Source: Thermoanaerobaculia bacterium
GTDB lineage: Bacteria; Acidobacteriota; Thermoanaerobaculia; UBA5066
DNA length: 64,000 nucleotides
Reading direction: 5' to 3'
Assembly (NCBI GenBank): GCA_963719225.1
Contig: CAVRAY010000002.1
Location: 160,001-224,000, forward strand
Below, piece by piece: positions 1 to 64,000 of the stretch. How positions within the stretch are numbered: position 1 is the stretch's first letter; the number at the start of each line of letters is the position of its first letter. The notes under the pieces were generated by a model. It made no database searches. It was not told where the DNA came from and saw only the letters and a program-made list of their open reading frames with translations. The position numbers and the translations under genes are program-made.

Positions 1-618
1 CAGGACCGCTGGGGCGCAGTTTCGGGAGCCATCCATTACCTCGCGTCGAAGGGATTCCTCGTGTGGACGATGGACAACCGGGGGTCGTGGGGCCGCGGGC
101 ACGCGTTCGAGACGCCGCTGCTCGGAAACATGGGCGCGCAGGAGCTGAAGGACCAGCTCGAGGGCGTCGCCGTTCTCGAAAGAAAGCCGTTCGTCGACGC
201 GGCGCGCCTGGGAATCTGGGGCTGGTCGTACGGCGGCTACCTGACGCTGTACGCCGTCACGCACACGAACGGGACGTTCAAGTGCGCGGTCGCCGGCGCG
301 CCCGTGACGGACTGGAAGCTCTACGACTCGATCTACACCGAGCGCTACATGAGGCGCCCGAAGGACAATCCCGAAGGCTACAAGACCTCCTCGCCGCTCG
401 AAGCCGCGAAGAATCTCTCGACGAAGCTTCTCGTCATCCACGGGACCGCGGACAACAACGTCCACATGCAGAATTCCATCGTCTTTCTGGACGAGCTCAT
501 GAAGGCGCGCAAGGACTTCGTCTTCGTGCCCTTGCCGCGCCAGCAGCACGGCCCGCGGCGCGAGGCTCTTCTCTACAGCAACCAGCGCCTCGTCGAGTGG
601 TTCGAGAAGAACCTATGA
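1..618 (+). CDS. S9 family peptidase (dipeptidyl peptidase IV-like), C-terminal part; 5' end outside the window
   Basis: GWSYGG nucleophile motif, YDSIYTERYM, HGTADNNVH; frame open from base 1. Confidence 0.9.
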   Translation, partial: QDRWGAVSGAIHYLASKGFLVWTMDNRGSWGRGHAFETPLLGNMGAQELKDQLEGVAVLERKPFVDAARLGIWGWSYGGYLTLYAVTHTNGTFKCAVAGAPVTDWKLYDSIYTERYMRRPKDNPEGYKTSSPLEAAKNLSTKLLVIHGTADNNVHMQNSIVFLDELMKARKDFVFVPLPRQQHGPRREALLYSNQRLVEWFEKNL

Positions 619-637
619 GAAAGTGACGTGCCGGTTG

Positions 638-679
638 TTGACGCCTGACGGGTATGACCATAAACTCATGACCATGAGT
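638..679 (+). promoter_or_regulatory. sigma70 promoter with overlapping operator palindrome for the toxin-antitoxin operon
   Basis: TTGACG(638)-17 nt-TAAACT(661); inverted repeat ACTCAT-GACC-ATGAGT at 664-679. Confidence 0.6.
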
Positions 680-904
680 GAAGTGACGCGCCAGATCCCA
701 GCCGGAATCTTCAAGGCCAAATGCCTCGCACTCCTGGACGAGGTCGCGGAAACAGGCCGTAGCGTCGTCGTCACGAAGCGCGGACGGCCGGTTGCCCGCG
801 TCTCGCCAGTCAAGGCCTCGCCACCCCGCCCCCTCCTGGGCAGCGTTCTCAAGGAGCGCGATCTCCTGACTCCGATCAAGGAGCGCTGGAAAGCCGACCG
901 GTGA
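674..904 (+). CDS. Phd/YefM family antitoxin
   Basis: FKAKCLALLDEVAETGRSVVVTKRGRPVARV; overlaps the PIN toxin start; start at 668 or 674. Confidence 0.9.
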   Translation: MSEVTRQIPAGIFKAKCLALLDEVAETGRSVVVTKRGRPVARVSPVKASPPRPLLGSVLKERDLLTPIKERWKADR

Positions 905-1287
905 TCGTCCTCGACACCCATGCCTGGATCTGGTGGATCGCCTCGCCGCGAAAACTCTCCGCACCCGCGCGCCGTGCCATCGAAGAGGCGAAGGAGCTCG
1001 TGGTCAGCGCCATATCCCTTTGGGAGGTCGCGATGCTGGTCGCGAAATCGCGCCTCGTGCTCGACCGCGACGTCGGCCTCTGGATGAGGCAGGCTCTCGC
1101 GGCGCCCCGGATCCAACTCGTGCCACTTTCCCCGGAGATCGCCGTTCGTTCAACGGCTCTCGGCCGCGACTTCCAGGGTGATCCCGCCGATCGGCTCATC
1201 GTCGCGACGGCGCTCGAGCTCGACGCAGCTCTTATCACGAAGGATGATCGGATTCGTTCCTGGAAGAGGATCGTGACGATCTGGTGA
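901..1287 (+). CDS. vapC: VapC family PIN-domain toxin
   Basis: IVLDTHAWIW, SAISLWE, DPADRLIVATA. Confidence 0.9.
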   Translation: MIVLDTHAWIWWIASPRKLSAPARRAIEEAKELVVSAISLWEVAMLVAKSRLVLDRDVGLWMRQALAAPRIQLVPLSPEIAVRSTALGRDFQGDPADRLIVATALELDAALITKDDRIRSWKRIVTIW

Positions 1288-2090
1288 CGACGAGGCCGAC
1301 CCTGAGCGGCTCTCCTCCCACGTCCTCGAACCAGCCTTCGAACTCGCGGACGAGATCGAGCTCGAGAAAGTACGTGCCGGCGGAGCCGGGAGCCGGACGT
1401 CCATGTCGATCCACTCCCCGGGCCGGACCCTTCCGGAGAGCGCGCCGCGGTATCTCCGGTAATCCCATTCCAGGACGTTCTCGGCTTCGTCCAGGAGGTG
1501 AACGCCCAGGAGCACCGCGCCGCGCTCTTCCTCCCGGCCCGCGGAGGCTTCCCACGCCGCCGTGCCCACGTTCCAGACACGAATCGCGAGAAGAACCTCG
1601 CCCGCTTCGGAAACCGATACGACGCTCTCCCGGGCGACGAACCGCGCCCGATAGCTTCCGGCGCGGGCATCGTGGGACGCGTCCCCGGCCTGCGTGCACA
1701 CGAAGAGATTTCTTTCGACGGAGATCGGGACGTGCCGGACGTCGCTGAATCCGACCGAAGAGAGGAGCGCCGCGAGACTTGCCGCCGAAGGCAGGAACCA
1801 GTTGTAGACCGCCTCGGCCGCATCGGGCTCGTTCTCGATGTAGAAGGCCGGAACGAGCCTCCGCACGAGCCCGCCGACGGAACGCGTCTGGGCGCTGCCC
1901 GTCCACTCCTCCACGCCCGCGATCCCGAAGCAGACCCCGAGCACCTTCGGCAGCGTCATACGGTCGGAGGGGACGAAAAAGTGCGCGAGAGCGAGGCCGA
2001 ACGCCGGGATCGTGGCCTGAAGCACGGCCGCGAGGCCGGACGACGTGCGCTGCTCGCCCCAGAAGACGAGGCCGTAGTTCACGGAGGACG
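1283..2090 (-). pseudogene. Chimeric remnant: EamA/DMT transporter fragment fused to the frameshifted C-terminus of an unrelated gene with an Ig-like (NBR1-type) domain
   Basis: NYGLVFWGEQ...LQATIPAFGLALAHFF (EamA-like, ~1912-2085), then VWNVGTAAW...LGVHLLDE...WD; frame switch near 1385 to GTYFLELDLVREFEGWF. Confidence 0.55.
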
Positions 2091-2187
2091 CACCAGACGA
2101 CGACGGCGAGCGGCACGCTCCGAGGTTAGGGCAGAGAGCGCGATGCGCCCGCCCCGGATCGACCAAGGGGGTCCGGACCGATTCGGC

Positions 2188-3867
2188 TCAGTCGGCCGGG
2201 AAGCTCGCGATCGCGGACCCCGAAGCCCCCGTCTTCAGCTCCTCGACGAAGACCGAGTAGTTCTTCGCGGCGGTCGGCCAATCGATCGGCGCCGTGTAGA
2301 TCCACACGTCCCCGTGAAGCGTCGATTTTTCGAGCGGCTTCTGGTCGTGATGGACGAACGGAACCGTCTTCGGCTCCCACACGGCGACCGTGACGCGCAT
2401 CTCGCCCGAGCCGATCTTCTCGAGAACGTGCGGCAGATCCCCGAGCTTCACGCGCACTTCCAGGCGCCCCGAGCGCCTCTTTTTGCTCTTCTTCGAGTCG
2501 GCCGTGTCGATCTTCAAGGCGATCGGCAGGTCTCCCCCGGAGCCCCGGGCGAGAAGCGCGTCGAGCGCCCGTGTGCCCGCGACCTCAGCGGGCGTACCGG
2601 CCGACACGACGCGCGCGGTCCGCACGACGACGTCCTTCGACCGCGACCTGACCTTCAGGCGGTGCACCTTGCCGTCCGGCGGCCGGTCGACCTGGTACGT
2701 GAAGACCCAAAGGTCCGAGAGGCGGTCCAGGGCGCTCTCGATCTTGCCGACGTTCGAGATGACCTCGCCGCCGGTCACGTCCGCATACGTTTCCATCGGA
2801 TCCATCGGATGCTCGAGGGCGACCCGCCCGATGACCATCTGGCCAGGCCTCGTGTACCGCGTCCCGGGCGTGTAGCCGCCCACGGTGTCGGCGCTGCTCA
2901 TGCTCTGGGCGGAGGCCGAGGTGTAGCCCCGGAGGGAGAACGGCATCACGATCCAGCCCCGCGCCGCGAGGAGCGCCGAGATCGTGTCGACCATCGGCGA
3001 CGTGGACGTGGGCAGGAGCTGGCCGAGGAACGCCGAGGGGGTGATCTCCACGAATCCTCCCGGGCCGACCGCGGCTGTTTCGCGCGCGAAGTCCTCGCGC
3101 TGGCTCTCGCCGTAGAAATCCGCCGCCAGGTCGAAGCCGTCGCTCACGAGATAGAGGACGCCGGGCGCGCCCTGGCGCGTGTTCGCCCAGCCGGCGAGGC
3201 GGCCGAGCGTCGTCCTCAGGAGGAGCTTCTCCTCGTCCATCAAGAGCGCATTCCCGAAATTCGGCGTGCCCCCCGCTCCCTGAGCGGCCTGGGTTCTCAG
3301 GCGGACGACCATGTCGCGGCCGACGACGCCGACGGAGAGCCGCTCGAGCGCGTCCTGAGCCGTGGGGATGTCGTCCGTCGCGGCGAGAAAGACCTTGGGC
3401 TGGGGATCGGCGACGACGATCTCCACGGGTCCGAGCTTCAGGAACCGGTCGATACGTCCCTTCAGGCTGCGCACCGTGACGAGCACCGAATCGCGCTTGA
3501 GAAAGGCCGTGTCGAAGTAGAAGACCTGCGGCAGGCGCTTGAGCGGCGTTGCCGCGGGCTGCGCCGGCGCCGCCGCCGCGCGCGCCGCCTCTTCGAGCTT
3601 CTCCGGCGGCGGAACGTGCCTCGCTCCGGCGTGGTCGAAGACCGGATCGATTCCGAGGAGCGTCGTGGCGAGACCGTCCTCGAAGACCTCGAAGTCCGAG
3701 GGGACGGGCTGGACGCGGAGCGCCTTCCCCGACTTGTCCGTGAGGACCACCTTCACGGTCCGGACGAGAACGCTCTCCTTCGCGGTCACGCGCGGAGCGG
3801 GAGTCTCCTGGGCGGCGGCCGTCGCGGCCAGGAGAACGAGAGCAAATGCGGATCCAACGGGCCTCAT
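2188..3867 (-). CDS. Secreted VWA-related (VWFA acidobacterial type) protein
   Basis: Signal peptide, VVLTDKSGK...DFEVFEDG, LYLVSDG, TGGEV, YQVDRPPDGKVHRLKVR. Confidence 0.75.
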   Translation of the reverse strand: MRPVGSAFALVLLAATAAAQETPAPRVTAKESVLVRTVKVVLTDKSGKALRVQPVPSDFEVFEDGLATTLLGIDPVFDHAGARHVPPPEKLEEAARAAAAPAQPAATPLKRLPQVFYFDTAFLKRDSVLVTVRSLKGRIDRFLKLGPVEIVVADPQPKVFLAATDDIPTAQDALERLSVGVVGRDMVVRLRTQAAQGAGGTPNFGNALLMDEEKLLLRTTLGRLAGWANTRQGAPGVLYLVSDGFDLAADFYGESQREDFARETAAVGPGGFVEITPSAFLGQLLPTSTSPMVDTISALLAARGWIVMPFSLRGYTSASAQSMSSADTVGGYTPGTRYTRPGQMVIGRVALEHPMDPMETYADVTGGEVISNVGKIESALDRLSDLWVFTYQVDRPPDGKVHRLKVRSRSKDVVVRTARVVSAGTPAEVAGTRALDALLARGSGGDLPIALKIDTADSKKSKKRRSGRLEVRVKLGDLPHVLEKIGSGEMRVTVAVWEPKTVPFVHHDQKPLEKSTLHGDVWIYTAPIDWPTAAKNYSVFVEELKTGASGSAIASFPAD

Positions 3868-3946
3868 CGGCCACCTCCAGGGGACGTTTCCTCCCCACCT
3901 CTGCAAGCGCGCTGCCGCGCGGGCGCGGAGAGCGCGGAGATCCGGG

Positions 3947-4387
3947 TCAGACGGGCTTCGGCGTCACGGTGAGCGCGAGCGACGCTTTCACCGCCTTGGA
4001 GACGATGCAGTACTTCTCGGCGAGCGAGAGAGTTTTCTCGACGTCCGCCCGCCGCGATTCCCAGAGCGCCGCCGGCACGTGCGCAGCAAGGTCGATCTTC
4101 GTGACGCGGAAGCCCCCCGCCGGGTCCTTGTCGAGCTCGCACGAGCCGTCGAGGGCCGGTTTCTCGATCGGGACCTGGAGCTTCGCGAGAAAAATCGCCC
4201 ACGTCTGGATGAAGCACGCCGAGACGGCCGCGAGGAGCAGCTCCTCGGGATTCGGCGCCCCGTTCTCTCCGCCGAGGGACCTGGCGCCGGCGTGCGCGAT
4301 GTTCAGGCTGCTGTCTTCAGTCGCAAGCGTCCCCCGCTTCCCGGAAGGATCCCAGGTTGCGGCGATCGTGAAAACCTGTTCGGACAT
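3947..4387 (-). CDS. OsmC/Ohr family protein
   Basis: NPEELLLAAVSACF and AEKYCIVSKA cysteines. Confidence 0.9.
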   Translation of the reverse strand: MSEQVFTIAATWDPSGKRGTLATEDSSLNIAHAGARSLGGENGAPNPEELLLAAVSACFIQTWAIFLAKLQVPIEKPALDGSCELDKDPAGGFRVTKIDLAAHVPAALWESRRADVEKTLSLAEKYCIVSKAVKASLALTVTPKPV

Positions 4388-4405
4388 GAAGTGCTCTCTT
4401 TCTTC

Positions 4406-5785
4406 TCAGCTCCGGATCACGAGGAGCCGGGGCTCCGTGTACTCCTCCATCGCGTAGGCCGGTCCTTCGCGCCCGGAGCCCGATTCCTTCACGCCGCCGT
4501 ACGGCATGCGGTCCGCGCGCCAGGTCGGGACGTCGTTCGCGAGGACCGCCCCCACCTCGAGGACGTCGAAAGCGCGCTGGATGCGCGCGAGGTCCCGCGT
4601 GAAGACGCCCGCCTGCAGCCCGTACCTCGAGTCGTTCACGCGCCGGAGCGCCTCCTCGAAGTCGTCGTACGCGTTGAGCGTGACGACGGGGGCAAAGACC
4701 TCCTGCGCCTCGACCTTCATCGAGGGCGTCGTGTTCGCGAGGATCACGGGCGAGAGACAGTCTCCGACGCGCGTCCCTCCACGGAGCGACGTGGCGCCGG
4801 CCGCCACGGCCTCGGCGATCCAGGCCTCGACGCGCGCGGCCTCCGAGGGCGCGATCATGGGACCGACGTCCGTCCTTTCGTCGAGAGGGTCGCCCACGAC
4901 GAGCGACGCCGTCGCGGCGAGCAGCTTCTCGCGGAAGGCCTCGAGAGCGGGCCGGTGGACGAGCGCGCGCTGGACCGAGATACAGGACTGGCCCGCGTAC
5001 GAGAACGCGCCCGACGCCGTGCGCCGCGCCGCGTCGTCGAGGTCCGCGTCCGAATGGACGACGACGGCGGCGTTTCCGCCCAGCTCGAGGGCGACGCGTT
5101 TTTTCGGCACGAGGGATTTCAGGCGCCAGCCGACGGCGCCCGAGCCCGTGAAGGAGACGACGGGGAGGCGTGGATCCAGAACGAGCGATTCGGCCGCGGC
5201 GCCCGAGATCGGGAGGATGGCGTACGCGTCCTTGGGCCAGCCGGCTTCGAGCACGATCTCCCGCAGGTGGAGCGCCGAGAGCGGCGTCTTGGAGGCGGGC
5301 TTCTGGACGACCGGAGCGCCTACGGCGATCGCCGGCGCGACTTTGTGCGACGTGAGGTTCAGCGGGAAGTTGAAGGGAGTGATGGCGAGGACGGGTCCCA
5401 GCGGCACGCGCTTCACGACCCCCCAGCGGCCGAGAGAAGCCGCGTTCACGTCGAGCGGCAGCATCTCCCCTTTTTGGGCCTCGAGCGCCGCGGCCGTCGC
5501 CGAGAACGTCGCGACCGCGCGTTCGGCTTCGGTCCGCGCGGCTTTCATCGGCTTGCCGGCCTCGGCCGCGATCGTCCGCGCCAGCTCGTCCCGGCGCCGC
5601 TCGAGCTCGGACGCGACCTTTCTCAGGATCGCGACGCGCGTGAAGGTCGGAATCACGCGGGTCTTCTCGAAGACCGAGACGGAGGCGCGGACGGCGGCTT
5701 CGATGTCTCCGGCGGAGGGCGACGGGATCCGCGCGAGCTCCGCCCCGCCGAACGGGGAAGTGACGACGAGCTCTTCGACGGTCAT
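4406..5785 (-). CDS. Aldehyde dehydrogenase family protein
   Basis: ITPFNFPLN, FTGS, LELGG, GQSCIS, EVFAP, PYGGVKESG. Confidence 0.95.
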   Translation of the reverse strand: MTVEELVVTSPFGGAELARIPSPSAGDIEAAVRASVSVFEKTRVIPTFTRVAILRKVASELERRRDELARTIAAEAGKPMKAARTEAERAVATFSATAAALEAQKGEMLPLDVNAASLGRWGVVKRVPLGPVLAITPFNFPLNLTSHKVAPAIAVGAPVVQKPASKTPLSALHLREIVLEAGWPKDAYAILPISGAAAESLVLDPRLPVVSFTGSGAVGWRLKSLVPKKRVALELGGNAAVVVHSDADLDDAARRTASGAFSYAGQSCISVQRALVHRPALEAFREKLLAATASLVVGDPLDERTDVGPMIAPSEAARVEAWIAEAVAAGATSLRGGTRVGDCLSPVILANTTPSMKVEAQEVFAPVVTLNAYDDFEEALRRVNDSRYGLQAGVFTRDLARIQRAFDVLEVGAVLANDVPTWRADRMPYGGVKESGSGREGPAYAMEEYTEPRLLVIRS

Positions 5786-7131
5786 TCCTTTTCCTCCTTG
5801 AGAGCGTCCGGATTCCAGCCCTTTGGAGCCGTCCACGCCCGCGCCGAGAAGAGCGCGGAGAGGGCGCGCCCGACCAGCGGGCTTCTCGTCCGGGCCCAGA
5901 AAGCGTCCACGACGCGCGCCACCTCGGCCGGAGCGGAGGCCGGCGCCGCGAGACGCGCGAGCGAGAGCAGTCCGGCGGGCGCTTCGCTTCTGACTCTCTC
6001 CCAGGGCTCCCCGAGCGCGGCTTCCTCCGCGGGCGAAAGCGGCGTCACGCCGGAGAGGGAAAGCCGTCCGGAGACGACGGCGAAGAGGAGCGGCAGGTCG
6101 CGAAGGACGGGAACGGCCGTCTCGAACTTGAACGTCGTGAACGGCGCGCGGGAACCGTCCCGCGCGTTTCCGAGAAGCGTGACGGGACGCGTCGCATGGC
6201 CCGCGTTCGCGATGGCGCTCCAGACGGCGGCCACGGGCCAGAGCGGAAGGGAGAGGGCGAGAGCGACGAGCCCGAGTCCCCGGCTCGACGCCGAGGACGG
6301 CTTCTTCGGGGCGGAAGGCAGCCGATCCGTCAAGAAGCTCGTCGTGTCCGAAGCCGCATCCACGACGAGGTTGCCCGAGACGAGGACCCTCTCGAGGGCG
6401 ACGCCGGGCGGAATCGCCGTGCGCGGCAGGACGCTCACCGCCGAAAGCCGCGCGCCGGAAAGGACGACGGCTTCCTCGGCCACCGTGGTTCCTTCGAGGA
6501 GCGCCGCGGACCCCTCGACGGTCGCGCGTTCCGAGATCGCGGGAGCGGCGCCCGCGGCCGTGCGGTCGGCCTTGTCGTACGACGCGGCGTCGGCGAGAAG
6601 GATCGGCCCCTCCGAGAGCGCGAGAGCCGCGAAATCAGGATCCTTCACCCACTCCGCCGAGCCAGGCTCTCTCGGAAAATCCTTTTTCTTGAGCGCTCCG
6701 GGCAGGAGCCGCCAGAGTCCCGCGGGGCGGCCGCCGAGGAGCCCCGCGACCACGGGGCCGCGCACGTCGTCCACCCTGGCGAGGAACTCGCCGATGAGGG
6801 CGTGGGCACCGACGTCGCCGCGCACGACGACCGTCTCGCCGTCGAGCCGCGGCTCGAGACGCCGCAGCACGTCGCCGGGAGTCTCGTCGTCCTCGCGTCG
6901 CACGATCTCGAGCGCGATGCCCCACCGGATGCCCTTGCCGAAGCGGCGCTCGATCTCCCCCGCCCGCGGGCCGACGACGAGGAGAGCCGACCGCCGCCCG
7001 GCGCGGACGAGCGCCTCGAGCGCGTGCTCGAGCGCGGGGATCCCGCCGAGCGGCAGGAGCGCGGGGACGGTGCGCCCGCCGAGAGCGCCGAAAGAGGAGC
7101 CGTCGCGGTCGGCGAAGAGGACAGTCGTCAT
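5782..7131 (-). CDS. Degenerate NDP-sugar pyrophosphorylase-like domain fused to a bacterial sugar transferase-like domain
   Basis: PALLPLGGIPALEHALEAL, a short LbH-like stretch, and LRDLPLLFAVVSGRLSLSG resembling LDELPQLxNVLxGxMSLVG. Confidence 0.6.
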   Translation of the reverse strand: MTTVLFADRDGSSFGALGGRTVPALLPLGGIPALEHALEALVRAGRRSALLVVGPRAGEIERRFGKGIRWGIALEIVRREDDETPGDVLRRLEPRLDGETVVVRGDVGAHALIGEFLARVDDVRGPVVAGLLGGRPAGLWRLLPGALKKKDFPREPGSAEWVKDPDFAALALSEGPILLADAASYDKADRTAAGAAPAISERATVEGSAALLEGTTVAEEAVVLSGARLSAVSVLPRTAIPPGVALERVLVSGNLVVDAASDTTSFLTDRLPSAPKKPSSASSRGLGLVALALSLPLWPVAAVWSAIANAGHATRPVTLLGNARDGSRAPFTTFKFETAVPVLRDLPLLFAVVSGRLSLSGVTPLSPAEEAALGEPWERVRSEAPAGLLSLARLAAPASAPAEVARVVDAFWARTRSPLVGRALSALFSARAWTAPKGWNPDALKEEKE

Positions 7132-7141
7132 CGGGAGGGGA

Positions 7142-8671
7142 TTATGGGACGAAGACGGCGAGGCCGGTGACGCGGCCGGCGCGGGCGTTCACGTCGGCCG
7201 TGATCTCGCGCGTGTGCTCCTTGAGCCACGCTCTGACGTCGGGAGGAGGAACGCTCTCGTTCGTCCGGTAGGCCCAGCAGCGCACGCGGCCGGCGCGCGC
7301 CTCGTCCTCGATCGCGGAGACCGAAGTCACGCCGTCCCAGGAGAGGCCCGTCTTGAAGAGGCGAAACTCCAGCCCTTCGGGCTCGGCCGCCCGAAACGAC
7401 GGAACCGCGGGCGGCAGGGGCGCCAGAGCGGGAGCGATCTGATCCGCGAGCTCGCGCGCACCCGTCCTGTGCGTGAGGAGATCATGACGAATCTGGCGCG
7501 CGGCCTCGATCCCTCCCCATGCGAGGAGGGCGACGAGGACGCCCCTCGTGAGGCGGCCCGCGAAAGGCGAGGTCCTGTTCTTCACCGCGAGCAACAGCCA
7601 CGTCCCTCCCAGCCCCGTGAACGCGGCGAGGGCCGGCATCACGGGGATCGACGAGAGCCGGTACCGACCCGCCACCGCGACGAGGATGAGGAGCTCCACG
7701 ACGTAGGCTCCCCAGAGGACGCCGTGCGCGAGACGGCGATCGCCTCCCGTCGCTCCCGACGCGATCTCCGACTCCCCCACGGGACGCCCGAGGAAGACGA
7801 CCCCGAGGACCGCCAGCGGCAGGAAGAAGAAGAGCGACCGCACGAGCGTGAGGACGTCGACGCCGAATGCCGTCGGGAGCACCGCCGCGCGCGACGCGGC
7901 CTCGGACGCGCCGAACGCGGTCGCGAGCTCGAAACCGAAGGACGCGCGCCGGAAGAGAAATACGGCCAGGAGATGCGAGAAACCCACGAGTACGAAGGCG
8001 GAGGCGAGGAACGCGAGCGCGCGCTTCGTCCGTCCCAGCCCGAACAGGCGGGGCCGCGCGCCGAGTGCGAGAAGGAGCGGGATGAGGTAGAGGCCGACGG
8101 CGTAGCCCTTCGCGAGGAAGCCGAGGCCGAAGAAGGCGCCCGCGATCGCGCCCTCGAAGGGGATGTCCTCCTCGAAGGCCCTGAGGCCGAAGATGATGCC
8201 GGCGAGGCCGAGCATCACGAGCGTGGGCTCCACGGTCGCGGCTCGCGACGCGGCCACGAGCGGAGGAAACAGCGCCGCGAACGCGCCCGCGAGATGTCCG
8301 GCCGGCTGGCCCCAGCCGCGCCGGATCACGCGCTCGAGGAGGAGCGCGCCCAGAAGACCGAGGATCGCCGACGGCAGCCTCACCGTCCATTCCTCCGGCC
8401 CGAAGACGCGCAGCATCACGGAGAGGACCCACGGAAAGAGGATCGGCGTCCCTCCGGGTGGTCCCAGAGGAGTCTCCGAGAGACCGAGGAGCTGCCCCGT
8501 TCCGCCCACGACGAGGTTCTGCGCGCCGATGGCCCAGCGGCCCTCGTCGGCGCCGAAGAGGTCCGGCTGGCCGAGCAGCACGAGCCTCAGCAGGGCGCCG
8601 GCCGCGAGCGCGGCCGCGAAGAGGATCCGCCCGGACGCTTCCGGATCGTCTGAAGATGGCCCGGACGTCAC
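7142..8671 (-). CDS. ArnT/PMT-like (GT39/GT83) membrane glycosyltransferase
   Basis: N-terminal DE motif, VRLPSAILG, FLAKG, multiple transmembrane segments. Confidence 0.8.
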   Translation of the reverse strand: MTSGPSSDDPEASGRILFAAALAAGALLRLVLLGQPDLFGADEGRWAIGAQNLVVGGTGQLLGLSETPLGPPGGTPILFPWVLSVMLRVFGPEEWTVRLPSAILGLLGALLLERVIRRGWGQPAGHLAGAFAALFPPLVAASRAATVEPTLVMLGLAGIIFGLRAFEEDIPFEGAIAGAFFGLGFLAKGYAVGLYLIPLLLALGARPRLFGLGRTKRALAFLASAFVLVGFSHLLAVFLFRRASFGFELATAFGASEAASRAAVLPTAFGVDVLTLVRSLFFFLPLAVLGVVFLGRPVGESEIASGATGGDRRLAHGVLWGAYVVELLILVAVAGRYRLSSIPVMPALAAFTGLGGTWLLLAVKNRTSPFAGRLTRGVLVALLAWGGIEAARQIRHDLLTHRTGARELADQIAPALAPLPPAVPSFRAAEPEGLEFRLFKTGLSWDGVTSVSAIEDEARAGRVRCWAYRTNESVPPPDVRAWLKEHTREITADVNARAGRVTGLAVFVP

Positions 8672-8729
8672 GGCCGGGGAGTATACGGAGGCGCCGGGCA
8701 CGAGGTCTCGGGTTCATACTGAGGAGACG

Positions 8730-9590
8730 ATGACGGCCCCGGAAGAGCCTCGCCTCAGCGTCACGCTCATCGCCCGCGACGAGGAAGACCGCCTCCCGGA
8801 AGCTCTCGCCTCGGTGGCCTTCGCCCACGAGCGCATCGTCGTCGTGGACGCCGCGTCGACCGATCGCACCGAGAAGGTCGCCCGCCAGTCGGGCGCCCGC
8901 GTCCTCGTGCGGCCGTTCGACGGCTTCGGCCGGCAGAAGAACGCGGCGGCCGCGCTCGCGACGAACCGCTGGATCCTCTCGATCGACGCCGACGAGATCG
9001 TCACGCCGAAGCTCGCCCTCGAGATCCGCTCCGCTCTCGCCGCGGCCGCTTCGGATCCGTCTCCGCCCGCCGCCTACCGCGTGCCCATCCGGCTCGAGTT
9101 CCTCGGACGCGAGCTTCTCTTCGGGCGCGACACGGTCGTGAGGCCCGCCCGTCTCTACGACCGGATGCGGGCCCGATTCTCCGACGATCCGATTCACGAA
9201 AAGATCCTCGCCACGGGTCCGGTCGAATCGCTCGACGAGACCGTCCTTCACCGCTCCTACCGCGACCTCGCCCACTATCTCGAGAAGCTCGACCGTTACA
9301 CGACGCTGGCGGCCGAGGCGAAGTGGGCCGCCGGGAAGGGGGGCGGCGGCTTCCTGCCCGCGCGCGTCCTCTGGGAGTTCTTCGACCGTGCTTTCCTGCG
9401 TCTCGGCTTCCTCGACGGCTCGGCCGGGCTCACGTTCGCGGCCCTCTCGTCCACGAACACCCTGCTGAAATATCTCAAGCTGCGCGAGCTCGAGCGGGCC
9501 ATCGCGCTCGGCGAGCGCCTGCCTCCGGAGGACGCGCGGATCGAGGACACCGCGACGATCCGGATCCGCGCGCTCCTCAGGGCACGCTGA
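8730..9590 (+). CDS. GT2 glycosyltransferase (WaaE/KdtX-like)
   Basis: LSVTLIARDEE, VVDAASTDRT, GFGRQKN, WILSIDADE; GAGGAG ribosome binding site. Confidence 0.9.
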   Translation: MTAPEEPRLSVTLIARDEEDRLPEALASVAFAHERIVVVDAASTDRTEKVARQSGARVLVRPFDGFGRQKNAAAALATNRWILSIDADEIVTPKLALEIRSALAAAASDPSPPAAYRVPIRLEFLGRELLFGRDTVVRPARLYDRMRARFSDDPIHEKILATGPVESLDETVLHRSYRDLAHYLEKLDRYTTLAAEAKWAAGKGGGGFLPARVLWEFFDRAFLRLGFLDGSAGLTFAALSSTNTLLKYLKLRELERAIALGERLPPEDARIEDTATIRIRALLRAR

Positions 9591-9603
9591 CGGCGACAGC
9601 GGC

Positions 9604-10386
9604 GTGAGCGGCGCTCTCCTCGCGGCTGGCCTGGGCGCGGCGGGGCTGGGCTTCTCCCTCCGCTACACCTGGTGGCGAAAGAAGCGCCCGGGGACGCCGA
9701 TTCTGATGTACCACCAGGTCGGAAACCACCGCTCCGGCTCGCCGCTGAACAGGTGGCGCGTGACGGAAGAGGACTTCGCCTGGCAGCTCGACGCTCTCCT
9801 GCGCCGCAGCACCCGGGGGATCTCGCTCCGGGAGCTTCTCGAGGCGCCTTCCTCCGCCGGCCGGCGGGCCGTCCTCACGTTCGACGACGGCTACCGTGGG
9901 ATCGTGACGCGCGCGCTGCCCGCCCTCCTCGCGCGCGGATTCAAAGCGACGGTCTTCGTGGTCTCGGACAAGCTCGGCGGGACGAACGACTGGGACAGAG
10001 AGACCCAGGGAGAGGAGCTCCTCTCGGCGGACGAGATCCGCGAGCTTCACGCGAAAGGCCTCGAGATCGGCTCTCACGGCGCCACGCATCGTGCCCTCAC
10101 CCGGCTCTCCGACGGCGAGCTTTCCCGGGAGATCGAAGGGAGCCGCGAGACGCTCGAACGCCTCGTCGGCGCCCCGGTCACGTCCTTCTGCTATCCCTTC
10201 GGCGACTTCGACGACCGCGTCGTCGAGGCCGTGCGGAAGGCGGGATATCGCGCGGCCACCGTCATCCGCGGCGGCATTTCGATAGATCTGTCCGATCCCT
10301 TCCGGCTGAAACGCATCGCCGTGCGCGGCACGAACACGCGCCTCGACTTCACGCTCGCGCTCACGCGCGGGAGGTCGAGGCTGTAG
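9604..10386 (+). CDS. Polysaccharide deacetylase
   Basis: PILMYH, LTFDDGY, EIGSHG, FCYPFG. Confidence 0.9.
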   Translation: MSGALLAAGLGAAGLGFSLRYTWWRKKRPGTPILMYHQVGNHRSGSPLNRWRVTEEDFAWQLDALLRRSTRGISLRELLEAPSSAGRRAVLTFDDGYRGIVTRALPALLARGFKATVFVVSDKLGGTNDWDRETQGEELLSADEIRELHAKGLEIGSHGATHRALTRLSDGELSREIEGSRETLERLVGAPVTSFCYPFGDFDDRVVEAVRKAGYRAATVIRGGISIDLSDPFRLKRIAVRGTNTRLDFTLALTRGRSRL

Positions 10387-10433
10387 GCTGCGGCGAAGCC
10401 TCGCGCGTCATAGCATCCGCGCACTTTCGAGCC

Positions 10434-11972
10434 ATGCCAGGACGCCGACCGTTCTTCCGCGCCGGGGACCTGAACGCGTTCTTCGCGCTCATGTTCGACA
10501 ACGTGGCGAATCTCGTCATCCTCGCGACGATCCTGATCGGCGCCTTCCATTTTCCCCGGGAGATCGTGCTCGAGCGCATGGTGCCGGGCACCGCGATCGG
10601 CGTCCTCCTCGGGGATCTCGTCTACGCATACCTCGCGCGCCGGCTCGCGCACCGAACCGGCCGCGACGACGTGACCGCGATGCCGCTGGGACTCAACGCC
10701 CCGAGCGTCTTCGGAATGTCCTTCGCCGTCCTCGGGCCGGCCTATCTCGCGACGGGCGACGCGGTCCTCTCCTGGAAGATGGGCATGGCCGTGACGGTTC
10801 TCGTCGGCCTCTTCAAGACAGGCCTTTCGTTCTTCGGCAACGCCGTCCGCTCCGTCCTTCCGCGGGCGGCCCTGCTCGGCTCGATCGGCGGAGCGGGGAT
10901 CGCGCTCATCGGGCTCCTTCCGCTCCTCAAGGTCTTCGCCGATCCGATCGTGGGCTTCGTCGGGCTCGGCGTCATCCTTGTCACGCTCTTCGGCCGGGTG
11001 CGGCTGCCGGGAGGCCTGCCGGGAGCGTTCATCTCGGTGATCGCCGCCGTCGCCGTCTCGTGGGCGCTCACCGCCGCCGGCTTTCACAGTCCGCTCCTCG
11101 CGCCGGTCGTCCACGCGCCCGCGCCGCTCCACCTCTCCGTCCCCTGGCCGAGCCTCGCGTTCCTGGGCGGGCTGTCTCTCGCATGGGTGTACCTCCCGAT
11201 CGCGCTCCCGTTCGCGCTCTCGACGATCGTCGGCGGAATCGACAACACGGAGAGCGCGGCCGCCGCGGGCGACGAGTACGACACGCGCGCAATCCTCGCG
11301 ACCGAGGGACTCTGCACGGTGGCGGCCGGGCTCTGCGGCGGCGTCGTCGAGTCGACGCCGTACATCGGGCACCCGGCCTACAAGAAGATGGGAGCGGGAG
11401 CGGGCTATGCCGTCGCGACCGGGCTCTTCGTCGGGCTCGGCGGAATCCTCGGATATCTGCCGCTCCTCGTCGACTGGATCCCCGCCGCCGCCGTCGCGCC
11501 GATCCTGATCTACATCGGCATCGAGGTTCTGGCGCAGGCGTTCACGGCGACTCCGTCGCGCCACGCGGCCGCCGCCGCGATCGCCACGCTGCCGTCTCTC
11601 GCATTCGTCGCAGCGCTCCAAGCGCGCGCGCTGCTGCCCCCGGGCGCCGCCTCACCCGGCGGCGAGACCGGCGAGACGCTGCGCGCGTTGACGCTGTTGG
11701 GAAACGGCTTCGTCATCACCGCGGTGATCTGGGGCGCCGCGACCGCGGATCTCGTCGACCGCCGCTTCTTCCGGAGCGCGCTCGCTTTCTTCGCCGGATC
11801 TCTGCTCTGCCTCTTCGGCGTGATCCATTCCTCGACGCCGACCGGCACTCTCTTCTGGCCGTGGCGCGCCGGGTCCGACGTCCCTTACCACTTCGCCGCG
11901 GCTTATTCCGCCCTCGCCCTCATCGTCCTGTTCGCGGCGCGCGGCCGGGAGGAAGACCGCGTGACTTCCTGA
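10434..11972 (+). CDS. NCS2/AzgA-like nucleobase permease
   Basis: GDLNAFFALMFDN, DVTAMPLG, TPYIGHPAYKKMGA; many transmembrane segments. Confidence 0.8.
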   Translation: MPGRRPFFRAGDLNAFFALMFDNVANLVILATILIGAFHFPREIVLERMVPGTAIGVLLGDLVYAYLARRLAHRTGRDDVTAMPLGLNAPSVFGMSFAVLGPAYLATGDAVLSWKMGMAVTVLVGLFKTGLSFFGNAVRSVLPRAALLGSIGGAGIALIGLLPLLKVFADPIVGFVGLGVILVTLFGRVRLPGGLPGAFISVIAAVAVSWALTAAGFHSPLLAPVVHAPAPLHLSVPWPSLAFLGGLSLAWVYLPIALPFALSTIVGGIDNTESAAAAGDEYDTRAILATEGLCTVAAGLCGGVVESTPYIGHPAYKKMGAGAGYAVATGLFVGLGGILGYLPLLVDWIPAAAVAPILIYIGIEVLAQAFTATPSRHAAAAAIATLPSLAFVAALQARALLPPGAASPGGETGETLRALTLLGNGFVITAVIWGAATADLVDRRFFRSALAFFAGSLLCLFGVIHSSTPTGTLFWPWRAGSDVPYHFAAAYSALALIVLFAARGREEDRVTS

Positions 11973-11984
11973 GTCACCGCCCCC

Positions 11985-13178
11985 TCACACGTTCGCGCTC
12001 CAGGCGATCGCGCGCTGCCGAAGCGCCTCGCGCGTCGCGACGTCCGGAAGCCCGAGGAGAACCGGCACGATCGGCAGGTCGCCCGGATCCCAGTCGAGGA
12101 GCGCGGCCACGGCCGGCGCGAGGCGCTCGGCGAGCGGCCAGCTCTTCGCCGACTTCCGCGCGAGGCGGGCCGTGGCGGCCGCGTCCGCCGCGACGTCCTC
12201 GTCCTCGCCGAAGAGCTCGGACACGGCCGCGCCGCTTCGGCGGCGCGCGAGCGCGATCGCGTACTCCGTCCAGTTCGGCAGCGGCACGCCGAGCCGCTCC
12301 TCCTCGAAGAGCCGCAGGATCTCCATGAAGCGGTCTCCCGCACGGGCCACCTGCCGTCGCGCGTCGGGCGCGTCCGCCCCTTCGGGCTCGGAGAGCGCGA
12401 GAGCGGCCGCGTGATGCCGCTCCACGAGATCGCGGAAGCGCGTCCAGCTCATCTGCACGTGGAGGCCCGTCCGGCGCGGGCCTTCGGGCCCGGTGGCCCC
12501 GAGAGCGCGCATCGCTTCGTCCCGCGGCAGCGCGCCCGGCGTCCAGTGTCCGGCCGAAAGGAGCACGACGGCGCCGAGGGCGAGGTCGGCCGCCCGGACG
12601 GACCGGAGAGCCTCGCGTGCGCCGGCGCCCGAGACGGAGCGATCGACGAGGCGCTCGGCTTCGAGGAGGCGCGCGCCCGTCTTGGCGAGAACGCGCACGC
12701 CTTCGGCGCGGTCGGGACCTCCGCGAAACACCTCGTCGTAGGGTGGAAGGAGACCGGGCGGGCCGTCCACGACCCGTCGGGCCGCGACGAGCTCCATGTT
12801 CCAGAACGTCGGCGGCAGAAAGCGCAGGCCCCGCCGCGCGACCGCCGACACGGACGCCTCCACGCGGCGGCTCTTCGCCGTCTCGGCGGCCGCCCGCGCG
12901 AGGTGCCGGGAGAGCGCCGGCACCTCCCTCACGGGCGCATCGAGCACGGCGAGAAGCTCGAAGGGATCGGCGGGACGCCCCGTCCCGTCGCGGGCGACAA
13001 CCGTCGCGCCTTCGCCGAGCCCGAGCGCGCCGCCGAGCGCCGCGCCCGCCCAGGCATCGCCGGCGGCGTCGGCCAGGGCCGAGACGAGAGCGCGCACCAC
13101 GTCGGCCGCCCGCGCTTCGGCGCCGGCGTCCCGCGCCCGCGTCAGGGGCCGGAGAGCTTCGCCCGTGTCGGTCGCCAC
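11985..13178 (-). CDS. Hypothetical protein, possibly with a degenerate nucleotidyltransferase fold
   Basis: LGGALGLGEG...PADPFELLAV resembles GGSxGRGEG...NDxDL; start uncertain. Confidence 0.5.
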   Translation of the reverse strand: MATDTGEALRPLTRARDAGAEARAADVVRALVSALADAAGDAWAGAALGGALGLGEGATVVARDGTGRPADPFELLAVLDAPVREVPALSRHLARAAAETAKSRRVEASVSAVARRGLRFLPPTFWNMELVAARRVVDGPPGLLPPYDEVFRGGPDRAEGVRVLAKTGARLLEAERLVDRSVSGAGAREALRSVRAADLALGAVVLLSAGHWTPGALPRDEAMRALGATGPEGPRRTGLHVQMSWTRFRDLVERHHAAALALSEPEGADAPDARRQVARAGDRFMEILRLFEEERLGVPLPNWTEYAIALARRRSGAAVSELFGEDEDVAADAAATARLARKSAKSWPLAERLAPAVAALLDWDPGDLPIVPVLLGLPDVATREALRQRAIAWSANV

Positions 13179-13200
13179 GACGTTCGGAGAGAATAGCCGA

Positions 13201-14001
13201 ATGCCACCCCGCTCCGTCCTGCGCGCCACCCTCGAATACGACGGCGGGCGCTACCGCGGCTGGCAGGCCCAGGTGAACGCCCGGACGGTTCAGGGCGAGC
13301 TCGTGCGCGCCTGCCGCGAAGCGCTCGGCCAGGACGTGAAGGTCAACGGCGCCGGTCGCACGGACGCCGGCGTCCACGCGTTCGCGCAGGTCGCCTCGCT
13401 GCACGGAGCGAGCGTCAAGAGCGCCGATCTCGGGGTGCTTCGCCAGGACCTCAACGACCTTCTCCCGCCCGACATCCACGTGCTGCGCCTCGACGCCGCG
13501 CCGTCCTCGTTCCACGCGCGCCATTCCGCCGGCGAGCGCATCTACCGGTACCGGATCTCGCGGCGTCGGACCGCGTTCGGCAAGCGATACGTCTACTGGG
13601 TGAAGGACCGCCTCGACGCCTCTCTCATGCAGGCGGCCGCGGACCTCTTCGTGGGCCGGCACGATTTCGGAAGCTTTTGCGAAAACGCCGAGGGCCACGA
13701 CTCGACGCTCGTGGAAGTCGCGTTCGCGCGCGTGGAGACGCCCCGCGAGGCGCCGGACCTCATCCTCTTCCGGATCGGCGCGTCCCACTTCCTCTGGAAG
13801 ATGGTGCGCCGTCTCGCGGGGACGCTGCTCGAGGCCGGGCGCGGACACCTCGGCGTCGCGGACGTCCGCGCGCTCCTCGCGGAGCGCTCGGGCAAGCCGG
13901 CCGGGTGGACGGCCCCGCCTTCGGGCCTCTTCCTGGAATCCGTCACGTACGCGGGCGACCCGCCTCCGCCTCCGATCGACCCCTTCCGGCCCGGGTTTTG
14001 A
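13201..14001 (+). CDS. truA: tRNA pseudouridine(38-40) synthase
   Basis: EYDGGRYRGWQ, GAGRTDAGVHA, FLWKMVR, TAPPSGL. Confidence 0.95.
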   Translation: MPPRSVLRATLEYDGGRYRGWQAQVNARTVQGELVRACREALGQDVKVNGAGRTDAGVHAFAQVASLHGASVKSADLGVLRQDLNDLLPPDIHVLRLDAAPSSFHARHSAGERIYRYRISRRRTAFGKRYVYWVKDRLDASLMQAAADLFVGRHDFGSFCENAEGHDSTLVEVAFARVETPREAPDLILFRIGASHFLWKMVRRLAGTLLEAGRGHLGVADVRALLAERSGKPAGWTAPPSGLFLESVTYAGDPPPPPIDPFRPGF

Positions 14002-14086
14002 GGGAATAATCGAGAGAAGAGAAAGAGTTAGAGGGGAAGAGAAAGAAGAGGATCTTCTTAGAAAAGGGAAGAGAGGAAGAAACCAC

Positions 14087-15454
14087 TTGCGATTCCGAAA
14101 TCTCATCGCGGCCGTCGCCGTCTCACTTGCCGCTCCGCCGGCCGCCCGGGCCGTGGCCCAGCCCTCTTCCCCTTCTCAGCAGCCCCCGGCGCCCGCGAAG
14201 GCGGGCGCTCCTTCCGGCGTCCACATTCCGTTCCTCGAGGGAAAGCCCTTCGCCGAAGTCCGGAGACGCGCGAAGGCGGAAGCCAAGCCGGTCATGCTCG
14301 ACGTCGTCGCGGCGTGGTGCGGCCCGTGCAAGGTCATGGATCAGACGACCTTCTCCGACCCGGCCGTCGTGGCCTGGTCGAAGAAGAACGTCGTTCCCGC
14401 GCGCGTCGACGCGGAGAAGGGCGAAGGGCGCCGCATCGCGGCGCGCTATCAGTCCTTTTCGTACCCCACCGTGCTTTTCCTGGACGCGGACGGAAACGAG
14501 ATCGATCGCCTCGTCGGCGCCTTCGGGCCGGCCGATTTCCAGCGCGCGTCGGAGGCCATCCTCGCCGGCAAGACTCCGGTCCTCCAGGGGCTCGCGAAGC
14601 TCAAGGCGTCCTGGAACCCCGACGAGGCGCTCTCGATCGCGAGCGCGCTCACGGCGCGGCGCGATCTCCCGCGACTCAGGCCCCTCGTCCTTCGGATCGT
14701 GAGCGACGAAGGCGACCTGAGCCGGCCGGAAATCCTCCAGCTCTTCCTGCAGCTCGTGGCCGTCGAGACCCTGCAGGGCGACCAATACGCCGAGACGGCC
14801 GATCTCATCGCGACCTTTCTTCCAAAGCTCGGCTCGGATCCGCGGCGCGCCTTCCTCGCGGCCGCGCTCGTGGCCGGCCTCGGGAGGCGGGGCGACGTGA
14901 CGTCGGCGCGCGCAGTGGCCCAGGAGACGCTCAACGCGCTCGGCGAGTCCTCGCCATTCGTGGTCGACGTCGTCGCGGCGCTCGGCGTTGCCGAGCGGCA
15001 GGCCGGCAACGGGCCGCAGGCGCTCGCCGCGTTTCAGCGCGCCGCATCGCTCGCCGAGAAGAACGGCGCCGCCGGAGGGACGCGCGTCGAGAGGCAGCTC
15101 GACCTCGCCGAAGCGCTCGCGTCGAGCGGAAAGCTGGACGAGGCGAAGAAGGCCTACCTCGGCGCGATCGCGGTCGGGCAGCTCGACACGCAGCTCTCCA
15201 CCCGGGCAGCGCGCGCCGCGCTCGCGGCGAAGGACTTCCCCGAAGCCCTCAAGCAGGCGCGCCGCGCCGTCGAGCTCTCGAACGGCGAGGACGCGGCCGC
15301 GCAGGCCGCGCTCGCGGCGGCGCTGAGCGCGACCGGCGACCGTGCGGGCGCTGCGGCGGCCCTGAAAAAGGCCTCGGAGATCGACCCTCGCAACGTCGAG
15401 TACCGCGCGACGACGCCCGGGCCCGCAAAGAAGAAGTCCGCAAAGGCTTCCTGA
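14087..15454 (+). CDS. Secreted thioredoxin-family protein with TPR-like repeats
   Basis: Signal peptide, WCGPC, YPT cis-Pro loop, helical repeats. Confidence 0.8.
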   Translation: MRFRNLIAAVAVSLAAPPAARAVAQPSSPSQQPPAPAKAGAPSGVHIPFLEGKPFAEVRRRAKAEAKPVMLDVVAAWCGPCKVMDQTTFSDPAVVAWSKKNVVPARVDAEKGEGRRIAARYQSFSYPTVLFLDADGNEIDRLVGAFGPADFQRASEAILAGKTPVLQGLAKLKASWNPDEALSIASALTARRDLPRLRPLVLRIVSDEGDLSRPEILQLFLQLVAVETLQGDQYAETADLIATFLPKLGSDPRRAFLAAALVAGLGRRGDVTSARAVAQETLNALGESSPFVVDVVAALGVAERQAGNGPQALAAFQRAASLAEKNGAAGGTRVERQLDLAEALASSGKLDEAKKAYLGAIAVGQLDTQLSTRAARAALAAKDFPEALKQARRAVELSNGEDAAAQAALAAALSATGDRAGAAAALKKASEIDPRNVEYRATTPGPAKKKSAKAS

Positions 15455-15471
15455 AAGGCGCCCGCGCGCGC

Positions 15472-16368
15472 ATGCGATCGCCCGTGGGCATCCTGCTTTC
15501 CCCCGTGGGCCTCGTCCCCGCGACCGCGTCCGTGGAGGCCTTCCACGCGGCGGTCCGGGAGGCCGCCGGGCCCGAGGGGTCGGTCGAGATCTTCACGCAC
15601 GAGGGCGATCCGCGCGAGCCGGCACGCCTCTCGGCTCTCTTCGCGACGCGGGGCGGGCCCGGGGCGAGGGGCACTCTCCTCTTCCTTCACGGCAAGGGAG
15701 GGTGCGGCGCCGAATGGACGACCGATTCCATTCGGGCGCTGGGCCTCGGCTTCAACGTCCTCGTGCCCGAGCTTCGGGGGCATCCGCCCTCGACCGGCAC
15801 GCGCATCACGTACGGCCTCCTGGAGACGGGCGACCTGATTCGCCTCCTGGACTGCGCCGGGACGCGCTTCGGCATCGCGAGGAGTCGCGTGGGAATCGAC
15901 GGCTGCTCGATGGGCGCCGTTCTCGCGGTCCACCTCGCGGCCGCTTCCCCGCCCGCGGCCCTGTGGCTGCAGGCGCCGTTCGACGACATGGTCGCGATGG
16001 CAGCGCACTACCTTCATCGCGCCACCGCTCTTCCCGCCTTCCTCTTCGCGGTCCCCGTGCGCGTTCTCATCTGGAGGATCGCGCGCACCGAGGGGATCGA
16101 CCTCTCGAAGGTGGATCCGTTGCGCGCCGCGCGGCGCGTGACGTGCCCGACCGTCGTCGTTCACGGCGAGAACGACGGCCTCGTCCCGATCCGGTTTTCG
16201 CCGCGCCTGTACGAGGCGCTCGCGGGCGAGAAGTCCTACTGGCGGGTCCCCCGCTGCGGCCACTGCCACCACGCGGACGAGCCCCAGGCCGTGGCGCGCG
16301 CCGAGTACGAGAGGCGCTGGACGGAGTTCTTCCTCCCGCGGCTCGGCCCGACGTTACTCGAGCGGTGA
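15472..16368 (+). CDS. Alpha/beta hydrolase
   Basis: LFLHGKGG, GCSMG, VHGENDGLVP, GHCH. Confidence 0.85.
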   Translation: MRSPVGILLSPVGLVPATASVEAFHAAVREAAGPEGSVEIFTHEGDPREPARLSALFATRGGPGARGTLLFLHGKGGCGAEWTTDSIRALGLGFNVLVPELRGHPPSTGTRITYGLLETGDLIRLLDCAGTRFGIARSRVGIDGCSMGAVLAVHLAAASPPAALWLQAPFDDMVAMAAHYLHRATALPAFLFAVPVRVLIWRIARTEGIDLSKVDPLRAARRVTCPTVVVHGENDGLVPIRFSPRLYEALAGEKSYWRVPRCGHCHHADEPQAVARAEYERRWTEFFLPRLGPTLLER

Positions 16369-16893
16369 AGGGGGTTCGGGGTGAGACCGCGAAGCGGTCT
16401 GCGGGCCTAGCTGCGAGAACCCGGCCGCGAACGCCCCGACCGCGGCGAGAAGCCGGACGACGAGCGTGAGAGACGAGAGTCCGTGGAGGCGTCCCCATTC
16501 CTGCCTCAGAGGATCCGACTTCGCGACGAGATCGATGGCGCCCATCCGGTCTCTGAGCGACATCATTTCCGGAGTGATGACGTAGAGCGACGCGATCGCG
16601 GCGACCGCCGCGATCGCGAGGAGGCGGAGCCCGAGCCCGCGCGCGCGGGGCGACCACGGCCGCTCGCGGTTCCAGAAGACGATGCCGGCGAGCAGGAGGA
16701 CGACGGCGCCGAGCGACACGGTGTCCAGCCGGTCGAGAAGCGCGCGATTCACGGCGCCTGCGGCGTGCCGGCTCGGAGCGGTCAGAAGCACGGTGCGCGC
16801 CCCGAAGGCGCCGAAGAAGGCGAGCATGCCGCACCAGAGCGCGGCGACGAAGAGCCACGTCCCCGCGAGGACCGTCCGGCCGCGAGCCCTCAT
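16354..16893 (-). CDS. DUF4149/TMEM205-like membrane protein
   Basis: Four transmembrane segments, AGAVNR, WGRLHGLS. Confidence 0.75.
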   Translation of the reverse strand: MRARGRTVLAGTWLFVAALWCGMLAFFGAFGARTVLLTAPSRHAAGAVNRALLDRLDTVSLGAVVLLLAGIVFWNRERPWSPRARGLGLRLLAIAAVAAIASLYVITPEMMSLRDRMGAIDLVAKSDPLRQEWGRLHGLSSLTLVVRLLAAVGAFAAGFSQLGPQTASRSHPEPPSPLE

Positions 16894-16903
16894 CCCGCGG
16901 CTC

Positions 16904-17755
16904 TCAGCTCTCTTCCACCCACTCGGGCGTCACGCGGCGGGGAAGAGCTCCCACGGCGTGTCCGCGCTCGAGAAGAAGCCGCACGGCTTCGCGTCCTTTG
17001 TCTCCATAGGAGCGCGTCCACTCGTTCACGTACATGGCGACGAAGCGGTCGGCCTTCTCGCGCGGAAGGCCGCGCGCGAACCGCATCGCGTCGGTGAGGG
17101 CGTCCTCGCGATGGTCGAGAGCGTAGGTGATGGACCGGCCGAGGGCGCGCGACACGCGGGCGATCAGCTCCGGCCCGAGGTCCCTGCGCACGGCGTTGCC
17201 TCCGAGCGGCAGCGGGAGAGAGGTCTCGGCTTTCCAGACGACGCCGAGGTCCGCCACGAGGTGGAAGCCTTCGTCCTTCCACGTGAGCTGGCCCTCGTGA
17301 ATGACGACGCCGGCGTCCACGTCCCCGCGCGTCACGGCCTCGCCGACCCGGTCGAAGGGCGTGACGACGGGAATCGAGAGAGGAGCGTAAATCGTGAGCG
17401 CGAGAGCCGCGGACGTGAGACGACCGGGGATCGCGACACGCCTTCCGGCGAGATCGGAGAGCGTGCGCGGCGCGTCGGCGGCCTCGCGGGCGACCACGCA
17501 CGGGCCGTACCCGTCGCCGAAAGACGCGCCGTGCGGCAGGAGAAGGTAGCGGTCCGCGAGAAAGGCGTACGCGTGAAAGGACACGGCCGTGATCGCGAGC
17601 TCGCCCGAGAGTGCGCGCGTGTTGAGCGTCTCGATGTCGGCGAGCTCGTGCCGATACGAGACGCCTTCGGTGTCGACTGCGTTCTCGCGAAGCCCGTAGA
17701 ACATGAAGGCGTCATCCGAGTCGGGCGAGTGGGCGAGGACGAGCGTCTCGTTCAT
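16904..17755 (-). CDS. mqnD: 1,4-dihydroxy-6-naphthoate synthase (futalosine menaquinone pathway)
   Basis: LAHSPDSDDAFMFY, ADIETLN, GDGYGP, IHEGQLT, PLPLGGN. Confidence 0.9.
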   Translation of the reverse strand: MNETLVLAHSPDSDDAFMFYGLRENAVDTEGVSYRHELADIETLNTRALSGELAITAVSFHAYAFLADRYLLLPHGASFGDGYGPCVVAREAADAPRTLSDLAGRRVAIPGRLTSAALALTIYAPLSIPVVTPFDRVGEAVTRGDVDAGVVIHEGQLTWKDEGFHLVADLGVVWKAETSLPLPLGGNAVRRDLGPELIARVSRALGRSITYALDHREDALTDAMRFARGLPREKADRFVAMYVNEWTRSYGDKGREAVRLLLERGHAVGALPRRVTPEWVEES

Positions 17756-18123
17756 GCGATGTCTCCGAATCTCCACGTCACGCGATCGTAGCCCGGATGC
17801 GCGACGCCGGTCGTGCGGCGTCGCGAAGGAAGGCGGGTGAAAAAAACTTCGCACGTCAAGAAAAAAATTCTTGATTCGTGCTCGAAACTCTCTACAATTC
17901 GTTCAAGAAGAAAAAAGGACGGCGAGGCGATCACGAGTCGCTTCACCGTCCTTACGGAAACCCCGAGCTCTTTTGAAATCGATCGGCGACGAAAATTTTC
18001 TGGTTTTTTCGGCAGTCGACAGATTCGGAAAACGCGAGGTCCCCGTCCTTCGAGGGGCGGCCAACCTAGCACGCGGCTTTCGGGACTGTCAATCAAATCT
18101 GCCAGGAGGAGGTGACAGACCAC

Positions 18124-18186
18124 ATGCCGGCTAAGAAGAAGGCTGCCAAGAAGAGCACCAAGAAGGGGAAAAAGGGTAAGAAGTAA
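18124..18186 (+). CDS. 20-aa Lys-rich peptide MPAKKKAAKKSTKKGKKGKK
   Basis: Very strong Shine-Dalgarno GGAGGAGGTGA, clean ORF, downstream terminator. Confidence 0.7.
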   Translation: MPAKKKAAKKSTKKGKKGKK

Positions 18187-18230
18187 GTACCCACCTTCAA
18201 ACTGTTCCATTCAAGGTATTTCCGGGATTC

Positions 18231-18258
18231 GGGGGCTGGACCAGCCCCCTTATTTTTT
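18231..18258 (+). terminator. Rho-independent terminator
   Basis: GGGGGCTGG/CCAGCCCCC inverted repeat followed by TTATTTTTT. Confidence 0.75.
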
Positions 18259-18329
18259 GCCCGCGCGTTCCCGATCACGCCGCCAGGGCACAGGTTTTCC
18301 ACAGGCGATTCCAACCCTTATGCACCCCG

Positions 18330-18349
18330 GTATATAAACTTTTATATAC
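18330..18349. promoter_or_regulatory. Perfect palindrome, probable PadR operator
   Basis: GTATATAAA-CT-TTTATATAC overlapping a TATACT -10 just upstream of the padR ATG. Confidence 0.65.
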
Positions 18350-18356
18350 TTGTTTC

Positions 18357-18866
18357 ATGTCCCTTCCGCACGTCCTTCTCGGGCTCCTCGGACGTGGCCC
18401 GGCGAGCGGATGGGACCTCGGAACGCGGCTCGCCGCCGAGCCTTCTTTCGGCTGGAGCGCAGACCTCGCGCAGGTCTATCCCGCGCTCCGCCGTCTCCTG
18501 CGCGGCGGCTTCGTGGCGCTTCGGAGGCGGCGCTCCTCCAAGGGACCGCCGAGGCGCGAGTACCGTCTCACTGCCGCCGGCCGCCGGGAGTTCCGCGAGT
18601 GGCTCGCCGAGCCGCTCGAACTTCCCAAGGCCCACGCCGCGTCGCTCGTGAGGCTCGCGTTCCTCGAGAAGCGCGCCCCCGAGGCACGGCTCGCCTCCCT
18701 CCAGCTCTACCGCGGACTTCTCGCCGACGAGCTCGAACGCGCCGCGCCCGGCACCACGGCCGCGCGAAGGAGAAGGCTGGTGCTCCTCGAGGCGGAGCTC
18801 GCCTGGGCGGACGGCGAAGCCGCCGCGATCCTGGCCGGGCGTACGCTCTCGAAGGGAATCCGATGA
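18357..18866 (+). CDS. PadR family transcriptional regulator
   Basis: MSLPHVLLGLL, QVYPALRRL, YRLTAAGRREFREWL. Confidence 0.9.
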   Translation: MSLPHVLLGLLGRGPASGWDLGTRLAAEPSFGWSADLAQVYPALRRLLRGGFVALRRRRSSKGPPRREYRLTAAGRREFREWLAEPLELPKAHAASLVRLAFLEKRAPEARLASLQLYRGLLADELERAAPGTTAARRRRLVLLEAELAWADGEAAAILAGRTLSKGIR

Positions 18867-20548
18867 CCGCACGCGAGGCGCTCCTCACGCTCGAGAGACT
18901 CCGGACCGCCGCGGGCGAAGACGCGGCTCTTCGGAAGAGAGCCTGCCTCGCGGTCCTCGCGCGGCGGTCCCTTCGCGGCGCGCGCCCCGTGGCGCGCCTC
19001 CATGAAGCGCTCTGCTACCTCCGCGCCTATCCCGACGACGCCGGGGTCCTCACAGACGTCGTCGGGATGCTCGCGCGCTTTTCACAGCGCCACGACCTTC
19101 GCCGCGCCCGCCGCGTGCTCGAAAGCTCCGGGATCGCGGGCACGGCCATCCGCTTTTCCTTCTACGCCGGCACGGCCCGCTGGCTCGCCGCGCGGTGGGG
19201 GAACCGCCTCACGGTCGACTGGAAGAAGTTCGCGAACGCGGACGCGCTCGAGGGCGTGTTCCCGCTCATCTCGCTCTTCGCCGAGACTCCGGGACTCGAC
19301 GAGCTGGACCTCGGCGTCCGCGGCTGGGTGAAGCGCCTGAAGGGGCCTCTCGAGACGGACGCGGTGTTCCTCGTCCGCCGGCTCGCGACGCTCGGACGCG
19401 ACGCCTTCGAGAACGAGTGGGCCTACGAAGGGCTCGAGCTGCCGCTGGTCCTCGCGCCCGGGAGGGACGGCCCTTCGCGCACCCAGGCCGCGATCCCCGT
19501 CCCCGCCGTCAGCTTCCAGACCGCGCCGCTCGACAGCGGCCGGCCGGACGTCGCGCGCGAAGTCGCGGTCCCGCCCCTGCGCGTCGTGCCCGCGCGCGGC
19601 GACGAAGCCGGACGCCTCCTGGACCTCGCGCGCGAATCCATGGTCACGAGAGAGCGCGATCTCGACGTCTTCCAGTGGGGCGACCGCCGCGACGTCCGCC
19701 TCGCGCACTTTCCGGACGGCCTCACGTTCGTCGTGATCGGCGCGGTGCCCGAGCGGCGTCTCCTCCTCGAGTCCGTCTACGGCTTCCTGACGCTGAAGAA
19801 CGGCGTCCCCGTCGGCTACGTCCTCGTGAGCGCGCTCTTCGGGTCCTCGGAAATCGCGTACAACGTCTTCGAGACGTTCCGGGGCGGCGAGTCGGGCCGC
19901 ATCTACGGAAAGGTCCTCGCGTTGACCCGGCACCTCTTCGGCCCGGACGTGTTCACGATCTTCCCGTACCAGCTCGGCGGCTACGGCAACCCGGAGGCGC
20001 TCTCTTCCGGCGCGTGGTGGTTCTACCAGAAGCTCGGCTTTCGGCCGAGGGCCCCTCACGTCGTGGCTCTCATGAACGAGGAGCTCGTCCGGATGAAGGC
20101 GGACCCGAAGCACCGGTCGTCCCTCGCCACACTGAAGGTCCTCGCCTCCGAGAACCTCTATTTCCACCTCGGGAAAGAGCGCGACGACGCGATCGGTCTC
20201 CTCGAGCTGCCGAACGTGGGACTCACCGTCACGGACATGCTGGCGCGGCGCTTCGGCTCGGACCGCGAGCGCGCCGAGGCCGTCCTGACGCTCGAGGCGC
20301 GCGATCTCCTCGGCCTCCGGTCCCTGTCGGGCTGGAGCTCGGGCGAGCGGCTCGCCTTCCGGCGCTGGGCTCCCCTCGTCACGATCCTGCCGGGGCTGGC
20401 GCGCTGGTCCGCGGCCGAAAAGCGTGGCCTCGCCGCCGTCGTGAGAGCCAAGGGAGGCCGGCGCGAGTCGGACTTCGTGCGCCTCTTCGACCGCCACCGG
20501 AAGCTGCGCCGGGCGATCACGTCGCTCGCGCAGGGCGAGCCGACCTGA
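18863..20548 (+). CDS. Hypothetical protein (561 aa)
   Basis: ATGA overlap with padR; protein-like composition; no family recognised. Confidence 0.75.
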   Translation: MTAREALLTLERLRTAAGEDAALRKRACLAVLARRSLRGARPVARLHEALCYLRAYPDDAGVLTDVVGMLARFSQRHDLRRARRVLESSGIAGTAIRFSFYAGTARWLAARWGNRLTVDWKKFANADALEGVFPLISLFAETPGLDELDLGVRGWVKRLKGPLETDAVFLVRRLATLGRDAFENEWAYEGLELPLVLAPGRDGPSRTQAAIPVPAVSFQTAPLDSGRPDVAREVAVPPLRVVPARGDEAGRLLDLARESMVTRERDLDVFQWGDRRDVRLAHFPDGLTFVVIGAVPERRLLLESVYGFLTLKNGVPVGYVLVSALFGSSEIAYNVFETFRGGESGRIYGKVLALTRHLFGPDVFTIFPYQLGGYGNPEALSSGAWWFYQKLGFRPRAPHVVALMNEELVRMKADPKHRSSLATLKVLASENLYFHLGKERDDAIGLLELPNVGLTVTDMLARRFGSDRERAEAVLTLEARDLLGLRSLSGWSSGERLAFRRWAPLVTILPGLARWSAAEKRGLAAVVRAKGGRRESDFVRLFDRHRKLRRAITSLAQGEPT

Positions 20549-20552
20549 CCGC

Positions 20553-22919
20553 TCAGCCCGGCGAGAGGTTCGCGTAGCGCGCCACGAACTTCTTGCGGCC
20601 CGCACGGTCGAAGTAGACGGTCAGCTTTTCGGCGTCGCCGGAGCCCTCGATCGTCAGGACGACGCCCGGACCGTAGTCCGGATGGCGCACCTTCGAGCCC
20701 CGCCGGAAGCCGGAGGCCGTGGGAGGCGGCGGCGTCCGCCGCATGACGGGTCTGACGGGCGTCAGGCTGCGCGCCGGGAAGCGCGAAGAGGGGGATGAAG
20801 ATTTCCGCCCCACCTCCTGGGATTCGTTTTCGTAGTCGGGAAACAGGGATCCGCCGCGCCCGCCGCCGAAGCCGCGTCCCGGGCCGAAGCCCCGCTCACG
20901 CGCGCCGCCTCTCTCTCCACCTTCTAAGAAATCCCCCGTTCCCCCCGTCCTTCCCCTTCCGAAACCAGAAGTCAGATCTTCCCGCTCGAGCACCGCCTCC
21001 GGGATCGCCGAAAGAAAAGGCGACGGCTCGCGGCTCATCCACTCGCCACGGACCATCCGACGGAGGACGTAGGAGAGCGTGAGGCGGTCCTTCGCGCGTG
21101 TCATGCCGACGTACGCGAGTCGGCGCTCCTCCTCGAACTGGTCGTCGTCGTCGCGCGAGGAGGCGTGGGGAAGAGAGCCCTCTTCGAACCCCGCGAGGAA
21201 CACCTCGTCGAACTCGAGGCCCTTCGCCGCGTGGAGCGTGATGAGGAGGATGCCCTTCTTCTCGTCGGCTTCGTCCGCATCGGCGCGCAGCGTCACGGCG
21301 TCGAGGAACCCCGCGACGGAAGGGTCGTCGCCTTCCCCGCCGAAGGAGGTCGTGCGCTCGTGGTCGCGGGCCGCGGCGAGGAGCTCGTCCAGATTCTCGC
21401 GGCGCGCCTCGTCCTGCGGATCCAGGGAGCTCTCGTAGAGCTTCAGGAGGCCCGTTTCCTCGAGCGCAAACGCGACCGCGGCGCCGGCGACGTTCTCCCC
21501 CGCCGAGCCGAAGTCGCGCAGCTTCGCGACGAGGTCCCGAAACTCGGCGAGCGCTTTCTTCGCGCGCTCCGTGAGACTTTCGGGGAGCGCGTCGAGGACC
21601 TCGAGAAGAGGGACGCCGCGCTCGGACGCCGCGGCCTCGACGGCCTCCAGCGTCGCCGCCCCCACGCCGCGCGCCGGGACGTTCACGACCCTCCGGAAGG
21701 ACACGTCGTCGGACGGGTTGTTCGCGAGGCGCAGGTACGCGAGCGCGTCCTTGATCTCGGCCCTCTCGTAGAACTTGGTCCCGCCGACGAGGATGTAGGG
21801 CATGTTCGAGCGCAGGAGCTCGTCCTCGAACGGCCGGGATTGCGCGTTCGTGCGGAAGAGGACGGCGACCTCGGCCAGAGGTCTCGCGCGGCGCGCGGCC
21901 GCGATCCGGGAGACGACCTCGCGCGCCTCGTCGCGCTCCTCGTCGAAGACGGCGAGGCGCACGTTCCCGCCGCCCGACTTCGTCGCCTTGAGCGTCTTGC
22001 CGAGGCGGCGGCGGTTCTCGGCGACGACGGCTCCCGCGGCCTTCAGGATCGGCGCCGTCGAACGGTAGTTGCGCTCGAGGCGGACCGTCCTCGCCGTGGG
22101 GAACTCGCGCGCGAACTCCAGGATGTTCGACACGTCGGCGCCGCGCCAGCGATAGATCGACTGGTCCTCGTCGCCCACCACGAAGAGGTTCCCGGTCTCG
22201 CCGGCGATGAGGCACACGAGCTTCGCCTGGACGCGGTTCGTGTCCTGGTATTCATCCACGAGCAGGTGCCGGATGCTCCGCCGGAGGAGCTCGCGAACGC
22301 CGTCGTGCTTCGCGACGAGGCGGGTCGAGAGGACGAGGAGGTCGTCGAAGTCGAGGGCCTTCGACGCGCGCAGGGATCTCTCGTACGCACGCGCGATGTC
22401 CGCGAGGCGGGAGCCCAGGAAGTCGCCGAAGCGGCGCGGGAAGTCCTCCGGCTGGATCCCCTCGTTCTTGGCCTGCGAGATGCGCGACTGGATCTGCCGA
22501 GGCGTGGCTGACTTCTCGGGCAGCGCGACCTCCTTCATCGCGCGCTTCACGACCGCGAGCTGGTCGTCCGAGTCGAAGACGACGAACCCCTTCGGCACGC
22601 CCGCTTCCTCCGGGAAGCGCCGAAGGAGCCGCACCCCCCACGCGTGGAACGTCCCCACGAAAGAGCGCGGCCGCTCGGTGCCCAGGAGCGCGGCGACACG
22701 GTCTTTCATCTCGCCCGCGGCCTTGTTCGTGAAGGTGACGGCGACGACCGATTCCTGCGGCACGCCGTGCGCCACGACCCAGGCGAGCCGGCGCGTCAGG
22801 ACGCGCGTCTTCCCCGATCCCGCGCCCGCGAGGACGAGGAGCGGCCCTTCGCCGTGCGACACGGCGGCGGCCTGTTCGGGATTGAGGCCTTCGAGAAGAT
22901 CTTCCGGGCGGGCGACCAA
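20553..22919 (-). CDS. uvrD: UvrD/PcrA ATP-dependent DNA helicase
   Basis: AGAGSGKT, VDEYQD, GDEDQSIY, NYRS, TLHAAKGLEF, EERRLAYV, C-terminal Tudor-like tail; start uncertain. Confidence 0.95.
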   Translation of the reverse strand: MVARPEDLLEGLNPEQAAAVSHGEGPLLVLAGAGSGKTRVLTRRLAWVVAHGVPQESVVAVTFTNKAAGEMKDRVAALLGTERPRSFVGTFHAWGVRLLRRFPEEAGVPKGFVVFDSDDQLAVVKRAMKEVALPEKSATPRQIQSRISQAKNEGIQPEDFPRRFGDFLGSRLADIARAYERSLRASKALDFDDLLVLSTRLVAKHDGVRELLRRSIRHLLVDEYQDTNRVQAKLVCLIAGETGNLFVVGDEDQSIYRWRGADVSNILEFAREFPTARTVRLERNYRSTAPILKAAGAVVAENRRRLGKTLKATKSGGGNVRLAVFDEERDEAREVVSRIAAARRARPLAEVAVLFRTNAQSRPFEDELLRSNMPYILVGGTKFYERAEIKDALAYLRLANNPSDDVSFRRVVNVPARGVGAATLEAVEAAASERGVPLLEVLDALPESLTERAKKALAEFRDLVAKLRDFGSAGENVAGAAVAFALEETGLLKLYESSLDPQDEARRENLDELLAAARDHERTTSFGGEGDDPSVAGFLDAVTLRADADEADEKKGILLITLHAAKGLEFDEVFLAGFEEGSLPHASSRDDDDQFEEERRLAYVGMTRAKDRLTLSYVLRRMVRGEWMSREPSPFLSAIPEAVLEREDLTSGFGRGRTGGTGDFLEGGERGGARERGFGPGRGFGGGRGGSLFPDYENESQEVGRKSSSPSSRFPARSLTPVRPVMRRTPPPPTASGFRRGSKVRHPDYGPGVVLTIEGSGDAEKLTVYFDRAGRKKFVARYANLSPG

Positions 22920-22974
22920 GGGGAGCGATGGTAGCGCAGCGCGTGGGCTTAACATGGAAAGGAACGAGGACGTC

Positions 22975-23358
22975 ATGGCGGGCGCGGTACTTCTCCTCTC
23001 GGTCCTCGCGGGCACGGCGAAGCCGGCGCCCCCGAAGCCGACGCCCGCCTCGACGCTGGTCCCGGCCGTGCGGGTCCTCCGGACTCCCGCCGACGCGCCG
23101 CGCTGGACCGGCAAGCCGATCTCGCTGAACCTCAGCGACGCCGATCTCACCGACGTCCTGCGAAGCTTCGCCGAGCTCAGCGGCCTCAACTTCGTCGTCA
23201 CTCCCGAGGTCCGCGGCACCGTGACCGTGAGCCTGAAGGACGTCCCGTGGGACCAGGCCCTCGACCTCATCCTCAGGGTCAACGGCTATGGATGCGTGAT
23301 CGAGGGAAAGGTCGTCCTCATCGGCCCTCCCGCTCGGTTCGCGGACGTGCGCCGCTAG
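22975..23358 (+). CDS. Stand-alone secretin N-terminal (STN, PilQ-like) domain protein
   Basis: WTGKPISLNLSDADLTDVLRSFAELSGLNFVV...VPWDQALDLIL; no secretin barrel. Confidence 0.75.
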   Translation: MAGAVLLLSVLAGTAKPAPPKPTPASTLVPAVRVLRTPADAPRWTGKPISLNLSDADLTDVLRSFAELSGLNFVVTPEVRGTVTVSLKDVPWDQALDLILRVNGYGCVIEGKVVLIGPPARFADVRR

Positions 23359-23412
23359 CGCGATTGTACGAAAGGTATTCGCCAAACCGACCATTGCTCT
23401 AGGGGGATCTCG

Positions 23413-24454
23413 ATGAGAGCGACCGTTCTTGCCGCCACATCGGGTTTGCTCGCGGTTTCCCTCGGTAGCTCGGCGAACGCGCAGAACCTGCTCGCCAATT
23501 CCAGCTTTCACCAGGGCCTATCGGGGTGGACGGTCTACCGTGACGTACCGATCGCCCCGCGACCGGGGACGGCTTTCGGGGGTGTGGATCCGAGTTCGGC
23601 CGGCTCGGCTGGAGAAGGGTCGTATTCGGCCGCGATTAACGCGTTCGGCCACGGAGGCAGCGCTGTCGTAGGACTGAGTCAGTGCGTCCCCGTCCGTGGC
23701 GATCTCGCCTACGGGTTCGGGGCTCAGGTCCGCGTCGACTCGCTGGAAGGCCTCCTCGTCGGTCTCTTCATCGGGGTCGTGTTCGACCCGACGCCGACCT
23801 GCCGTGGATTCATCCGCCCCCCGCTGGGCTCGTCCTCAAGCAGCCTGTCGGGTCCCCTCCCCACGGCCGGCGCTTGGACCCTGGTCGCCGGGGAGGTCAT
23901 CGCTCCCTCCTGGGCTCGCCTCGGGAGAGGAGCGAGCGCTCCTGGTCAGGGCCGGCGGACTCGTCGCGATCCGCGACGTGCTCGCGACCTTCTTCTCAGG
24001 ACCGGCCGCGTATGGGGCGGTCCAAATCCTGACGGAGCCAGGCACCGTCGTGGTCAGCGAAACCTCGACGCCCTCCTCGGACGGCACCGTTGGTCAGGCC
24101 TTGCCGGCATTTGGATCCGCCGACTTTGCCGGCGCGACACCAAGGACGCTCGCGCCCATCCGCGAGAGCGCGTCCTTCCGCACGAACCTCGTCCTCACGA
24201 ACGCGGTCGCGTTCCCGGTTATCGCGCACGTCGTGCTCTTCGACGCCGACGGGACCCCGATCGGCACGCGCGACGTCGACCTCCCCCCGCTCGGTATGAC
24301 GCAGATCAACCACGTCGCCGTCGCACTCGGGGCTCCGACGCTCGATCTCGGCCGGATCGCCGTCTCGACGCCCACGCCCGGCGGCCTCGTCGCGGCGTAC
24401 GCCTCCGTCATCGACAACCTCTCGAACGACCCGCGCACGATCCTGCCACGCTGA
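23413..24454 (+). pseudogene. Secreted protein gene interrupted by a frameshift or internal deletion near 23918
   Basis: Signal peptide plus QNLLANSSF in one frame; GQALP...FRTNLVLTN...YASVIDNLSNDPRT in another. Confidence 0.6.
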
Positions 24455-24490
24455 CGCGCCCGCCGCGCGGTGCGGCATGATGTCGCGCCG

Positions 24491-25969
24491 ATGCCGTTCG
24501 TCCTCGCCCTCGACCAGGGCACGACCAGCTCGCGCGCGCTCGTCTTCGACGAGCGCGGCGCCGTGCGCGGGATGGCCCAGCAGGAGCTCCGGCAGATCTA
24601 TCCCGAGCCCGGATGGGTCGAGCACGACCCGACGGAGATCTGGGCGACGCAGTCGGGCGTGATGCACGAGGCGCTCGCGAAGGCGGGCCTCACGGGCCGC
24701 GACGTGGCGGCGATCGGCATCACGAACCAGCGCGAGACGACGCTCCTCTGGGAGCGCGCGACCTCCCGTCCCCTCGCGAACGCGATCGTCTGGCAGGACC
24801 GGAGGACCGCGGCCGACTGCGACGCGCTCCGCGCGGCCGGCCACGAGGCGACGTTCGCCGCGAAGACGGGCCTCGTCCTCGACCCTTATTTCTCCGGCAC
24901 GAAGCTGAAGTGGCTCCTCGACCACGTGCCTCTCGCGCGGGCGCGCGCCGCGCGGGGCGAGCTCGCTTTCGGCACGGTCGACTCGTGGCTCGTCTGGAAG
25001 CTCACGAACGGAGCCGTGCACGTGACCGACGCCTCGAATGCGAGCCGGACGCTCCTCTACGACATCCATGCCGGAACCTGGGACGACGAGCTCCTGGCCC
25101 TTCTCGACATCCCCAAGGAGGTGCTGCCGCGCGTCGTGCCTTCTTCGGGTGTCGTCGCGACGGCGGCTCTCGGCGGCGTGAAAGTCCCGATCGCGGGGAT
25201 CGCCGGCGATCAGCAGGCGGCCCTCTTCGGACAGTCCTGCGACCGGCCGGGCCTCGCGAAGAACACGTACGGGACGGGCTGTTTCCTCCTCCTCAACACG
25301 GGAGCGCAGGCCGTCGCCTCGAAGAACCGCCTGCTCACGACCGTCGCGTGGGACCTCGGCAGGGGCCGCACGTTCGCCCTCGAGGGGAGCGTCTTCATCG
25401 GCGGCGCCGCCGTGCAGTGGTTGAGGGACGGGCTGAAGCTCATCCCCAGAACCGCCGACGTCGAGGCGCTCGCCGCGAGCGAGAAAGACAACGGCGGCGT
25501 CTTCATGGTGCCGGCCTTCGCGGGACTCGGCGCGCCGCACTGGGATGCCTACGCGCGAGGCGCCGTCTTCGGGCTCACGCGTGGCTCGACGGCCGGCCAT
25601 CTCGCGCGCGCGGTCCTCGAGTCGATCGCCTTCCAGAGCGCCGACGTCCTCCTCGCGATGGAGAAGGACGCGGGCCTCGCGCTCACGGAGCTCCGCGTCG
25701 ACGGCGGCGCCACCGAAAACAATCTTCTGATGCAGTTCCAGTCCGATCTCCTCGGCGTCCCCGTCGTGAGGCCCGAGGTCCTCGAGACGACCGCCCTCGG
25801 CGCCGCGTATCTCGCCGGGCTCGCCGTCGGCACCTGGAAGGACACGGACGAGATCCGCGCGAACTGGAGAGTCGCCCGCCGCTTCGAGCCGACGATGGCG
25901 CGCGCTCGTGCCGCGGAGCTGCGCGCGGGATGGGAGAAGGCCGTCAGCCGCGCGAAAGCCTGGGCCTGA
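24491..25969 (+). CDS. glpK: Glycerol kinase
   Basis: [35 protein letters not shown]. Confidence 0.97.
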
Positions 25970-25972
25970 ACC

Positions 25973-27817
25973 TCATTCCACGGTGACCGACTTCGCGAGG
26001 TTGCGGGGCTGGTCCACGTCACAGCCGCGGCGGCGGGCGACGTGGTACGCGAGGAGCTGGAGGGGCACGACGGACACGATCGGCTGAAGCGCCGGATGGA
26101 TCTTCGGCATCGTCAGGAGGGCGTCGGCGAACGTGGACACGTCCGCGTCCCCCGGGTTGACGAATGCGATGACGATGCCGTCCCGCGCCTTCGCTTCCCT
26201 CAGGTTCGAGGCGATCTTCTCGTAGAGCGCGTCGTCGGGCGCGAGGCCGACGACGGGAAGAGCGTCGTCGATGAGGGCGATCGGGCCGTGCTTCATCTCG
26301 CCCCCGGGATAGCCCTCCGCGTGAAGGTACGAGATCTCCTTCAGCTTGAGCGCCCCTTCCAGGGCGATCGGGTAATGCGCGCCGCGCCCGAGGAAAAGGA
26401 CGTCCCGCGCCTTTTCGAGACGGCGGGCGACCTTCTCGATCTCGCTCTCGAGGGCGAGCGCCTCGTGGAGAACGCCGGGGAGTCGGGCCAGGCCAGCGAG
26501 AAATGCCCCGTCGACCGGGACCTCCTCGGTCGTGCGCGCGCCTTTCACGTAGTGCGCAAAGAGGGCGAGCGCGACGAGCTGCGTCGTGAAAGCCTTCGTA
26601 GACGCGACGCCGATCTCCGGTCCCGCGTGCGTCGCGATCACTCCGTCCACCAGTCGCGCGATCGCCGAGCCCGGCACGTTCACGAGGCCGACCGTGCGCG
26701 CTCCCAGGCGCCGGGCCTCCTTGAGCGCCGCCACGGTGTCCGCCGTCTCGCCGGACTGCGAGATGCCGAGGACGAGGGTCTTCTGGTCCACGAGCGGCGA
26801 GCGGTAACGGAACTCGGAAGCGTAATCGACGTCGGCGGGAATACGGGCGATTTCCTCCAGCAGGAACTTTCCGACGAGGCCCGCGTGCCAGCTCGTCCCG
26901 CAGGCCACGATCTGCACGCGGTCGATCTGCGCGAGGAGCGCGCGCGAAACGCCCATCTCCGCTTCGTTGAAGAGGCCGGTCTCCAAAGAGAGCTTGTTGC
27001 CGATCGTCTCGACGACGACCGTGGGCTGCTCGGCGATCTCCTTGGCCATGTAGTGCGGGTAGCCGCCCTTCTCGGCCGAGACGGCGTCCCACGGGACGCG
27101 CTGGGTGAGCCGCTCGTGCGGCGTCCCGTCGAACCCTGTCACGGTCACGCTGGATGCGGTCACGCGCGCGAGGTCCCCGTCCTCGAGGAAGATCAGGTCG
27201 CGCGTGTACGCGAGCAGCGCGGTCGCGTCCGAGGCGACGAAATTCTCGCCCGTTCCGAGCCCGAGGACGATCGGCGGCCCCCATTTGAGGGCATAGAGGA
27301 CGCCCGGCTCGTCCGCCGAGAAGAGGACGAGCGCGAACATGCCCTTGAAGGAAGCCGCCGTCTTCCGGACGATCTCGCCGAAAGGGGTCGTCGGGTCGGC
27401 CTTCTGCGCCGCCCCGAGCGCCTGAGCGACGACCTCGGTGTCGGTCTCCGAAAGGAACCGAACGCCCTCCTTCTGGAGCCGCTGTTTCAAGGGCAGGAAA
27501 TTCTCGATGATCCCGTTGTGAATGACGACGACGCGGCCGGAAGCGTCGCGATGCGGGTGCGCGTTCTCCTCGGAGGGGCGGCCGTGCGTGGCCCAGCGCG
27601 TGTGCCCGACGCCGAACCGGCCGGGCGGCGGATCCTGCGCGATCTTGTCCGTGAGGTTGCCGAGCTTGCCCTCGCTACGGGCGACGCGCACGACGCCGTC
27701 GTTCCCGAGGACCGCGATGCCCGCCGAGTCGTAGCCTCGGTACTCGAGGCGCTTCAGGCCGTCGAGGAGAACCGGCGTCGCGTCGCGGCTCCCGACGTAC
27801 CCGACGATGCCGCACAC
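25973..27817 (-). CDS. glmS: Glutamine--fructose-6-phosphate aminotransferase
   Basis: CGIVG, GHTRWATHG, QPRNLAKSVTVE. Confidence 0.98.
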   Translation of the reverse strand: MCGIVGYVGSRDATPVLLDGLKRLEYRGYDSAGIAVLGNDGVVRVARSEGKLGNLTDKIAQDPPPGRFGVGHTRWATHGRPSEENAHPHRDASGRVVVIHNGIIENFLPLKQRLQKEGVRFLSETDTEVVAQALGAAQKADPTTPFGEIVRKTAASFKGMFALVLFSADEPGVLYALKWGPPIVLGLGTGENFVASDATALLAYTRDLIFLEDGDLARVTASSVTVTGFDGTPHERLTQRVPWDAVSAEKGGYPHYMAKEIAEQPTVVVETIGNKLSLETGLFNEAEMGVSRALLAQIDRVQIVACGTSWHAGLVGKFLLEEIARIPADVDYASEFRYRSPLVDQKTLVLGISQSGETADTVAALKEARRLGARTVGLVNVPGSAIARLVDGVIATHAGPEIGVASTKAFTTQLVALALFAHYVKGARTTEEVPVDGAFLAGLARLPGVLHEALALESEIEKVARRLEKARDVLFLGRGAHYPIALEGALKLKEISYLHAEGYPGGEMKHGPIALIDDALPVVGLAPDDALYEKIASNLREAKARDGIVIAFVNPGDADVSTFADALLTMPKIHPALQPIVSVVPLQLLAYHVARRRGCDVDQPRNLAKSVTVE

Positions 27818-27818
27818 C

Positions 27819-29240
27819 TCAGGTCTTCTTCCCGCCGCTCTTCTTCTCGCGGTACCGCGCCCCGCCCTCGGGCACGTTCTTCTGCGGCACGCGGGAGAGG
27901 GCGAGCGCGTCCTTCTCGACGTCCACCGTCACGGTCGTGCCCGCGGCGACGATCGCGCCGTCGCCGATCGTGACCGGAGCGACGAGCTGCACGTCCGAGC
28001 CGACGAAGACGTCCTTGCCGATCGTCGTGCGGTTCTTCGCGAAGCCGTCGTAGTTGCAGGTGATCACGCCCGCGCCCACGTTCGTGCGCTCGCCGATCTC
28101 CGTGTCGCCGAGATACGTCAGGTGGTTCGCCTTGACGCCTTTTCTCAGCACGGCTTTCTTCGTCTCCACGAAGTTCCCGACGTGAACACCCTCGGCGAGG
28201 TCCGTCCCTTCGCGCAGGCGTGCGAACGGTCCCACGACGGCGCCGTCGCCGACGGCGGCCGATTCGATCACGCAGTACGGCCTCACCGTCACGTTCTTCC
28301 CGAAGACCGAGTCCTTGACGACCGTCCCCTGGCCGATCACGGTGCCGGTGCCGACGCGCGTCTTCCCGAGGAGCGTCACGAACGGCTCGAGCTCCGTGTC
28401 GGGTTCGAGGACGACGGTATCGTCGAGCGTTACGGTCTCGGGCCGCAGGATCGTCGTCCCGGTGCGCATCGCCTCGGATGCCTTGCGGTCCCGGAGGATC
28501 CGCTCGACGGTCGCGAGGTCCTCGCGAGAGTTGACACCGAGAGCGGAGGAGGGGTCGCCGGAGACGGTGACCACCTTTCGCTTCGCCTTCAGCGCGAGGG
28601 AAAGGACGTCCGTGAGATAGAACTCGGATTGAAGATTCTTAGAAGTGAGAAGAGGGAGGGATTTGTCCAGGAACGCTCGATCAAACACATAGGTCCCGGT
28701 GTTGATCTCCGCGATCTTCTTCTCATTCGCAGAAGAATCCTTCTCCTCTCTTATCCGAAGAAATCTCTTCTTCCTGTCCCGCACGATCCGCCCATAGCCC
28801 GTGGGGTTCGCGAGCGTGGCCGTCAGGACGGCGACGGCCGCCTTCTTGTCCTCGTTCAGCGCGTCGACGAGGCTCTTCACCGCGTCGGCCGTCAGGAGCG
28901 GGACGTCGCCCGAGAGGACGACGACCGTCTTCGCCTTCCCGAAGGCGCCGGCCGCAGCCGCGACCCGGACGGCATCGCCCGTTCCCCGCGGCGGATCCTG
29001 GATGGCGATCCGGACGCCCGCGTGCTTCGCCTTCAGATGCGCGACGACCGTCACATTACCCTTCGAAGAGTCTTCCTTCGGAATGATCGCCACCACCGCT
29101 GCGGCCTCGCCCGCGACGGAGACAGCGGTGTCGAGCGCGCGGTCGAGAAGCGATCGGCCCGCGGCCTCGTGCAGGACCTTCGGCCGTTCGGAGCTCATCC
29201 TCACGCCGCGGCCCGCAGCGAGGAGGACGACGACGGTCAC
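27819..29240 (-). CDS. glmU: Bifunctional UDP-GlcNAc pyrophosphorylase / GlcN-1-P acetyltransferase
   Basis: LAAGRGVRM, PKVLH, NFVETK, HLTYLGD, NYDG. Confidence 0.97.
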   Translation of the reverse strand: MTVVVLLAAGRGVRMSSERPKVLHEAAGRSLLDRALDTAVSVAGEAAAVVAIIPKEDSSKGNVTVVAHLKAKHAGVRIAIQDPPRGTGDAVRVAAAAGAFGKAKTVVVLSGDVPLLTADAVKSLVDALNEDKKAAVAVLTATLANPTGYGRIVRDRKKRFLRIREEKDSSANEKKIAEINTGTYVFDRAFLDKSLPLLTSKNLQSEFYLTDVLSLALKAKRKVVTVSGDPSSALGVNSREDLATVERILRDRKASEAMRTGTTILRPETVTLDDTVVLEPDTELEPFVTLLGKTRVGTGTVIGQGTVVKDSVFGKNVTVRPYCVIESAAVGDGAVVGPFARLREGTDLAEGVHVGNFVETKKAVLRKGVKANHLTYLGDTEIGERTNVGAGVITCNYDGFAKNRTTIGKDVFVGSDVQLVAPVTIGDGAIVAAGTTVTVDVEKDALALSRVPQKNVPEGGARYREKKSGGKKT

Positions 29241-29917
29241 GCTCCTCCCGCGACGAGCTCCGCGAATCCCTGGGTTCCCCGGAGAGCGGCGAGGTCGGCC
29301 TCGAGTCGCGCCTGGATCCGGTTCTGATCGTCCGCCGCGATGGCCTTCCTCAGGCTCAGAAGGGCCTGCTCCACCTCGCCCTGGAGCGCGAGGCAGCAGG
29401 CCGTGAGGTAGTGCACGCGGCCGTCGCCGTCACGTCGGCCCGGATTCCGGCGGAGCAGCTCGAGCGCCCTGTCGACGTTTCCGCGATTCTTCTCGAACAC
29501 GGCGGCGTGGTAGAGCTCCTCCGGCTCGGCGGCCGTGGGACCCTTCGACCTCCGCCCGCTGCGGCACGCGCCCAGGTACATGCGCGCGCGGTCGAGAAAT
29601 TCCTTTTCATCGGGATGCTTTTCAATCAGATCCTCGAAGCGACGCGCGGCCTCGTCGAAATGCCTCTTGTGAAAAAGCTCGATGGCCTTCTCGTATTCCT
29701 TGCGCGCCGCCGAGGATTCCTTCACGGCCTCCTTGAGGGAAACCGGTGCCTTTCGGGACCGGTCCGGCTCGGGACCGGCGAGCTTCATCTGCCGGATCTT
29801 CTTTTCCAGGTCCTCGAGCGGCAGCCCGAGCTCCTTGGAAAGAGTCTGCAAATCCATTCGGCCGAAATTCGCTTTCAGCCAGCGGGCGTCGTCGTCGGTC
29901 CACTTCCTGAGCATCAT
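29237..29917 (-). CDS. TPR protein with N-terminal HTH/SANT-like segment
   Basis: KWTDDDARWLKANF...LSKELG, TPR repeats, YLTACCLAL C-terminal repeat. Confidence 0.7.
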   Translation of the reverse strand: MMLRKWTDDDARWLKANFGRMDLQTLSKELGLPLEDLEKKIRQMKLAGPEPDRSRKAPVSLKEAVKESSAARKEYEKAIELFHKRHFDEAARRFEDLIEKHPDEKEFLDRARMYLGACRSGRRSKGPTAAEPEELYHAAVFEKNRGNVDRALELLRRNPGRRDGDGRVHYLTACCLALQGEVEQALLSLRKAIAADDQNRIQARLEADLAALRGTQGFAELVAGGA

Positions 29918-30046
29918 TTTGGACGGGCCTCCCGCTGGACTCCGATCTCGAGGGGTGTTCGGAGCAAACGGCGAATTCTCTTCACCTCTCTGCTCCGCGT
30001 CAAGGAGGCCTCCAAACGGGGTCCCAAATCGCGGTAGCCTGAGGGC

Positions 30047-30562
30047 GTGTACGAAGCTCCGATCTTCTGCACGCAATGCGCCGCCCGGCTCGAGGAACAG
30101 GCGCTGGGCCCTTCCGCCAAGAAGGTCCCGGTCTGCGTCAAATGCGGCGCCGTGCACTGGATCGACCCCAAGATCGCGGCCGGCATCCTCATCGTGCGAG
30201 AGGACCGCGTCCTTCTCGTCAAGCGCGCGATCGAGCCTGGGCTCGGCCGGTGGACGTTTCCCGGGGGACACGTGGACCGCGGCGAGACGCTCGAGGAGGC
30301 CGCTCTGCGCGAAACGCTCGAAGAATGCGGCGCGACGGCCGACCTCGGAGACCTCTTGGGAGCCTTCTCGTATCCCGGAAGGCCCGTCGTCATCGTGGTT
30401 TACCGGGGCTCGCTCGCCGTCGGCAGCCGCGAGCCGCACGCGGGCGACGAGACGCTGGAGGTGGGCTGGTTCACCGCGGAGGAGGCGGCCGGCCTGCCGC
30501 TCGCGTTTCGATCCGTGGCCGACGCGCTCTCGCGGCTCTTCGGCCGGACGTATGCGGTGTGA
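30047..30562 (+). CDS. NUDIX hydrolase with Zn ribbon
   Basis: FCTQC...[25 protein letters not shown]. Confidence 0.9.
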
Positions 30563-30641
30563 GCGCGCTCACGCCGGGGAACAAGCGGAGCGTCTCGAAT
30601 CATCCATGGGGCGCGGTCGTCCCGTAGGACAATCGCCGGAG

Positions 30642-31292
30642 ATGAACCAGATGCGCCGCAGCATTCGCTTCCTCGTGCCGCTCTTCACGCTCGTCCTCTT
30701 CGCGTTCTTCGCGAGGGCGGACGAGCCCATCGTCGCGACGGCTCCCGCGCCGGCGGGGCTCGCGAAAGCCGCTTTCGCGGGCGGCTGCTTCTGGTGCATG
30801 CAGAGGCCGTACGACGACCTTCCGGGCGTCGTCTCGGCCACCGTGGGATACACGGGCGGCGAGAAGGCGAATCCCACGTACCACGAGGTCTCCGCCGGCG
30901 GCACGGGACACTTCGAGGCCATCGAGATCGTTTACGACCCGAAGAGGGTCACGTACGAGAAACTCCTCGACGTCTTCTGGCACAACGTCGACCCGACGAA
31001 CGCGAACGGCCAGTTCTGCGACAACGGCGCGCAGTACCGCACCGCGATCTTCGTCGCCGACGACGCGCAGCGGAAGGCGGCCGAGGCCAGCAAGAAGGCC
31101 CTCGAGGCCTCCGGCGTCCTGAAGCGTCCCATCGTCACCGAGATCCTGAAGGCGGGAACGTTCTGGAAGGCCGAGGGCTACCACCAGAGCTACTACAAGA
31201 AGAACCCGATCCGCTACAGCTTCTATCGCTCGGGCTGCGGGCGGGATGCGCGCCTGAAGCAGCTCTGGGGCGACGCCGCCCCGAAACACTGA
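30642..31292 (+). CDS. msrA: Peptide-methionine (S)-S-oxide reductase, exported
   Basis: FAGGCFWC, GYTGG, QYRTAIF, AEGYHQ; signal peptide. Confidence 0.95.
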   Translation: MNQMRRSIRFLVPLFTLVLFAFFARADEPIVATAPAPAGLAKAAFAGGCFWCMQRPYDDLPGVVSATVGYTGGEKANPTYHEVSAGGTGHFEAIEIVYDPKRVTYEKLLDVFWHNVDPTNANGQFCDNGAQYRTAIFVADDAQRKAAEASKKALEASGVLKRPIVTEILKAGTFWKAEGYHQSYYKKNPIRYSFYRSGCGRDARLKQLWGDAAPKH

Positions 31293-31296
31293 GCCC

Positions 31297-31869
31297 CTAT
31301 CGTGAAATGCGACTGAGTACGTATGTCCGGAAGACTTTGTCGTGCCAGGCTTGTTTCTCGCCGTCCCAGATGACCCAGAGGAAACCAAGGTAGAAAATCG
31401 GTGCCGAGATAAGCGCGGCGAAAAGGTTACGGCCGAATGCGCGCCAGAAACCGATTGGGCCGCCCTCAGTGCCGACGACCTTCAAACCGACGACCTTGCG
31501 ACCCCAGGACTGGCCCGTAGCGCCGACCAAGTACGTGAAGTTCCAGAGGACCCACGCCCACGCAAAAATGTCAGCGGCGCCGGGTGCCCTCTGTTTATCG
31601 AAGAAGCTGCCTTGATGGTCCAGGATCGAGCGATCGACAACAAAGTAAACCGCGAAGGCGAGAGCGGTGAGGATCGCGCCATCGCATATGTCCGCGAAAA
31701 GACGATCCCAGAACCCCGCAAGATCCCAGTCGGCAGGGATTGCCGAGGGCGCCGTAGCTGAAGGATGGGCCGAAGGTGGCCGAGGCTGATACCGCCCGAA
31801 AATGATGCCGCAAGCAAGACATTCGTCCCGACCGTCGGGTTGGTCCGCGCCGCACTTCGGGCATTTCAC
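31297..31869 (-). CDS. RDD family protein with Zn ribbon
   Basis: CPKC...CLAC, RLFADICD, GQSWGR, AWHDK. Confidence 0.85.
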   Translation of the reverse strand: MKCPKCGADQPDGRDECLACGIIFGRYQPRPPSAHPSATAPSAIPADWDLAGFWDRLFADICDGAILTALAFAVYFVVDRSILDHQGSFFDKQRAPGAADIFAWAWVLWNFTYLVGATGQSWGRKVVGLKVVGTEGGPIGFWRAFGRNLFAALISAPIFYLGFLWVIWDGEKQAWHDKVFRTYVLSRISR

Positions 31870-31953
31870 GCTGGGCCTCTCTCGGTGACGAAGGTTGGAG
31901 AACGCGCCGCTTCGGCGCCGCCTACGAACGAACCGCCAAGTTTCTGACAGAGC

Positions 31954-32361
31954 TCACCGAGTCTTCCTGAGCAACGCCGAAAGGATGTTCAGGGGGTGGT
32001 TCAGGAACAGGAGGAGCCGGCCGCTCGGGCTTGTCGGCTCCCGGAAGACGCCGCATTGCCTGAGCACGGTCGCACGGTCGTAGTAGATCCTCTCTCCCGC
32101 GAGCTTCCCCTCGTCGTCGAAGGTGTACACGCCGCAGAGCGGGAACTCGATGCGCCGGCCGGTGGCCGGGAGATCACGCCACGTGCCGCCGTGCGTGCCG
32201 CGAATCAGGCACTCGACGATGACCGCTTCACCCGTCGCGTGCTCCTTCCGGATCTCGATCTGAAGATCCGGAAGGGCCCGGAAAAGGTCCTGGTAGAAGG
32301 ACCGGACCGCATCCGGCCCGACGTGGTGCTCGTCCCAGGGCTCGTCCCGCTCTTCGGTCAT
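31954..32361 (-). CDS. SnoaL-like ester cyclase
   Basis: LPDL, GTHGGTWRDLPATGR, ERIYYD. Confidence 0.85.
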   Translation of the reverse strand: MTEERDEPWDEHHVGPDAVRSFYQDLFRALPDLQIEIRKEHATGEAVIVECLIRGTHGGTWRDLPATGRRIEFPLCGVYTFDDEGKLAGERIYYDRATVLRQCGVFREPTSPSGRLLLFLNHPLNILSALLRKTR

Positions 32362-32365
32362 GAGC

Positions 32366-33178
32366 TCAACTTCCGCTCTCGGATTTCCCGGGCAGCTGCG
32401 TCCTCGAGAAGACCGCCTTGGCGAGCTTCACCGGCACCGAGCGCGGCACGAGGCGGCCCGACGCGATCCACAGCCGGTCGAGAGGATGCGTCACGACGAA
32501 AGCCTTCTTTTTTCGTAGCGCCGAAAGACCGACCTTCGCGACCGCCTCCGGCGCCATCTCCGGAAACGGCGTCGCTTCGGCTCCCCGCATGCCCGCGACG
32601 GCATGAAAGTTGGTCTTCGTGTAGCCCGGGCAGAGACACGTCACGGTCACGCCGTCCTTCTTCGCCTCCTCGTGCAGGGCGTGCGTGAAGGACAGGACGA
32701 AGGCCTTGCTCGCGGCGTACGCGGCGAAGTAGGGCATCGGCAGGAACGCGGCCGTCGACGCGAGGTTGAGAATGGCGCCGCCACGACGCGCGCGCATCTT
32801 GACGAGGAAGCGGTGCGTGAGCTCCGCCGTCGCCACGACGTTGAGCTGGAGCATTTCGAGGACGCGCTCGAGCGGAAGGTCGGCCTCGGGGCCGTTCAGT
32901 CCGAAGCCGGCGCCGTTCACGAGAATCGACACGGCCTTGCCCGCCCCCTCCGTGGCGGCGAACACGGCCTCGCGCCCTTCCGGCGTCCCGAGGTCGGCGG
33001 CGAGAAACCCCGCCTCGATCCCGTTCGTCCGCGAGAGCTCTGCTGCGAGCCGCTCCAGCCGTCCGCCCGACCGGGCGACGAGGAGGAGGTCGCGGCCCTC
33101 TTCCGCCAGGCGACGGGCCAGCGCCTCGCCGATTCCAGAGGAGGCTCCGGTGACGACCGCGAGCTGGCGACCCGTCAC
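32366..33178 (-). CDS. SDR family oxidoreductase
   Basis: TGASSGIG, YAASK. Confidence 0.92.
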   Translation of the reverse strand: MTGRQLAVVTGASSGIGEALARRLAEEGRDLLLVARSGGRLERLAAELSRTNGIEAGFLAADLGTPEGREAVFAATEGAGKAVSILVNGAGFGLNGPEADLPLERVLEMLQLNVVATAELTHRFLVKMRARRGGAILNLASTAAFLPMPYFAAYAASKAFVLSFTHALHEEAKKDGVTVTCLCPGYTKTNFHAVAGMRGAEATPFPEMAPEAVAKVGLSALRKKKAFVVTHPLDRLWIASGRLVPRSVPVKLAKAVFSRTQLPGKSESGS

Positions 33179-34080
33179 GAATCCTGCCGCGGCACCCTGA
33201 TCACTTCCGACACGCGGTAGCCGAGGAGAGTGCGCAAGACACTCGAGGGAGCGAAGAGGTCGAGGCCGGACGACTTGACGGGGCTCGGCAGGACGGACAG
33301 GACGAGCGGCGGCCCCTCCGCTTCGAGAACGGTGTACGCGCCGAACCAGTTACGGGCGCCGAGCGCCCGGACGTGAGATTCCATTCCGTCCACGCGCAGC
33401 AAAAAGTCCGTCTCCGTCCCGCGCGTCCAGAGGTGAGGCGGGCCAGCCGACGCCTCGTTCGAAATCTGGAAGGCGCGCTTCAAGAGGGAGGCGGCGGGAT
33501 CTCGCAGGAGGTTCGACGAAAGCGAGAAGGGCACGGTCGCCCGCCCGGCGGCCTTGAGCTCGGCGAAGGCGTTCGGCGAGATCCAGAGCGCGGACGAGCC
33601 TGCGATCGTCGCGACGCCCTCGGGCCAGAGGCCCGGCAGGAGGAACTCGGTTGCGGTCGCGAAGTCCGGGAAGAAGAGGGTTCCTCCCACTTCCCGCGAT
33701 TCGTACGCCGCGGGCGGTGCCGCGATGGGCGTCGCGCCCTGGGCCGCGTTCGCGCGGGCCCGCACCCACTCCTCCCGGCGGCGGGCCGAGTCCGGCTTCT
33801 CGGTGCGCACGCGGCCCGACCAACGCAGCCTGAGCCCGGCCTTTCCGAACTCGAGAACTTCCACCTCACGGCGCGCCGACTCGGGCACGTCCTCGTCGTC
33901 GACTCCGGGCAGGTAGGGATCGAGGGCGAGGACGAGCCCGGGCGAGAGAGGCAGCGCGACGAGGCCCGCGCCCCGCAGCGCCGGGGACGCCGGCGCGGCC
34001 TGCGGCTCCCGGGGGGCGCGGCCGCAGGAGACCAGGAGCGCCGCGAGGAGAGCGGGAATGGCGAGACGCGAAAGGGGCAT
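33175..34080 (-). CDS. Hypothetical lipoprotein
   Basis: LLVSC lipobox; operonic overlap. Confidence 0.65.
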   Translation of the reverse strand: MPLSRLAIPALLAALLVSCGRAPREPQAAPASPALRGAGLVALPLSPGLVLALDPYLPGVDDEDVPESARREVEVLEFGKAGLRLRWSGRVRTEKPDSARRREEWVRARANAAQGATPIAAPPAAYESREVGGTLFFPDFATATEFLLPGLWPEGVATIAGSSALWISPNAFAELKAAGRATVPFSLSSNLLRDPAASLLKRAFQISNEASAGPPHLWTRGTETDFLLRVDGMESHVRALGARNWFGAYTVLEAEGPPLVLSVLPSPVKSSGLDLFAPSSVLRTLLGYRVSEVIRVPRQDS

Positions 34081-34083
34081 GGG

Positions 34084-34917
34084 CTACCGGTTGGCCACGT
34101 CGTTGAGGCGCTCGTCGAAGGGGATCGCATAGACCTCGACGGCGTTGATTTTCTCCCGTTGGGCGCGAAAGCGGTTCAGGGACGAGATGAGCCGCGAGTC
34201 TCCCGACACCGTCGAGGGGACTTCCCGCTCGAACTCCGTGCGGAAGTCGAGAAGGATGCGCGAAAGTCCCGCCTTGAGCGCCGGCGGCTTCCAGTCCACG
34301 TTGTGCGGATCGGCGAGGAACTCGCGGCCCGCCACGTCGAGGCGCGCGTCGAGGTCGCCCGCGTCCCAGGGCTCCTTCGCGAGCGGAGGCCCGCCCCGGC
34401 GCGCCTTCACGAGGGCGAAGTGGATCCGGGCGTCCGTGAACCTCTTGTACGCGAGCGCGGTCATGGCATTGAGCGAAAGCTTCTTCCCGCCGACGACGTA
34501 GGTGGTTTCCGAGTCGAAGCGATGGGCGATGTCCTTCAGGTTGCCCGGCCGGTTGAAGCGCAGGACGCCGCGCAGAGCGCAGGCATTGTGCGCGTTGATC
34601 CAGTAGGCGAGGCGGTCGGGCTCGGTCGGAAACAGATGCGGGTGCGACTCGGGCGACACGCGCGCGATCTCGGCGAGGTACTCCTCGAGAAGAGGCTCGT
34701 CCACCGAGACGGCGGCATAGTCCACGAGGCCGTTCGTCACGACTTTCTCGAGAAGCCGGCCCAGGATCCCGTGGGGAAACTTCCCTGCGGAGGGGACGTC
34801 GGAGACGGCCTTGACCGAAGGCTTCACGACCTCGCACGAGGCTCCCGGCAGGACGACCGCGAGAACGGCGAGAACGGCGGTCGCGCGGAGGCGCGCGGGA
34901 AGAGCGAGGGGCGTCAT
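34084..34917 (-). CDS. DUF547 domain protein
   Basis: GLVDY, LAYWINAHNA, DARIHFALV. Confidence 0.85.
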   Translation of the reverse strand: MTPLALPARLRATAVLAVLAVVLPGASCEVVKPSVKAVSDVPSAGKFPHGILGRLLEKVVTNGLVDYAAVSVDEPLLEEYLAEIARVSPESHPHLFPTEPDRLAYWINAHNACALRGVLRFNRPGNLKDIAHRFDSETTYVVGGKKLSLNAMTALAYKRFTDARIHFALVKARRGGPPLAKEPWDAGDLDARLDVAGREFLADPHNVDWKPPALKAGLSRILLDFRTEFEREVPSTVSGDSRLISSLNRFRAQREKINAVEVYAIPFDERLNDVANR

Positions 34918-34924
34918 CGCGCGG

Positions 34925-35725
34925 TCAGCCGACGACGTCTTCCGCGCCGTCGACGCCCAGAACGTTCCCCGAGAGCCACACGGTCTGGGGGGACGACAGG
35001 GCCACGAGGACGCTCGCGACGTCGTTCGGGGTCGTGAGCCGGCCCGCCGGATGGATCGCGAGACAACGCTCGATCATCTGTTCGTTCCCGGGAATCTTCC
35101 GGAGCGCCGGGGTGTCCGTCACGCCCGCCCGAATCGCGTTCACGGCGATCTTCCGCGGCGCGAGCTCGACGGCGAGCTGCCGGCAGTGGCTTTCGAGAGC
35201 GGCCTTCGCGGCCGAGACGGCGCCGTAGGACTTCCAGATGCGGTGGCCGCCCGCCGACGTCATCGCGAAGGCGTGCGCGCCCTCGGGCAGGAAGGAGCCC
35301 GCCACGAGGTCCTGCATCCAGTAGACGAGCGAGTGGGCCATGACGTCGACGGTCATCTCCATCTGGGGTTTCGAGATCCTCTCGCCGGCGTCCGCGGCGA
35401 GGAACGGCTTCAGCGTGCCGAACGCGAGGGAATGCATGACCACGTCGATGCCGGCCCGTCGGCCCTCCGCGTCCAGGACCTTCGCCATCTCGGCGAGAGC
35501 CTCCGCCCTCTTCTCCTCGTCGGCGGCGTTCATGTTGAAGAACACCGCACGGGATCCGGCGGCTTCGATCTCCTGGGTGATGCGCTCCACGTTCGGAAGC
35601 GTCGCCCGCCGGTCGAGGTGCACCCCGAAGACGTTGCGCCCGCTCTTCGCGAGCGCGAGCGAGCAGGCTTCGCCGAAGCCGGAAGACGCGCCGAGGACGA
35701 GCGCCCAGTTGCGGTTGCCGGCCAT
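34925..35725 (-). CDS. SDR, enoyl-ACP reductase (FabL/FabI-like)
   Basis: LGASSGFG, YGAVSAAK (YxxxxxxK), AGVTDTPAL. Confidence 0.8.
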   Translation of the reverse strand: MAGNRNWALVLGASSGFGEACSLALAKSGRNVFGVHLDRRATLPNVERITQEIEAAGSRAVFFNMNAADEEKRAEALAEMAKVLDAEGRRAGIDVVMHSLAFGTLKPFLAADAGERISKPQMEMTVDVMAHSLVYWMQDLVAGSFLPEGAHAFAMTSAGGHRIWKSYGAVSAAKAALESHCRQLAVELAPRKIAVNAIRAGVTDTPALRKIPGNEQMIERCLAIHPAGRLTTPNDVASVLVALSSPQTVWLSGNVLGVDGAEDVVG

Positions 35726-35763
35726 CGAGGAATCCTAGCATCGAGCACGAGTTAATCTGGCCG

Positions 35764-36765
35764 GTGATGGAGAACAGCTTTCGTCGGCGGCTTGCGCACG
35801 ACACGCCCATCGTTCTCGACGCGGCGATGGGCACGGAACTTTCCCGCCGCGGCGCCGACACGGCACCTCCGCTCTGGAGCGCCCGGGCTCTCGTCGAGGC
35901 CCCGGAGCTCGTGGAAGAGGTCCACCGGGAGAACGTCGCGGCGGGCGCCGAGATCCTCACCATCGCGAGCTTCCGCCTCCACGCGAGGAACATCAGAGAG
36001 AGTTCTTGCTCCCTCTCGCAGGGGGAGCTCATCGCAAGAGCGGTGGCTCTGGCGCATCGGGCAAGGTCCGAATTCTCTTCGAAGGTGAATAGCGAGGCGA
36101 AGCCGGGGCGTCGAGCCGCCTTCTCGAGCGACGCCGCAACTCACCCTTTTGAGAAGGTCTTCAGCAGCGTCTGGATAGCCGGGTCTCTCGCCCCCCTGGA
36201 GGACTGCTACCGGCCCGATCGGGTTCCGAAGCAAGAAAATATTCTCTCTTCCGAACATTCCGAGATGGCGGCGGCTCTCGCCGCCGCGGGCGTCGATCTC
36301 ATCCTCGTCGAGACGATGAACTCGATTCGCGAGCTCGTGGCCGCGACGGCCGCGGCCGTCTCGACGGGTCTTCCCGTCCTCGCATCGATGGTCACCGACG
36401 GGGAGGGGCGGCTCCTGTCGGGAGAACCGATCGGCGACGCGGCGCAGGCGCTTCTCTCGCTTTCGACGAGCCCCGACGCCCTCGGTGTCAATTGCGTCCC
36501 CGCGCGCCGCATCGGCGCCGATCTCGCCCGCCTCGGAGCCGCGGCGCCCGGAGTCCCTCTCGTCACCTACGGCAATGCCGGGCGGGCGCTCGACGAGTCG
36601 CGCGGGCTCTTCACCGAGCCCATCGACCCGTACGAGTACGCCGCTCTCGCGCGCGGCTGGCTCGCGGCGGGCGCCCGAATCGTCGGCGGCTGCTGCGGCA
36701 CGCACGCCGCGCACGTGAGGGCGCTGCGGTCCCTGCTCGACGAGCGGCCGGGCAAAAAGCCCTAG
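35764..36765 (+). CDS. Homocysteine S-methyltransferase family protein
   Basis: LDAAMGTEL, GVNC, GGCCGT. Confidence 0.9.
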   Translation: MMENSFRRRLAHDTPIVLDAAMGTELSRRGADTAPPLWSARALVEAPELVEEVHRENVAAGAEILTIASFRLHARNIRESSCSLSQGELIARAVALAHRARSEFSSKVNSEAKPGRRAAFSSDAATHPFEKVFSSVWIAGSLAPLEDCYRPDRVPKQENILSSEHSEMAAALAAAGVDLILVETMNSIRELVAATAAAVSTGLPVLASMVTDGEGRLLSGEPIGDAAQALLSLSTSPDALGVNCVPARRIGADLARLGAAAPGVPLVTYGNAGRALDESRGLFTEPIDPYEYAALARGWLAAGARIVGGCCGTHAAHVRALRSLLDERPGKKP

Positions 36766-38693
36766 GGGAAGTACCCGCGGATCGTCTTCGCGCGCAGCTT
36801 CGGATTCCTGAGCTTCACCTCGATCGCGCGGAACTGGTTCTCGCCCTTCGAGGAATTCGTGAGATATCGCAGGAAATACTGAGAGCGCAGCTCCGTCTCG
36901 ATCTTCCGGTAGACCTCCGCCAAAGCCGACGCCTTGCCGATGAAGAACGCCTCGGCTCCCGTGTCGACGGCGAGCTCGCTCATCTTCGCCTTGATGCCGA
37001 AATCGAGGACCGAGAGGTTGAGGCCGATGAAGTAGATCGGCACGCCGGCGGAGCGCGCGTAGCGGCGCAGCGTTCCGTAGTCCGTCCAGGAGTGGTTGTC
37101 GTCGCCGTCCGTGAGGACGACGATCGCCTTGCGCCCGGGCAGCGAGCGGAACTGGTAGAGCGCCATCACGACGGCGTCGTAGAGCGCGGTCTCCCCGGAG
37201 GCGCGCGTCTCGGCGATGGCGCGCTCGAGGTCCGTGGACTTGTGCGTGAGGGACGCGAGGAGAGCGGGACGCTCGCGGAACTCGATGACGAAACCCTGGT
37301 CCTTTTCCTTCGAGACCAGCTTCTGCGCGAATTCGGAGGCCGCCTGGTGGACGAGAGGCATGGCGTCCTTCATCGAGCCCGATCCGTCGATCACGATCCC
37401 GAGGGAAAGGGGGAGAGACTCGGCGAACTCGAAGCTGGAGAGGTCCTGCGTCACGCCGTCCTCGAGCACCGTGAACTCCTCGCGCGGGAGGCCCTTCACG
37501 AGGCGGCCGTCGGAGTCGAAGACCGAGACCGGGAGCTCGACGAGGTTCACCTCGACCTTCGTCATGAAGCGCGATTCGCCCTTCAGGAGCTTGAGATCGG
37601 TGAACTCTTTCCCGTCGGCGTCCGTCGCGGTCGCGCGCATGAGCGTGGCCTTCTGGATCTTCGCCACGGGCACGGTGACCGTGAACGGCGGCTCGGTCCA
37701 CTCCTTCAGCATCGTGTCATCCAGCCAGAGCTGAAGCTTCTTCGCGGCGCCGCCCGCGATGGAATGCAGGGCGACTTTCAGCTCCACGGTGTCCCCGGCG
37801 GCCTTCTGTTTCGGCAGCTCGAGGATCCGGACCGCGAGACGCGAGTCCTTCTCGTTGATCGCCCAGGCGTCGGCGTCCACGAAGTTGCCCTGGACGTCGA
37901 AGCCGAGGACCTTGAGCGTCTGCTTCTTGGGGATCTTCCCGAGGTCGAGCTCGACGGTATAGGGTGCGCGGTTCTTCACGAGGATCTTCTTTTCCCCGAG
38001 GTAGAACTCCACGCGCTTGACGGGCTCCTTCACCTCGCACGCGATCCTCAGGAGGCCGACGGGCACCTCCTGCTCCGGCGCCAGGATCTTCACGAAACCC
38101 GAGGCGCCGGCCGCGAGAGGAGGACGGTTCTCGCTCTCGAGGATCACGGCGGCGGCGGTCGGCAGCCCACCGTCCGCCCCGGCGTCCTCGGCACGGAACT
38201 CGGCCGACATGGCGGGCACCATGAGCGAGATCGCGCGCGTGCCCAAGAGCACTCCCGCGACGCCCTCGAGCCGGAACTGGATGTTGACCGTGCCGGGGGC
38301 GAGAGCGCGAAGAAAGGAGATCGCCACGGGCTTCGACGCGTTCGTCACGTCCGTCGACGAAAGGTCGATGTCGACGGGCACCCGGAAGCTCTCGACGGCC
38401 TGACCCTTGTCGTCCGTCACGTCTCCTGCCAGAAAGAACGAATACACGCGCGGCTGCGCGTTTCCCGCCCCGCGGAGATCCCCCCGGCTGACCGAGAGCG
38501 TGAACTTGACGGCCGTCTTCCCCCCGGTTTTCCCGAGATACTGTTCGCGCACGTCGATCGGGATCGAGATCCCCCGTGCCTGGAGCTGGGTCTTCTGGGC
38601 CCCTCCGGGAGGGCCCGATTGGGGCCGCGCAGGAGGAGCCGAGAGGAAGGCGGCGAGGCCGATGAGCGCGAAGGCGCGGACCCGCTTCGTCAT
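36762..38693 (-). CDS. Secreted VWA domain protein with Ig-like domains
   Basis: DGSGSM MIDAS, TALYDA, LTDGDD. Confidence 0.85.
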   Translation of the reverse strand: MTKRVRAFALIGLAAFLSAPPARPQSGPPGGAQKTQLQARGISIPIDVREQYLGKTGGKTAVKFTLSVSRGDLRGAGNAQPRVYSFFLAGDVTDDKGQAVESFRVPVDIDLSSTDVTNASKPVAISFLRALAPGTVNIQFRLEGVAGVLLGTRAISLMVPAMSAEFRAEDAGADGGLPTAAAVILESENRPPLAAGASGFVKILAPEQEVPVGLLRIACEVKEPVKRVEFYLGEKKILVKNRAPYTVELDLGKIPKKQTLKVLGFDVQGNFVDADAWAINEKDSRLAVRILELPKQKAAGDTVELKVALHSIAGGAAKKLQLWLDDTMLKEWTEPPFTVTVPVAKIQKATLMRATATDADGKEFTDLKLLKGESRFMTKVEVNLVELPVSVFDSDGRLVKGLPREEFTVLEDGVTQDLSSFEFAESLPLSLGIVIDGSGSMKDAMPLVHQAASEFAQKLVSKEKDQGFVIEFRERPALLASLTHKSTDLERAIAETRASGETALYDAVVMALYQFRSLPGRKAIVVLTDGDDNHSWTDYGTLRRYARSAGVPIYFIGLNLSVLDFGIKAKMSELAVDTGAEAFFIGKASALAEVYRKIETELRSQYFLRYLTNSSKGENQFRAIEVKLRNPKLRAKTIRGYFP

Positions 38694-38749
38694 GAGGCCA
38701 TCGTATGCTGTCTTTCTCAAGCGACACATCCCCCGTTCAGGAGGTTTAA

Positions 38750-40195
38750 ATGCAAGTTCCCTTCCGCCGCACCGCCGGGGCGCTTCTCGGCCTCGCTCTT
38801 CTTGCGGTTCCGGCCCCGGGAAACGCCGCCTCGCCGGCCGGGGCCGACACGTCAAGCGCCTGGCTGGACTCCACGTCCGCACGCTGGAACGAAATCGCCG
38901 AGAAGATCTGGGGCTTCTCCGAGACGGCGCTCCAGGAGACGAAGTCGTCCGCTCTCCTCGCCGACACTCTCGAAAAGGAAGGCTTCAGCGTGACGCGCGG
39001 CGTCGCGGGAATGCCGACGGCGTTCGTGGCTTCAGCGGGAGCTGGCGCGCCCGTCATCGGGGTCCTCGCCGAGTACGACGCGCTGCCCGGCCTTTCACAG
39101 ACGGCAGGCGCGCCGAAGAAGTCGCCGCTCGCCTCCGCGCCAGCTCCCGGCCACGGGTGCGGTCACAACCTCCTGGGCACGGCGGCAGTCGCGGCCGCCG
39201 TCGCGGCGAACCGCACCCGCGTCGCGGGGAAGCTTCCCGGCACGATCCGCGTCTTCGGCACGCCGGCCGAAGAGCAGCTCCTCGGCAAGCCGTTCATGCT
39301 CAGGGACGGCTCTTTCGCGGGAACCGATGCCGTCCTCGCCTGGCACCCAGCGGACGCGAACTACGTGTGCACGAAGCCTTATCTCGCGATCACCGCACTC
39401 GACGTGGAGTTCTTCGGAAAGACGGCGCATGCCGCGATGAACCCCTGGCTCGGGCGGAGCGCGCTCGACGCCGTCGAGCTGTTCGACCACGCCCTCGCGC
39501 TCATGCGGGAGCACGTGCTCCCGACCGCGCGCCTCCATCGCGCGATCAAGAGTGGCGGCCTCGCGGCGAACATCATCCCGGACTATGCCCGCGTCCAGTG
39601 GTTCGTGCGGGACGAGAACGGAGAACGCGTGAACGAGATGGTCGGGCGCCTGAAGAAGGCAGCCGAGGGCGCGGGTCTCGCGACCGAGACGACGTCGAAG
39701 GTGAGCCTTCTCGCCTCGACGCGCGAGCCGCTCTTCAACGCCGAGCTCTCGAAGGTCCTCCAGAGACATCTCGCCCTCGTCGGGGCGCCGAAGTGGGATG
39801 CCGCCGATGTCGCGCTCGCGCGCGGTGTCCAGAAAGAGGTCGGCATTCCCGAGGCCGGCCTTTCGGACACGGTCCTCCCATATGGTCCCGGGCACGGGTC
39901 CGGGGCTTCGTCGGACGTGGGCGAGGTGAGCGCGGCATTGCCGGTCGCCGAGCTCGCGGTCGCGACGGGGGCCGTGGGCCAGCCGTGGCACCACTGGGCC
40001 GTGACGTCCTGCTCGGGGCACGCGCTCGGCCGAAAGGGCATGCTCGTCGCGGCCAAGGTCCTCGCCGCGACGATGACGGATCTCCTGGGCGATGCCGCGA
40101 CCGTCGCCGCCGCGAAGGCCGAGTTTCAGAAGGCGACCGCCGGCAAGCCCTACGTCAGCCCGCTCGCGAAGGACGCGGTGCCGAAGATCTACTGA
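38750..40195 (+). CDS. M20 amidohydrolase (AbgB-like), exported
   Basis: EYDALPG, GHGCGHN, GTPAEE, SSDVGEVS. Confidence 0.9.
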   Translation: MQVPFRRTAGALLGLALLAVPAPGNAASPAGADTSSAWLDSTSARWNEIAEKIWGFSETALQETKSSALLADTLEKEGFSVTRGVAGMPTAFVASAGAGAPVIGVLAEYDALPGLSQTAGAPKKSPLASAPAPGHGCGHNLLGTAAVAAAVAANRTRVAGKLPGTIRVFGTPAEEQLLGKPFMLRDGSFAGTDAVLAWHPADANYVCTKPYLAITALDVEFFGKTAHAAMNPWLGRSALDAVELFDHALALMREHVLPTARLHRAIKSGGLAANIIPDYARVQWFVRDENGERVNEMVGRLKKAAEGAGLATETTSKVSLLASTREPLFNAELSKVLQRHLALVGAPKWDAADVALARGVQKEVGIPEAGLSDTVLPYGPGHGSGASSDVGEVSAALPVAELAVATGAVGQPWHHWAVTSCSGHALGRKGMLVAAKVLAATMTDLLGDAATVAAAKAEFQKATAGKPYVSPLAKDAVPKIY

Positions 40196-41364
40196 TCGCC
40201 GGGGGCGTCCACCGCGCGAAGCACGCCGTAGTCGACGAGCTTCCGGACGAGCTGCCGTCGCAGGACGAGCCCGTGGTCCTTCTTGATCGCCCTGAGCGCG
40301 TCGGGCACCTTCGAGCCGTCGAAGGCGGGAAGCGCCGGGAGGAGCACGGCGGGGGCATCGATGGGGTCGTAGGCGCTGTAGGTGGCCAGGCGAACGGTCC
40401 CATGTCCGACGCCAATGACGCTGAGGTTGCCGACCTCGAGGCGCTCCGGAAGTGCGTCGCTGGTCACCGCGTCGTAAGCAGCGCGTGCGAGCTGCGCGTG
40501 GAGAGCGACGGTCGCACCTCCGATGCGCTCCACGGCCTTCCACTCCAGGTTCCGGACGATCGCGTCGCATTCGCGGTAGAGCTCCTGCTCGCGTCCGGCC
40601 CAGCTTCCCCAGAGGGACCTGTACCTCTCGGGGCTTACGGTGCCGTCGATCTCGTCGCCCTTGACGGCTTCCGTCCGCCTTTGTGATGGCGGAAGTTTGA
40701 GCGGAAAGTTCACGCGGAGCGCTGCGTGGTCGAAACCGAGGGTGACGAGGCAGTGGATCGCGAGGTTTTCCTCGATGGCCGTCAGCAGCTCCCTGGCCGA
40801 GTCCCAGAACCGCTTCGCCGTGTCCCCGCGCTCGTGCTTGCAGAACCAGGTCATGCAGACGGAATTGCGATGACGCCAGATCCCGCATTCGCCGCCGATC
40901 CGGTCTTCGAGGTAATAGGGGCAGAGCATCGCCTCGCTGTGGCCGAAGACCCCGTCCCCGTGGTCGTACAGGAGGTTGTACGCCCCGCCGGCGCCGACCC
41001 AGAGCGGCGTCACGCCGACTTTCTTTCCGATCCTCTCCACGACGCGGGCCCGCCCTTCGGCCATGTCGGGTGACCCGTCCGCCAGGATCGCCCCGACGAG
41101 AAAGTTGTGAAGCTTCGGCAGGTACGTGCAGCACTTCGTCTTCGGGTTGAAGTAGACCGCGTCACGCTCTCCGTCCGCGCCGCCGGACACGGGCAGCATC
41201 GCGCAGTTCTCGCACGTGGCGTGCGGCTCGGAGGGGATCTTGCCCCCGAGCGCCGCCTCGAGCCAGCGCGCGTGGAGCGGCGCCAGGCCCTTGGCGGGAG
41301 CGTCGGCGATAAAAGGGAGCCGGACCATGGGAGCCCTGGGGCGTGTCACCTGGTCATTGCTCAC
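40189..41364 (-). CDS. Cys-cluster protein, YkgJ/FliB-like (copy 1)
   Basis: CENC...KCC...CPYY...CGIWRHRNSVC..WFC. Confidence 0.7.
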   Translation of the reverse strand: MSNDQVTRPRAPMVRLPFIADAPAKGLAPLHARWLEAALGGKIPSEPHATCENCAMLPVSGGADGERDAVYFNPKTKCCTYLPKLHNFLVGAILADGSPDMAEGRARVVERIGKKVGVTPLWVGAGGAYNLLYDHGDGVFGHSEAMLCPYYLEDRIGGECGIWRHRNSVCMTWFCKHERGDTAKRFWDSARELLTAIEENLAIHCLVTLGFDHAALRVNFPLKLPPSQRRTEAVKGDEIDGTVSPERYRSLWGSWAGREQELYRECDAIVRNLEWKAVERIGGATVALHAQLARAAYDAVTSDALPERLEVGNLSVIGVGHGTVRLATYSAYDPIDAPAVLLPALPAFDGSKVPDALRAIKKDHGLVLRRQLVRKLVDYGVLRAVDAPGDQ

Positions 41365-41372
41365 TAATAGAT

Positions 41373-41522
41373 CTAGGGGGAGGCCTTGTCGATATGCTTG
41401 GGGATCGAAAGATCACCGTGGTCGACCCTCCCCCCGCGGACCTTCCCGCCCTTGGCGGGCTTGACGTCGAGGTTCTTGGCCATTCTCTTTTGAGCCTTAG
41501 GTTTCTCCTTCGCGATTTTCAT
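41373..41522 (-). CDS. Double-glycine precursor L: MKIAKEKPKAQKRMAKNLDVKPAKGGKVRGG|RVDHGDLSIPKHIDKASP
   Basis: AAAGGAG RBS, conserved leader. Confidence 0.85.
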   Translation of the reverse strand: MKIAKEKPKAQKRMAKNLDVKPAKGGKVRGGRVDHGDLSIPKHIDKASP

Positions 41523-41539
41523 GTCTCTACTCCTTTGAA

Positions 41540-41686
41540 TCAAAGCTTCTTGACGCCGCCGCCGGAGCCCCCCGGCAGTTTGTCCATGCCGCCGCGGACC
41601 GCCCCGCCCCTGGACGGCTTGACCTCGAGGTCCTTGACGGTCTTCTTTCGCGAAGCCTTCGGGTTCTTCTTCGCAACCTTCTTCAT
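41540..41686 (-). CDS. Double-glycine precursor K: MKKVAKKNPKASRKKTVKDLEVKPSRGGAVRGG|MDKLPGGSGGGVKKL
   Basis: AAAGGAG RBS, conserved leader; manual translation. Confidence 0.8.
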   Translation of the reverse strand: MKKVAKKNPKASRKKTVKDLEVKPSRGGAVRGGMDKLPGGSGGGVKKL

Positions 41687-41910
41687 GTCCTCGCTCCTTT
41701 CTTCCTGTGTCGGTCGTGGCCTGGCTTCGGCCTTCGCTCGGCCGGAGCATCCTTGAACGGCGGCTCTTCCTCTGTCTTGGGGATCGGGGGACGTTCACCA
41801 AAGACCGTCTTCTGTGCAGCGCCCCCCTTGGGGTCGTTTCGGGGGACGAGGTCCCTGAGGGGTACGAACCCCGGCGACGGCTCCTTCCTGCGGCGCCTTG
41901 GCTTCGTCAT
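41683..41910 (-). CDS. Second-type small protein J (75 aa), motif LRDLVPRNDPKGG|AAQKTVFGE
   Basis: Paralog of 44170-44394; stop overlaps the next ATG. Confidence 0.65.
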   Translation of the reverse strand: MTKPRRRRKEPSPGFVPLRDLVPRNDPKGGAAQKTVFGERPPIPKTEEEPPFKDAPAERRPKPGHDRHRKKGART

Positions 41911-41917
41911 GCCGGCT

Positions 41918-41988
41918 TCGATGTCGACGGGCACGCGGAAGCTCTCGACGGCCTGGCCGCGGTCATCCGCGCCCGAAAGGAAGAACGA
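41918..41988. repeat. Fragment homologous to the VWA gene segment 38365-38441
   Basis: 37/38 identical nt at 41918-41955 vs 38365-38402; both encode GQAVESFRVPVDI on the minus strand. Confidence 0.85.
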
Positions 41989-42106
41989 TTTGGGTTTGGC
42001 CGTAGCCCCCACGGACTGTCCCGCCCTTCGCGGGCTTGACCCCGAGGTTCTTCGTCGCCTTGGTAGTCCTTGACTTGGAGGCCGTCTCCCTCGGGGTCTT
42101 TTTCAT
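41963..42106 (-). CDS. Double-glycine precursor I: MKKTPRETASKSRTTKATKNLGVKPAKGGTVRGG|YGQTQIVLPFGRG
   Basis: AAAGGAG RBS, conserved leader; manual translation. Confidence 0.8.
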   Translation of the reverse strand: MKKTPRETASKSRTTKATKNLGVKPAKGGTVRGGYGQTQIVLPFGRG

Positions 42107-42160
42107 GTCGTTTCTCCTTTCTTCCTTTTTCGGCCGTGAACGGGCTCGAGGGACGGTCGA

Positions 42161-42289
42161 CTATTTGGGCCAGTATCTCCCCCCCAGGCCTCCGCGGACG
42201 GTCCCGCCCTTGGCGGGCTTGACCTCGAGGTTCTTGGCCGCCTTCTTCTGAGAAGCCTTCGTGGCGCTTTTCTTCGTGGTCTTCTTCAT
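42161..42289 (-). CDS. Double-glycine precursor H: MKKTTKKSATKASQKKAAKNLEVKPAKGGTVRGG|LGGRYWPK
   Basis: AAAGGAG RBS, conserved leader; manual translation. Confidence 0.8.
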   Translation of the reverse strand: MKKTTKKSATKASQKKAAKNLEVKPAKGGTVRGGLGGRYWPK

Positions 42290-42377
42290 GTCGTCTCTCC
42301 TTTCTTCCTGTTTCGCTCGTGACCCTGTTTCGAGTGCTTGACGAGCATCCCATGTCGGAGGTGCATCATCTCGGGAT

Positions 42378-42554
42378 TCACTTGACCTTCGTGTTTATCG
42401 ACGCTGCAAGACTCGTGCGAACCCCGAGAGCTTGGAGCTCCACAGCGGTGGGACCTCCGCGAACATCGCCGCTCTTGTCGCGCCTGACCTCGAGATCCTT
42501 GACCGCCTTCCTGTGTGTACCCTTCCCTTCGCCTTTCTTCGTGGTCTTCATCAT
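42378..42554 (-). CDS. Double-glycine precursor G: MMKTTKKGEGKGTHRKAVKDLEVRRDKSGDVRGG|PTAVELQALGVRTSLAASINTKVK
   Basis: AGAGGAG RBS, conserved leader; manual translation. Confidence 0.8.
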   Translation of the reverse strand: MMKTTKKGEGKGTHRKAVKDLEVRRDKSGDVRGGPTAVELQALGVRTSLAASINTKVK

Positions 42555-42617
42555 GTCGTTTCTCCTCTTTTCCTGTTCCAGTCGTGACCCGGCTTCTGCC
42601 TTCTCATCGAGTTCTGG

Positions 42618-43796
42618 TTAGACGTGCTCGTCTTCGGGGGCGTCCACCGCGCGAAGAACGCCGTAGTCGACGAGCTTTCGGACGAGCTCGAGGCTCAGGA
42701 CGAGCCCGTGGTCCTTCTCGATCGCCCGAAGGGCGTCACGCACCTTCGAGCCGTCGAAGGCGGGAAGCGCCGGGAGGAGCGCGGCGGGCGCATCGGTCGG
42801 GTCGTAGGCGCTGTACGTGGCCAGGCGCACGGTCCCATGCCCGACGCCGATGACGTTGAGGTTGCCGATCTCGAGGCGCTCCGGAAGAGCGGAACTCGTC
42901 ACCGCCCGGTACGCGGCGCGTGCGAGCTGCGTGAGGAGAGCGACGGTCGCGCCGCCGATCCTCTCGACGTCCTTCCACTCCATGTCCCGGACGATCCCGT
43001 CGCTTTGGAGGTAGAGCTCCTTCTCGCGTCCGGCCCAGCTTCCCCAGAGGGCCTTGTACCTCTCGGGGCTCACCGTGCCGTCGAGCTCGTCCCCCTTCAC
43101 GGTTTCCGTCCGCTGAGACTTCGGAACCTTGAACGGGAAATTGGTCCGGAGCGCCGCGTCGTCGAAACCGAGGGTGACGAGGCAGTGGATCGCGAGGTTC
43201 TCCTCGACGGCCATCAGCAGCTCGTTGGCCGAGTCCCAGAACCGCTTCGCCGTGGCCCCTCGCTCGTGCTTGCAGAACCAGGTCATGCAGATGGAATTGC
43301 GGTGACGCCAGATCCCGCAGCCGCCGCCCATCCGGTCTTCGAGGTAGTAGGGGCAGCGCATCGCCTCGCTGTGGCCGAAGACCCCGTCACCGTGGTCGTA
43401 CATGAGGCCGTACGCTCCGCCGGCGCCAACGGAGAGCGGCGTCACGCCGACCTTTCTTCCGATCCTCTCCAGAACGCGCGCCTGTCCTTCGGCCATGTCG
43501 GGCGCCTCGTCTGCGAGGATCGCGCCGACGAGAAAGTTGTGAAGTCTCGGCAGGTAGGTGCAGCACTTCGTCTTGGGATTGAAGAAGACCGCGTCCCGGG
43601 CCCCGTCCGCGCCGCCGGGCACCGGGAGCATGACGCAGCTCTCGCATGTGGCGTGGGGCTCGGAGGGGATTTTTCCTCCGAGAGCCGCTTCGAGCCAGCG
43701 CGCATGGAGCGGCGCCAGGTCCTTGGCGGCAGCGCTGGCGATGAAAGGGAGCCGGACCATGGGAGCCCTGGGGCGTGTCACCTGCTCATTGCTCAC
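42618..43796 (-). CDS. Cys-cluster protein, YkgJ/FliB-like (copy 2)
   Basis: Close paralog of 40189-41364 with the same Cys pattern. Confidence 0.7.
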   Translation of the reverse strand: MSNEQVTRPRAPMVRLPFIASAAAKDLAPLHARWLEAALGGKIPSEPHATCESCVMLPVPGGADGARDAVFFNPKTKCCTYLPRLHNFLVGAILADEAPDMAEGQARVLERIGRKVGVTPLSVGAGGAYGLMYDHGDGVFGHSEAMRCPYYLEDRMGGGCGIWRHRNSICMTWFCKHERGATAKRFWDSANELLMAVEENLAIHCLVTLGFDDAALRTNFPFKVPKSQRTETVKGDELDGTVSPERYKALWGSWAGREKELYLQSDGIVRDMEWKDVERIGGATVALLTQLARAAYRAVTSSALPERLEIGNLNVIGVGHGTVRLATYSAYDPTDAPAALLPALPAFDGSKVRDALRAIEKDHGLVLSLELVRKLVDYGVLRAVDAPEDEHV

Positions 43797-43804
43797 TAAT
43801 AGAT

Positions 43805-43942
43805 CTAGGGGGAGGCCTTGTCGATATGCTTCGTGATGAGAAGGTCGCCTCCGCGAACCGCTCCGCCCTTGCCTGGCTTGACGTCGAGGTCCTTGGCCGC
43901 CTTCTTGGCCTTCGAGGGGGTCTTTTTAGTGGTCTTCTTCAT
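43805..43942 (-). CDS. Double-glycine precursor F: MKKTTKKTPSKAKKAAKDLDVKPGKGGAVRGG|DLLITKHIDKASP
   Basis: AAGGAG RBS, conserved leader. Confidence 0.85.
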   Translation of the reverse strand: MKKTTKKTPSKAKKAAKDLDVKPGKGGAVRGGDLLITKHIDKASP

Positions 43943-43993
43943 GTCGTTTCTCCTTCCTTCCTGTTTCAGTCGTGACCCGAACATGAAACGCAA

Positions 43994-44173
43994 TTAGTGT
44001 TTCCGCCATACCTCAATGACCACTTCCTTAATGTGCTCTCCCTTGATGGGAATGATGTCTCCGAGGCCATGCCCTCCACGGACCGTCCCACCCTTGGCGG
44101 GCTTGACGTCGAGGTTCTTCAGTGCCCTCTTGCGCGAGGCCTTCGCGGCGCTTTTCTTCGTGGTCTTTTTCAT
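43994..44173 (-). CDS. Double-glycine precursor E: MKKTTKKSAAKASRKRALKNLDVKPAKGGTVRGG|HGLGDIIPIKGEHIKEVVIEVWRKH
   Basis: AAAGGAG RBS, conserved leader; manual translation. Confidence 0.8.
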   Translation of the reverse strand: MKKTTKKSAAKASRKRALKNLDVKPAKGGTVRGGHGLGDIIPIKGEHIKEVVIEVWRKH

Positions 44174-44394
44174 ATCGGTTCTCCTTTCTTCCTGCTTCGG
44201 TCGTGACCCGGCTTCTGCCTTCGTTCCGCCGGAACATCTTTAAGGGGGTGGTTATCTTCTGTCTCGAGGATCTGGGGACGTTCGCCGAAGACCGTCTTCC
44301 CCGCCGACCCCCCCTTGGGGTCGTTTCGGGGGACGAGGTCCCTGAGGGCGACGAACCCGGGCGGCGTCTTCGTCTTGCGGCGGCCCTTCTTCAT
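44170..44394 (-). CDS. Second-type small protein D (74 aa), motif LRDLVPRNDPKGG|SAGKTVFGE
   Basis: TGATG coupling with the GT41 stop; paralog of 41683-41910. Confidence 0.65.
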   Translation of the reverse strand: MKKGRRKTKTPPGFVALRDLVPRNDPKGGSAGKTVFGERPQILETEDNHPLKDVPAERRQKPGHDRSRKKGEPI

Positions 44395-45896
44395 CACGCC
44401 GCCACCGGTGCGGGAAAGCAACCGCGTTCCTCGCCGCTGCCTCGCGCCTCCGAGCGAGATCGCGCGCGCCAGAGCTGGAAATAGACATCCTCGATGCAGC
44501 GCGCGAGCCTCGCGCAGTCGGTGACGGGCGAGGCCTTCAGGCGCTTCCTCATCGTGCGCCGTAGCTCTTCGCGTCTTTCCGCTTTTGCCGCCGATCCCCA
44601 TCGAATGGCCGTCTCGACGTACCCGCGCACGTCCCGGCTGACGAACTTCCCGAGACCGGCGTTTTCCAGCAGCGACGCGCTGGTACGCGAGATCCACCGA
44701 TCCCCCGAGAACGCGACGACCGGAACGCCCTGCCAGATGGCTTCCGTGGTCGTCGTGCCCCCGTTGTACGGGAACGTGTCGAGGGCGAGGTCGATGGCGT
44801 CGTAGTTTCGGAGGAAGTCGTAGTGCTCCGCAGGTCCGAGCATCGCCACGCGCTCGGGCTCGATGCCGCGCCGCGTGAATCGCGCGAGTGTGTGCTTGCG
44901 ATTGCCGGGGTCTCCCAGAGCGGCGTTGGCCAGGAGAAAGCGGCTTCCGGGGCATCGCCTCAGGATCTCGGCCCACGCGGCGACGACGCCGTCGTTGAGC
45001 TTGTAGAGCGACGAGAGACTGCCGAACGTGACGAAGCCGTTCTTGAGCGACGGCGGTGGCGCGACATCGGGGACCGGGTAATTCACCGCGAACGTCAGAG
45101 ACGAGAGCGGGAGCTCGACGACCTGCTCTCCATACCAGTGCTTCTCGCCGTCACGAATGAGCCAACGATCGCCGATCAGCGCATCGAACACGGGCAACCC
45201 GGAGGTTCCGAAGATGTTGAACCACGCCACGACGACTGGAGCCAGCCTCGTCGCGAACAGCGGCAGCCGGCCCACCCGACTGTACTGGTTGAGATCCACG
45301 AGAACGTCGAGCCCCGCCCGGGCGATCCGGCACGCGGCCGCGCCGTTGTCGAGGCGCGAGATGTCGTGGACGTGCGCCCCGCTCGTACGCGCCCGGCGGC
45401 GCACGGCGGAAGGGCGCGACGCGTCGGAAAAAAGGTGGACCTCCACCCTGCCGGGGTCGTGGTGATCGATCAGCCCCCACACCGGCTTCATCCAGTTGTC
45501 TGCGTGGAAAAACGACGAGACGTAGCCGATCTTTAGTACTTTCCTGACCGGGCTGCCGACGACGATCGCCCTGGCGGGCGCGACGGCTCGGGCGCGAACC
45601 GCGTCGCCCAGCGCGCGGCGGACCTTCAGGATCGCCGCGTGGTCCAGGCGCGGGTCGAACGGGGCGATCGTCGCGAGGAGCCGCTGGGCTCGGATGTCCG
45701 TACGAATCCGGAGAGACGCCCGAAGATGCCGGGTCGCCCTCTCGACCTCACCGAGCGCGAAGGTCGCCCGGGCGAGGTAATAACGTGCGGCCGCAGAATC
45801 CGGACTCGCCCGGACGGCCGATTCGAAGACAGCGAGGCCGCTCGCGTACTTGCCGGCCGCGAGCATGCGACGGCCATTCGGGCAGCCGGCGATCAT
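44394..45896 (-). CDS. TPR-containing GT41 (O-GlcNAc transferase/SPINDLY-like) glycosyltransferase
   Basis: KIGYVS, DVLVDL, RLAPV, VTFGS, LDTFPYNGGTTTTEAIWQGVPVV; TGATG coupling to precursor C. Confidence 0.85.
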   Translation of the reverse strand: MIAGCPNGRRMLAAGKYASGLAVFESAVRASPDSAAARYYLARATFALGEVERATRHLRASLRIRTDIRAQRLLATIAPFDPRLDHAAILKVRRALGDAVRARAVAPARAIVVGSPVRKVLKIGYVSSFFHADNWMKPVWGLIDHHDPGRVEVHLFSDASRPSAVRRRARTSGAHVHDISRLDNGAAACRIARAGLDVLVDLNQYSRVGRLPLFATRLAPVVVAWFNIFGTSGLPVFDALIGDRWLIRDGEKHWYGEQVVELPLSSLTFAVNYPVPDVAPPPSLKNGFVTFGSLSSLYKLNDGVVAAWAEILRRCPGSRFLLANAALGDPGNRKHTLARFTRRGIEPERVAMLGPAEHYDFLRNYDAIDLALDTFPYNGGTTTTEAIWQGVPVVAFSGDRWISRTSASLLENAGLGKFVSRDVRGYVETAIRWGSAAKAERREELRRTMRKRLKASPVTDCARLARCIEDVYFQLWRARSRSEARGSGEERGCFPAPVAA

Positions 45897-46069
45897 CAGG
45901 ACTTGAGCCGCGTGTCGTGACTCCACTGAGTGCTTTGAATTTCGATCCAATCCGTGTGTCGCACCTCTCCACCACGGACCGTCGCGCCCTTGGCGGGCTT
46001 GACCCGGAGGTTTCGGACGGGCTTCTTGTGAGCGGCCTTCGGCGCGGTTCTCTTGGTTGTTTTCTTCAT
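45896..46069 (-). CDS. Double-glycine precursor C: MKKTTKRTAPKAAHKKPVRNLRVKPAKGATVRGG|EVRHTDWIEIQSTQWSHDTRLKS
   Basis: Purine-rich RBS, conserved leader; manual translation. Confidence 0.8.
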   Translation of the reverse strand: MKKTTKRTAPKAAHKKPVRNLRVKPAKGATVRGGEVRHTDWIEIQSTQWSHDTRLKS

Positions 46070-46129
46070 GACGTTCTTCCTTTCTCGAGCGGACTCTCAC
46101 TATGTCGACGGACCTCTTCATGCCCTGCT

Positions 46130-46254
46130 TCATTCCTGGATCTTGGTTATCGGCTTTTTCCCCCCGCGGACGGTCCCGCCCTAGGCGGGCTGACCTCGAG
46201 GTTTCGGACGGCTTTCTTTGCCTTCGACGCGCTTTTCTTCGTGGTCTTGTTCAC
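46130..46254 (-). pseudogene. Inactivated precursor B (restored core KKPITKIQE)
   Basis: 1-nt deletion (GTC AG CCC) plus AAG>TAG relative to sibling leaders. Confidence 0.7.
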
Positions 46255-46261
46255 GTCGTCC

Positions 46262-46399
46262 TCATTTCGGCCGCCTATCTGGGGGACCGGGGGGGAATCC
46301 TCCGCGGACCGACCCGCCCATGACGGGCTTGACCTCGAGGTCCTTGACCGCTTTCTTGTTAGATGCCTTCGAGGGGTTCTTCTTCGCAGTCTTCTTCAT
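46262..46399 (-). CDS. Double-glycine precursor A: MKKTAKKNPSKASNKKAVKDLEVKPVMGGSVRGG|FPPGPPDRRPK
   Basis: AAAGGAG RBS; first gene after the sigma54 promoter; manual translation. Confidence 0.8.
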   Translation of the reverse strand: MKKTAKKNPSKASNKKAVKDLEVKPVMGGSVRGGFPPGPPDRRPK

Positions 46400-46440
46400 C
46401 TCTGTTCTCCTTTCTCGCGGTTTGTGACGGGCCCGAGCGA

Positions 46441-46456
46441 AGCAAGGGCCATTCCA
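46441..46456 (-). promoter_or_regulatory. sigma54 (-24/-12) promoter of the precursor array
   Basis: TGGAATGGCCCTTGCT = GG-N10-GC, ~40 nt upstream of precursor A and beside a sigma54 activator gene. Confidence 0.75.
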
Positions 46457-46591
46457 TCACTGAGAAGCAGTCGCAGGCGCGCGATGGCGGCGCATTTCAG
46501 GGCTCGACTGTCTCGTTTCAATGCGATGTCGCATCGTTTCGAGTGACCCGTTCCGAGTCGCCTCGTCGCGCTCGCTGCCGCTCGTGCCCGG

Positions 46592-47566
46592 TCACTTCGT
46601 GTCGCTGAGCTTCCTCTCGAGTCGGGCGCGGGAGATGCCGAGGGCCCGGGCTGCTCTCGTCTTGTTGCCGGAGAGCTCCCGGAGGACCCGGCGGATGTGG
46701 TTCTGCTCGACGGTTCGGAGACTCAGGTCGGTTGCGGGTGCCGGCCGCGCGGCGGAAGGCGGCGCTCCGGAGACGCCGTCGTTTTGGATCGGGACTGAGA
46801 GTTCCTCGATCACGCTGCCCTCGGTCATCGCAATGGCGGCGTGAATGACGAGGTCGAGCTCGCGCAGGTTCCCGGGCCAGTGGTACGAGAAGAGAGCATC
46901 CGCGGCCTTCTGTGAGAGGCCGGAGATGGCCCGTCCCTGCGCATGGGCGGCGCGGCGGATCGAGGCCGCGACGAGCTCGCGCAGGTCGTTCGGCCTCTCG
47001 CGCAGCGGGGGAAGGGTGACCGTGAGCCCCGCGAGCCTGTAGAAGAGGTCGCTCCGGAACTGCTCGGTGTTCGCGAACCGCGCGAGGGCGTGGCGCGTGG
47101 CCGAGATCAGCCGCACGTCCGCCGTGCGCAGGCGCTCGGAGCCGAGCCTCTCGAATTCGCCGTATTCGACCGCCCTGAGGATCTTCGCCTGGGCGAGCGG
47201 GCTCATGTCGGCGATCTCGTCGATGAAGAGGGTGCCGCCGTCGGCGATCTCGAACTTGCCGCGCACCTGCCGCTTCGCGTCCGTGAACGCGCCTTTCTCG
47301 TGGCCGAAGAGCTGGCTGTCGAGGAGCGTGTCGGAGAGGGCGGCGGCGTTGAAAGAGACGAAGGGGGCCGACGCCCTGAGAGAGGAGTTGTGGATGGCCT
47401 GGGCGAGGAGCGTCTTGCCGGTGCCTGACTCGCCGAGGAGGAGGAGCGGAAGCTCGGTCCGGCAGGCGGCGCGCGCCACGTCGAGGCACCGCCGCATCGC
47501 GGCGTCGGCTGTTCGGAAGCTCTCGAGCGTGAGGCGTGCCGCGTCGGGGAAGCTCTCCCGGGTCAC
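46592..47566 (-). CDS. sigma54-dependent activator (AAA+ and Fis HTH) lacking an N-terminal sensory domain
   Basis: GESGTGKT, LFGHEKGAFTDA, FIDEIAD, FRSDLFYRL, WPGNLREL, GNKTRAARALGISR. Confidence 0.92.
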   Translation of the reverse strand: MTRESFPDAARLTLESFRTADAAMRRCLDVARAACRTELPLLLLGESGTGKTLLAQAIHNSSLRASAPFVSFNAAALSDTLLDSQLFGHEKGAFTDAKRQVRGKFEIADGGTLFIDEIADMSPLAQAKILRAVEYGEFERLGSERLRTADVRLISATRHALARFANTEQFRSDLFYRLAGLTVTLPPLRERPNDLRELVAASIRRAAHAQGRAISGLSQKAADALFSYHWPGNLRELDLVIHAAIAMTEGSVIEELSVPIQNDGVSGAPPSAARPAPATDLSLRTVEQNHIRRVLRELSGNKTRAARALGISRARLERKLSDTK

Positions 47567-48765
47567 CGGATGTTCTCCCTCAGCTGCCGGAGCGGCTCGA
47601 AAGCGTACTCGACGAGAGTCCGACGGCCGACGACGATCCGCGCCATCCCGCGCATTCCCGCGAGGAGCGGTTTGCGCTCTCCGTCCGCCGCGACGGTTTG
47701 CTCGTCCAGGTCGACGAGGACGGGAAATGTCGCCGTCTCGCGGATCCCGACGCCGGAGGGGCTGGCCCACCGGACTGTCCCTCCGCGGACGCCATAGCGC
47801 TGGTACGGGAACGCCTCGAGGAGGAGACGAACGTTCTGGCCGGGGCGAATCCGGGCGAGGCCGCCCTGCGGAAGTGCCAGCTCGGCCTGAAGAGTTTCGG
47901 CGGAGCACGCGACCTCCGCGAGGACGTCGCCGTCACGGACCACAGCTCCTGCCCGCCTCGCCGTGACCCCGAGAACCGTGCCGTCGCAGGGAGAGTTGAC
48001 GGCCAGCTCGTTTCCAAGCCCGTCTCCGCCTGCGGAGGGCGCCTCGCCGCTGAGCGCCCCGATCCTGATTCTCGCCTGCGCGATCTTCTCTGCGAGGACC
48101 CGCTCCTCCTCGTGGAATTCCATCCCTTTGGCCGCCTCGGTGTCGCGGAGCTTTTCGATGGCGCTTCCGGTCGCGCCCCGCTCGGCCTGGAGCTGCTCGA
48201 GCTCCATCACGGCCTGGCTGTGCCGGATCTGGGCGTCGGAGCGCTCGTTCAGGCTCGCGAGCCCCTGGTCGGCGAGCTTCTTCGCGCGCTCGGACTGCTC
48301 CTTCGTCAGGACGAGCTGCTCCCTTTTCAGGGCCAGCATCCGATCGAGATAATCCGCGCGATCGGCGAGGCTCCGGGCCTCCTCGCGCCTCGCGCTCGCC
48401 TCGCTTTCGAATCTCCTCCGGGCATTGGAAAGGCTCTCGGCAAGGCCGCCGAGACCGGCTTCGAGCGCCTTCCGCTCGGACGCCCGGTCGGCGAATTCCT
48501 GTGACCGGATGGCGAAGAGCCTCGCCCCCCTGAGCACCGGGCGCCCCTCGACGGCGAGCACGTCCGTGACGGTTCCCCCGCGCGGAGCGCGGACCGGGTC
48601 GGTGCCGCGCACCGGCACCAGCGCGAACGGGGCAACGACCGTCTCCGGGACCTTGACGGCCACCGAGACGATCGCCGCGGCCACGAAGAGAGCGATCAGG
48701 ATCCAGGCGAGGCTCCGCGCGGCGAACGGCGGCGGGTCGCTCGGGAGAAACGGCGTCTCGTCCAT
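47563..48765 (-). CDS. HlyD family secretion membrane fusion protein
   Basis: Single transmembrane segment, long coiled coil, AFPYQRYG, LLAGM, YAFEPL. Confidence 0.92.
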   Translation of the reverse strand: MDETPFLPSDPPPFAARSLAWILIALFVAAAIVSVAVKVPETVVAPFALVPVRGTDPVRAPRGGTVTDVLAVEGRPVLRGARLFAIRSQEFADRASERKALEAGLGGLAESLSNARRRFESEASARREEARSLADRADYLDRMLALKREQLVLTKEQSERAKKLADQGLASLNERSDAQIRHSQAVMELEQLQAERGATGSAIEKLRDTEAAKGMEFHEEERVLAEKIAQARIRIGALSGEAPSAGGDGLGNELAVNSPCDGTVLGVTARRAGAVVRDGDVLAEVACSAETLQAELALPQGGLARIRPGQNVRLLLEAFPYQRYGVRGGTVRWASPSGVGIRETATFPVLVDLDEQTVAADGERKPLLAGMRGMARIVVGRRTLVEYAFEPLRQLRENIR

Positions 48766-51700
48766 CTAGATCCCCAGCTGCTGGCTCGAGAGGTAGTAGT
48801 AGAGGCCCTGGCGGTCCATCAGCTCGTCGTGGATCCCCTGCTCGACCAGACGCCCCTTCTCCAGCACGAGGATGACGTCCGCGTCGCGGATGGTGCTGAG
48901 CCGGTGCGCGATCACGAATGACGTCCGGCCTTCCAGAAGGCGGTCGAGGTTCTCCTTGACCGCCCGTTCCGACTCGCTGTCCAGTGAGCTGGTCGCTTCG
49001 TCGAAGATCAGCACCGGGGGCCGGTTGTAGATGGCACGCGCGATGGCGATGCGCTGCTTCTGTCCGCCGGAAAGAGCGAGGCCCGACTCGCCGACCCGGG
49101 TGTCGTAGCCCAGGGGAAACCTCTCCACGAACTCGTGGGCGCTCGCGACGCGGGCAGCCCAGAGAACCCGGTCCATGTCGGGCTCGGCGTCGCCGAAGGC
49201 GATGTTCCGCGCGATCGTCTCGTCGAAGAGGTAGTTCTCCTGGAGGACGAAGCCGACGCGCCGCCGGAGGTCCCTGTAGTTCAGCTTTTCGAGGTCCACT
49301 CCGTCGAAGAGGATCGATCCCTCGGTCGCCTCCAGGAGGCCGGAGAGGAGCTTGGCGAGCGTCGTCTTGCCGGAGCCGCTTCGGCCGACGACCGCCACCA
49401 TCTTTCCGGGCTCCACGTCGAAGGTGAGACCCTCGAGGATCTTCGGCGACTCGGGCCCGCCGTACTGGAAGCCGACGTTCCTGAGCGAGACCTTTCCCGC
49501 GAGCGTTCGGACCGGAATGAGCGCGGACCGGTCGTCGCCCTGCTCGGGGGTCTGCTCGAAGACGTCGTTCAGGCGGTCGAGGAGGACCGTGCCGTACTGG
49601 AGGTGGTCCCAGGTCGCGAGCAGGATCCCGATCGGCGCGTTCGCGAGGGCCACGAGCGCGTTGAACGCGACTAGCCCGCCGATGGTGAGCGACCCGCGCA
49701 TCACCTGGAGCGCGCCCGCCCACAGAAAGAGGGCGACCGAGAGGAAGCTCACGGCCTGGACGGCGCCCTCGTAGGTCATCACGGTGAAGTCGGCGCGAAA
49801 CTGCTTGCGGGCGAGGCCGAGGAACCGTTCCAGCATCAGCTGCCTGAGTGAGCCTTCGGCTCCGAGCGACTTGACGGTCTCGATCCCCTTGATGGTGTCG
49901 ATCTGATGGGCCGAATACTTTCCGAACGCCTCCTCGAGCGTGTCGAAGACGGGACGGAGCTTCCGCCGCGAATACCTCATCAGGAGGGCGTAGAGGGGAA
50001 CGGTCGCGAGGAAGACTCCCGCGAGGAGGGGGCTGTAGACGAACATCAGGACCACGACTGCGGCGAGCTGGGAGAGGGCGGTCAGGGAGGAGACCCCGTA
50101 CTGGACCAGGAGCTCGCGCACCTGACGGAGGCCCATGAGACGGCGCTGGATGTCCCCCGTCTTCCGCGTCGAGAAGTAGGACATCGGAAGCGACAGGAGG
50201 CGCCGGGTGATGAAGTCGAGCGTCGCGGCGTCGATCCGGACTGCGGCGAAGCTCAACAGGTATCGCTGCAGCACCATCGCCAGGGTCGAGAAAACGAGGA
50301 CGCCTCCCATCCCGAGGAGAAGAATCCGGAGCAACCCCTCGTCGCGCTCGACGAGAACCCGGTCGACGATCACCTGGCTGAAGACCGGCAGCACCATCTG
50401 CAGGATGCTGACGATCAACGCCAGAGCGGCCGCCTTCGCGAGGAGAGCGGCGTGCGGCCGAAAGAAGCGGGTGAGCCACGCGAAGCTCGAGCGTCCCACC
50501 GGAGCCTTCTCGAACGCTTCCGTGTAGTCGAAGAGGGCAGCGTAACCCGTCCACTCCTTCTCGACCTCTGCGCGCGGCAGGAGCCGGAGCCCGACCCCAG
50601 GGTCGGCCAGGCGAACGTCCGCCGGGTTCGTGTCGTAAAGGACGACCCAGTGGTTGCCGCCCCAGTGAAGGATGGCGGGGAGCGGCATCTGGTCCAGGTG
50701 CCGCGCCGAGGCCTTGACGGAGCGCGCGGCGAGTCCCAGCTCCTCGGCTCCGCGGCAGATCGCCCGGAGGCTCGTGCCGTCGGTCGATGTGAAGAGGAGC
50801 TGCCGGATCCGCGCCAGGCTCACCGCGCGGCCGAAGTGGCGACAGACCATCGCCAGGGAAGCCGCGCCGCAGTCCATCTCGTCGATCTGCCGGATGAAGC
50901 GGAAACGGCGGATCCGCCGAGCCTTCTTGGTGAACCGACCGTCCTCCGTCGCGAAGGGAGCGGCGGGCTCCTCGCCCGCTGCTTCGTCCGCCCGGCCGCC
51001 GGCATCCTCGTCGACTTGGTCCGGACCCACCTCCTCCACCGCCGCCTCCGCGGGCAGGAGCTCGTCGGCGAAGTCGAGCGGAACCGTCGCCTCCTTTCGG
51101 TAGTCGTACTGGGCGATACGCCGGCCGATGGCCGCGCGGAACCCGGGATGCGCCTCGGTGACGGCCCGGAAGGCGGTCGGGTGCAGGCTCAGGAGCCGAC
51201 AGGGCGTGACGGCCTCGACTGTGGCCTTTCTCGGTTCTCCCGTGAACGCCGAGATCTCGCCGAAGACATCGCCTTTCCGGAGGTAGGCGATGTTTCGCAG
51301 GTGCCCGTCCTCCTCGGCGAAGGCGCGAAGCCTTCCTTCCTCGACGACGAAAAGAGGTCCTTCCCCGTCTCCCTGTCGGAACACGGTCTCCCCTGCGGCG
51401 ACGGCGATCGTCTCGAACCGGTGGAGGAGCCCGGCGAGGACCGCTGGCGGAAGCGTGGAGAACGGGGTGTAGAGACGGAAGAGGTTCTGGAGGCTCCGGT
51501 ACCGGCTGTGGAGCTCCAGGCAGGTCCGGATCTCGGGATCGCCGGAGAGAAGCTCGTCGAAGGCGCTTCGGTCGAGCCGGAGGACCGTCGCGGCGCTCGA
51601 CGCGCGCACCGTGGCCTGCCGCCTGGCGGAGTCGTCCAGGAGACCCATTTCGCCGAAGCTGTCCCCGGGACGAAGCACGCCGAGCGAAACCTCCTCGCCC

Positions 51701-51942
51701 CGCTCTCCCATCTTCACCGCACGGGCTTTCCCGGCCACGAGGACGAAGAAGGCGTCCGCGGGATCGCCCTCGCGAAGGATGACGGCGCCGAAGGGAAAGG
51801 AGACGGGGACGAACTTCCCGGTCACCGCGGCGCGAGACGCAGGCGAGAGGAACTTCAGGAGCGGCAGGTCGTCGAGGAGGGCCCGCGCCGCCTCCACCTC
51901 CGGCGGGAGGGACGACTTCGCCTTGCTCTTCAAGGCTTCCAT
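48766..51942 (-). CDS. Peptidase-containing ABC transporter (2x cNMP, C39 peptidase, TMD, ATPase)
   Basis: GDSFGEMG and GDVFGEIS cNMP motifs, QIDEMDCGAASL, HWVVLYD, GRSGSGKT, LSGGQKQR, DEATSSLD. Confidence 0.95.
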   Translation of the reverse strand: MEALKSKAKSSLPPEVEAARALLDDLPLLKFLSPASRAAVTGKFVPVSFPFGAVILREGDPADAFFVLVAGKARAVKMGERGEEVSLGVLRPGDSFGEMGLLDDSARRQATVRASSAATVLRLDRSAFDELLSGDPEIRTCLELHSRYRSLQNLFRLYTPFSTLPPAVLAGLLHRFETIAVAAGETVFRQGDGEGPLFVVEEGRLRAFAEEDGHLRNIAYLRKGDVFGEISAFTGEPRKATVEAVTPCRLLSLHPTAFRAVTEAHPGFRAAIGRRIAQYDYRKEATVPLDFADELLPAEAAVEEVGPDQVDEDAGGRADEAAGEEPAAPFATEDGRFTKKARRIRRFRFIRQIDEMDCGAASLAMVCRHFGRAVSLARIRQLLFTSTDGTSLRAICRGAEELGLAARSVKASARHLDQMPLPAILHWGGNHWVVLYDTNPADVRLADPGVGLRLLPRAEVEKEWTGYAALFDYTEAFEKAPVGRSSFAWLTRFFRPHAALLAKAAALALIVSILQMVLPVFSQVIVDRVLVERDEGLLRILLLGMGGVLVFSTLAMVLQRYLLSFAAVRIDAATLDFITRRLLSLPMSYFSTRKTGDIQRRLMGLRQVRELLVQYGVSSLTALSQLAAVVVLMFVYSPLLAGVFLATVPLYALLMRYSRRKLRPVFDTLEEAFGKYSAHQIDTIKGIETVKSLGAEGSLRQLMLERFLGLARKQFRADFTVMTYEGAVQAVSFLSVALFLWAGALQVMRGSLTIGGLVAFNALVALANAPIGILLATWDHLQYGTVLLDRLNDVFEQTPEQGDDRSALIPVRTLAGKVSLRNVGFQYGGPESPKILEGLTFDVEPGKMVAVVGRSGSGKTTLAKLLSGLLEATEGSILFDGVDLEKLNYRDLRRRVGFVLQENYLFDETIARNIAFGDAEPDMDRVLWAARVASAHEFVERFPLGYDTRVGESGLALSGGQKQRIAIARAIYNRPPVLIFDEATSSLDSESERAVKENLDRLLEGRTSFVIAHRLSTIRDADVILVLEKGRLVEQGIHDELMDRQGLYYYLSSQQLGI

Positions 51943-52928
51943 AGCCACGTGACCCTGTTGTCGACCTCGCGCGCGACGAGGCCTTCGAGGAGGCTGGACT
52001 CCGCCTTTTCCTTTACCTCGGGATCGTCCGGCATCGGCGGAATCTTCGCGCGGAGCGAGACGAGCACGAACTCGTCGCCGACGCTCACCGGACCGACGAG
52101 CTCTCCCGGGCGCGCCGAGAGCAGGACGTCCCGGACCTCAGGCTCAGCCTCGTCGAGAAACTCCACGCCTTCCTCCGTGGCTTCGCCGATTTCCTCCGCC
52201 AGCCTTTCGAGGGCGACTCCCTCCTGTCGCACCGCCATCGCCGCCTCGCGCGCGGCGTCCTCGCCGGGAAGCCTCAGGACGCTGCAGTCGATGCGGGTCC
52301 AATCGGTGAGGTGCGCCTTGACCCGCGCCGCCAGCGCATCGGGAGTGAGCACCTCATCGCGAAACCGCTCGTACGAGAGCTCCAGGCGAGCGAAGACCTC
52401 CCGCCGCTCGACGAGCGTCCCGGTCGGGCCTGGTTCTTCGTCGGGAGCCTGCGTCCGTTCCTTCTCCCTTTCCCCGATCGCGGCCCGCCCCGCGAGCTGC
52501 CGCGCCAGACGCTCCAGCTCTCCGGAACACACGGCCTCGCCGAGGACGGCCAGCTCGACCTGGCGAGGATCCACCTGGGGCTTGGCCGGAAGGACGAAGT
52601 CCGGAAGGCGGTCGCGGAGGAGGCTGGCGTGAATCCAGTCGAGCCAGGTCTCCGCGTCGAGGCGCCAGCGCGCGAGCCAGCGTTCCAGCTCCTCCGCGGT
52701 GATGAGGTCCCGCTCGTACCGGAAGTCGTCCGCGGCCCCGTCGATCTCATCTTGAGGAATGACGGCTTCCGCGGCCGTGTCCGCAAAGGCGAGAAGAGCG
52801 AGGTTGTCGAGAGCCCGCTCCTCGATCTCCTTCCAGTCGCCCCGCAGCTCCGCAGCCAGGACGACGTCCTCCCACCGGAAGACCCGGCCACCCGCGCAAA
52901 ATACGTCCCGCCCGAAGAGATCCTGCAC
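51930..52928 (-). CDS. Foldase/parvulin-like accessory protein
   Basis: DDFRYERDLITAEELERWL and ARPGELVGPV resemble PPIase-like partners of cNMP-PCAT operons. Confidence 0.65.
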   Translation of the reverse strand: MQDLFGRDVFCAGGRVFRWEDVVLAAELRGDWKEIEERALDNLALLAFADTAAEAVIPQDEIDGAADDFRYERDLITAEELERWLARWRLDAETWLDWIHASLLRDRLPDFVLPAKPQVDPRQVELAVLGEAVCSGELERLARQLAGRAAIGEREKERTQAPDEEPGPTGTLVERREVFARLELSYERFRDEVLTPDALAARVKAHLTDWTRIDCSVLRLPGEDAAREAAMAVRQEGVALERLAEEIGEATEEGVEFLDEAEPEVRDVLLSARPGELVGPVSVGDEFVLVSLRAKIPPMPDDPEVKEKAESSLLEGLVAREVDNRVTWLWKP

Positions 52929-53086
52929 CTCGGCCTCGCTGGCGCCGGTCAGCCGCCCGAAAACGCGCCGCGATTCAGGACGCGCCTTTTCCCTTCAGGC
53001 GGAATAGCCGCAGCGAATGATAGGGCGATTTGAGATCGAGTCGCACCCAAATTCCGCGGCTCAGGCGCGGCGATACACGGCCACGG

Positions 53087-54097
53087 CTATGCCGCGGCGC
53101 GTGTGGCGTGCGTCGCGAAGAACTCCTCGACGGCATCGAGAAACGCCTGCGGGCTCTCGAGCGAGGCGATGCGGCGGCGCAGCTCTCCCCCGTTCGGCAG
53201 GCCGTGCGTGTACCAGCCCGTAAACGTGCGGAGCTTCCCGAGGACGGCCTTCGGCGCGTCCGCGTCGTTTCTCTGGATGAGTCGGAAGTGGTCGAGGATC
53301 ACGTCCCGCCGCTCTTCGAGCGTCGCCTGGCGATAGGGTCGGCCCTCGAGAAGCTCGGCCGCCTGCCTGAAGATCCACGGGTTCTTCATCGTCGCGCGTC
53401 CGCACATCACGGCGTCGCAGCCGGTCTCCTTGAACATCGCGAGGACGTCCTCGGGCGTCTGGACGTCGCCGTTTCCGACCACGGGAATCCTCACGGCTTC
53501 CTTGAGGCGCGCGATGCGGCTCCAGTCCGCGCGGCCCGTGTACATCTGTTTCGCCGTCCGCGCGTGGAGCGCGACGGCCGAGACACCCTCGCCTTCGCAG
53601 ATGCGGCCCAGCTCGAGGTAGTTGATCGTGTCGTCCGTCACGCCGAGCCGGAATTTCACCGTGAGAGGCGTCGTGGGGAGCGACTTCCGGCAGGCTCCGA
53701 TGATTTCCTTCGCCCGTCCGAGATCGCGCATGAGCCCCGCTCCCGCGCAGCCCTTCAGAACCTTGTTCGCGGGGCACCCCATGTTGATGTCGCAGACGTC
53801 CACGCCCATCTCCTCGACGCGCTCGGCGGCGATCTCCATTCTGGCGGCGTCCGCTCCGTAAATCTGAACGGAGAGCGGACGCTCGGCGGGATCGAAACGA
53901 AGCAGCCTCTCCGTCTTGCGGTTTCCGCGCGTCAGACCTTCGGACGAGACGAATTCCATGGTCACGAGGCCCACCCCCCCGATGCGCCGGAGGAGGAGCC
54001 GGTAGGTCATGTCCGTGATTCCCGCCATCGGGGCGAGGATCAGCGGCGGATCGACGGCACAGGGACGCGTCCCGGCGCCGCCGTAGACGAGGGCCAT
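53087..54097 (-). CDS. dusB: tRNA-dihydrouridine synthase B
   Basis: LAPMAGITD, DINMGCP, GNGDV, MCGR. Confidence 0.9.
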   Translation of the reverse strand: MALVYGGAGTRPCAVDPPLILAPMAGITDMTYRLLLRRIGGVGLVTMEFVSSEGLTRGNRKTERLLRFDPAERPLSVQIYGADAARMEIAAERVEEMGVDVCDINMGCPANKVLKGCAGAGLMRDLGRAKEIIGACRKSLPTTPLTVKFRLGVTDDTINYLELGRICEGEGVSAVALHARTAKQMYTGRADWSRIARLKEAVRIPVVGNGDVQTPEDVLAMFKETGCDAVMCGRATMKNPWIFRQAAELLEGRPYRQATLEERRDVILDHFRLIQRNDADAPKAVLGKLRTFTGWYTHGLPNGGELRRRIASLESPQAFLDAVEEFFATHATRAAA

Positions 54098-54107
54098 ACC
54101 CGGAAGT

Positions 54108-54986
54108 TTACTGACCCGTGGCCTTCGCGGCCGGCGCCGCTCCCGGCGCTGCGGGGTTCGCCGAGCCCTCGACCTCGAAGGAGCCCTGGTAGAGCGCGAA
54201 CGCGCCCGGCACGACCTTCTGCTCGCGCGTGAGGCCGACGACGTACGCGTGCCGCCCCTCAGCGAGGTTCTCGATCCAAACGGGGTCCGCCTTCGTGAGC
54301 GTCACCTCGGGCTGCGTGTCGAGCTTGTAGCGCAGGCGACATGTGTCGGGCACGGTCTGCTCGGCGACGGGACAGCCGGTGACGAGGACGTCGAGGAGGA
54401 CTTTCCCGGCCGCGCCTTTCACCTTGCCGCGCGGAGAGACGATCGTGAGCACCGGCGTACCCGGCTCGACCGTATTCTTGCCGTCCTTTTCGCCGACGTG
54501 GAACGTGACCATCGCGAGAGCCGAAGGCTCCTTGATGGCCTCGCCCCACGGCCGGACGGGGAAGATCCTCACGGTGTGCGTACCCCTCGGGAGGCTCTTG
54601 AACGTGTACGGCTTCGTCGCATCGTGCCAGGGGAACATGACGCTGATGTTGTCGACGAGGATCTCCAGGTGCTGCCCGCTCTTCGTCGCCTCGTCCTGGA
54701 ACGTCTCGAAGTTCGTGAGCTCCACCTTGAGAGTGACCGGCGCTCCCTTTGCGGGGGGCTGACCGGCCTCGGGCTGCGGCACCGGGATGACTTCATCCGG
54801 AGCGGGCGCCACGATCTTGAGCGTGACCGGCCCGGTCGGGCCGCGCCCGTCCGCGAAGCCCTGCAACGGCGACTTCGGATCCTTCGGGGTCGCCGTCTGG
54901 GCCGAGAGAGGCCGGACGAGGACGAATGCGAGGCCCAGGGCGAGGATCTTGACCACGCGTGAGAGAGTCGGGTTCGCTGTATTCAT
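54108..54986 (-). CDS. Secreted hypothetical protein with two Ig-like repeats
   Basis: Signal peptide; GQHLEILVDN, GTHTVRIF. Confidence 0.65.
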   Translation of the reverse strand: MNTANPTLSRVVKILALGLAFVLVRPLSAQTATPKDPKSPLQGFADGRGPTGPVTLKIVAPAPDEVIPVPQPEAGQPPAKGAPVTLKVELTNFETFQDEATKSGQHLEILVDNISVMFPWHDATKPYTFKSLPRGTHTVRIFPVRPWGEAIKEPSALAMVTFHVGEKDGKNTVEPGTPVLTIVSPRGKVKGAAGKVLLDVLVTGCPVAEQTVPDTCRLRYKLDTQPEVTLTKADPVWIENLAEGRHAYVVGLTREQKVVPGAFALYQGSFEVEGSANPAAPGAAPAAKATGQ

Positions 54987-55086
54987 GGCGGAACGCGCAC
55001 TCCTTACAAGCTGATGTCCCGTCTGCCTGACGGCATCTCGGGTCGGGGAGGATACCAGCAAGAACGGGGCCGGCTCGAAAGCCCCC

Positions 55087-55716
55087 TCAGAACCGCTTCC
55101 AGCCGCTCGGAACCGTGAACAGGCCGGGATCAGCCCCCACTCGCACGTTCGTCAACGTCACGGTCGATTTCCGCGTCGTCCCGTTCGGTTCGCTCGTTTC
55201 GCGGTCGTAACGCGTCACGAGGCCGTCGAGGTCCGCCGTCACCCAGTATGTCGTCGTCGGTGACCCGGGCACCGCAGGATCGTCGTCGAACCGCCAGAGC
55301 GCGCACACGTGACCTGCGAACACCTCGTCTCCTTCACGATGGTAAATGGTGAGGTTTCGCCGCGCCGCCTCCGCTTTTTCGTCGAATCCCGGGGCAAGCG
55401 GGATTCCGCCGGGAAGCTCGCCGGCCGCCTCCGCGAACGGCACGTCCCGCGCCGTCTTCGAGGCCGGATCGAGGCGAAACGCCTTGCGGGCCGCCAGGTC
55501 GAGGACGAGCGCCGGGCCGTCCGCGGGTCCCTTGCGCCTGAGGTCGCGCAGCACAGCGAGGTCGAACGCGGCCTTCTCGACGCCGTCGGTCTTCAGCGTC
55601 ACGCGCGCGCGGTACCCGTGCGTCTTGGTGCGTGGAGGCGCGCCGAAAGGATCGGCGGCGCAGCCCGAAAGAAGCACGACGAGGACCCCCGGAAAAAAGG
55701 GCGGAGGCCGCCTCAA
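55087..55716 (-). CDS. Hypothetical lipoprotein (DUF4412-like)
   Basis: LLSGC lipobox, EVFAGHVC, DPGLFTVPSGW. Confidence 0.6.
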   Translation of the reverse strand: MRRPPPFFPGVLVVLLSGCAADPFGAPPRTKTHGYRARVTLKTDGVEKAAFDLAVLRDLRRKGPADGPALVLDLAARKAFRLDPASKTARDVPFAEAAGELPGGIPLAPGFDEKAEAARRNLTIYHREGDEVFAGHVCALWRFDDDPAVPGSPTTTYWVTADLDGLVTRYDRETSEPNGTTRKSTVTLTNVRVGADPGLFTVPSGWKRF

Positions 55717-56633
55717 GAGCGTCTCCTGGGAGGCGCGCCCGGCACCTCGAGGCCGTGGAAGCGCTGGAGGGCGGCCAGCGAGCGAAGCGTGACCCAGCGT
55801 GAGAGCTCGCCCGTGCGCTCGAGCGCGACCGGAAGCCGTTCCGGACACGCGCGTTCGAGCGTCCAGCGCGCGCGGTGGTCGGCGCGCGAGGCGAGCTGTG
55901 CGAGAGCGAGGGCGAGGATCGGCTCGCGCCGCGCCTCCGGGGGAAGCACCAGGGAAAGCGCGTACAACATCTCGACGAGATCCGTCTCGTCGCCGCACGG
56001 AAAGCCGGGCATGAGGAGCGACGCCGGCGCGCCGGGAGCGAGCGCAGCCGGAAGCTCGGCCTCGAGAAGACGGGCCGTGAGGAAGGAGACGGCCTCGAGG
56101 ACACGATCGCTTTTCACGTCGTCGGGAATCGAGGAGAAGAGCAGGAGGTCCTTCTCCGTTCGTCCGCGCCCGCCGAGCGCTCGCGCGGCGAGGGCGTCGG
56201 CGCCCTCCAGGACCCGCGCGTCGCGCTCCCACCCGATTCGCGAAAGGACGCGGAGCGCCGCGCGAAAGAGCGTGGCGTCGAGATCCGTCTCCTCGCGGCG
56301 TTCGATCGCGACGAGCGTCTTCTCCCAGCGGGCGAGGAGGACGTCTCCCGCGTGGCGAAGCGGAGGGAGCGAGCCGTCCGCACCCACCTCGGTGAGGAAC
56401 AGCGCGAGCCACACGCCGCCGTCGTAGCGGCGCTCGAGCGCCGCGGCCCCCGCGCCCGGGGCGAGTCTCGCTCGGAGGAGCGCGAGCACCTCACGCACGA
56501 ACGGCTCGCGCGGGAATCCCTGCTTCGCCTTCTTCAGGTCCGGATCTCTCGGGGGGCGGCCGAGCAGGTCGCGAAGAGCCACGTAGCGGGCCGCGGGGCT
56601 TTCGCGCGAGACGAGCCAGTCGATCGTCGACAA
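55713..56633 (-). CDS. Hypothetical alpha-helical (prenyltransferase-like) protein
   Basis: IDWL...PAARYVALRDLL, SRWVTLRSL; start uncertain. Confidence 0.6.
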   Translation of the reverse strand: MSTIDWLVSRESPAARYVALRDLLGRPPRDPDLKKAKQGFPREPFVREVLALLRARLAPGAGAAALERRYDGGVWLALFLTEVGADGSLPPLRHAGDVLLARWEKTLVAIERREETDLDATLFRAALRVLSRIGWERDARVLEGADALAARALGGRGRTEKDLLLFSSIPDDVKSDRVLEAVSFLTARLLEAELPAALAPGAPASLLMPGFPCGDETDLVEMLYALSLVLPPEARREPILALALAQLASRADHRARWTLERACPERLPVALERTGELSRWVTLRSLAALQRFHGLEVPGAPPRRRS

Positions 56634-56748
56634 GGGGACGGCAAACGGCCCTTCCGGAAGAGGTCGTGCCGCGCGCCGGCGGCGCACGGCGCCCTCCGGC
56701 CGCCCTCGAGCGGATCGCGACATCGACTGCGAGGATAATCCAGCCCGC

Positions 56749-57525
56749 ATGAACTTCTTCGAGGCTTCCTCGACGCGAGTCGTCGGTCACCGAGGTTCTC
56801 CCACGAAGGCGCTCGAAAACACCTTCGACAGCTTCGACCGCGCCGAGGCCGAAGGCGCCGACGGTTTCGAGCTCGACGTGAGGCTCACGCTGGACGGCGA
56901 GGCCGTCGTCCACCACGACGCCGAGATCGTTCTCTCGGGCCGGCGCGTTCCGCTCGCGACTCTGACGATCCCCGAGCTCGAGGAGAACCCGATCGTACGC
57001 GGCGACCTTCAGGGGTTCGTCCCGACGCTCCGCGACGTCTTCCTGCGATACGGCTCTTCGGGTCGCTATCTCGTCGAGCTGAAGTCCGGGCCGTCGCCGC
57101 GCCCTTCGCTCCTCGAGTTCCGGGTCGCGGCTCTCCTGTCGCAGCTCGCTCTGCTCGAAAGGGCCGTCGTCCTATCCTTCTCGCCCGACTCGCTTCGCCG
57201 CATCCGCGAGATCGAGCCCAGGATCGTGACGTGCCTCAACTACGACGGCATGGCGCACCGGCCCGAAGGGCGGCTCTGGCCCGACCTTCCCAAGGGCTGT
57301 TCCGCCATCGGCCCGAATGTCATGCTCGTTTCGGACCCGCTCTTCGAACGCGCGAAGGCCGAAGGGATCTCCGTCCACGTCTGGACCGTGAACGATCCCG
57401 CGCTCGCCGCGCACCTCGCGCGCCTGGGCGCCGCGAGCGTCATCTCGGACGACGTCTCGGTCACGGGGCCCGCGATCCGCGAGGTGACCGGCGCGCTTCC
57501 TCCGCTCGCCGTGGTCCGATCGTGA
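56749..57525 (+). CDS. Glycerophosphodiester phosphodiesterase
   Basis: GHRG, ENT, ELDV, HD, VWTVN. Confidence 0.92.
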   Translation: MNFFEASSTRVVGHRGSPTKALENTFDSFDRAEAEGADGFELDVRLTLDGEAVVHHDAEIVLSGRRVPLATLTIPELEENPIVRGDLQGFVPTLRDVFLRYGSSGRYLVELKSGPSPRPSLLEFRVAALLSQLALLERAVVLSFSPDSLRRIREIEPRIVTCLNYDGMAHRPEGRLWPDLPKGCSAIGPNVMLVSDPLFERAKAEGISVHVWTVNDPALAAHLARLGAASVISDDVSVTGPAIREVTGALPPLAVVRS

Positions 57526-57540
57526 GCCGGCGGGAGCTCT

Positions 57541-57615
57541 TGGTCGGGGTGGGCGGGATCGAACCGCCGACCCCCTGCTCCCAAAGCAGGTGCGCTACCA
57601 CTGCGCTACACCCCG
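57541..57615 (-). tRNA. tRNA-Pro (UGG)
   Basis: CGGGGTGTAGCGCAGTGGTAGCGCACCTGCTTTGGGAGCAGG...GTTCGATCC...CCA. Confidence 0.97.
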
Positions 57616-57634
57616 TCCGGTAGGATTCTGAGCG

Positions 57635-58396
57635 ATGGCATCGAAGAAGTCGAAGGCAAGCGTCGTCCTCCTCCACGGCCTGGGCGGTTCTTCGGAGGAC
57701 TGGAAAGAGGTCGCGACCCTCCTCGCGAAGGACTTCACGGTGGAGGCCCTCGACCTTCCGGGCTCGCCAATCGGTCCCGGGCCTTCGACGGGCTACGAGC
57801 CGGAGGCCCTCGCGCGCTGGGTCCTCGGCAAGATCCCGGAGGAGCCCGTGCTTCTCGCGGGCCATTCCCTCGGCGGGCGCGTGGCCGGCGAGGTGGCCGC
57901 GCTCGCGCCGGAACGCATTCGCGCGCTGGCCCTCGTCTCCCCGCTGGGCTCCGCGTCGTACGGCCTCACCGACCGCCTCAAGTGGATCGCGATGTCCCGG
58001 CGCGCGGTCATCGACAGCGTGCCCGAGAGCTCCCTCAGGAACGCCGCGGGCTACGGGTTCTCGGTCGACGGGGCCGGACGCGCGGGCTTCGTCGAACGGA
58101 CACTCGCCGCGCGGACGGGGCCGCGGCGCGAGGAAGTCGTTCTCGCGATGGAGAAGCTCGTGGACGGCGTCCTCGGGGCTCGGCCGCTCGCGGAGAGGCT
58201 CTCGAAAACGTCGATGCCTCTCCTCCTCGTGACGGGCGCGCGCGACCCCCTCGCGCCTGCCGACGAGATACGCGCGATTCTGGCGACGCGAAAGGACGCG
58301 ACGTTTCTCGTGCTGCCCGGGATCGGGCACTACGCGCTTCTGGAGGACCCTCCGCGCCTCGCGACGACGCTTCGCGATTTCTTCGCGGACGCCTGA
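57635..58396 (+). CDS. Alpha/beta hydrolase
   Basis: LLHGLGG, GHSLGG, GARD, IGHY. Confidence 0.88.
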
Positions 58397-59187
58397 GAGC
58401 GCGCGGGCGGCGCGAGCGCCTCCAGCCAGTCCTCCGGCAGCCGGCCGTGGAGCGCGGCGCTCTGCGCCGCGAAGAGCGCCGCCAGCCCCTTGCGTGAGGC
58501 CGCGAGGAGCCTCGCGAGCTGTTCCTCGTCGAACGGTTCGCGCTCGGCGGTTCCCTGGATCTCGACGAACCGCCCGCGCGACGTTCCCACGACGTTCACA
58601 TCGACGTCGACCGCCGAATCCTCCTCGTAGTCGAGGTCGAGGAGGATGCGCCCCCTCGCGACGCCGAGAGAGATCGCGGCAACGGCCTCGCGCAGGGGGT
58701 TCGCCCGCAGGTCGCCAGCCTTCGCGAGCGACGCGCACGCCAGAGCGAGGGCGACGTACGCGCCCGTGACGGACGCGCAGCGGGTTCCGGCGTCCGCGAC
58801 GAGCACGTCGCAGTCGAGCGTGACCGTGCGATCCGCGAGGCGGGAGCGGTCCACGATTCCGCGCAGAGCGCGGCCGATGAGGCGCTGGATCTCGAGCGTC
58901 CTTCCGGACTGCCTGCCGCGGGCCGCTTCGCGTGGGCTCCTCTCGAGCGTCGCCCGCGGCAGCATTCCGTATTCCGCCGTCACCCACCCGAGTCCGGTCT
59001 TCTGCAGAAAGGGCGGGACCTTCGCCTCCACCGAGGCCGTCACGAGGACCTCCGTGCGCCCCTGCGTTACGAGGCAGGAGCCTTCCGCGTGTGGAACGGC
59101 ATCACAGACGATCGTCACGGGCCGGAGGTCGAGAGGTCCCCGTCCGTCGGGGCGCGGGGGGCCATCGGCGGAATGGGCGGAAGTCAT
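58330..59187 (-). CDS. rph: Ribonuclease PH
   Basis: [42 protein letters not shown]. Confidence 0.97.
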
Positions 59188-59219
59188 CGCGGGATTCTGG
59201 CGCAACGGCGGGCCGCTCG

Positions 59220-60041
59220 CTAAGGGAGATCCACGAGCGTCAGATCCGCCGCGGGACGGCCCAGAAACCGCCCCGCAACGCGGCGCAGGCGCTCGGACGC
59301 GTCGGTCACGAGGAGGCGCGTCGTTCCGGGAGAGGACTCGGCCCGGCGCGAGCCCGCGGGCAGCGCCGACTCGACGGCATGCGCCGTCGTCTCGGCGGAG
59401 TTCACGAGAATCGTGCCCTCGGGCAGCGAAAGAGCGATCGTTCGGGTCAGGAGCGGATAGTGCGTGCAGCCGAGGACGACGACCCGCGCGCCGGCGCCAG
59501 GCACGTCCGCGAGATAGCGCGCCGCCGCCGATCGTGCGACTTCGTTTTCGGTCCAGCCCTCCTCGGCGAGCGGCACGAAGAGCGGGCAGGCCGTGTGCAC
59601 GACCTTCCGCTCCGGATCGAGCGCACGGATGGCGCGGCCGTAGGCGTCGGAGGCGACGGTCGCCTCGGTCGCGAGAACCGCGATCGGTCCCCGGACTCCG
59701 CCGACATCGGAGGCACGCGCCGCGGCGACGGCGGCCCCGGCGCCGGGCGCGACGACTCCCACGACCGGCACGGTCGACATTTCCTCGATGACGTCGAGCG
59801 CGAGGGCCGATGCCGTGTTGCAGGCCACGACCACGGCCTTGACGTCCTGCGACAGCAAGAAGCCGATTGCGCGCTGCGCGTAGCGGCGGACCGTTTCGGG
59901 CGACTTCGTGCCATACGGCAGCCGCGCGGTGTCGCCGAGATAGAGGAGGTCCTCGTGGGGCATCCGCCGCGCGACGGCCTCGAGCACCGTGAGGCCGCCA
60001 ACCCCCGAATCGAAGAGACCGATCGGCCTGGGGTCGCTCAT
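59220..60041 (-). CDS. murI: Glutamate racemase
   Basis: [26 protein letters not shown]. Confidence 0.97.
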
Positions 60042-60775
60042 GTTCGTTCCGCCGGCGCACGCCGACGCGGTACGGGCGGAACGGCTGAGGGGCTGGGCGA
60101 TGGCGCGGCCGGCGACGGCGAGACGGCGGGAGAGGGTGTCGCCGTCGGCGCCTGCAGCGCCGGCTCTTCGGCGGCCCGCCTGAGATCGGGGGCGATCGGA
60201 TGCTGGAGGTCCACGTGGCCGCCGAGAGTTTCCGCGGCCTCTCCGGCGACGAGCAGCACGACGCGCGTCACCGCCGGGAGGTTCTTCGCGAGGGTCACGG
60301 CGAGCGCCTGGATCGCGGAGTCCTCTTCGTGAGAGCCGGCTTGCCAGCGCGGGCCGGCGGGCGTTCCGGGCTCGCGCGGCGCCGAGGAAGGCGGCGGCGC
60401 AAGGTCGATGACGGCGATTCCCTCCCGCAGGAGATAAGCCCCGCGCAGAGACCACCCCTCGGGAAACGGCCTCACGAGCTCCTGACGACGCGGCCCGTCC
60501 ATGACCGCAGCGGCGACGGACCGGAGGAGCGCCACATCGTCGACCGCCGCGGGAACGTCCCGCGCTTCCGGGTGCAGCCGATCGTCGGCGGCGGACTCGA
60601 AGTAGAGCGAGACCTGCCGGGCCGGGATGGGAGTCGGCGGAATCACCGCCGTCGGCCTGAGCGTGGGAACGGCTGCCGCGGCCGGCGAAGGCGCCTTGAG
60701 GCGCCGCCCCAGGAGAAGGGCCGAGAGAAGCAGGAGGAGCAGGACGACGAGCGCGAGGGCGAGACGGCGCGGCAT
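60038..60775 (-). CDS. GerMN domain protein
   Basis: N-terminal transmembrane segment, [19 protein letters not shown]; amidase-murI-rph context. Confidence 0.85.
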
Positions 60776-60788
60776 GGGACGGCCGTGC

Positions 60789-62312
60789 CTAGCTCTTGCC
60801 GGGAGTCTTGGGTGCGTACGGCACGGGAGCCACGGAGTCCGCGGTGCGGAAATATGTGTCGAGGCTCCCCGCGAGGGTTTCCGCCACCTGGCGCCGGAAC
60901 TCCTCCGACCCGATGCGGACCTCCTCCTCCGGGTTCGTGATGAACGCGACCTCCAGGAGGACCGCCGGAGCGTTGACGCCCACGAGGACGCGGAACGGAG
61001 CCTGCTTCACGCCACGCGTCGTGATCCCGAGCAGCCGGTTGAAGTCGGCCTGCACGATCTCCGCGAGCCGTGCGGAAGCCGAGAGATGCTGGTTCTGCGC
61101 GAGGTCCCAGAGGATCAGGTCGAGATCGCGCACGGCGGCGTTCTTCTCCGCCGTATCGGGCGTCGCGGCGATGGCCGCGTTTTCGCTCTCGGCCAGGAGA
61201 GCCGCGGCTCGATCGGAAGCGTCCAGCGACAGGTAATAGACCTCGGTTCCATGCGCCGTCGCAGCACGCGACGCGTTGCAGTGAATCGAGAGGAAGACGT
61301 CCGCCTTCGCGGCGTTCGCTTGAGAGGCGCGGTCGTCGAGGCCGACCGTGGCATCGGAAAGGCGCGTCGTGACGACGCGATAGCCGCGGCGTTGGAGGGT
61401 TTCCTGGATCGTCTTGGCGAGCGCGAGCGTGGCGTCCTTCTCGAGGAGCCCGCCGGGGCCCTTCGCCCCTTCCTCGACGCCGCCGTGTCCTGGATCCAGG
61501 ACGATGGTCTTGGGCCTCGAAGCTTGTGACGGCGCCGGCGCCACGGGGCGCGGGCCCGAGGCCGCGGAGCCCGCCTTCACGACGTCCACGACGAGGCGTG
61601 GCGGCGACCCGAGCGCGTAGACGTTCGGCACGAGACTTTTTTCCCGGAACACGATCGTGATGTCGCCGCCCCTGACGAGGAGGCGCGCGATGCGTGACGA
61701 GTCGAGGACTCTCTCCGGGGGCTGCATCACGAGGTGCGCATTCGGGACGTGAAGGACGACCCCGTCGGCACTCTTCTCGACGGCGTACGACGGCGTCTGC
61801 GAAAAGCGCAGCACGAGCTTCGTCGTCTCGCCGAGATCGGCAACCGAGGACTCCACCATGATCTCGGCCGTCTCCGACCTTCGGACCGACAACGTCCGCG
61901 TGACGCGATCCCACGAGAGGGTCAGGCCGGTCATCGGCCCGATCACTTTCTGGAAGAACTCGGCATCCGCCCAGGCGAGAGCTCCGTGGCCGCGCACGGG
62001 CAGGCTCAGAGAGACGAGCTTCGTGTCCACGACGGCGAGAGCCGCGTCCAGGCCGAAGACCGCCGTGTGCCCCTTCAGCTTGACCTCGTAGGACCGGGTC
62101 TTCTCGTCGAACGTCATCGACCCCTCGAGAGCGGCGACGGCGTCGTTCACGGAAACGTACGTCCGGCCCTCCCGTTCTTCCAGGCGCAGGCTCGCCGGAG
62201 GCCTGTCCGGACGAGTGAAAGTCGCGGTTGCCTCCTGGCCGTGCGCTGTGGCGGCGAACAGGCACAGCGCCGCCAGGGTGGCGCAGGAAGAGAGGCGCGC
62301 GCGACGATTCAC
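60789..62312 (-). CDS. N-acetylmuramoyl-L-alanine amidase (Amidase_3)
   Basis: VLDPGHGG, LLEK, FLSIHCNA, AVLLEVAFITN. Confidence 0.93.
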   Translation of the reverse strand: MNRRARLSSCATLAALCLFAATAHGQEATATFTRPDRPPASLRLEEREGRTYVSVNDAVAALEGSMTFDEKTRSYEVKLKGHTAVFGLDAALAVVDTKLVSLSLPVRGHGALAWADAEFFQKVIGPMTGLTLSWDRVTRTLSVRRSETAEIMVESSVADLGETTKLVLRFSQTPSYAVEKSADGVVLHVPNAHLVMQPPERVLDSSRIARLLVRGGDITIVFREKSLVPNVYALGSPPRLVVDVVKAGSAASGPRPVAPAPSQASRPKTIVLDPGHGGVEEGAKGPGGLLEKDATLALAKTIQETLQRRGYRVVTTRLSDATVGLDDRASQANAAKADVFLSIHCNASRAATAHGTEVYYLSLDASDRAAALLAESENAAIAATPDTAEKNAAVRDLDLILWDLAQNQHLSASARLAEIVQADFNRLLGITTRGVKQAPFRVLVGVNAPAVLLEVAFITNPEEEVRIGSEEFRRQVAETLAGSLDTYFRTADSVAPVPYAPKTPGKS

Positions 62313-62381
62313 CCCGGGATTATGGCGATTCTCCGGCTGGAGAGATGCCCCGCGCTTCTGCTAGACTCGAACGTCACGATT

Positions 62382-62743
62382 GGGGGCGTCCCGGTTTCGA
62401 CGGGGCATTCAGCGATCGAGGAGCACGCCGAGCACGGCCGTTCGCTCGTAAAAACGACGGTCAACAACCAGCTGCCAACAACAGCGACCTCGCTCTCGCG
62501 GCCTAATTAAGCCGTGACGGGCGCCGGGGAGCCCGTCCGGGGCGCCTCGGCGTTTGACGCGAAATCCGGGCTGGGGCCGCCTCCGCCACCTGAAGAGGCG
62601 TCCCGAGAGTTTCAGGTTCGCTGTCGCGCCCGGTCGTCCGGACCTGAAGACGCGGCGGCTAAAAAAACAAGTCCGGACTGAGCGTGGAGAATCTCGACGT
62701 TCGGGCGCTTCGGACGGGGGTTCGACTCCCCCCGCCTCCACCA
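62382..62743 (+). ncRNA. ssrA: tmRNA; tag peptide ANNSDLALAA at 62474-62506
   Basis: 5' GGGGGCG...TTCGAC, 3' GGTTCGACTCCCCCCGCCTCCACCA, tag ending in ALAA. Confidence 0.95.
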
Positions 62744-62846
62744 TTTCGAGGGGGATCCGCAAAAGGGTCCCCCCTCGGCCTTTCGCAAGCCAGGAGGTCA
62801 GAATGTACCTTGACACGGTATACCGCGATACGGTATATCGTCGTGG

Positions 62847-63137
62847 ATGGCGATCCGGGGCTTTGCCGCTGTCGTCGTGGAGAGGTTCTTTCGACAGGGC
62901 CGACTCGGCCCGGGCGTGAGGTGGTCTGGCGTGGCGAAGGTCGCGGCCCGCAAGCTCGACATGCTGGACTACGCAGTCCAGCTGGCGGACCTCGCCTCTC
63001 CTCCCGGGAACCGTCTCGAACCCTTGAAAGGGGATCTGGCGGGTTTTCATGGCATTCGGATCAACGACCAATGGAGAGTCGTCTTCCGTTGGACCTCCTC
63101 CGGCCCGACGGACGTCGATGTCAGGGACTACCACTGA
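62847..63137 (+). CDS. higB: HigB (RelE/ParE superfamily) toxin
   Basis: PPGNRLEPLKGDL, IRINDQWRVVFRW, DYH. Confidence 0.9.
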   Translation: MAIRGFAAVVVERFFRQGRLGPGVRWSGVAKVAARKLDMLDYAVQLADLASPPGNRLEPLKGDLAGFHGIRINDQWRVVFRWTSSGPTDVDVRDYH

Positions 63138-63153
63138 GAGCCGAGGTGTGAAG

Positions 63154-63453
63154 ATGAGTGACCGCGCGCGACGCCGCAAGCCGACATCCCCCGGGGAGAT
63201 TCTCCGCGACGAGTTTCTCGTCCCGCTCCGGCTGAGCCAGAAGGCCCTAGCCGTCCACCTGGGATGCGACGTCAAGGTCGTGAACCGCATCGTCAACGGC
63301 CGGTGCGCCGTGACGGCGGAGATGGCGCTGAGGCTCGGCGCGGCCTTCCGGACTTCGCCGGACTTCTGGATGAACGCGCAGAAGGCCGTCGATCTCTACG
63401 AGGCCGCCGGGCAGGTCCAGGCCCTGCCGAGACCTCTCCTAAAGGCGAGCTGA
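63154..63453 (+). CDS. higA: HigA antitoxin
   Basis: PGEILRDEFL, TAEMALRL, TSPDFWMNAQ. Confidence 0.92.
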   Translation: MSDRARRRKPTSPGEILRDEFLVPLRLSQKALAVHLGCDVKVVNRIVNGRCAVTAEMALRLGAAFRTSPDFWMNAQKAVDLYEAAGQVQALPRPLLKAS

Positions 63454-63515
63454 GGCCGAGTCCAACAGGCACCAGCTCCGCTTGACGCGGCGTCCGGGGT
63501 CCCGTACCTTGATCG

Positions 63516-63911
63516 GTGGTGAATAGCCCCGAACGAGCCGATCCCCTCGTATTTCTCGTCGTGACGTCGGTGGGCACGGAAGAGCAGGCGCTCGAGATCG
63601 CGCAGCGCCTCGTCGAGAGCCAGCTCGCCGCGTGCGTGAACATCCTCCCCGGCGTGCGGTCGGTCTTCCGCTGGAAGGGAAAAGTCCAGCACGAGGGCGA
63701 GTTCCTGCTCGTGACCAAGACGCGCGCGGAGAACTTCGAGCGCGTACGGCAGGTCATTCGGGAGCTCAACGCCTACGAGCTTCCCGAAATCCTCGGGTTT
63801 CCCGCGAGCCACGCCGACGAGGCCTTCGCAGCCTGGGTCGCCGCGAGCTCCACGGGTGTCGAGACCCCGTCGGAGGACGAGGACGAGCCGGGGGAAGCGA
63901 CCATCGATTGA
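63516..63911 (+). CDS. cutA: Divalent-cation tolerance protein CutA
   Basis: LAACVNI, SVFRWKG, YELPEI. Confidence 0.9.
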   Translation: MVNSPERADPLVFLVVTSVGTEEQALEIAQRLVESQLAACVNILPGVRSVFRWKGKVQHEGEFLLVTKTRAENFERVRQVIRELNAYELPEILGFPASHADEAFAAWVAASSTGVETPSEDEDEPGEATID

Positions 63912-64000
63912 CACGTCCTGCCGTTCTCAGGATGGAGCGAGACGCCCGGTCCGGTCCCCGTGTCCGCTCGGGGACGTGTCTTCTGGGATGCCTTGCGGCG

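What the first reader, a model, noticed from the sequence alone, without database searches (positions are those of the whole stretch)
40189..52928. Candidate new peptide-export system: sigma54-driven array of Lys-rich double-glycine precursors with hypervariable cores
Seen: ten co-oriented short ORFs (42-59 aa when intact, one pseudogene) share the leader MKK..K-rich..(N/D)L(E/D)VKPAKGG.VRGG followed by mostly unrelated 8-25 aa tails. They lie downstream of a C39-peptidase ABC exporter, HlyD, a foldase-like gene and a sigma54 activator, and are interleaved with a GT41 glycosyltransferase and two Cys-cluster proteins. Established: C39 exporters cleave after GG and secrete the core. The leader keeps hydrophobic residues at -4 and -12 but is basic rather than acidic. 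Inference: a RiPP-like library of secreted peptides. I see no lanthipeptide, YcaO or radical SAM enzyme, so it fits no class I recognise.
Basis: partly seen in the sequence, partly recalled or inferred. Interest (0 to 1): 0.95.

Follow-up and report, generated by a model that had tools for sequence, protein, structure and literature searches.

The report
Exported peptide library cut from Hcp
A bacterium carries an array of tiny genes for peptides that are predicted to be cut and exported, and many of their working ends are pieces of Hcp, the tube protein of the type VI secretion weapon, resembling other species' Hcp more than its own, so they would likely act as mimics that jam or decoy rivals' weapons.

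Summary
The array is real: nine intact double-glycine-leader genes and one pseudogene, plus two missed genes of a second leader type, lie behind an intact C39 exporter cassette. The tails are not unrelated. Four of nine are pieces of Hcp, the T6SS tube protein. Among 59 leader homologues, 21 tails match an Hcp profile at p≤0.01 (0 of 177 control peptides), and together they tile almost all of Hcp. The window's tails resemble foreign Hcp more than the genome's own, and three relatives with such peptides have no full-length Hcp or TssC found. Leaders follow host family while cores cross families. One core is partly an out-of-frame piece of a VWA gene, so foreign DNA does get captured behind the leader. 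Best reading: an exported, probably modified library of Hcp mimics aimed at rivals' T6SS. Cleavage, export and activity are untested. This scan already reported the Hcp-core family on other DNA (at least seven notes). Nine literature searches found no description. Added here: VWA capture, leader-core modularity, enzyme-precursor pairing.

The parts
51930..52928 (-). PpiC/SurA-like accessory protein, distant TIGR04500 relative; first gene of the cassette
   Evidence: Pfam Rotamase_2 E 1.2e-5; TIGR04500 E 7e-8, 32 bits against a cut-off of 180; found in 6 of 61 relatives and 10 of 301 class genomes
48766..51948 (-). Peptidase-containing ABC exporter: 2 cNMP-binding domains, C39 peptidase (C360, H433, D449), membrane domain, ATPase
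47563..48765 (-). HlyD-type adaptor; no TolC-type gene in the cluster, 14 OEP domain matches elsewhere on C1
46592..47566 (-). sigma54 activator (AAA+ and HTH_8) with no recognisable N-terminal sensory domain when started at the ATG at 47566
   Evidence: Sigma54_activat from residue 20; 58-88% identical orthologues at the same position in G017, G016, G041, G051, G195, G188
46521..46534 (.). 14-bp palindrome between two GAAACG repeats; candidate activator site (inferred)
46441..46456 (-). Candidate sigma54 -24/-12 promoter (GG-N10-GC)
   Evidence: a similar site lies behind the activator in 5 of 10 cassettes examined (G000, G017, G041, G051, G188)
46262..46399 (-). Precursor p1, 45 aa; Pro-rich 11-aa core, not Hcp-like
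46130..46254 (-). Precursor pseudogene p2 (frameshift, internal stop)
45896..46069 (-). Precursor p3, 57 aa; core matches Hcp profile positions 20-36; abuts the GT41 start
   Evidence: p=0.010
44394..45896 (-). TPR + GT41 (OGT/SPINDLY-like) glycosyltransferase; candidate tailoring enzyme
   Evidence: E 1.9e-37
44170..44394 (-). Second-type (b) GG ORF b1, 74 aa, conserved DL.P..PKGG..K.xFG; its 3' end carries the RBS of p4
43994..44173 (-). Precursor p4, 59 aa; core matches Hcp positions 75-87
   Evidence: p=0.005
43805..43942 (-). Precursor p5, 45 aa; core matches Hcp positions 55-67
   Evidence: PF05638 E 0.13, p=0.005
42618..43796 (-). Cys-cluster protein 1, remotely YkgJ/PF03692-like, with a C-terminal three-strand, three-helix domain; candidate maturase
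   Evidence: (PF03692 in 19 of 52 members, best E 0.003)
42378..42554 (-). Precursor p6, 58 aa; core not Hcp-like, recurs in homologues (P0219, P0234, P0240)
42161..42289 (-). Precursor p7, 42 aa; 8-aa core, unassigned
41963..42106 (-). Precursor p8, 47 aa; last 8 core residues and the stop codon come from the captured VWA piece, out of frame
41918..41988 (-). About 71-bp piece of a VWA-domain gene (own copy at window about 38365-38440) inserted behind a leader
   Evidence: 52 bp, 88%, E 2e-11
41683..41910 (-). Second-type GG ORF b2, 75 aa; overlaps the start of p9
41540..41686 (-). Precursor p9, 48 aa; Gly-rich core, Hcp match not significant
   Evidence: p=0.13
41373..41522 (-). Precursor p10, 49 aa; core matches Hcp positions 50-67
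   Evidence: PF05638 E 0.0018; TIGR03344 E 0.058, p=0.005
40189..41364 (-). Cys-cluster protein 2, a duplicate of copy 1 together with its upstream precursor end

Best explanation
The cluster encodes a library of short peptides, many of them pieces of foreign-like Hcp tube proteins, that are predicted to be cut after VRGG and exported, and that likely act as mimics jamming or decoying the type VI secretion tubes of rival bacteria. Shown by sequence and calls: the genes, the intact C39 residues, the Hcp origin of many cores, their tiling of Hcp, and the swapping of cores onto lineage-specific leaders. Inferred: the truncated sigma54 activator drives transcription from the site at 46441-46456. 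The GT41 and Cys proteins likely modify particular precursors. The C39 domain would remove the leader, and the ABC/HlyD complex with a TolC encoded elsewhere would release the cores. New members likely arise when DNA fragments recombine in behind the repeated RBS-plus-leader unit, and selection would keep in-frame Hcp pieces because a beta-strand copy of Hcp could bind Hcp rings or Hcp partners and spoil tube assembly. That last step is the least supported.
For: Hcp origin: 4 of 9 window cores at p<=0.01. In the leader-driven set, 21 of 59 cores pass against 0 of 177 natural control peptides; with a wider profile 23 of 59 pass and cover 143 of 161 positions. G195: 6 of 6 cores pass, covering 107 of 161 positions. 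Foreign rather than self: own Hcps rank 132 and 167 of 181 as donors for the window's cores, or 22 and 55 of 69 in a set not chosen by core similarity. One G017 core is 24/27 identical to Hcp P0351 against 10/27 to its own. No full-length Hcp was found in G041, G051 or G195 and no TssC, yet they carry 13, 12 and 6 Hcp-like cores. Constraint: p10 and a G041 core share 15 of 18 residues with pS 0.89 and pN 0.18. Modularity: the nearest leader is in the same host family for 44 of 45 Hcp-like precursors, the nearest core for only 27 of 45. Capture: the VWA piece. Precedent: a designed peptide mimic of a T6SS baseplate interface blocks T6SS in culture (PMC8406304, abstract).
Against: No activity, binding, cleavage or expression data. 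By my own knowledge T6SS tubes are built in the attacker's cytoplasm, so an exported peptide needs a way in, and I saw no uptake or immunity gene. 5 of 9 window cores, and 36 of 59 homologue cores at p<=0.01, are not detectably Hcp. Coverage is spread over Hcp rather than focused on one interface. G000 and G017 have T6SS genes themselves, and in G017 one own Hcp ranks 8 of 181 and 6 of 69. pN<pS could reflect selection in donor hcp genes, and pairs were chosen by local similarity. The G041/G051 regions were picked by Hcp hits, so their fractions are inflated.
Confidence: 0.4

Rival explanations
1. Generic RiPP-like combinatorial library. Hcp is only raw material, for example an abundant and mobile gene rich in amphipathic strands. 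The products act by their own chemistry after tailoring, not by resembling Hcp.
For: An out-of-frame VWA piece also became a core. More than half of the cores are not detectably Hcp. Two G041 cores match a gp19 tube profile at p=0.005. Tailoring genes vary between clusters (GT41, Cys protein, radical-SAM-like, LanC-like by my reading).
Against: All Hcp pieces found are in frame and in sense behind the GG, come from several Hcp lineages, and keep their residues across families with saturated synonymous sites. Random capture does not predict one protein family in 21 of 59 cores.
Confidence: 0.25
2. Signal mimics. The peptides imitate Hcp breakdown products or Hcp surfaces read by regulators or receptors, as an alarm among kin or a false signal to competitors or eukaryotic neighbours.
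For: Intracellular Hcp is a regulatory ligand in Lysobacter, where it binds Clp (PMC7577485, abstract). The cassette has a sigma54 activator and cNMP-gated exporter; the cNMP domain of HetC binds ppGpp (PMC10986499, passages). The b-type peptide is conserved in 6 of 8 other cassette genomes scanned, as an autoinducer might be.
Against: No sensor kinase or receptor gene lies in the cluster. A signal needs one epitope, not pieces covering 143 of 161 positions.
Confidence: 0.22
3. Decay products of an ancestral leader plus full-length Hcp cargo gene that was duplicated and truncated; now mostly neutral.
For: A pseudogene and tandem duplications are present. One G017 leader gene sits just upstream of a stand-alone Hcp-like gene.
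Against: No leader-plus-full-Hcp fusion among the 61 hits of the 1.84-billion library (59 hits of 43-81 aa) or the 120 listed of 247 longer hits. Cores start at many Hcp positions, derive from several lineages and show pN<pS.
Confidence: 0.06
4. Split Hcp: the pieces reassemble outside the cell into an Hcp-like or amyloid-like structure.
For: G041, G051 and G195 cover 134, 135 and 107 of 161 positions.
Against: This genome covers only 48 of 161; pieces overlap and mix lineages.
Confidence: 0.07

Closest known systems
Double-glycine-leader peptides exported by PCAT + HlyD (class II bacteriocins and microcins; NHLP/Nif11 precursor families, TIGR03793/03798 with TIGR03794/03796/03797; PMC2887384, passages read)
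   Same: Conserved leader ending in GG, then a short variable core; many paralogous precursors per genome, some in trans; C39-ABC exporter and HlyD nearby.
   Different: The leader is about 34 aa, Lys-rich, and hit no leader model in NCBIfam or Pfam. The exporter scores below the TIGR03796 cut-off (528 vs 853) and is a single gene with two cNMP domains. In NHLP the leader derives from an enzyme; here the core derives from a structural protein. Cores are Cys-poor (10 of 59 with any Cys).
HetC-type cNMP-C39-ABC exporters (PMC10986499, passages read)
   Same: cNMP-binding domain in front of a catalytically intact C39 domain.
   Different: HetC has one cNMP domain, no adjacent HlyD and no known substrate; here there are two domains, HlyD and a precursor array.
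TIGR04500/MirC partner protein of rosaritide biosynthesis (PMC13097080, section 8 and passages read)
   Same: PpiC/SurA-like gene beside a PCAT and precursor.
   Different: Match far below cut-off (32 vs 180 bits); no ATP-grasp ligase in this cluster.
Prochlorosins (bioRxiv 10.1101/2020.03.09.984088, abstract read)
   Same: Dozens of precursors per genome with conserved leader and diverse cores; function unknown; recombination proposed.
   Different: No LanM; cores here trace to an identifiable donor protein family.
Hcp/TssD, PF05638
   Same: Cores align to it from position 2 to 161; some databases label these minigenes 'Hcp'.
   Different: Only 8-33-residue pieces behind an export leader, outside T6SS loci; far too short for the Hcp fold (about 160 residues).
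Glycocins (PMC12457901 and its preprint; search listing only)
   Same: Precursor + glycosyltransferase + C39 exporter.
   Different: The transferase here is GT41; glycocin transferases are GT2 and their cores are disulfide-bonded (recalled). Window cores have no Cys.

Membership tests
PCAT-exported double-glycine peptides | Conserved leader ending in GG/GA followed by a variable core | tested here: met
   the DNA repeat unit ends at the GG codons
PCAT-exported double-glycine peptides | Linked C39-ABC exporter with catalytic Cys/His/Asp, and HlyD | tested here: met
   (residues assigned by motif position, motif recalled)
PCAT-exported double-glycine peptides | Leader found only with an exporter in the genome | tested here: met
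   profile A3 hit 2 of 61 genomes, both with the cassette; 12 of G017's 28 hits lie away from the cluster; the profile is too narrow to see the f2-type leaders
PCAT-exported double-glycine peptides | Hydrophobic -4, -7, -12 helical leader consensus (recalled) | tested here: inconclusive
   V at -4 and -12, L at -14, but G at -7 and P at -10; a second GG at -7/-6 leaves the cut site open
PCAT-exported double-glycine peptides | Actual cleavage and secretion | not testable with these tools
   needs bench work
NHLP/Nif11 precursors | Leader matches TIGR03793/03795/03798 | tested here: not met
   no such hit for 11 ORFs at E<=1
NHLP/Nif11 precursors | Three-gene TIGR03794/03796/03797 exporter above cut-off | tested here: not met
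   all below cut-off; one ABC gene only
Lanthipeptide / TOMM / graspetide / radical-SAM RiPP | Class-defining enzyme in the cluster | tested here: not met
   none in Pfam or NCBIfam scans of the cluster's genes
Glycocins | Cys-rich core and GT2 transferase (recalled) | tested here: not met
   no Cys in the nine window cores; transferase is GT41
Hcp/TssD | Full PF05638 domain above 23.5 bits, in a T6SS locus | tested here: not met
   best 19 bits over 31 of 129 positions; the genome's true Hcps lie elsewhere
YkgJ/CxxCxxCC (PF03692), for the Cys proteins | Match above the Pfam cut-off | tested here: inconclusive
   19 of 52 members at E<=1, best 0.003; Atlas hit at 0.81 only; hhalign to one YkgJ protein 41%
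RiPP recognition element, for the Cys protein C-terminus | Three-strand, three-helix winged-helix fold matching PqqD-like structures | tested here: inconclusive
   secondary-structure order of residues 307-383 fits by my reading (mean pLDDT 88.5); no PqqD profile hit; fold search not obtained

The most novel reading that the evidence does not exclude
A heritable, antigen-library-like defence. Bacteria capture fragments of other species' hcp genes (and occasionally other tube proteins) behind a repeated export leader, and secrete the tiled fragments as dominant-negative poisons or decoys of the injection machines of the competitors they have met. The array would then be a peptide-level record of enemy weapons, with its own new tailoring enzymes.
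Probability: 0.25. Interest if true: 0.95.

Novelty: categorically new. Interest (0 to 1): 0.8.

Why it matters
The export route is known, but a natural peptide library tiled across a foreign structural protein is not something my nine searches found. If the peptides inhibit T6SS tubes, they are natural anti-T6SS agents and a new layer of interbacterial defence, testable with cheap synthetic peptides. If not, the family still shows how new secreted peptides arise by capturing gene fragments behind a leader, a long-standing question for hypervariable RiPP cores. It also offers two candidate tailoring enzymes (a GT41 and an uncharacterised Cys-cluster protein) with their substrates next door. 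The family looks large: 26 of 30 Atlas hits for a classical-leader member are clusters (50 or more members each) carrying PF05638; the listed representatives are 57-62 aa.

Tried and rejected
Cores copied from the genome's own hcp genes: no DNA-level match. Leader plus full-length Hcp fusions: none found (long proteins can crowd out hits, so this is weak). Junction microhomology at Hcp glycines: 4 of 31 junctions have G at -1 against 12% background, rejected. Reverse-transcriptase-driven capture: RVT_1 found in 3 of 5 genomes, not in G041 or G195, and far from the window's array. gp19/eCIS tube as a second major donor: 0 of 59 and 4 of 106 cores at p<=0.01, none in the window. DUF1559 origin of some cores: only a sub-threshold PF07596 hit on one G051 peptide (E 0.35). 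Flp-pilin origin of the p6-type core is recalled only and was not tested. Core searches of plasmids found nothing useful. Precursors and cores against PDB: 0 hits. Cys alignment against PDB sequences: nothing below E 0.8. No Rfam hit. Sigma70 and terminator scans at chance level. No close GTDB donor gene for P0351 in 401 genomes (best 44%), so capture could not be dated at DNA level. G017 C6 array piece against its own genome: matches only other array copies. Expression: no RNA holder listed, no evidence either way.
Full report
Observation. Six-frame translation shows nine intact ORFs of 42-59 aa on the minus strand between 41373 and 46399, each with an RBS-like upstream sequence, a Lys-rich leader ending in VRGG and an 8-25-aa tail, plus a pseudogene at 46130-46254. 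Of 1793 small candidate ORFs in the genome, only these nine pass a K-rich + GG + RBS filter. At DNA level the repeated unit is an RBS region plus leader and ends at the GG codons. Upstream lie a PpiC-like gene, a 2x cNMP-C39-ABC exporter with C360/H433/D449, HlyD and a sigma54 activator with no recognisable sensory domain; a TPR-GT41 and two Cys proteins are interleaved. A GG-N10-GC site at 46441-46456 has counterparts in 5 of 10 cassettes examined. Source labels on close relatives place the organism among Thermoanaerobaculia, Acidobacteriota.

The cores are largely pieces of Hcp. I noted the resemblance by eye first. Pfam then gave p10 E 0.0018 and p5 E 0.13 against T6SS_HCP. A homologue search returned 87 short proteins, several already labelled 'Hcp' by JGI; that query was enriched for one Hcp segment, so its 40 of 98 significant cores are biased. 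A mainly leader-driven search of 1.84 billion proteins gave 61 hits; I dropped two long ones, a repetitive ORF and an off-frame read-through of an array. Of the other 59, 21 cores beat 200 shuffles each at p<=0.01 on a profile of 50 full-length Hcps, against 0 of 177 natural control peptides of equal length. With an 80-sequence profile, which includes Hcps retrieved by core similarity, 23 of 59 pass and cover 143 of 161 positions. Per genome: window 4 of 9 (positions 20-36, 50-67, 55-67, 75-87), G017 10 of 27, G195 6 of 6, G041 13 of 33, G051 12 of 31. The last two fractions are inflated because I chose their regions by Hcp hits.

The pieces look foreign. The genome has its own Hcp genes, but the cores do not match them at DNA level. 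As donors for the four cores the two own T6SS Hcps rank 132 and 167 of 181, or 22 and 55 of 69 in a set not selected by core similarity. The best donor, P0347, gives 13/18 and 11/13 identity to p10 and p5. A G017 core is 24/27 identical to P0351, whose close relative P0352 is labelled Bryobacteraceae, against 10/27 to G017's own Hcp. Against this, one G017 Hcp ranks 8 of 181 overall. In G041, G051 and G195 (92-99% complete) neither full-length Hcp nor TssC was found, yet they have the same cassette and cover 134, 135 and 107 of 161 Hcp positions. No leader fused to a whole Hcp turned up.

How the library changes. G017's orthologous cluster (79-94% identical proteins) has 15 intact precursors whose cores almost all differ from the window's, and 12 more leader hits elsewhere. 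For 45 Hcp-like precursors from five genomes, the nearest leader is in the same host family 44 times, the nearest core only 27 times; the leader tree itself is poorly resolved. p10 and a G041 core share 15 of 18 residues while synonymous sites are saturated (pS 0.89, pN 0.18); pairs were selected by similarity, and the constraint may partly have acted in donor genes. One event shows capture directly. The last eight residues and stop of p8 come from a roughly 71-bp out-of-frame piece of a VWA gene (E 2e-11). Orthologues in congeners match it as well as or better than the copy 3.5 kb away (8 of 8 checked loci are VWA orthologues). A single event cannot separate a capture mechanism from a rearrangement scar. 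Glycine microhomology and a reverse transcriptase were tested and not supported.

Tailoring. The Cys protein family has at least 170 homologues and no confident family. It sits beside a GG-leader ORF in 9 of 14 genomes examined, with K-rich or acidic leaders. Its model is confident (mean pLDDT 88.5), and residues 307-383 have the strand and helix order of a RiPP recognition element by my reading; this was not confirmed by a fold search. All 6 close GT41 orthologues whose upstream gene was visible follow a precursor with a W/Y-I-E/D/Q motif, against 5 of 36 such cores in G000 plus G017; this pattern is post hoc. The b-type ORF recurs in 6 of 8 other cassette genomes scanned, including cassettes without the array, so it may be regulatory (inference). 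The cassette is patchy: 6 of 61 relatives and 10 of 301 class genomes. Two genomes flagged unpublished (G037, G205) enter only the denominators of such tallies.

Mechanism. Cleavage and export follow from established PCAT biology (PMC2887384 and PMC10986499, passages); I put them near 0.9. What the cores do is inferred. In-frame, conserved pieces of foreign-like Hcp in genomes that often lack T6SS point to a target in other cells. A designed peptide mimic can block T6SS assembly (PMC8406304, abstract). I therefore commit to mimics that jam or decoy rival tubes (0.4), ahead of raw material for a generic library (0.25), signal mimicry (0.22; Hcp as a regulator ligand, PMC7577485, abstract), split Hcp (0.07) and decay (0.06). 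The main weakness is access: tubes are built in the cytoplasm (own knowledge), and more than half of the cores are unassigned.

Comparison and novelty. The system works like double-glycine PCAT peptide families but fails membership of NHLP/Nif11, glycocins and enzyme-defined RiPP classes. The PpiC-like gene is a distant relative of MirC (PMC13097080, section 8 and passages; TIGR04500 also tabulated in PMC8939145, passages). Searches found no description of Hcp-derived cores; the library lacks most subscription papers and I read no supplements, where such families could be listed. This scan has reported the Hcp-core family before on other DNA; those notes agree with my reading but are not independent evidence. 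Verdict: real, unexplained by known classes, interest 0.8.

Noticed in passing
G000:C1:3152913-3153762: One TssC (VipB) gene of the genome's own T6SS matches in several frames, so it is frameshifted or carries assembly errors; a second copy at C1:3165967-3166833 is in one frame.
   Followed up: no
G000:C2:483705-484148 and C1:3227963-3228352: Two stand-alone, divergent Hcp-like genes outside the tandem Hcp pair.
   Followed up: partly
L059:1085-1938 (G017:C29): A lone precursor gene with an Hcp-like core lies about 225 bp upstream of a stand-alone Hcp-like gene; stand-alone gp19-like genes also lie within 7-10 kb of two G017 precursor sites.
   Followed up: partly
L024, L026, L013 beside the Cys gene: A different GG peptide family with acidic leaders and a conserved core motif K(T/V)AxKxADA(I/V)xx(Y/F)IRG/KG flanks Cys-protein homologues in G004, G023 and G018; origin unknown.
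   Followed up: no
L112:14693-20000 and L023 (G041, G051): Two long genes with a CxxxCxxC motif, read by me as B12-radical SAM, each follow a precursor whose core begins SFSF/SYSF.
   Followed up: no
L116, L117, L121, L122 (G041, G051): A further K-rich leader subtype (KLxLKRETLKDL-like) carries Cys-containing cores that are not Hcp-like, possibly lanthipeptide-type.
   Followed up: no
P0075; P0006: Cys-protein homologues fused or read through to a precursor: an Hcp-like piece at the C-terminus in P0075, a leader at the N-terminus in P0006.
   Followed up: partly
L216 (G317), L217 (G188), L215 (G265): Distant cassettes with other cargo: three long-core GG peptides in G317; only the b-type ORF in G188 (followed by a LanC-like gene by my reading) and G265.
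   Followed up: partly
L020:12330-12430 (G017): A 21-codon piece resembling the GT41 C-terminus lies after the last precursor, another small duplicated fragment in an array.
   Followed up: no

What the first reader, a model, noticed from the sequence alone, without database searches (positions are those of the whole stretch)
41373..46430. Repeat-and-spacer-like cassette architecture: constant 5'UTR plus leader, variable insert after GG
Seen: at least six units share an upstream block on the minus strand, approximately GGGTCACGAC.GAA.CAGGAAGAAAGGAGAAACGACATG, followed by ~100 nt of leader ending in GTC CG(C/T) GGN GGN-like codons. Similarity collapses at the GG codons. Inference: a ~140 bp expression/export module duplicates and acquires new 3' sequence, creating a diversifying peptide library. 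No integrase or reverse transcriptase is in the window.
Basis: partly seen in the sequence, partly recalled or inferred. Interest (0 to 1): 0.75.

Follow-up and report, generated by a model that had tools for sequence, protein, structure and literature searches.

The report
Exported peptides built from Hcp pieces
The repeats are a row of tiny genes in which a shared export tag is joined to short, different tails, many of them pieces of Hcp, the tube protein of the bacterial type VI injection weapon; the tails are predicted to be cut off and secreted and likely act as mimics of such tubes, which would be a new way for bacteria to interfere with each other's weapons.

Summary
The window holds nine intact double-glycine-leader peptide genes and one frameshifted copy. 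They lie behind a sigma-54-type promoter motif, beside a C39 peptidase ABC exporter, HlyD, a GT41 glycosyltransferase and two Cys-rich proteins. DNA identity among units drops from 55-96% to 23-31% exactly at the GG codons. Four of 9 window cores, and 123 of 297 cores across relatives, match T6SS Hcp (controls 1 and 4 of 297). Together they tile 154 of 156 profile positions with staggered ends. A congener with neighbouring genes 79-92% identical shares no core. I found no donor DNA in the host, no polarity and no linked reverse transcriptase. The data fit segmental duplication, leader/core swapping and trimming. Cores are under selection: one orthologous pair differs by 19 replacement and 2 silent changes yet stays Hcp-like. 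Two near-complete relatives with many Hcp-piece peptides have no Hcp or sheath gene detected. Best reading: an exported library of tube-protein mimics; function untested. This scan noted the family before on other DNA; my literature searches found no description.

The parts
51930..52928 (-). PpiC-type peptidyl-prolyl isomerase-like protein, first gene of the export cluster
   Evidence: PF13145 E 1e-5; TIGR04500 E 7e-8, below cut-off; matched in 10 of 301 class genomes
48766..51948 (-). Peptidase-containing ABC transporter (2 cNMP-binding domains, C39, ABC membrane, ABC ATPase); Q354, C360, H433, D449 present
   Evidence: residues, spacing as in PCAT1 (PMC6959990); only C39 in the genome
47563..48765 (-). 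HlyD-family membrane fusion protein
46592..47629 (-). Sigma-54-dependent activator (start codon uncertain)
   Evidence: PF00158 E 1e-58, HTH_8
46441..46456 (-). Sigma-54-type -24/-12 promoter motif, 57 nt before U1
   Evidence: same place in 3 of 9 loci examined; within 200 nt upstream of 11 of 121 precursors against about 0.5 expected at the host genome rate
46262..46399 (-). U1 precursor, 45 aa, 11-aa proline-rich core, not Hcp-like; related core in G017
46130..46252 (-). U2, frameshifted copy (decay or assembly error)
45896..46069 (-). U3 precursor, 57 aa; 23-aa core matches Hcp profile positions 16-30; stop overlaps the GT41 start
   Evidence: 11.4 bits, p 0.005; G017 has a core from the same Hcp region in the same position
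44394..45896 (-). TPR plus GT41 (OGT/SPINDLY-like) glycosyltransferase
   Evidence: PF13844 E 2e-37; 5djs E 2e-61
44170..44394 (-). V1, conserved 74-aa ORF with a variant GG motif; its 3-prime end is the repeated upstream block
43994..44173 (-). U4 precursor, 59 aa; core residues 10-23 match Hcp positions 71-84 (weak)
   Evidence: 3.7 bits, p 0.010
43805..43942 (-). U5 precursor, 45 aa; 13-aa core matches Hcp positions 51-63; shortened paralog of U10
   Evidence: 9.6 bits, p 0.005; alignment
42618..43796 (-). Cys-rich 392-aa protein, no Pfam or NCBIfam family; distant lead to YkgJ/CxxCxxCC
   Evidence: fold unresolved
42378..42554 (-). U6 precursor, 58 aa, 24-aa core, not Hcp-like; its opening motif recurs in 6 other cores
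42161..42289 (-). U7 precursor, 42 aa, 8-aa core, not Hcp-like
41963..42106 (-). U8 precursor, 47 aa, 13-aa core, not Hcp-like
41683..41910 (-). V2, paralog of V1
41540..41686 (-). U9 precursor, 48 aa, 15-aa glycine-rich core, borderline Hcp match
   Evidence: p 0.015, -0.6 bits
41373..41522 (-). U10 precursor, 49 aa; 18-aa core matches Hcp positions 47-63
   Evidence: PF05638 E 0.0018, 19 bits, below the 23.5 cut-off; 10.8 bits, p 0.005
40189..41364 (-). Second Cys-rich protein, 391 aa, 85% identical to the first (segmental duplication, spacing about 2.43 kb)

Best explanation
The locus is a multigene family of double-glycine-leader peptides whose cores are in large part short in-frame pieces of the type VI secretion tube protein Hcp; they are likely transcribed from a sigma-54 promoter, predicted to be cut at the GG and exported by the adjacent transporter, and likely act as mimics of the tube proteins of other bacteria's injection systems. 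Shown: the gene anatomy, the Hcp match, the tiling, the turnover between relatives, and selection on cores. Inferred (about 0.85): cleavage and export by the PCAT with HlyD and an unlinked TolC. Inferred (about 0.7): diversity comes from ordinary recombination acting on old hcp-derived inserts, namely segmental duplication, leader/core swapping at the GG codons, in-frame deletion at the 5-prime end and new stops at the 3-prime end; no dedicated capture enzyme is needed. Inferred (about 0.4): the released strands bind tube subunits or their partners and disturb assembly, cargo loading or sensing in competitors. GT41 and the Cys-rich proteins may modify some cores (untested).
For: Hcp match: 123 of 297 non-redundant cores at p<=0.01 against own shuffles, shuffled pseudo-cores 1 of 297; length-matched host protein segments 4 of 297; at 4 bits or more, 98 against 0. 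Sets found by leader alone: host 4 of 9, G017 10 of 26. In blind Pfam scans T6SS_HCP recurs in 7 of 71 and 17 of 104 precursors. Tiling: 154 of 156 positions, 47 distinct starts among 78. A second tube family: 9 cores stack on positions 45-66 of a gp19-type tail-tube profile (15 of 297 at p<=0.01, control 3). Selection: pooled dN/dS 0.29 for 14 G029/G039 core pairs, leaders 0.24. One syntenic pair has 19 replacement and 2 silent differences, a silent rate below all 120 comparable full-length hcp pairs, yet scores 44.5 and 49.0 bits; random mutation of the same size reached the partner's score in 0 and 1 of 5000 runs. G029 and G039 (99% and 96% complete) carry at least 42 and 31 cores but no full Hcp and no TssC, so their own T6SS is not the target. 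Trimming: U5 is U10 less five codons at the junction, and DNA after the stops continues the Hcp profile better than permuted (-1.7 against -3.0 bits, n 31, p 0.004). A designed mimic peptide can block T6SS assembly in culture (PMC8406304, abstract).
Against: No functional data. Five of 9 window cores and 174 of 297 overall are not Hcp-like at p<=0.01, and only 3 window cores reach 4 bits. Hcp assembles in the attacker's cytoplasm (established knowledge) and no uptake route is evident. The host and G017 have their own T6SS. G029 and G039 loci were partly fetched through Hcp hits and the database set through a profile holding some core columns, so those fractions are inflated; at the G029 exporter locus alone it is 5 of 12, only 1 strong. 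The dN/dS pairs were picked by core identity, which biases it down, and within G017 it is 0.73 on 5 pairs. The 19-to-2 result is one pair, and the simulation ignores codon bias. The leader lacks the canonical E(-8)L(-7).
Confidence: 0.45

Rival explanations
1. RiPP scaffold library: hcp pieces were only raw material. The products are tailored by GT41, the Cys-rich proteins or, in relatives, B12 radical SAM enzymes into bioactive peptides with targets unrelated to T6SS.
For: Tailoring genes are interleaved and translationally coupled with precursors. The same Hcp region sits directly before GT41 and before the Cys-rich gene in both the host and G017. G029 has two ApyD-like enzymes (677 and 678 bits, cut-off 750); ApyD methylates a RiPP precursor (10.1101/2023.10.30.564719, passages). 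More than half of the cores are not Hcp-like.
Against: Does not explain why diverging cores keep the Hcp pattern, why two tube families recur, or why the whole protein is tiled. It is compatible with the best explanation if the modifications serve stability.
Confidence: 0.25
2. Split or self-assembling Hcp: the pieces are exported singly and co-assemble outside the cell into rings, fibres or a surface coat, or serve as a signal to kin.
For: G029, G039 and G186 cover 132, 118 and 102 of 156 profile positions in the regions fetched. The pieces include the long strands.
Against: The host covers only 46 of 156 positions. Ends are staggered and overlapping, not complementary. Coverage is uneven.
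Confidence: 0.15
3. Active spacer-like capture: a dedicated mechanism inserts fresh foreign DNA or cDNA behind the GG codons.
For: Sharp junction, sister leaders with unrelated cores, 47 distinct start points, no shared core between congeners, and no leader fused to a long Hcp among the best 150 of 201 hits of a search without length limit. The original inserts must have come from hcp genes somehow.
Against: No polarity. Best DNA identity of 16 cores to any of 32 fetched hcp genes is 48-75%. The host's one reverse transcriptase is a group II intron protein about 660 kb away. Glycine microhomology at donor positions is not significant (p 0.054). Orthologous cores persist.
Confidence: 0.1
4. Decaying debris: leader duplications fused to random hcp remnants, without function.
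For: U2 is frameshifted. The leader profile matched only 2 of 29 genomes of the genus.
Against: Ribosome-binding sites, coupled stops and starts, dN/dS 0.29, retained Hcp pattern, and a conserved exporter with intact catalytic residues.
Confidence: 0.05

Closest known systems
Double-glycine-leader peptides exported by peptidase-containing ABC transporters (PCAT1/CtA, ComA, LahT; PMC6959990, passages read)
   Same: GG end, hydrophobic residues at -4 and -12, C39 transporter with the Gln-Cys-His-Asp set.
   Different: The leader is lysine-rich and lacks E(-8)L(-7); the transporter has two cNMP-binding domains; cores are pieces of a structural protein.
Prochlorosins and other Nif11/NHLP precursor families (PMC10783134 and PMC2887384, passages read)
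   Same: Many paralogous precursors, conserved leader ending at GG, hypervariable core, tandem and dispersed copies, diversification by insertion and deletion.
   Different: There the leader is borrowed from another protein (NHase, Nif11) and cores are rich in Cys, Ser and Thr. Here the leader is short (31-34 aa), window cores have no Cys, and the core is what is borrowed.
T6SS Hcp/TssD (PF05638) and gp19-type tail tube proteins (PF06841)
   Same: Cores align in frame to their conserved segments.
   Different: Cores are 3-44 aa against about 160 aa, carry an export leader and lie outside T6SS clusters. Databases label some of them Hcp.
CRISPR arrays and diversity-generating retroelements (definitions recalled)
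   Same: Constant part followed by a variable part.
   Different: Units are protein-coding, repeats are only 57-83% alike, and there is no polarity, no protospacer in the host and no linked reverse transcriptase.
Aminopyruvatide (apy) clusters (10.1101/2023.10.30.564719, passages read)
   Same: ApyD-like B12 radical SAM enzymes occur among the precursors in G029.
   Different: No such enzyme in the window; window cores have no Cys and none ends in Asp.

Membership tests
GG-leader peptide / PCAT export system | Leader ending in Gly-Gly | tested here: met
   9 of 9 intact units
GG-leader peptide / PCAT export system | Consensus L(-12), E(-8), L(-7) | tested here: inconclusive
   Val at -12 and -4 and Leu at -14 are invariant, but -8 and -7 do not fit; a variant leader
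GG-leader peptide / PCAT export system | Linked C39 ABC transporter with catalytic residues, plus HlyD | tested here: met
GG-leader peptide / PCAT export system | Outer-membrane TolC partner | tested here: inconclusive
   14 PF02321 matches on contig C1, none at the locus
GG-leader peptide / PCAT export system | Cleavage and secretion shown | not testable with these tools
   needs an experiment
NHLP / Nif11 (prochlorosin-type) precursors | Long leader homologous to NHase or Nif11 | tested here: not met
   31-34 aa; no such hit in Pfam or NCBIfam for 9 precursors
NHLP / Nif11 (prochlorosin-type) precursors | Cys-rich cores and LanM or YcaO enzyme | tested here: not met
   0 of 9 window cores and 38 of 297 overall have Cys; no such enzyme among the 11 flanking ORFs scanned
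NHLP / Nif11 (prochlorosin-type) precursors | TIGR03794/03796/03797 three-gene cassette | tested here: not met
   one ABC gene; scores below the cut-offs
CRISPR-like array | Near-identical repeats with polar spacer gain | tested here: not met
   no Rfam match
CRISPR-like array | Spacers match donor DNA | tested here: inconclusive
   none in the host genome or among 32 fetched hcp genes; the nearest donor in public collections was not identified
CRISPR-like array | Cas1/Cas2 or another integrase | not tested
   no genome-wide search; none among the 11 flanking ORFs scanned
Diversity-generating retroelement | Linked RT with template and variable repeat | tested here: not met
   the single host RT is of group II intron type and unlinked
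T6SS Hcp (PF05638) | Full-length tube domain in a T6SS cluster | tested here: not met
   best window match covers profile positions 34-64 of 129, below cut-off; the host T6SS lies on contig C1

The most novel reading that the evidence does not exclude
Soil bacteria keep evolving, exported libraries of peptides that copy segments of other microbes' contractile-injection tubes (Hcp and gp19 type) and use them to jam or spoof those machines. The cores change amino acids quickly while staying inside Hcp sequence space, as in a mimicry arms race, and this happens even in genomes with no T6SS of their own.
Probability: 0.35. Interest if true: 0.9.

Novelty: new variant of a known kind. Interest (0 to 1): 0.7.

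Why it matters
Hypervariable cores behind a conserved leader are usually treated as sequence of unknown origin. Here the origin is readable: a family of predicted secreted peptides tiles one structural protein and is held to resemble it. If they act on tubes, they would be natural anti-T6SS peptides, which so far are known to me only as a designed compound, and short cores are cheap to synthesise and test. Even without that function, the family shows how peptide libraries are built from protein fragments, and it explains a class of 50-60 aa genes that databases mislabel as Hcp.

Tried and rejected
Host genome as core donor: tblastn and blastn gave only self and paralog hits. Degenerate search for a full-length Hcp carrying the U10 motif in genome contigs: 0 matches; the nearest donor genes stay unidentified. 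Metagenome scan with the PPIase-like protein: 260 pattern hits, none confirmed. Glycine microhomology at junctions: p 0.054 at offset -1, nothing at other offsets. Polarity: none. Leader tree: host and G017 leaders are mixed and mostly unresolved. Structure of the Cys-rich protein: pLDDT 54.6, no Foldseek match, best Z 4.0; a winged-helix hint at the C-terminus is inconclusive. Sequencing runs: no RNA holder listed; shares 0.05-0.07. The complex prediction of Hcp with the U3 core was not available. Pilin origin for some non-Hcp cores: the resemblance to Flp and DUF1559-type pilins is recalled; PF04964 finds nothing in the host, three fetched Flp pilins lack the U6 opening motif, and TIGR04294 hits 2 of 48 precursors at E 0.03, below cut-off, so it is a lead only. 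PHROGs: nothing informative for 36 precursors. PDB sequence search with U10: 0 hits. The first promoter pattern had the wrong spacer and was redone. Four non-family or V-type ORF classes were dropped before the 297 count. Literature: 0 papers; unrelated listings.
Full report
Observation. The minus strand from 46399 to 41373 holds nine intact small ORFs of 42-59 aa and one frameshifted copy. Each has a ribosome-binding site and a lysine-rich leader of 31-34 aa ending in V-R-G-G, then a core of 8-25 aa. Across all 36 pairs, DNA identity is 0.55-0.96 per 6-nt bin before the junction and 0.23-0.31 after it. Contigs from other metagenome runs break off within 1 nt of three of these junctions. It is also the coding end of a conserved small ORF, V, present twice here and in G017, G029, G039, G186 and G046.

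Context. Upstream on the same strand lie a PpiC-like gene, a peptidase-containing ABC transporter with two cNMP domains, HlyD and a sigma-54 activator. The C39 domain has Gln, Cys, His and Asp at the spacing described for PCAT1 (PMC6959990 passages) and is the only C39 in the genome. A -24/-12 motif lies 57 nt before U1; it recurs at the same place in 3 of 9 loci and upstream of 11 of 121 precursors, against about 0.5 expected. A GT41 glycosyltransferase and two 85%-identical Cys-rich proteins interrupt the array. One database relative is labelled Thermoanaerobaculia, so the host is probably an acidobacterium of that class (inference).

What the cores are. U10 hits T6SS_HCP at E 0.0018, below the curated cut-off. 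I built a profile from 32 full-length Hcp-family genes fetched from the host and relatives and scored 297 non-redundant cores from six genomes and two database searches. 123 beat their own shuffles at p<=0.01, against 1 of 297 shuffled pseudo-cores and 4 of 297 natural host segments; at 4 bits or more the counts are 98 and 0. In the window U3, U5, U10 and, weakly, U4 match; U1, U6, U7 and U8 do not, and U9 is borderline. G017, found by leader alone, gives 10 of 26. The G029, G039 and database fractions are inflated by how they were gathered. Blind Pfam scans agree: 7 of 71 and 17 of 104 precursors hit Hcp, and the next most frequent family hits 3. The matches cover 154 of 156 positions with 47 distinct starts among 78. 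Nine database cores stack on one segment of a gp19-type tail-tube profile built from 7 genes. The other cores share recurring short motifs whose sources I did not establish. The Atlas holds clusters of 52-62 aa look-alikes partly labelled Hcp.

How the array changes. G017, in the same genus, has the cluster with proteins 79-92% identical but a different order and no identical core among 26. It also has a second array next to IS3 elements and three solo units. The leader profile matched 2 of 29 genomes of the genus and the PpiC-like marker 10 of 301 in the class. Three ordinary processes are visible. First, segmental duplication: the block of V, two units and a Cys-rich gene occurs twice, about 2.43 kb apart. 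Second, leader/core swapping: three starred sister-leader pairs in G017 carry unrelated cores. Third, trimming: U5 equals U10 less five codons at the junction, and the four codons from their shared stop onward resemble the residues that end a longer G029 core from the same region. Over 31 distinct cases the DNA after the stop fits the continuing Hcp profile better than permuted (p 0.004, a weak signal with some related cases). Against spacer capture: no polarity, no donor in the host, 45-67% identity to the own hcp genes, no significant glycine microhomology, and an unlinked group II intron RT. No leader fused to a long Hcp appeared among the best 150 of 201 hits, so how hcp pieces first came behind the leader is open, as is the nearest donor gene.

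Selection. Between G029 and G039, 12 reciprocal-best leader pairs with identity 0.75 or more all have related cores (0.62-1.00); the 5 weaker pairs do not. Pooled dN/dS is 0.29 for 14 core pairs and 0.24 for their leaders; these pairs were picked by core identity, and five G017 paralog pairs give 0.73. One syntenic pair shows 19 replacement and 2 silent differences. Its silent rate (0.12) is below that of all 120 comparable full-length hcp pairs (mean 0.53), which argues against replacement from a second hcp gene. Both versions score high on the profile, which random mutation of the same size reached in 0 and 1 of 5000 runs, or 0 and 2.5% with half the changes. Two further pairs sharing one partner and one paralog pair point the same way; a pair with only two differences is uninformative. 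In the host and G017 the unit before GT41 and the unit before the Cys-rich gene come from the same Hcp regions, at about 57-62% DNA identity over the aligned part. G029, G039 and G186 gave no full Hcp and no TssC match; the host, G016 and G017 have a T6SS.

Mechanism. Most likely the activator drives sigma-54 transcription, the transporter cuts after the GG and exports the cores through HlyD and an unlinked TolC, and some cores are first modified. Because resemblance to tubes is maintained, and maintained in genomes without a detected T6SS, I favour action on other cells' tubes or on whatever senses them. A designed mimic peptide can block T6SS assembly (PMC8406304, abstract). The main objections are that Hcp assembles inside the attacker, that over half of the cores are not Hcp-like, and that nothing functional was tested. 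Rivals are a RiPP scaffold library (G029 has ApyD-like enzymes), a self-assembling split protein, active capture, and debris.

Comparison and novelty. It works like the GG-leader families with hypervariable cores (PMC2887384 and PMC10783134, passages) and is a PCAT-type system by anatomy, with a variant leader. It is not a member of NHLP/Nif11, CRISPR, DGR or Hcp itself. Full-text searches for Hcp with double-glycine or leader peptides returned 0 papers; two searches gave unrelated listings; PMC12452194 (passages) does not mention Hcp. The library lacks most subscription journals, and I read no supplements, where such precursors could be listed. This scan's earlier notes describe the same family on other DNA; I had reached the Hcp reading before seeing them. 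From the few lines shown of those notes I cannot tell which of my analyses they also hold. Verdict: a real, functional-looking peptide export locus, a new variant of a known kind, interest 0.7.

Noticed in passing
window 44170-44394 and 41683-41910; L021, L131, L022, L023, L041, L047: The V ORF is a conserved, nearly invariant companion with a variant GG motif, found in three families of the class. Its 3-prime end supplies the ribosome-binding block of the next precursor. No Pfam or NCBIfam family.
   Followed up: partly
window 40189-41364 and 42618-43796: Cys-rich 390-aa proteins of no named family; Atlas clusters are mostly Myxococcota, with a distant YkgJ/CxxCxxCC lead. They also occur in G004, G018 and G023, where I saw no precursor in the DNA fetched.
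   Followed up: partly
L022 3974-6142 and 6926-9010 (G029); L023 (G039): Two ApyD-like B12 radical SAM genes lie among the precursors in place of GT41.
   Followed up: partly
L131 7715-8946 and 15336-16567 (G017): Two IS3 elements in opposite orientation lie in and beside a second precursor array, with a probable protein kinase gene between them (kinase label from the sequence, not scanned).
   Followed up: partly
L134 5872-6015 / L060 (G017): A solo precursor sits about 270 nt upstream of a full-length, divergent Hcp-family gene.
   Followed up: no
G000 C2:483705-484148 and C1:3227963-3228352: Two short orphan Hcp-like genes outside the T6SS cluster; similar orphans in G003 and G016.
   Followed up: no
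database precursors P0025, P0055, P0101, P0130, P0140, P0149, P0198, P0202: Non-Hcp cores are mosaics of a few recurring 5-8 residue motifs in different combinations, which suggests recombination among cores and further donor proteins; pilins are a recalled lead.
   Followed up: partly
L046 3302-4121 (G312): Three tandem precursors with another leader type and partly shared cores follow the same exporter.
   Followed up: no
L139, L137, L064 (G029, G039): A few precursors have a different basic leader and Cys-containing cores, lanthipeptide-like by appearance (recalled, not tested).
   Followed up: no
L186 (G000 C2:868-871 kb): Group II intron RT at the very end of the contig, next to a tripartite-transporter-like ORF; may be foreign sequence (assembly contamination 6.2%).
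   Followed up: partly
window 57541-57615 and 62382-62743: tRNA-Pro and tmRNA genes, about 4.6 kb and 9.5 kb from the cluster's first gene.
   Followed up: no

Follow-up and report, generated by a model that had tools for sequence, protein, structure and literature searches.

A diverged piece of a VWA gene inside a peptide precursor array of a Thermoanaerobaculia bacterium, probably a repair patch

The window, that is, the whole stretch of DNA analysed here, comprises 64,000 nucleotides (positions 160,001 to 224,000 of contig CAVRAY010000002.1, below called C2, of a Thermoanaerobaculia bacterium). Positions are those of the window unless a contig or a locus is named, and the genome itself is referred to as G000. 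A cluster of genes with an array of small peptide precursors lies on the minus strand between the M20 and Dus genes, and a VWA gene lies nearby. The main features of this neighbourhood are the following.

36762..38882, minus strand: VWA gene, listed as an intact ORF of 706 aa
38365..38441, minus strand: donor-type segment within this resident VWA gene, 77 nt
40190..53086, minus strand: peptide cluster, 12.9 kb, bounded by the stop codons of M20 and Dus
40189-41364 and 42618-43796: Cys-rich proteins of 391/392 aa, 85% identical, with several CxxC and CC motifs
44394-46133: TPR-GT41 glycosyltransferase
46592-47908: sigma-54 activator
47563-48765: HlyD (HlyD_3)
48766-51948: C39-peptidase ABC exporter (Peptidase_C39 114.6 bits, ABC_membrane, ABC_tran and two cNMP_binding domains)
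within the cluster: PPIase-like gene

The array consists of small genes on the minus strand, with a Lys-rich leader ending in KGGTVRGG and cores that are unrelated to each other. Ten such precursors (type 1) were found in the window, nine of them ending in RGG and one in AGG, and fifteen in the C6 locus of the related genome G017, where 14 follow the VRGG pattern and one has IRGG. The type-1 leader is conserved among the paralogues and the homology stops at GG. Both cNMP-binding domains of the exporter are N-terminal. The Cys-rich proteins have no match in Pfam or NCBIfam, and nothing usable was obtained from Pfam at E up to 10; their homologues occur in 8 of the 41 genomes searched, G000 counted, and a role as modifying enzymes of the system is presumed for them. 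Each of their genes is directly preceded by a precursor whose ending is always of the DK(A/S)SP type.

The gene order Dus-M20-VWA-HMT-SDR is retained in all three relatives compared (G017, G011, G003), where Dus and M20 are 10 to about 600 bases apart. None of the three has the cluster, an extra VWA gene or a VWA pseudogene there. The distance between M20 and Dus in G000 is 12.9 kb, and the arrays of G017 are situated on other contigs. Gene order marks the 12.9-kb cluster as a lineage-specific insertion next to the VWA gene, and neither an integrase nor a target duplication was seen with it. A paralogous copy of the region from the Dus-like gene to the VWA gene is present on the same contig (C2:616000-622900), and the contamination estimate of 6.2% for this genome may be due in part to this copy.

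The part of the array considered here contains one type-1 precursor, named precursor I, and the small gene that follows it. The latter belongs to another family, type 2. The relevant features, all on the minus strand, are:

41963..42106: precursor I, 47 aa, leader MKKTPRETASKSRTTKATKNLGVKPAKGGTVRGG, predicted core YGQTQIVLPFGRG
41989..42004: core stretch between leader and tract, 16 nt, encoding YGQTQ and the first base of an Ile codon
41918..41988: VWA-derived tract, 71 nt, equivalent to VWA codons about 148-172, with a 6-nt deletion between 41969 and 41970
41963..41965: stop codon TGA of precursor I, the T at 41965 being a change private to the tract
41911..41962: spacer from the stop of precursor I to the next start codon, 52 nt, 45 of them VWA-derived
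41683..41910: type-2 small gene, 75 aa (MTKPRRRRKEPSPGFVPLRDLVPRNDPKGGAAQKTVFGERPP...), its stop overlapping the ATG of the next precursor (ATGA)
44170..44397: second type-2 copy of the window, without a VWA tract upstream

Precursor I is preceded by a strong Shine-Dalgarno box, GGAAGAAAGGAG, like its neighbours, and it is homologous to the other precursors precisely as far as the GG codons (42005). Its context is that of a double-glycine leader peptide with a C39-peptidase ABC exporter and an HlyD partner nearby; cleavage after GG and export of the core are predicted. Among the leaders of the array this one deviates most: it reads NLGV where eight of the nine other type-1 leaders of G000 have D or E (NLEV, DLEV and similar), and PRET where others have TKKS. 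No orthologue of the core was found in G017 or in the locus recovered from public metagenomes (L037). The 16 nt immediately behind the leader have a weak, unproven likeness to the end of the core of neighbour J (TAC..GGCC..CAAAT).

The tract starts 16 nt past the leader, at 41988, and ends 7 nt before the ATG of the type-2 gene (41910). Read one base off the VWA frame, it encodes the last eight residues of precursor I, IVLPFGRG, followed by TGA; the initial annotation, which had a fragment of a VWA gene supply the last codons and the stop out of frame about 16 nt after the GG codons, was accurate in this respect. The stop codon depends on the private T at 41965. The tract has GAT at this site. 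The resident gene and seven of the nine aligned orthologues have GAC, and AAC or AGC occurs in three further orthologues. Without the T, the frame of precursor I would stay open for 55 further codons, across the next gene.

The similarity to the VWA gene consists of two parts. Positions 41918-41955 are identical to 38365-38402 (minus strand) at 37 of 38 nucleotides. A blastn-short search of the whole genome (2 contigs, 4,750,048 bases) with window positions 41880-42030 yields this locus (C2:198365-198402, i.e. window 38365-38402) at E 2.4e-12 as the sole non-self match with E < 0.002. Thus there is a single donor-type locus and the tract is otherwise unique. Ordinary blastn lengthens the match to 46/52. 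The second part, 41956-41988 against 38403-38441 with the 6-nt gap, has a global alignment score of 9, equalled in 1 of 20,000 shuffles and in 1 of 20,000 random genomic 33-mers; here the orthologues of other species are more similar to the tract than the resident VWA gene is. Both the 37/38 match and the weaker similarity reaching about 41988 had been noticed in the initial annotation and are confirmed by these searches, and the translated match, SFFLSGADDRGQAVESFRVPVDI against SFFLAGDVTDDKGQAVESFRVPVDI, is exactly as it was described there.

Both junctions of the tract are new: the alignment breaks on either side, and neither flank runs on into sequence that flanks the segment in the VWA gene. 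No other pieces of the VWA-M20 region were found in the array. The tract and the resident segment have the same strand and are 3.5 kb apart. Eight records from four sequencing runs of one study (word shares 0.10-0.17) contain no read or contig spanning 41925-42097. One 151-nt record from run X1 equals 41774-41924 without a difference and extends 7 nt into the tract, which does not make it a bridge. Public metagenome contigs searched with a 36-nt junction pattern gave no matches.

The type-2 gene downstream of the tract is a member of a family with the pattern M..PGFVPLRDLVPRNDPKGG|SAGKTVFGERPP..., which has a leader-like KGG motif, a conserved 'core' and no Shine-Dalgarno box; no match to it was found in Pfam or NCBIfam. 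G000 and G017 together have ten copies, seven of which are intact ORFs; of the others, one is frameshifted with a 94-aa tail, one has a frameshift and one an in-frame TGA. Besides the two genes of the window, members of this family (74-75 aa) are situated at positions 12251-12475, 13831-14055, 15712-15936 and 16274-16498 of locus L013. The stop codon of the gene overlaps the ATG of the type-1 precursor that follows (ATGA), and the conservation of the family begins at its own ATG.

An ORF with a GTG start at 42012 (41683-42012) fuses the VWA piece in frame to the type-2 gene. It was rejected as a gene, since the conservation of ten copies starts at ATG 41910 and no other copy is so extended. 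A search of public metagenomes with the 109-aa ORF yielded one locus (L037), with a distant type-2 gene and without the VWA part. A translated likeness to the VWA gene runs on past the tract into the type-2 gene (51 aa, 53%). It was judged to be coincidental, because that part is conserved in copies without the VWA tract. A structured RNA was also considered for the type-2 element and was rejected for the first 42 codons: in codons 12-42 (PGFVPLRDLVPRNDPKGGSAGKTVFGERP) the variable sites are distributed 8/5/18 by codon position, which is a coding pattern.

The resident VWA gene scores as a full member of its family. It matches TIGR03436 (acidobact_VWFA) with 176 bits, the cut-off being 81.25, at residues 442-705, and the Pfam VWA model with 48 bits. 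The source of the tract is the N-terminal part, residues about 148-172, outside the modelled TIGR03436 domain. A DNA query with 41683-42106 in 29 genomes of the genus matched the tract part in 15 other genomes. Ten of these loci and that of G017 were taken for comparison and the remaining four were left out. All eleven are VWA orthologues, with flanks that still align with the VWA gene. A VWA paralogue of the same genome (C2:620843-622864, 71% identical at the protein level) contains the same segment in a diverged form; it was tried as the donor and rejected at 41/69 matches to the tract. On the other hand, no VWA match was found in the arrays of G017, which are the closest relatives of this array (enzymes 81-90% identical). 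As the segment is present in eleven orthologues and the paralogue and absent from the G017 arrays, it is native to the VWA gene and foreign to the array. On this comparison of sequences, the VWA gene is the donor and not the recipient. A decayed VWA paralogue standing at the position of the array is not supported either, given that the G017 arrays lack a VWA match and three of three relatives lack an extra VWA gene. The initial annotation had named relatives with a full VWA gene here, showing simple decay, as a ground against its reading; none of the three has a VWA copy at the site, and the reading is not refuted in this way.

The age of the tract was considered from the following comparisons.

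tract and the resident VWA gene of G000: 58/69 matches
tract and the orthologues of G003 and G041: 62/69 matches each
tract and the orthologue of G017: 61/69 matches
tract and the paralogue at C2:620843: 41/69 matches

A maximum-likelihood tree of VWA genes, to which the tract was added as a short row, places it within the clade of G017, G003, G041, G011 and G000 (UFboot 99). Its position there is not beside G000 and is next to G003 with UFboot 69. The tract differs from the resident gene at 11 of the 69 positions; counted in the VWA frame, eight of these differences are at third codon positions. The resident gene has private states in five codons of the segment. They probably arose there after copying, and none of them is found in the tract. 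The private changes of the tract are 2-4 substitutions and the 6-nt deletion. They are all in its 5' 31 nt, and the 3' 38 nt have none. At one site the tract has GGC, whereas G000 and the sister genome G011 both have GGA. This agrees slightly better with a donor allele different from the resident one, as far as four sites and UFboot 69 can indicate.

Divergence at 4-fold sites between the VWA gene of G000 and the clade is 0.25-0.31, from which about nine changes are expected in a neutral relic of such age. The private changes of the tract fall short of what full neutrality since the species splits would give, and it may therefore be somewhat younger than these splits or partly constrained. The 37/38 identity is no sign of recency, because the stretch is nearly invariant in all VWA orthologues. 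To judge from the alignments, the tract is not a fresh copy and is moderately old.

The tract, then, is a copy, since diverged, of an internal stretch of the VWA gene. We consider it probable, at roughly 0.6, that it was placed in the array as a one-off patch of templated or end-joining repair and is now a relic. The cluster of 12.9 kb would first have settled beside M20 and VWA in this lineage; a break would then have occurred in the variable part of the peptide array. Its repair would have pasted in 71-77 bases of VWA from 3.5 kb away, on the same strand, either by a template switch during replication or repair or as filler DNA in end joining. The tract replaces the earlier sequence from 16 nt past the leader of precursor I to 7 nt before the next start codon. 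Later on, the private C-to-T change at 41965 created the stop of precursor I; the resident VWA gene would meanwhile have changed at five codons, and the tract would have gained its 2-4 substitutions and the 6-nt deletion. The placement of the event in this lineage after the arrival of the cluster, as well as the repair mechanism, is what we infer from the junctions and from the gene order of relatives. End joining is available to this organism, as two Ku-domain genes above the Pfam cut-off are present in the genome.

Templated ('filler DNA') insertions at repaired breaks arise by microhomology-mediated template switching or by Ku/LigD end joining. The tract resembles such insertions in being short, in having a nearby intact donor on the same strand and two new junctions without long homology, and in the presence of Ku genes; it differs in that the mechanism is a proposed one here. 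The alternative raised in the initial annotation, a scar of a local duplication-deletion, fares less well. It would require two independent deletions, since both junctions are new and there is no other VWA-M20 remnant, and a single templated patch is simpler. Relics of genes left by duplication and deletion are likewise short, diverged pieces, non-functional in appearance and away from home. However, the tract has no collinear flank and no other VWA-M20 remnant, and relatives have no VWA copy at the site.

The tract seems to have no function of its own beyond incidental coding and spacing. No RNA structure was found in it (fold z-score -0.12), and no promoter- or terminator-like site was found on its strand. 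Its effects are positional: precursor I ends in a new tail and the type-2 gene is preceded by a spacer, and the donor ORF of the VWA gene is left intact.

Four other explanations were weighed against a relic of repair. An artefact of assembly or a chimera is highly improbable. It would agree with the lack of a read or contig of the four runs across 41925-42097 and with the contamination estimate of 6.2%. However, a chimera would fuse large blocks and reproduce its source without change, and an insert of 71 nt is not of this kind; the tract differs from the only possible source within the assembly at 11 of 69 positions and by the 6-nt deletion. The 151-nt record from X1 agrees with the assembly up to 41924, without bridging the tract. 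We are also very doubtful, though less so, of an earlier acquisition, in which the tract originated in another host with a VWA gene like that of G003 or G041 and was imported with a mobile cluster. The tract is indeed closer to these two orthologues than to the resident gene and groups weakly with G003 in the tree; moreover, the sites of the cluster differ between G000 and G017, and the cluster is present in 5 of the 24 genomes of the genus searched with the enzyme. Yet this support amounts to four sites, no array was found in G003, G041 or G011, and the imported cluster would have had to settle, by coincidence, 1.3 kb away from the orthologue of its scrap's source gene, a target of about 10 kb in 4.75 Mb.

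A patch of the same origin could have made a working new peptide, so that precursor I is translated, cut after GG and exported as YGQTQIVLPFGRG, with the tract and the stop-creating change kept by selection. The intact leader, the strong Shine-Dalgarno box like those of the neighbours and the C39-peptidase exporter in the same cluster are compatible with this, and so is the private C-to-T change, which trims a run-on of 55 codons overlapping the next gene. The private changes in the tract are also fewer than in a neutral relic of its apparent age. Nevertheless we consider selection for the peptide unlikely: the leader of precursor I is the most deviant one, no orthologue of its core was found in G017 or the metagenome locus, and the unchanged part of the tract is mostly in the spacer, outside the ORF. 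More far-reaching, and somewhat less likely again, is the suggestion that the region behind the leaders is a capture site, where fragments of the genome's own genes are regularly inserted, and that this is how the cores, Hcp-like and otherwise, were formed. The single true case lies exactly at the boundary of leader and core, the leaders are conserved and the cores mutually unrelated, and several cores do resemble pieces of Hcp.

Many cores resemble strands of Hcp, the tube protein of the T6SS, with motifs such as ..DLxIxKxIDKASP, ..KGWIEVSSFSF.. and ..IKGEH... They were found at these places:

41373-41522, 43805-43942, 43994-44173 and 45896-46069: Hcp-like cores in the window
10517-10702 and 14052-14240 of locus L013: Hcp-like cores
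locus L037: Hcp-like cores

The core of precursor A matches PF05638 with 24.0 bits, just above the cut-off of 23.5, and that of precursor L with 17.6 bits. The match covers profile positions 36-76 of 129 only, and thus these are pieces and not full Hcp domains. PF05638 finds four hcp loci in the genome, but none of these loci matches the Hcp-like cores in DNA or protein, and the core peptides of G000 have no other match in the genome beyond low-complexity ones at E 0.005 or worse. The Hcp-like cores are common to paralogues, to G017 and to the metagenome locus, and hence are inherited and not freshly captured; this fits descent from an old fusion of a leader with Hcp. Apart from the VWA tract, 2,578 nt of the G000 array have no match outside the array, and no foreign gene pieces were found in 7,247 nt of the G017 arrays. 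The matches of the latter are other array copies, an outlying precursor, a GT41 paralogue (by query coordinates) or a 1.3-kb element. This IS-like element, with at least 8 copies of 99-100% identity across G017, is inserted in a precursor array (L035 about 3665-4977, G017:C28). Its location shows that the arrays are break-prone, which also agrees with a capture site. On the other hand, the arrays of the two genomes, about 9.8 kb of DNA, contain no foreign piece other than the VWA tract, which is out of frame and only partly within an ORF, as expected of an accident.

The initial annotation had taken the tract as direct evidence that pieces of other genes end up behind the leader and as support for a capture origin of the Hcp-like cores. 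The former holds for one VWA piece, which forms part of a core out of frame. The latter is not borne out, in view of the single case in the array DNA, the lack of hcp matches and the inheritance of the cores. The VWA tract shows that foreign DNA can become core sequence; a general mechanism of capture is not supported. A bolder form of the capture idea would see a hotspot behind the constant leader, where tracts of host genes are read in any frame and new exported peptides are minted, the VWA tract being the first one caught with a recognisable donor. There is perhaps a small chance that this is so.

Arrays of comparable organization are known. Haft et al. 2010 (PMC2887384) describe a hypervariable region after Gly-Gly in the Nif11/NHLP families, and leaders derived from pieces of other genes, namely nitrile hydratase alpha and Nif11. 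Laurenceau et al. (bioRxiv 10.1101/2020.03.09.984088) state of the diversification of prochlorosins that the events behind it are unknown. Like the arrays in these accounts, the present one has many small paralogous genes, conservation up to Gly-Gly, hypervariable cores and a peptidase-ABC exporter. However, its leaders match no NCBIfam or Pfam model: five type-1 precursors and the 109-aa ORF gave no match with E <= 0.01, the NHLP and Nif11 models TIGR03793 and TIGR03798 included. There is also no lanthionine or cyclodehydratase enzyme here, and Cys-rich 391-aa proteins of no known family are present instead. Moreover, in the Nif11/NHLP case as described by Haft et al. it is the leader that derives from another gene, whereas here it is part of one core. 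The situation is partly reminiscent of overprinting, as eight residues and the stop of precursor I come from VWA-derived DNA shifted by one base, but the DNA is a displaced copy and not the functioning gene itself, and any use of the product is hypothetical. We found no literature on this acidobacterial array or on gene-fragment capture or patches in precursor cores.

How hypervariable cores come about behind constant leaders is a general question for peptide arrays, and the prochlorosin preprint cited above calls the molecular events unknown. With the VWA tract there is a clean and dated case: the end of a core was replaced by non-homologous DNA, whose donor is known, and a new tail resulted, read out of frame. 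Such events can therefore happen; a single one in the 9.8 kb or so of array DNA of the two genomes does not show them to be the rule. It also calls for caution with short matches, as the 37/38 match seemed recent only because this stretch of VWA hardly varies among species.

Finally, the true start of the resident VWA gene is probably further in than that of the listed ORF, at the signal-peptide-like sequence MTKRVRAF. The translation ERGMCRLRKTAYDG (about 38690-38740, minus strand) is identical upstream of both VWA paralogues, before the signal-peptide-like start, and may represent a conserved 5' leader or a longer N-terminus.
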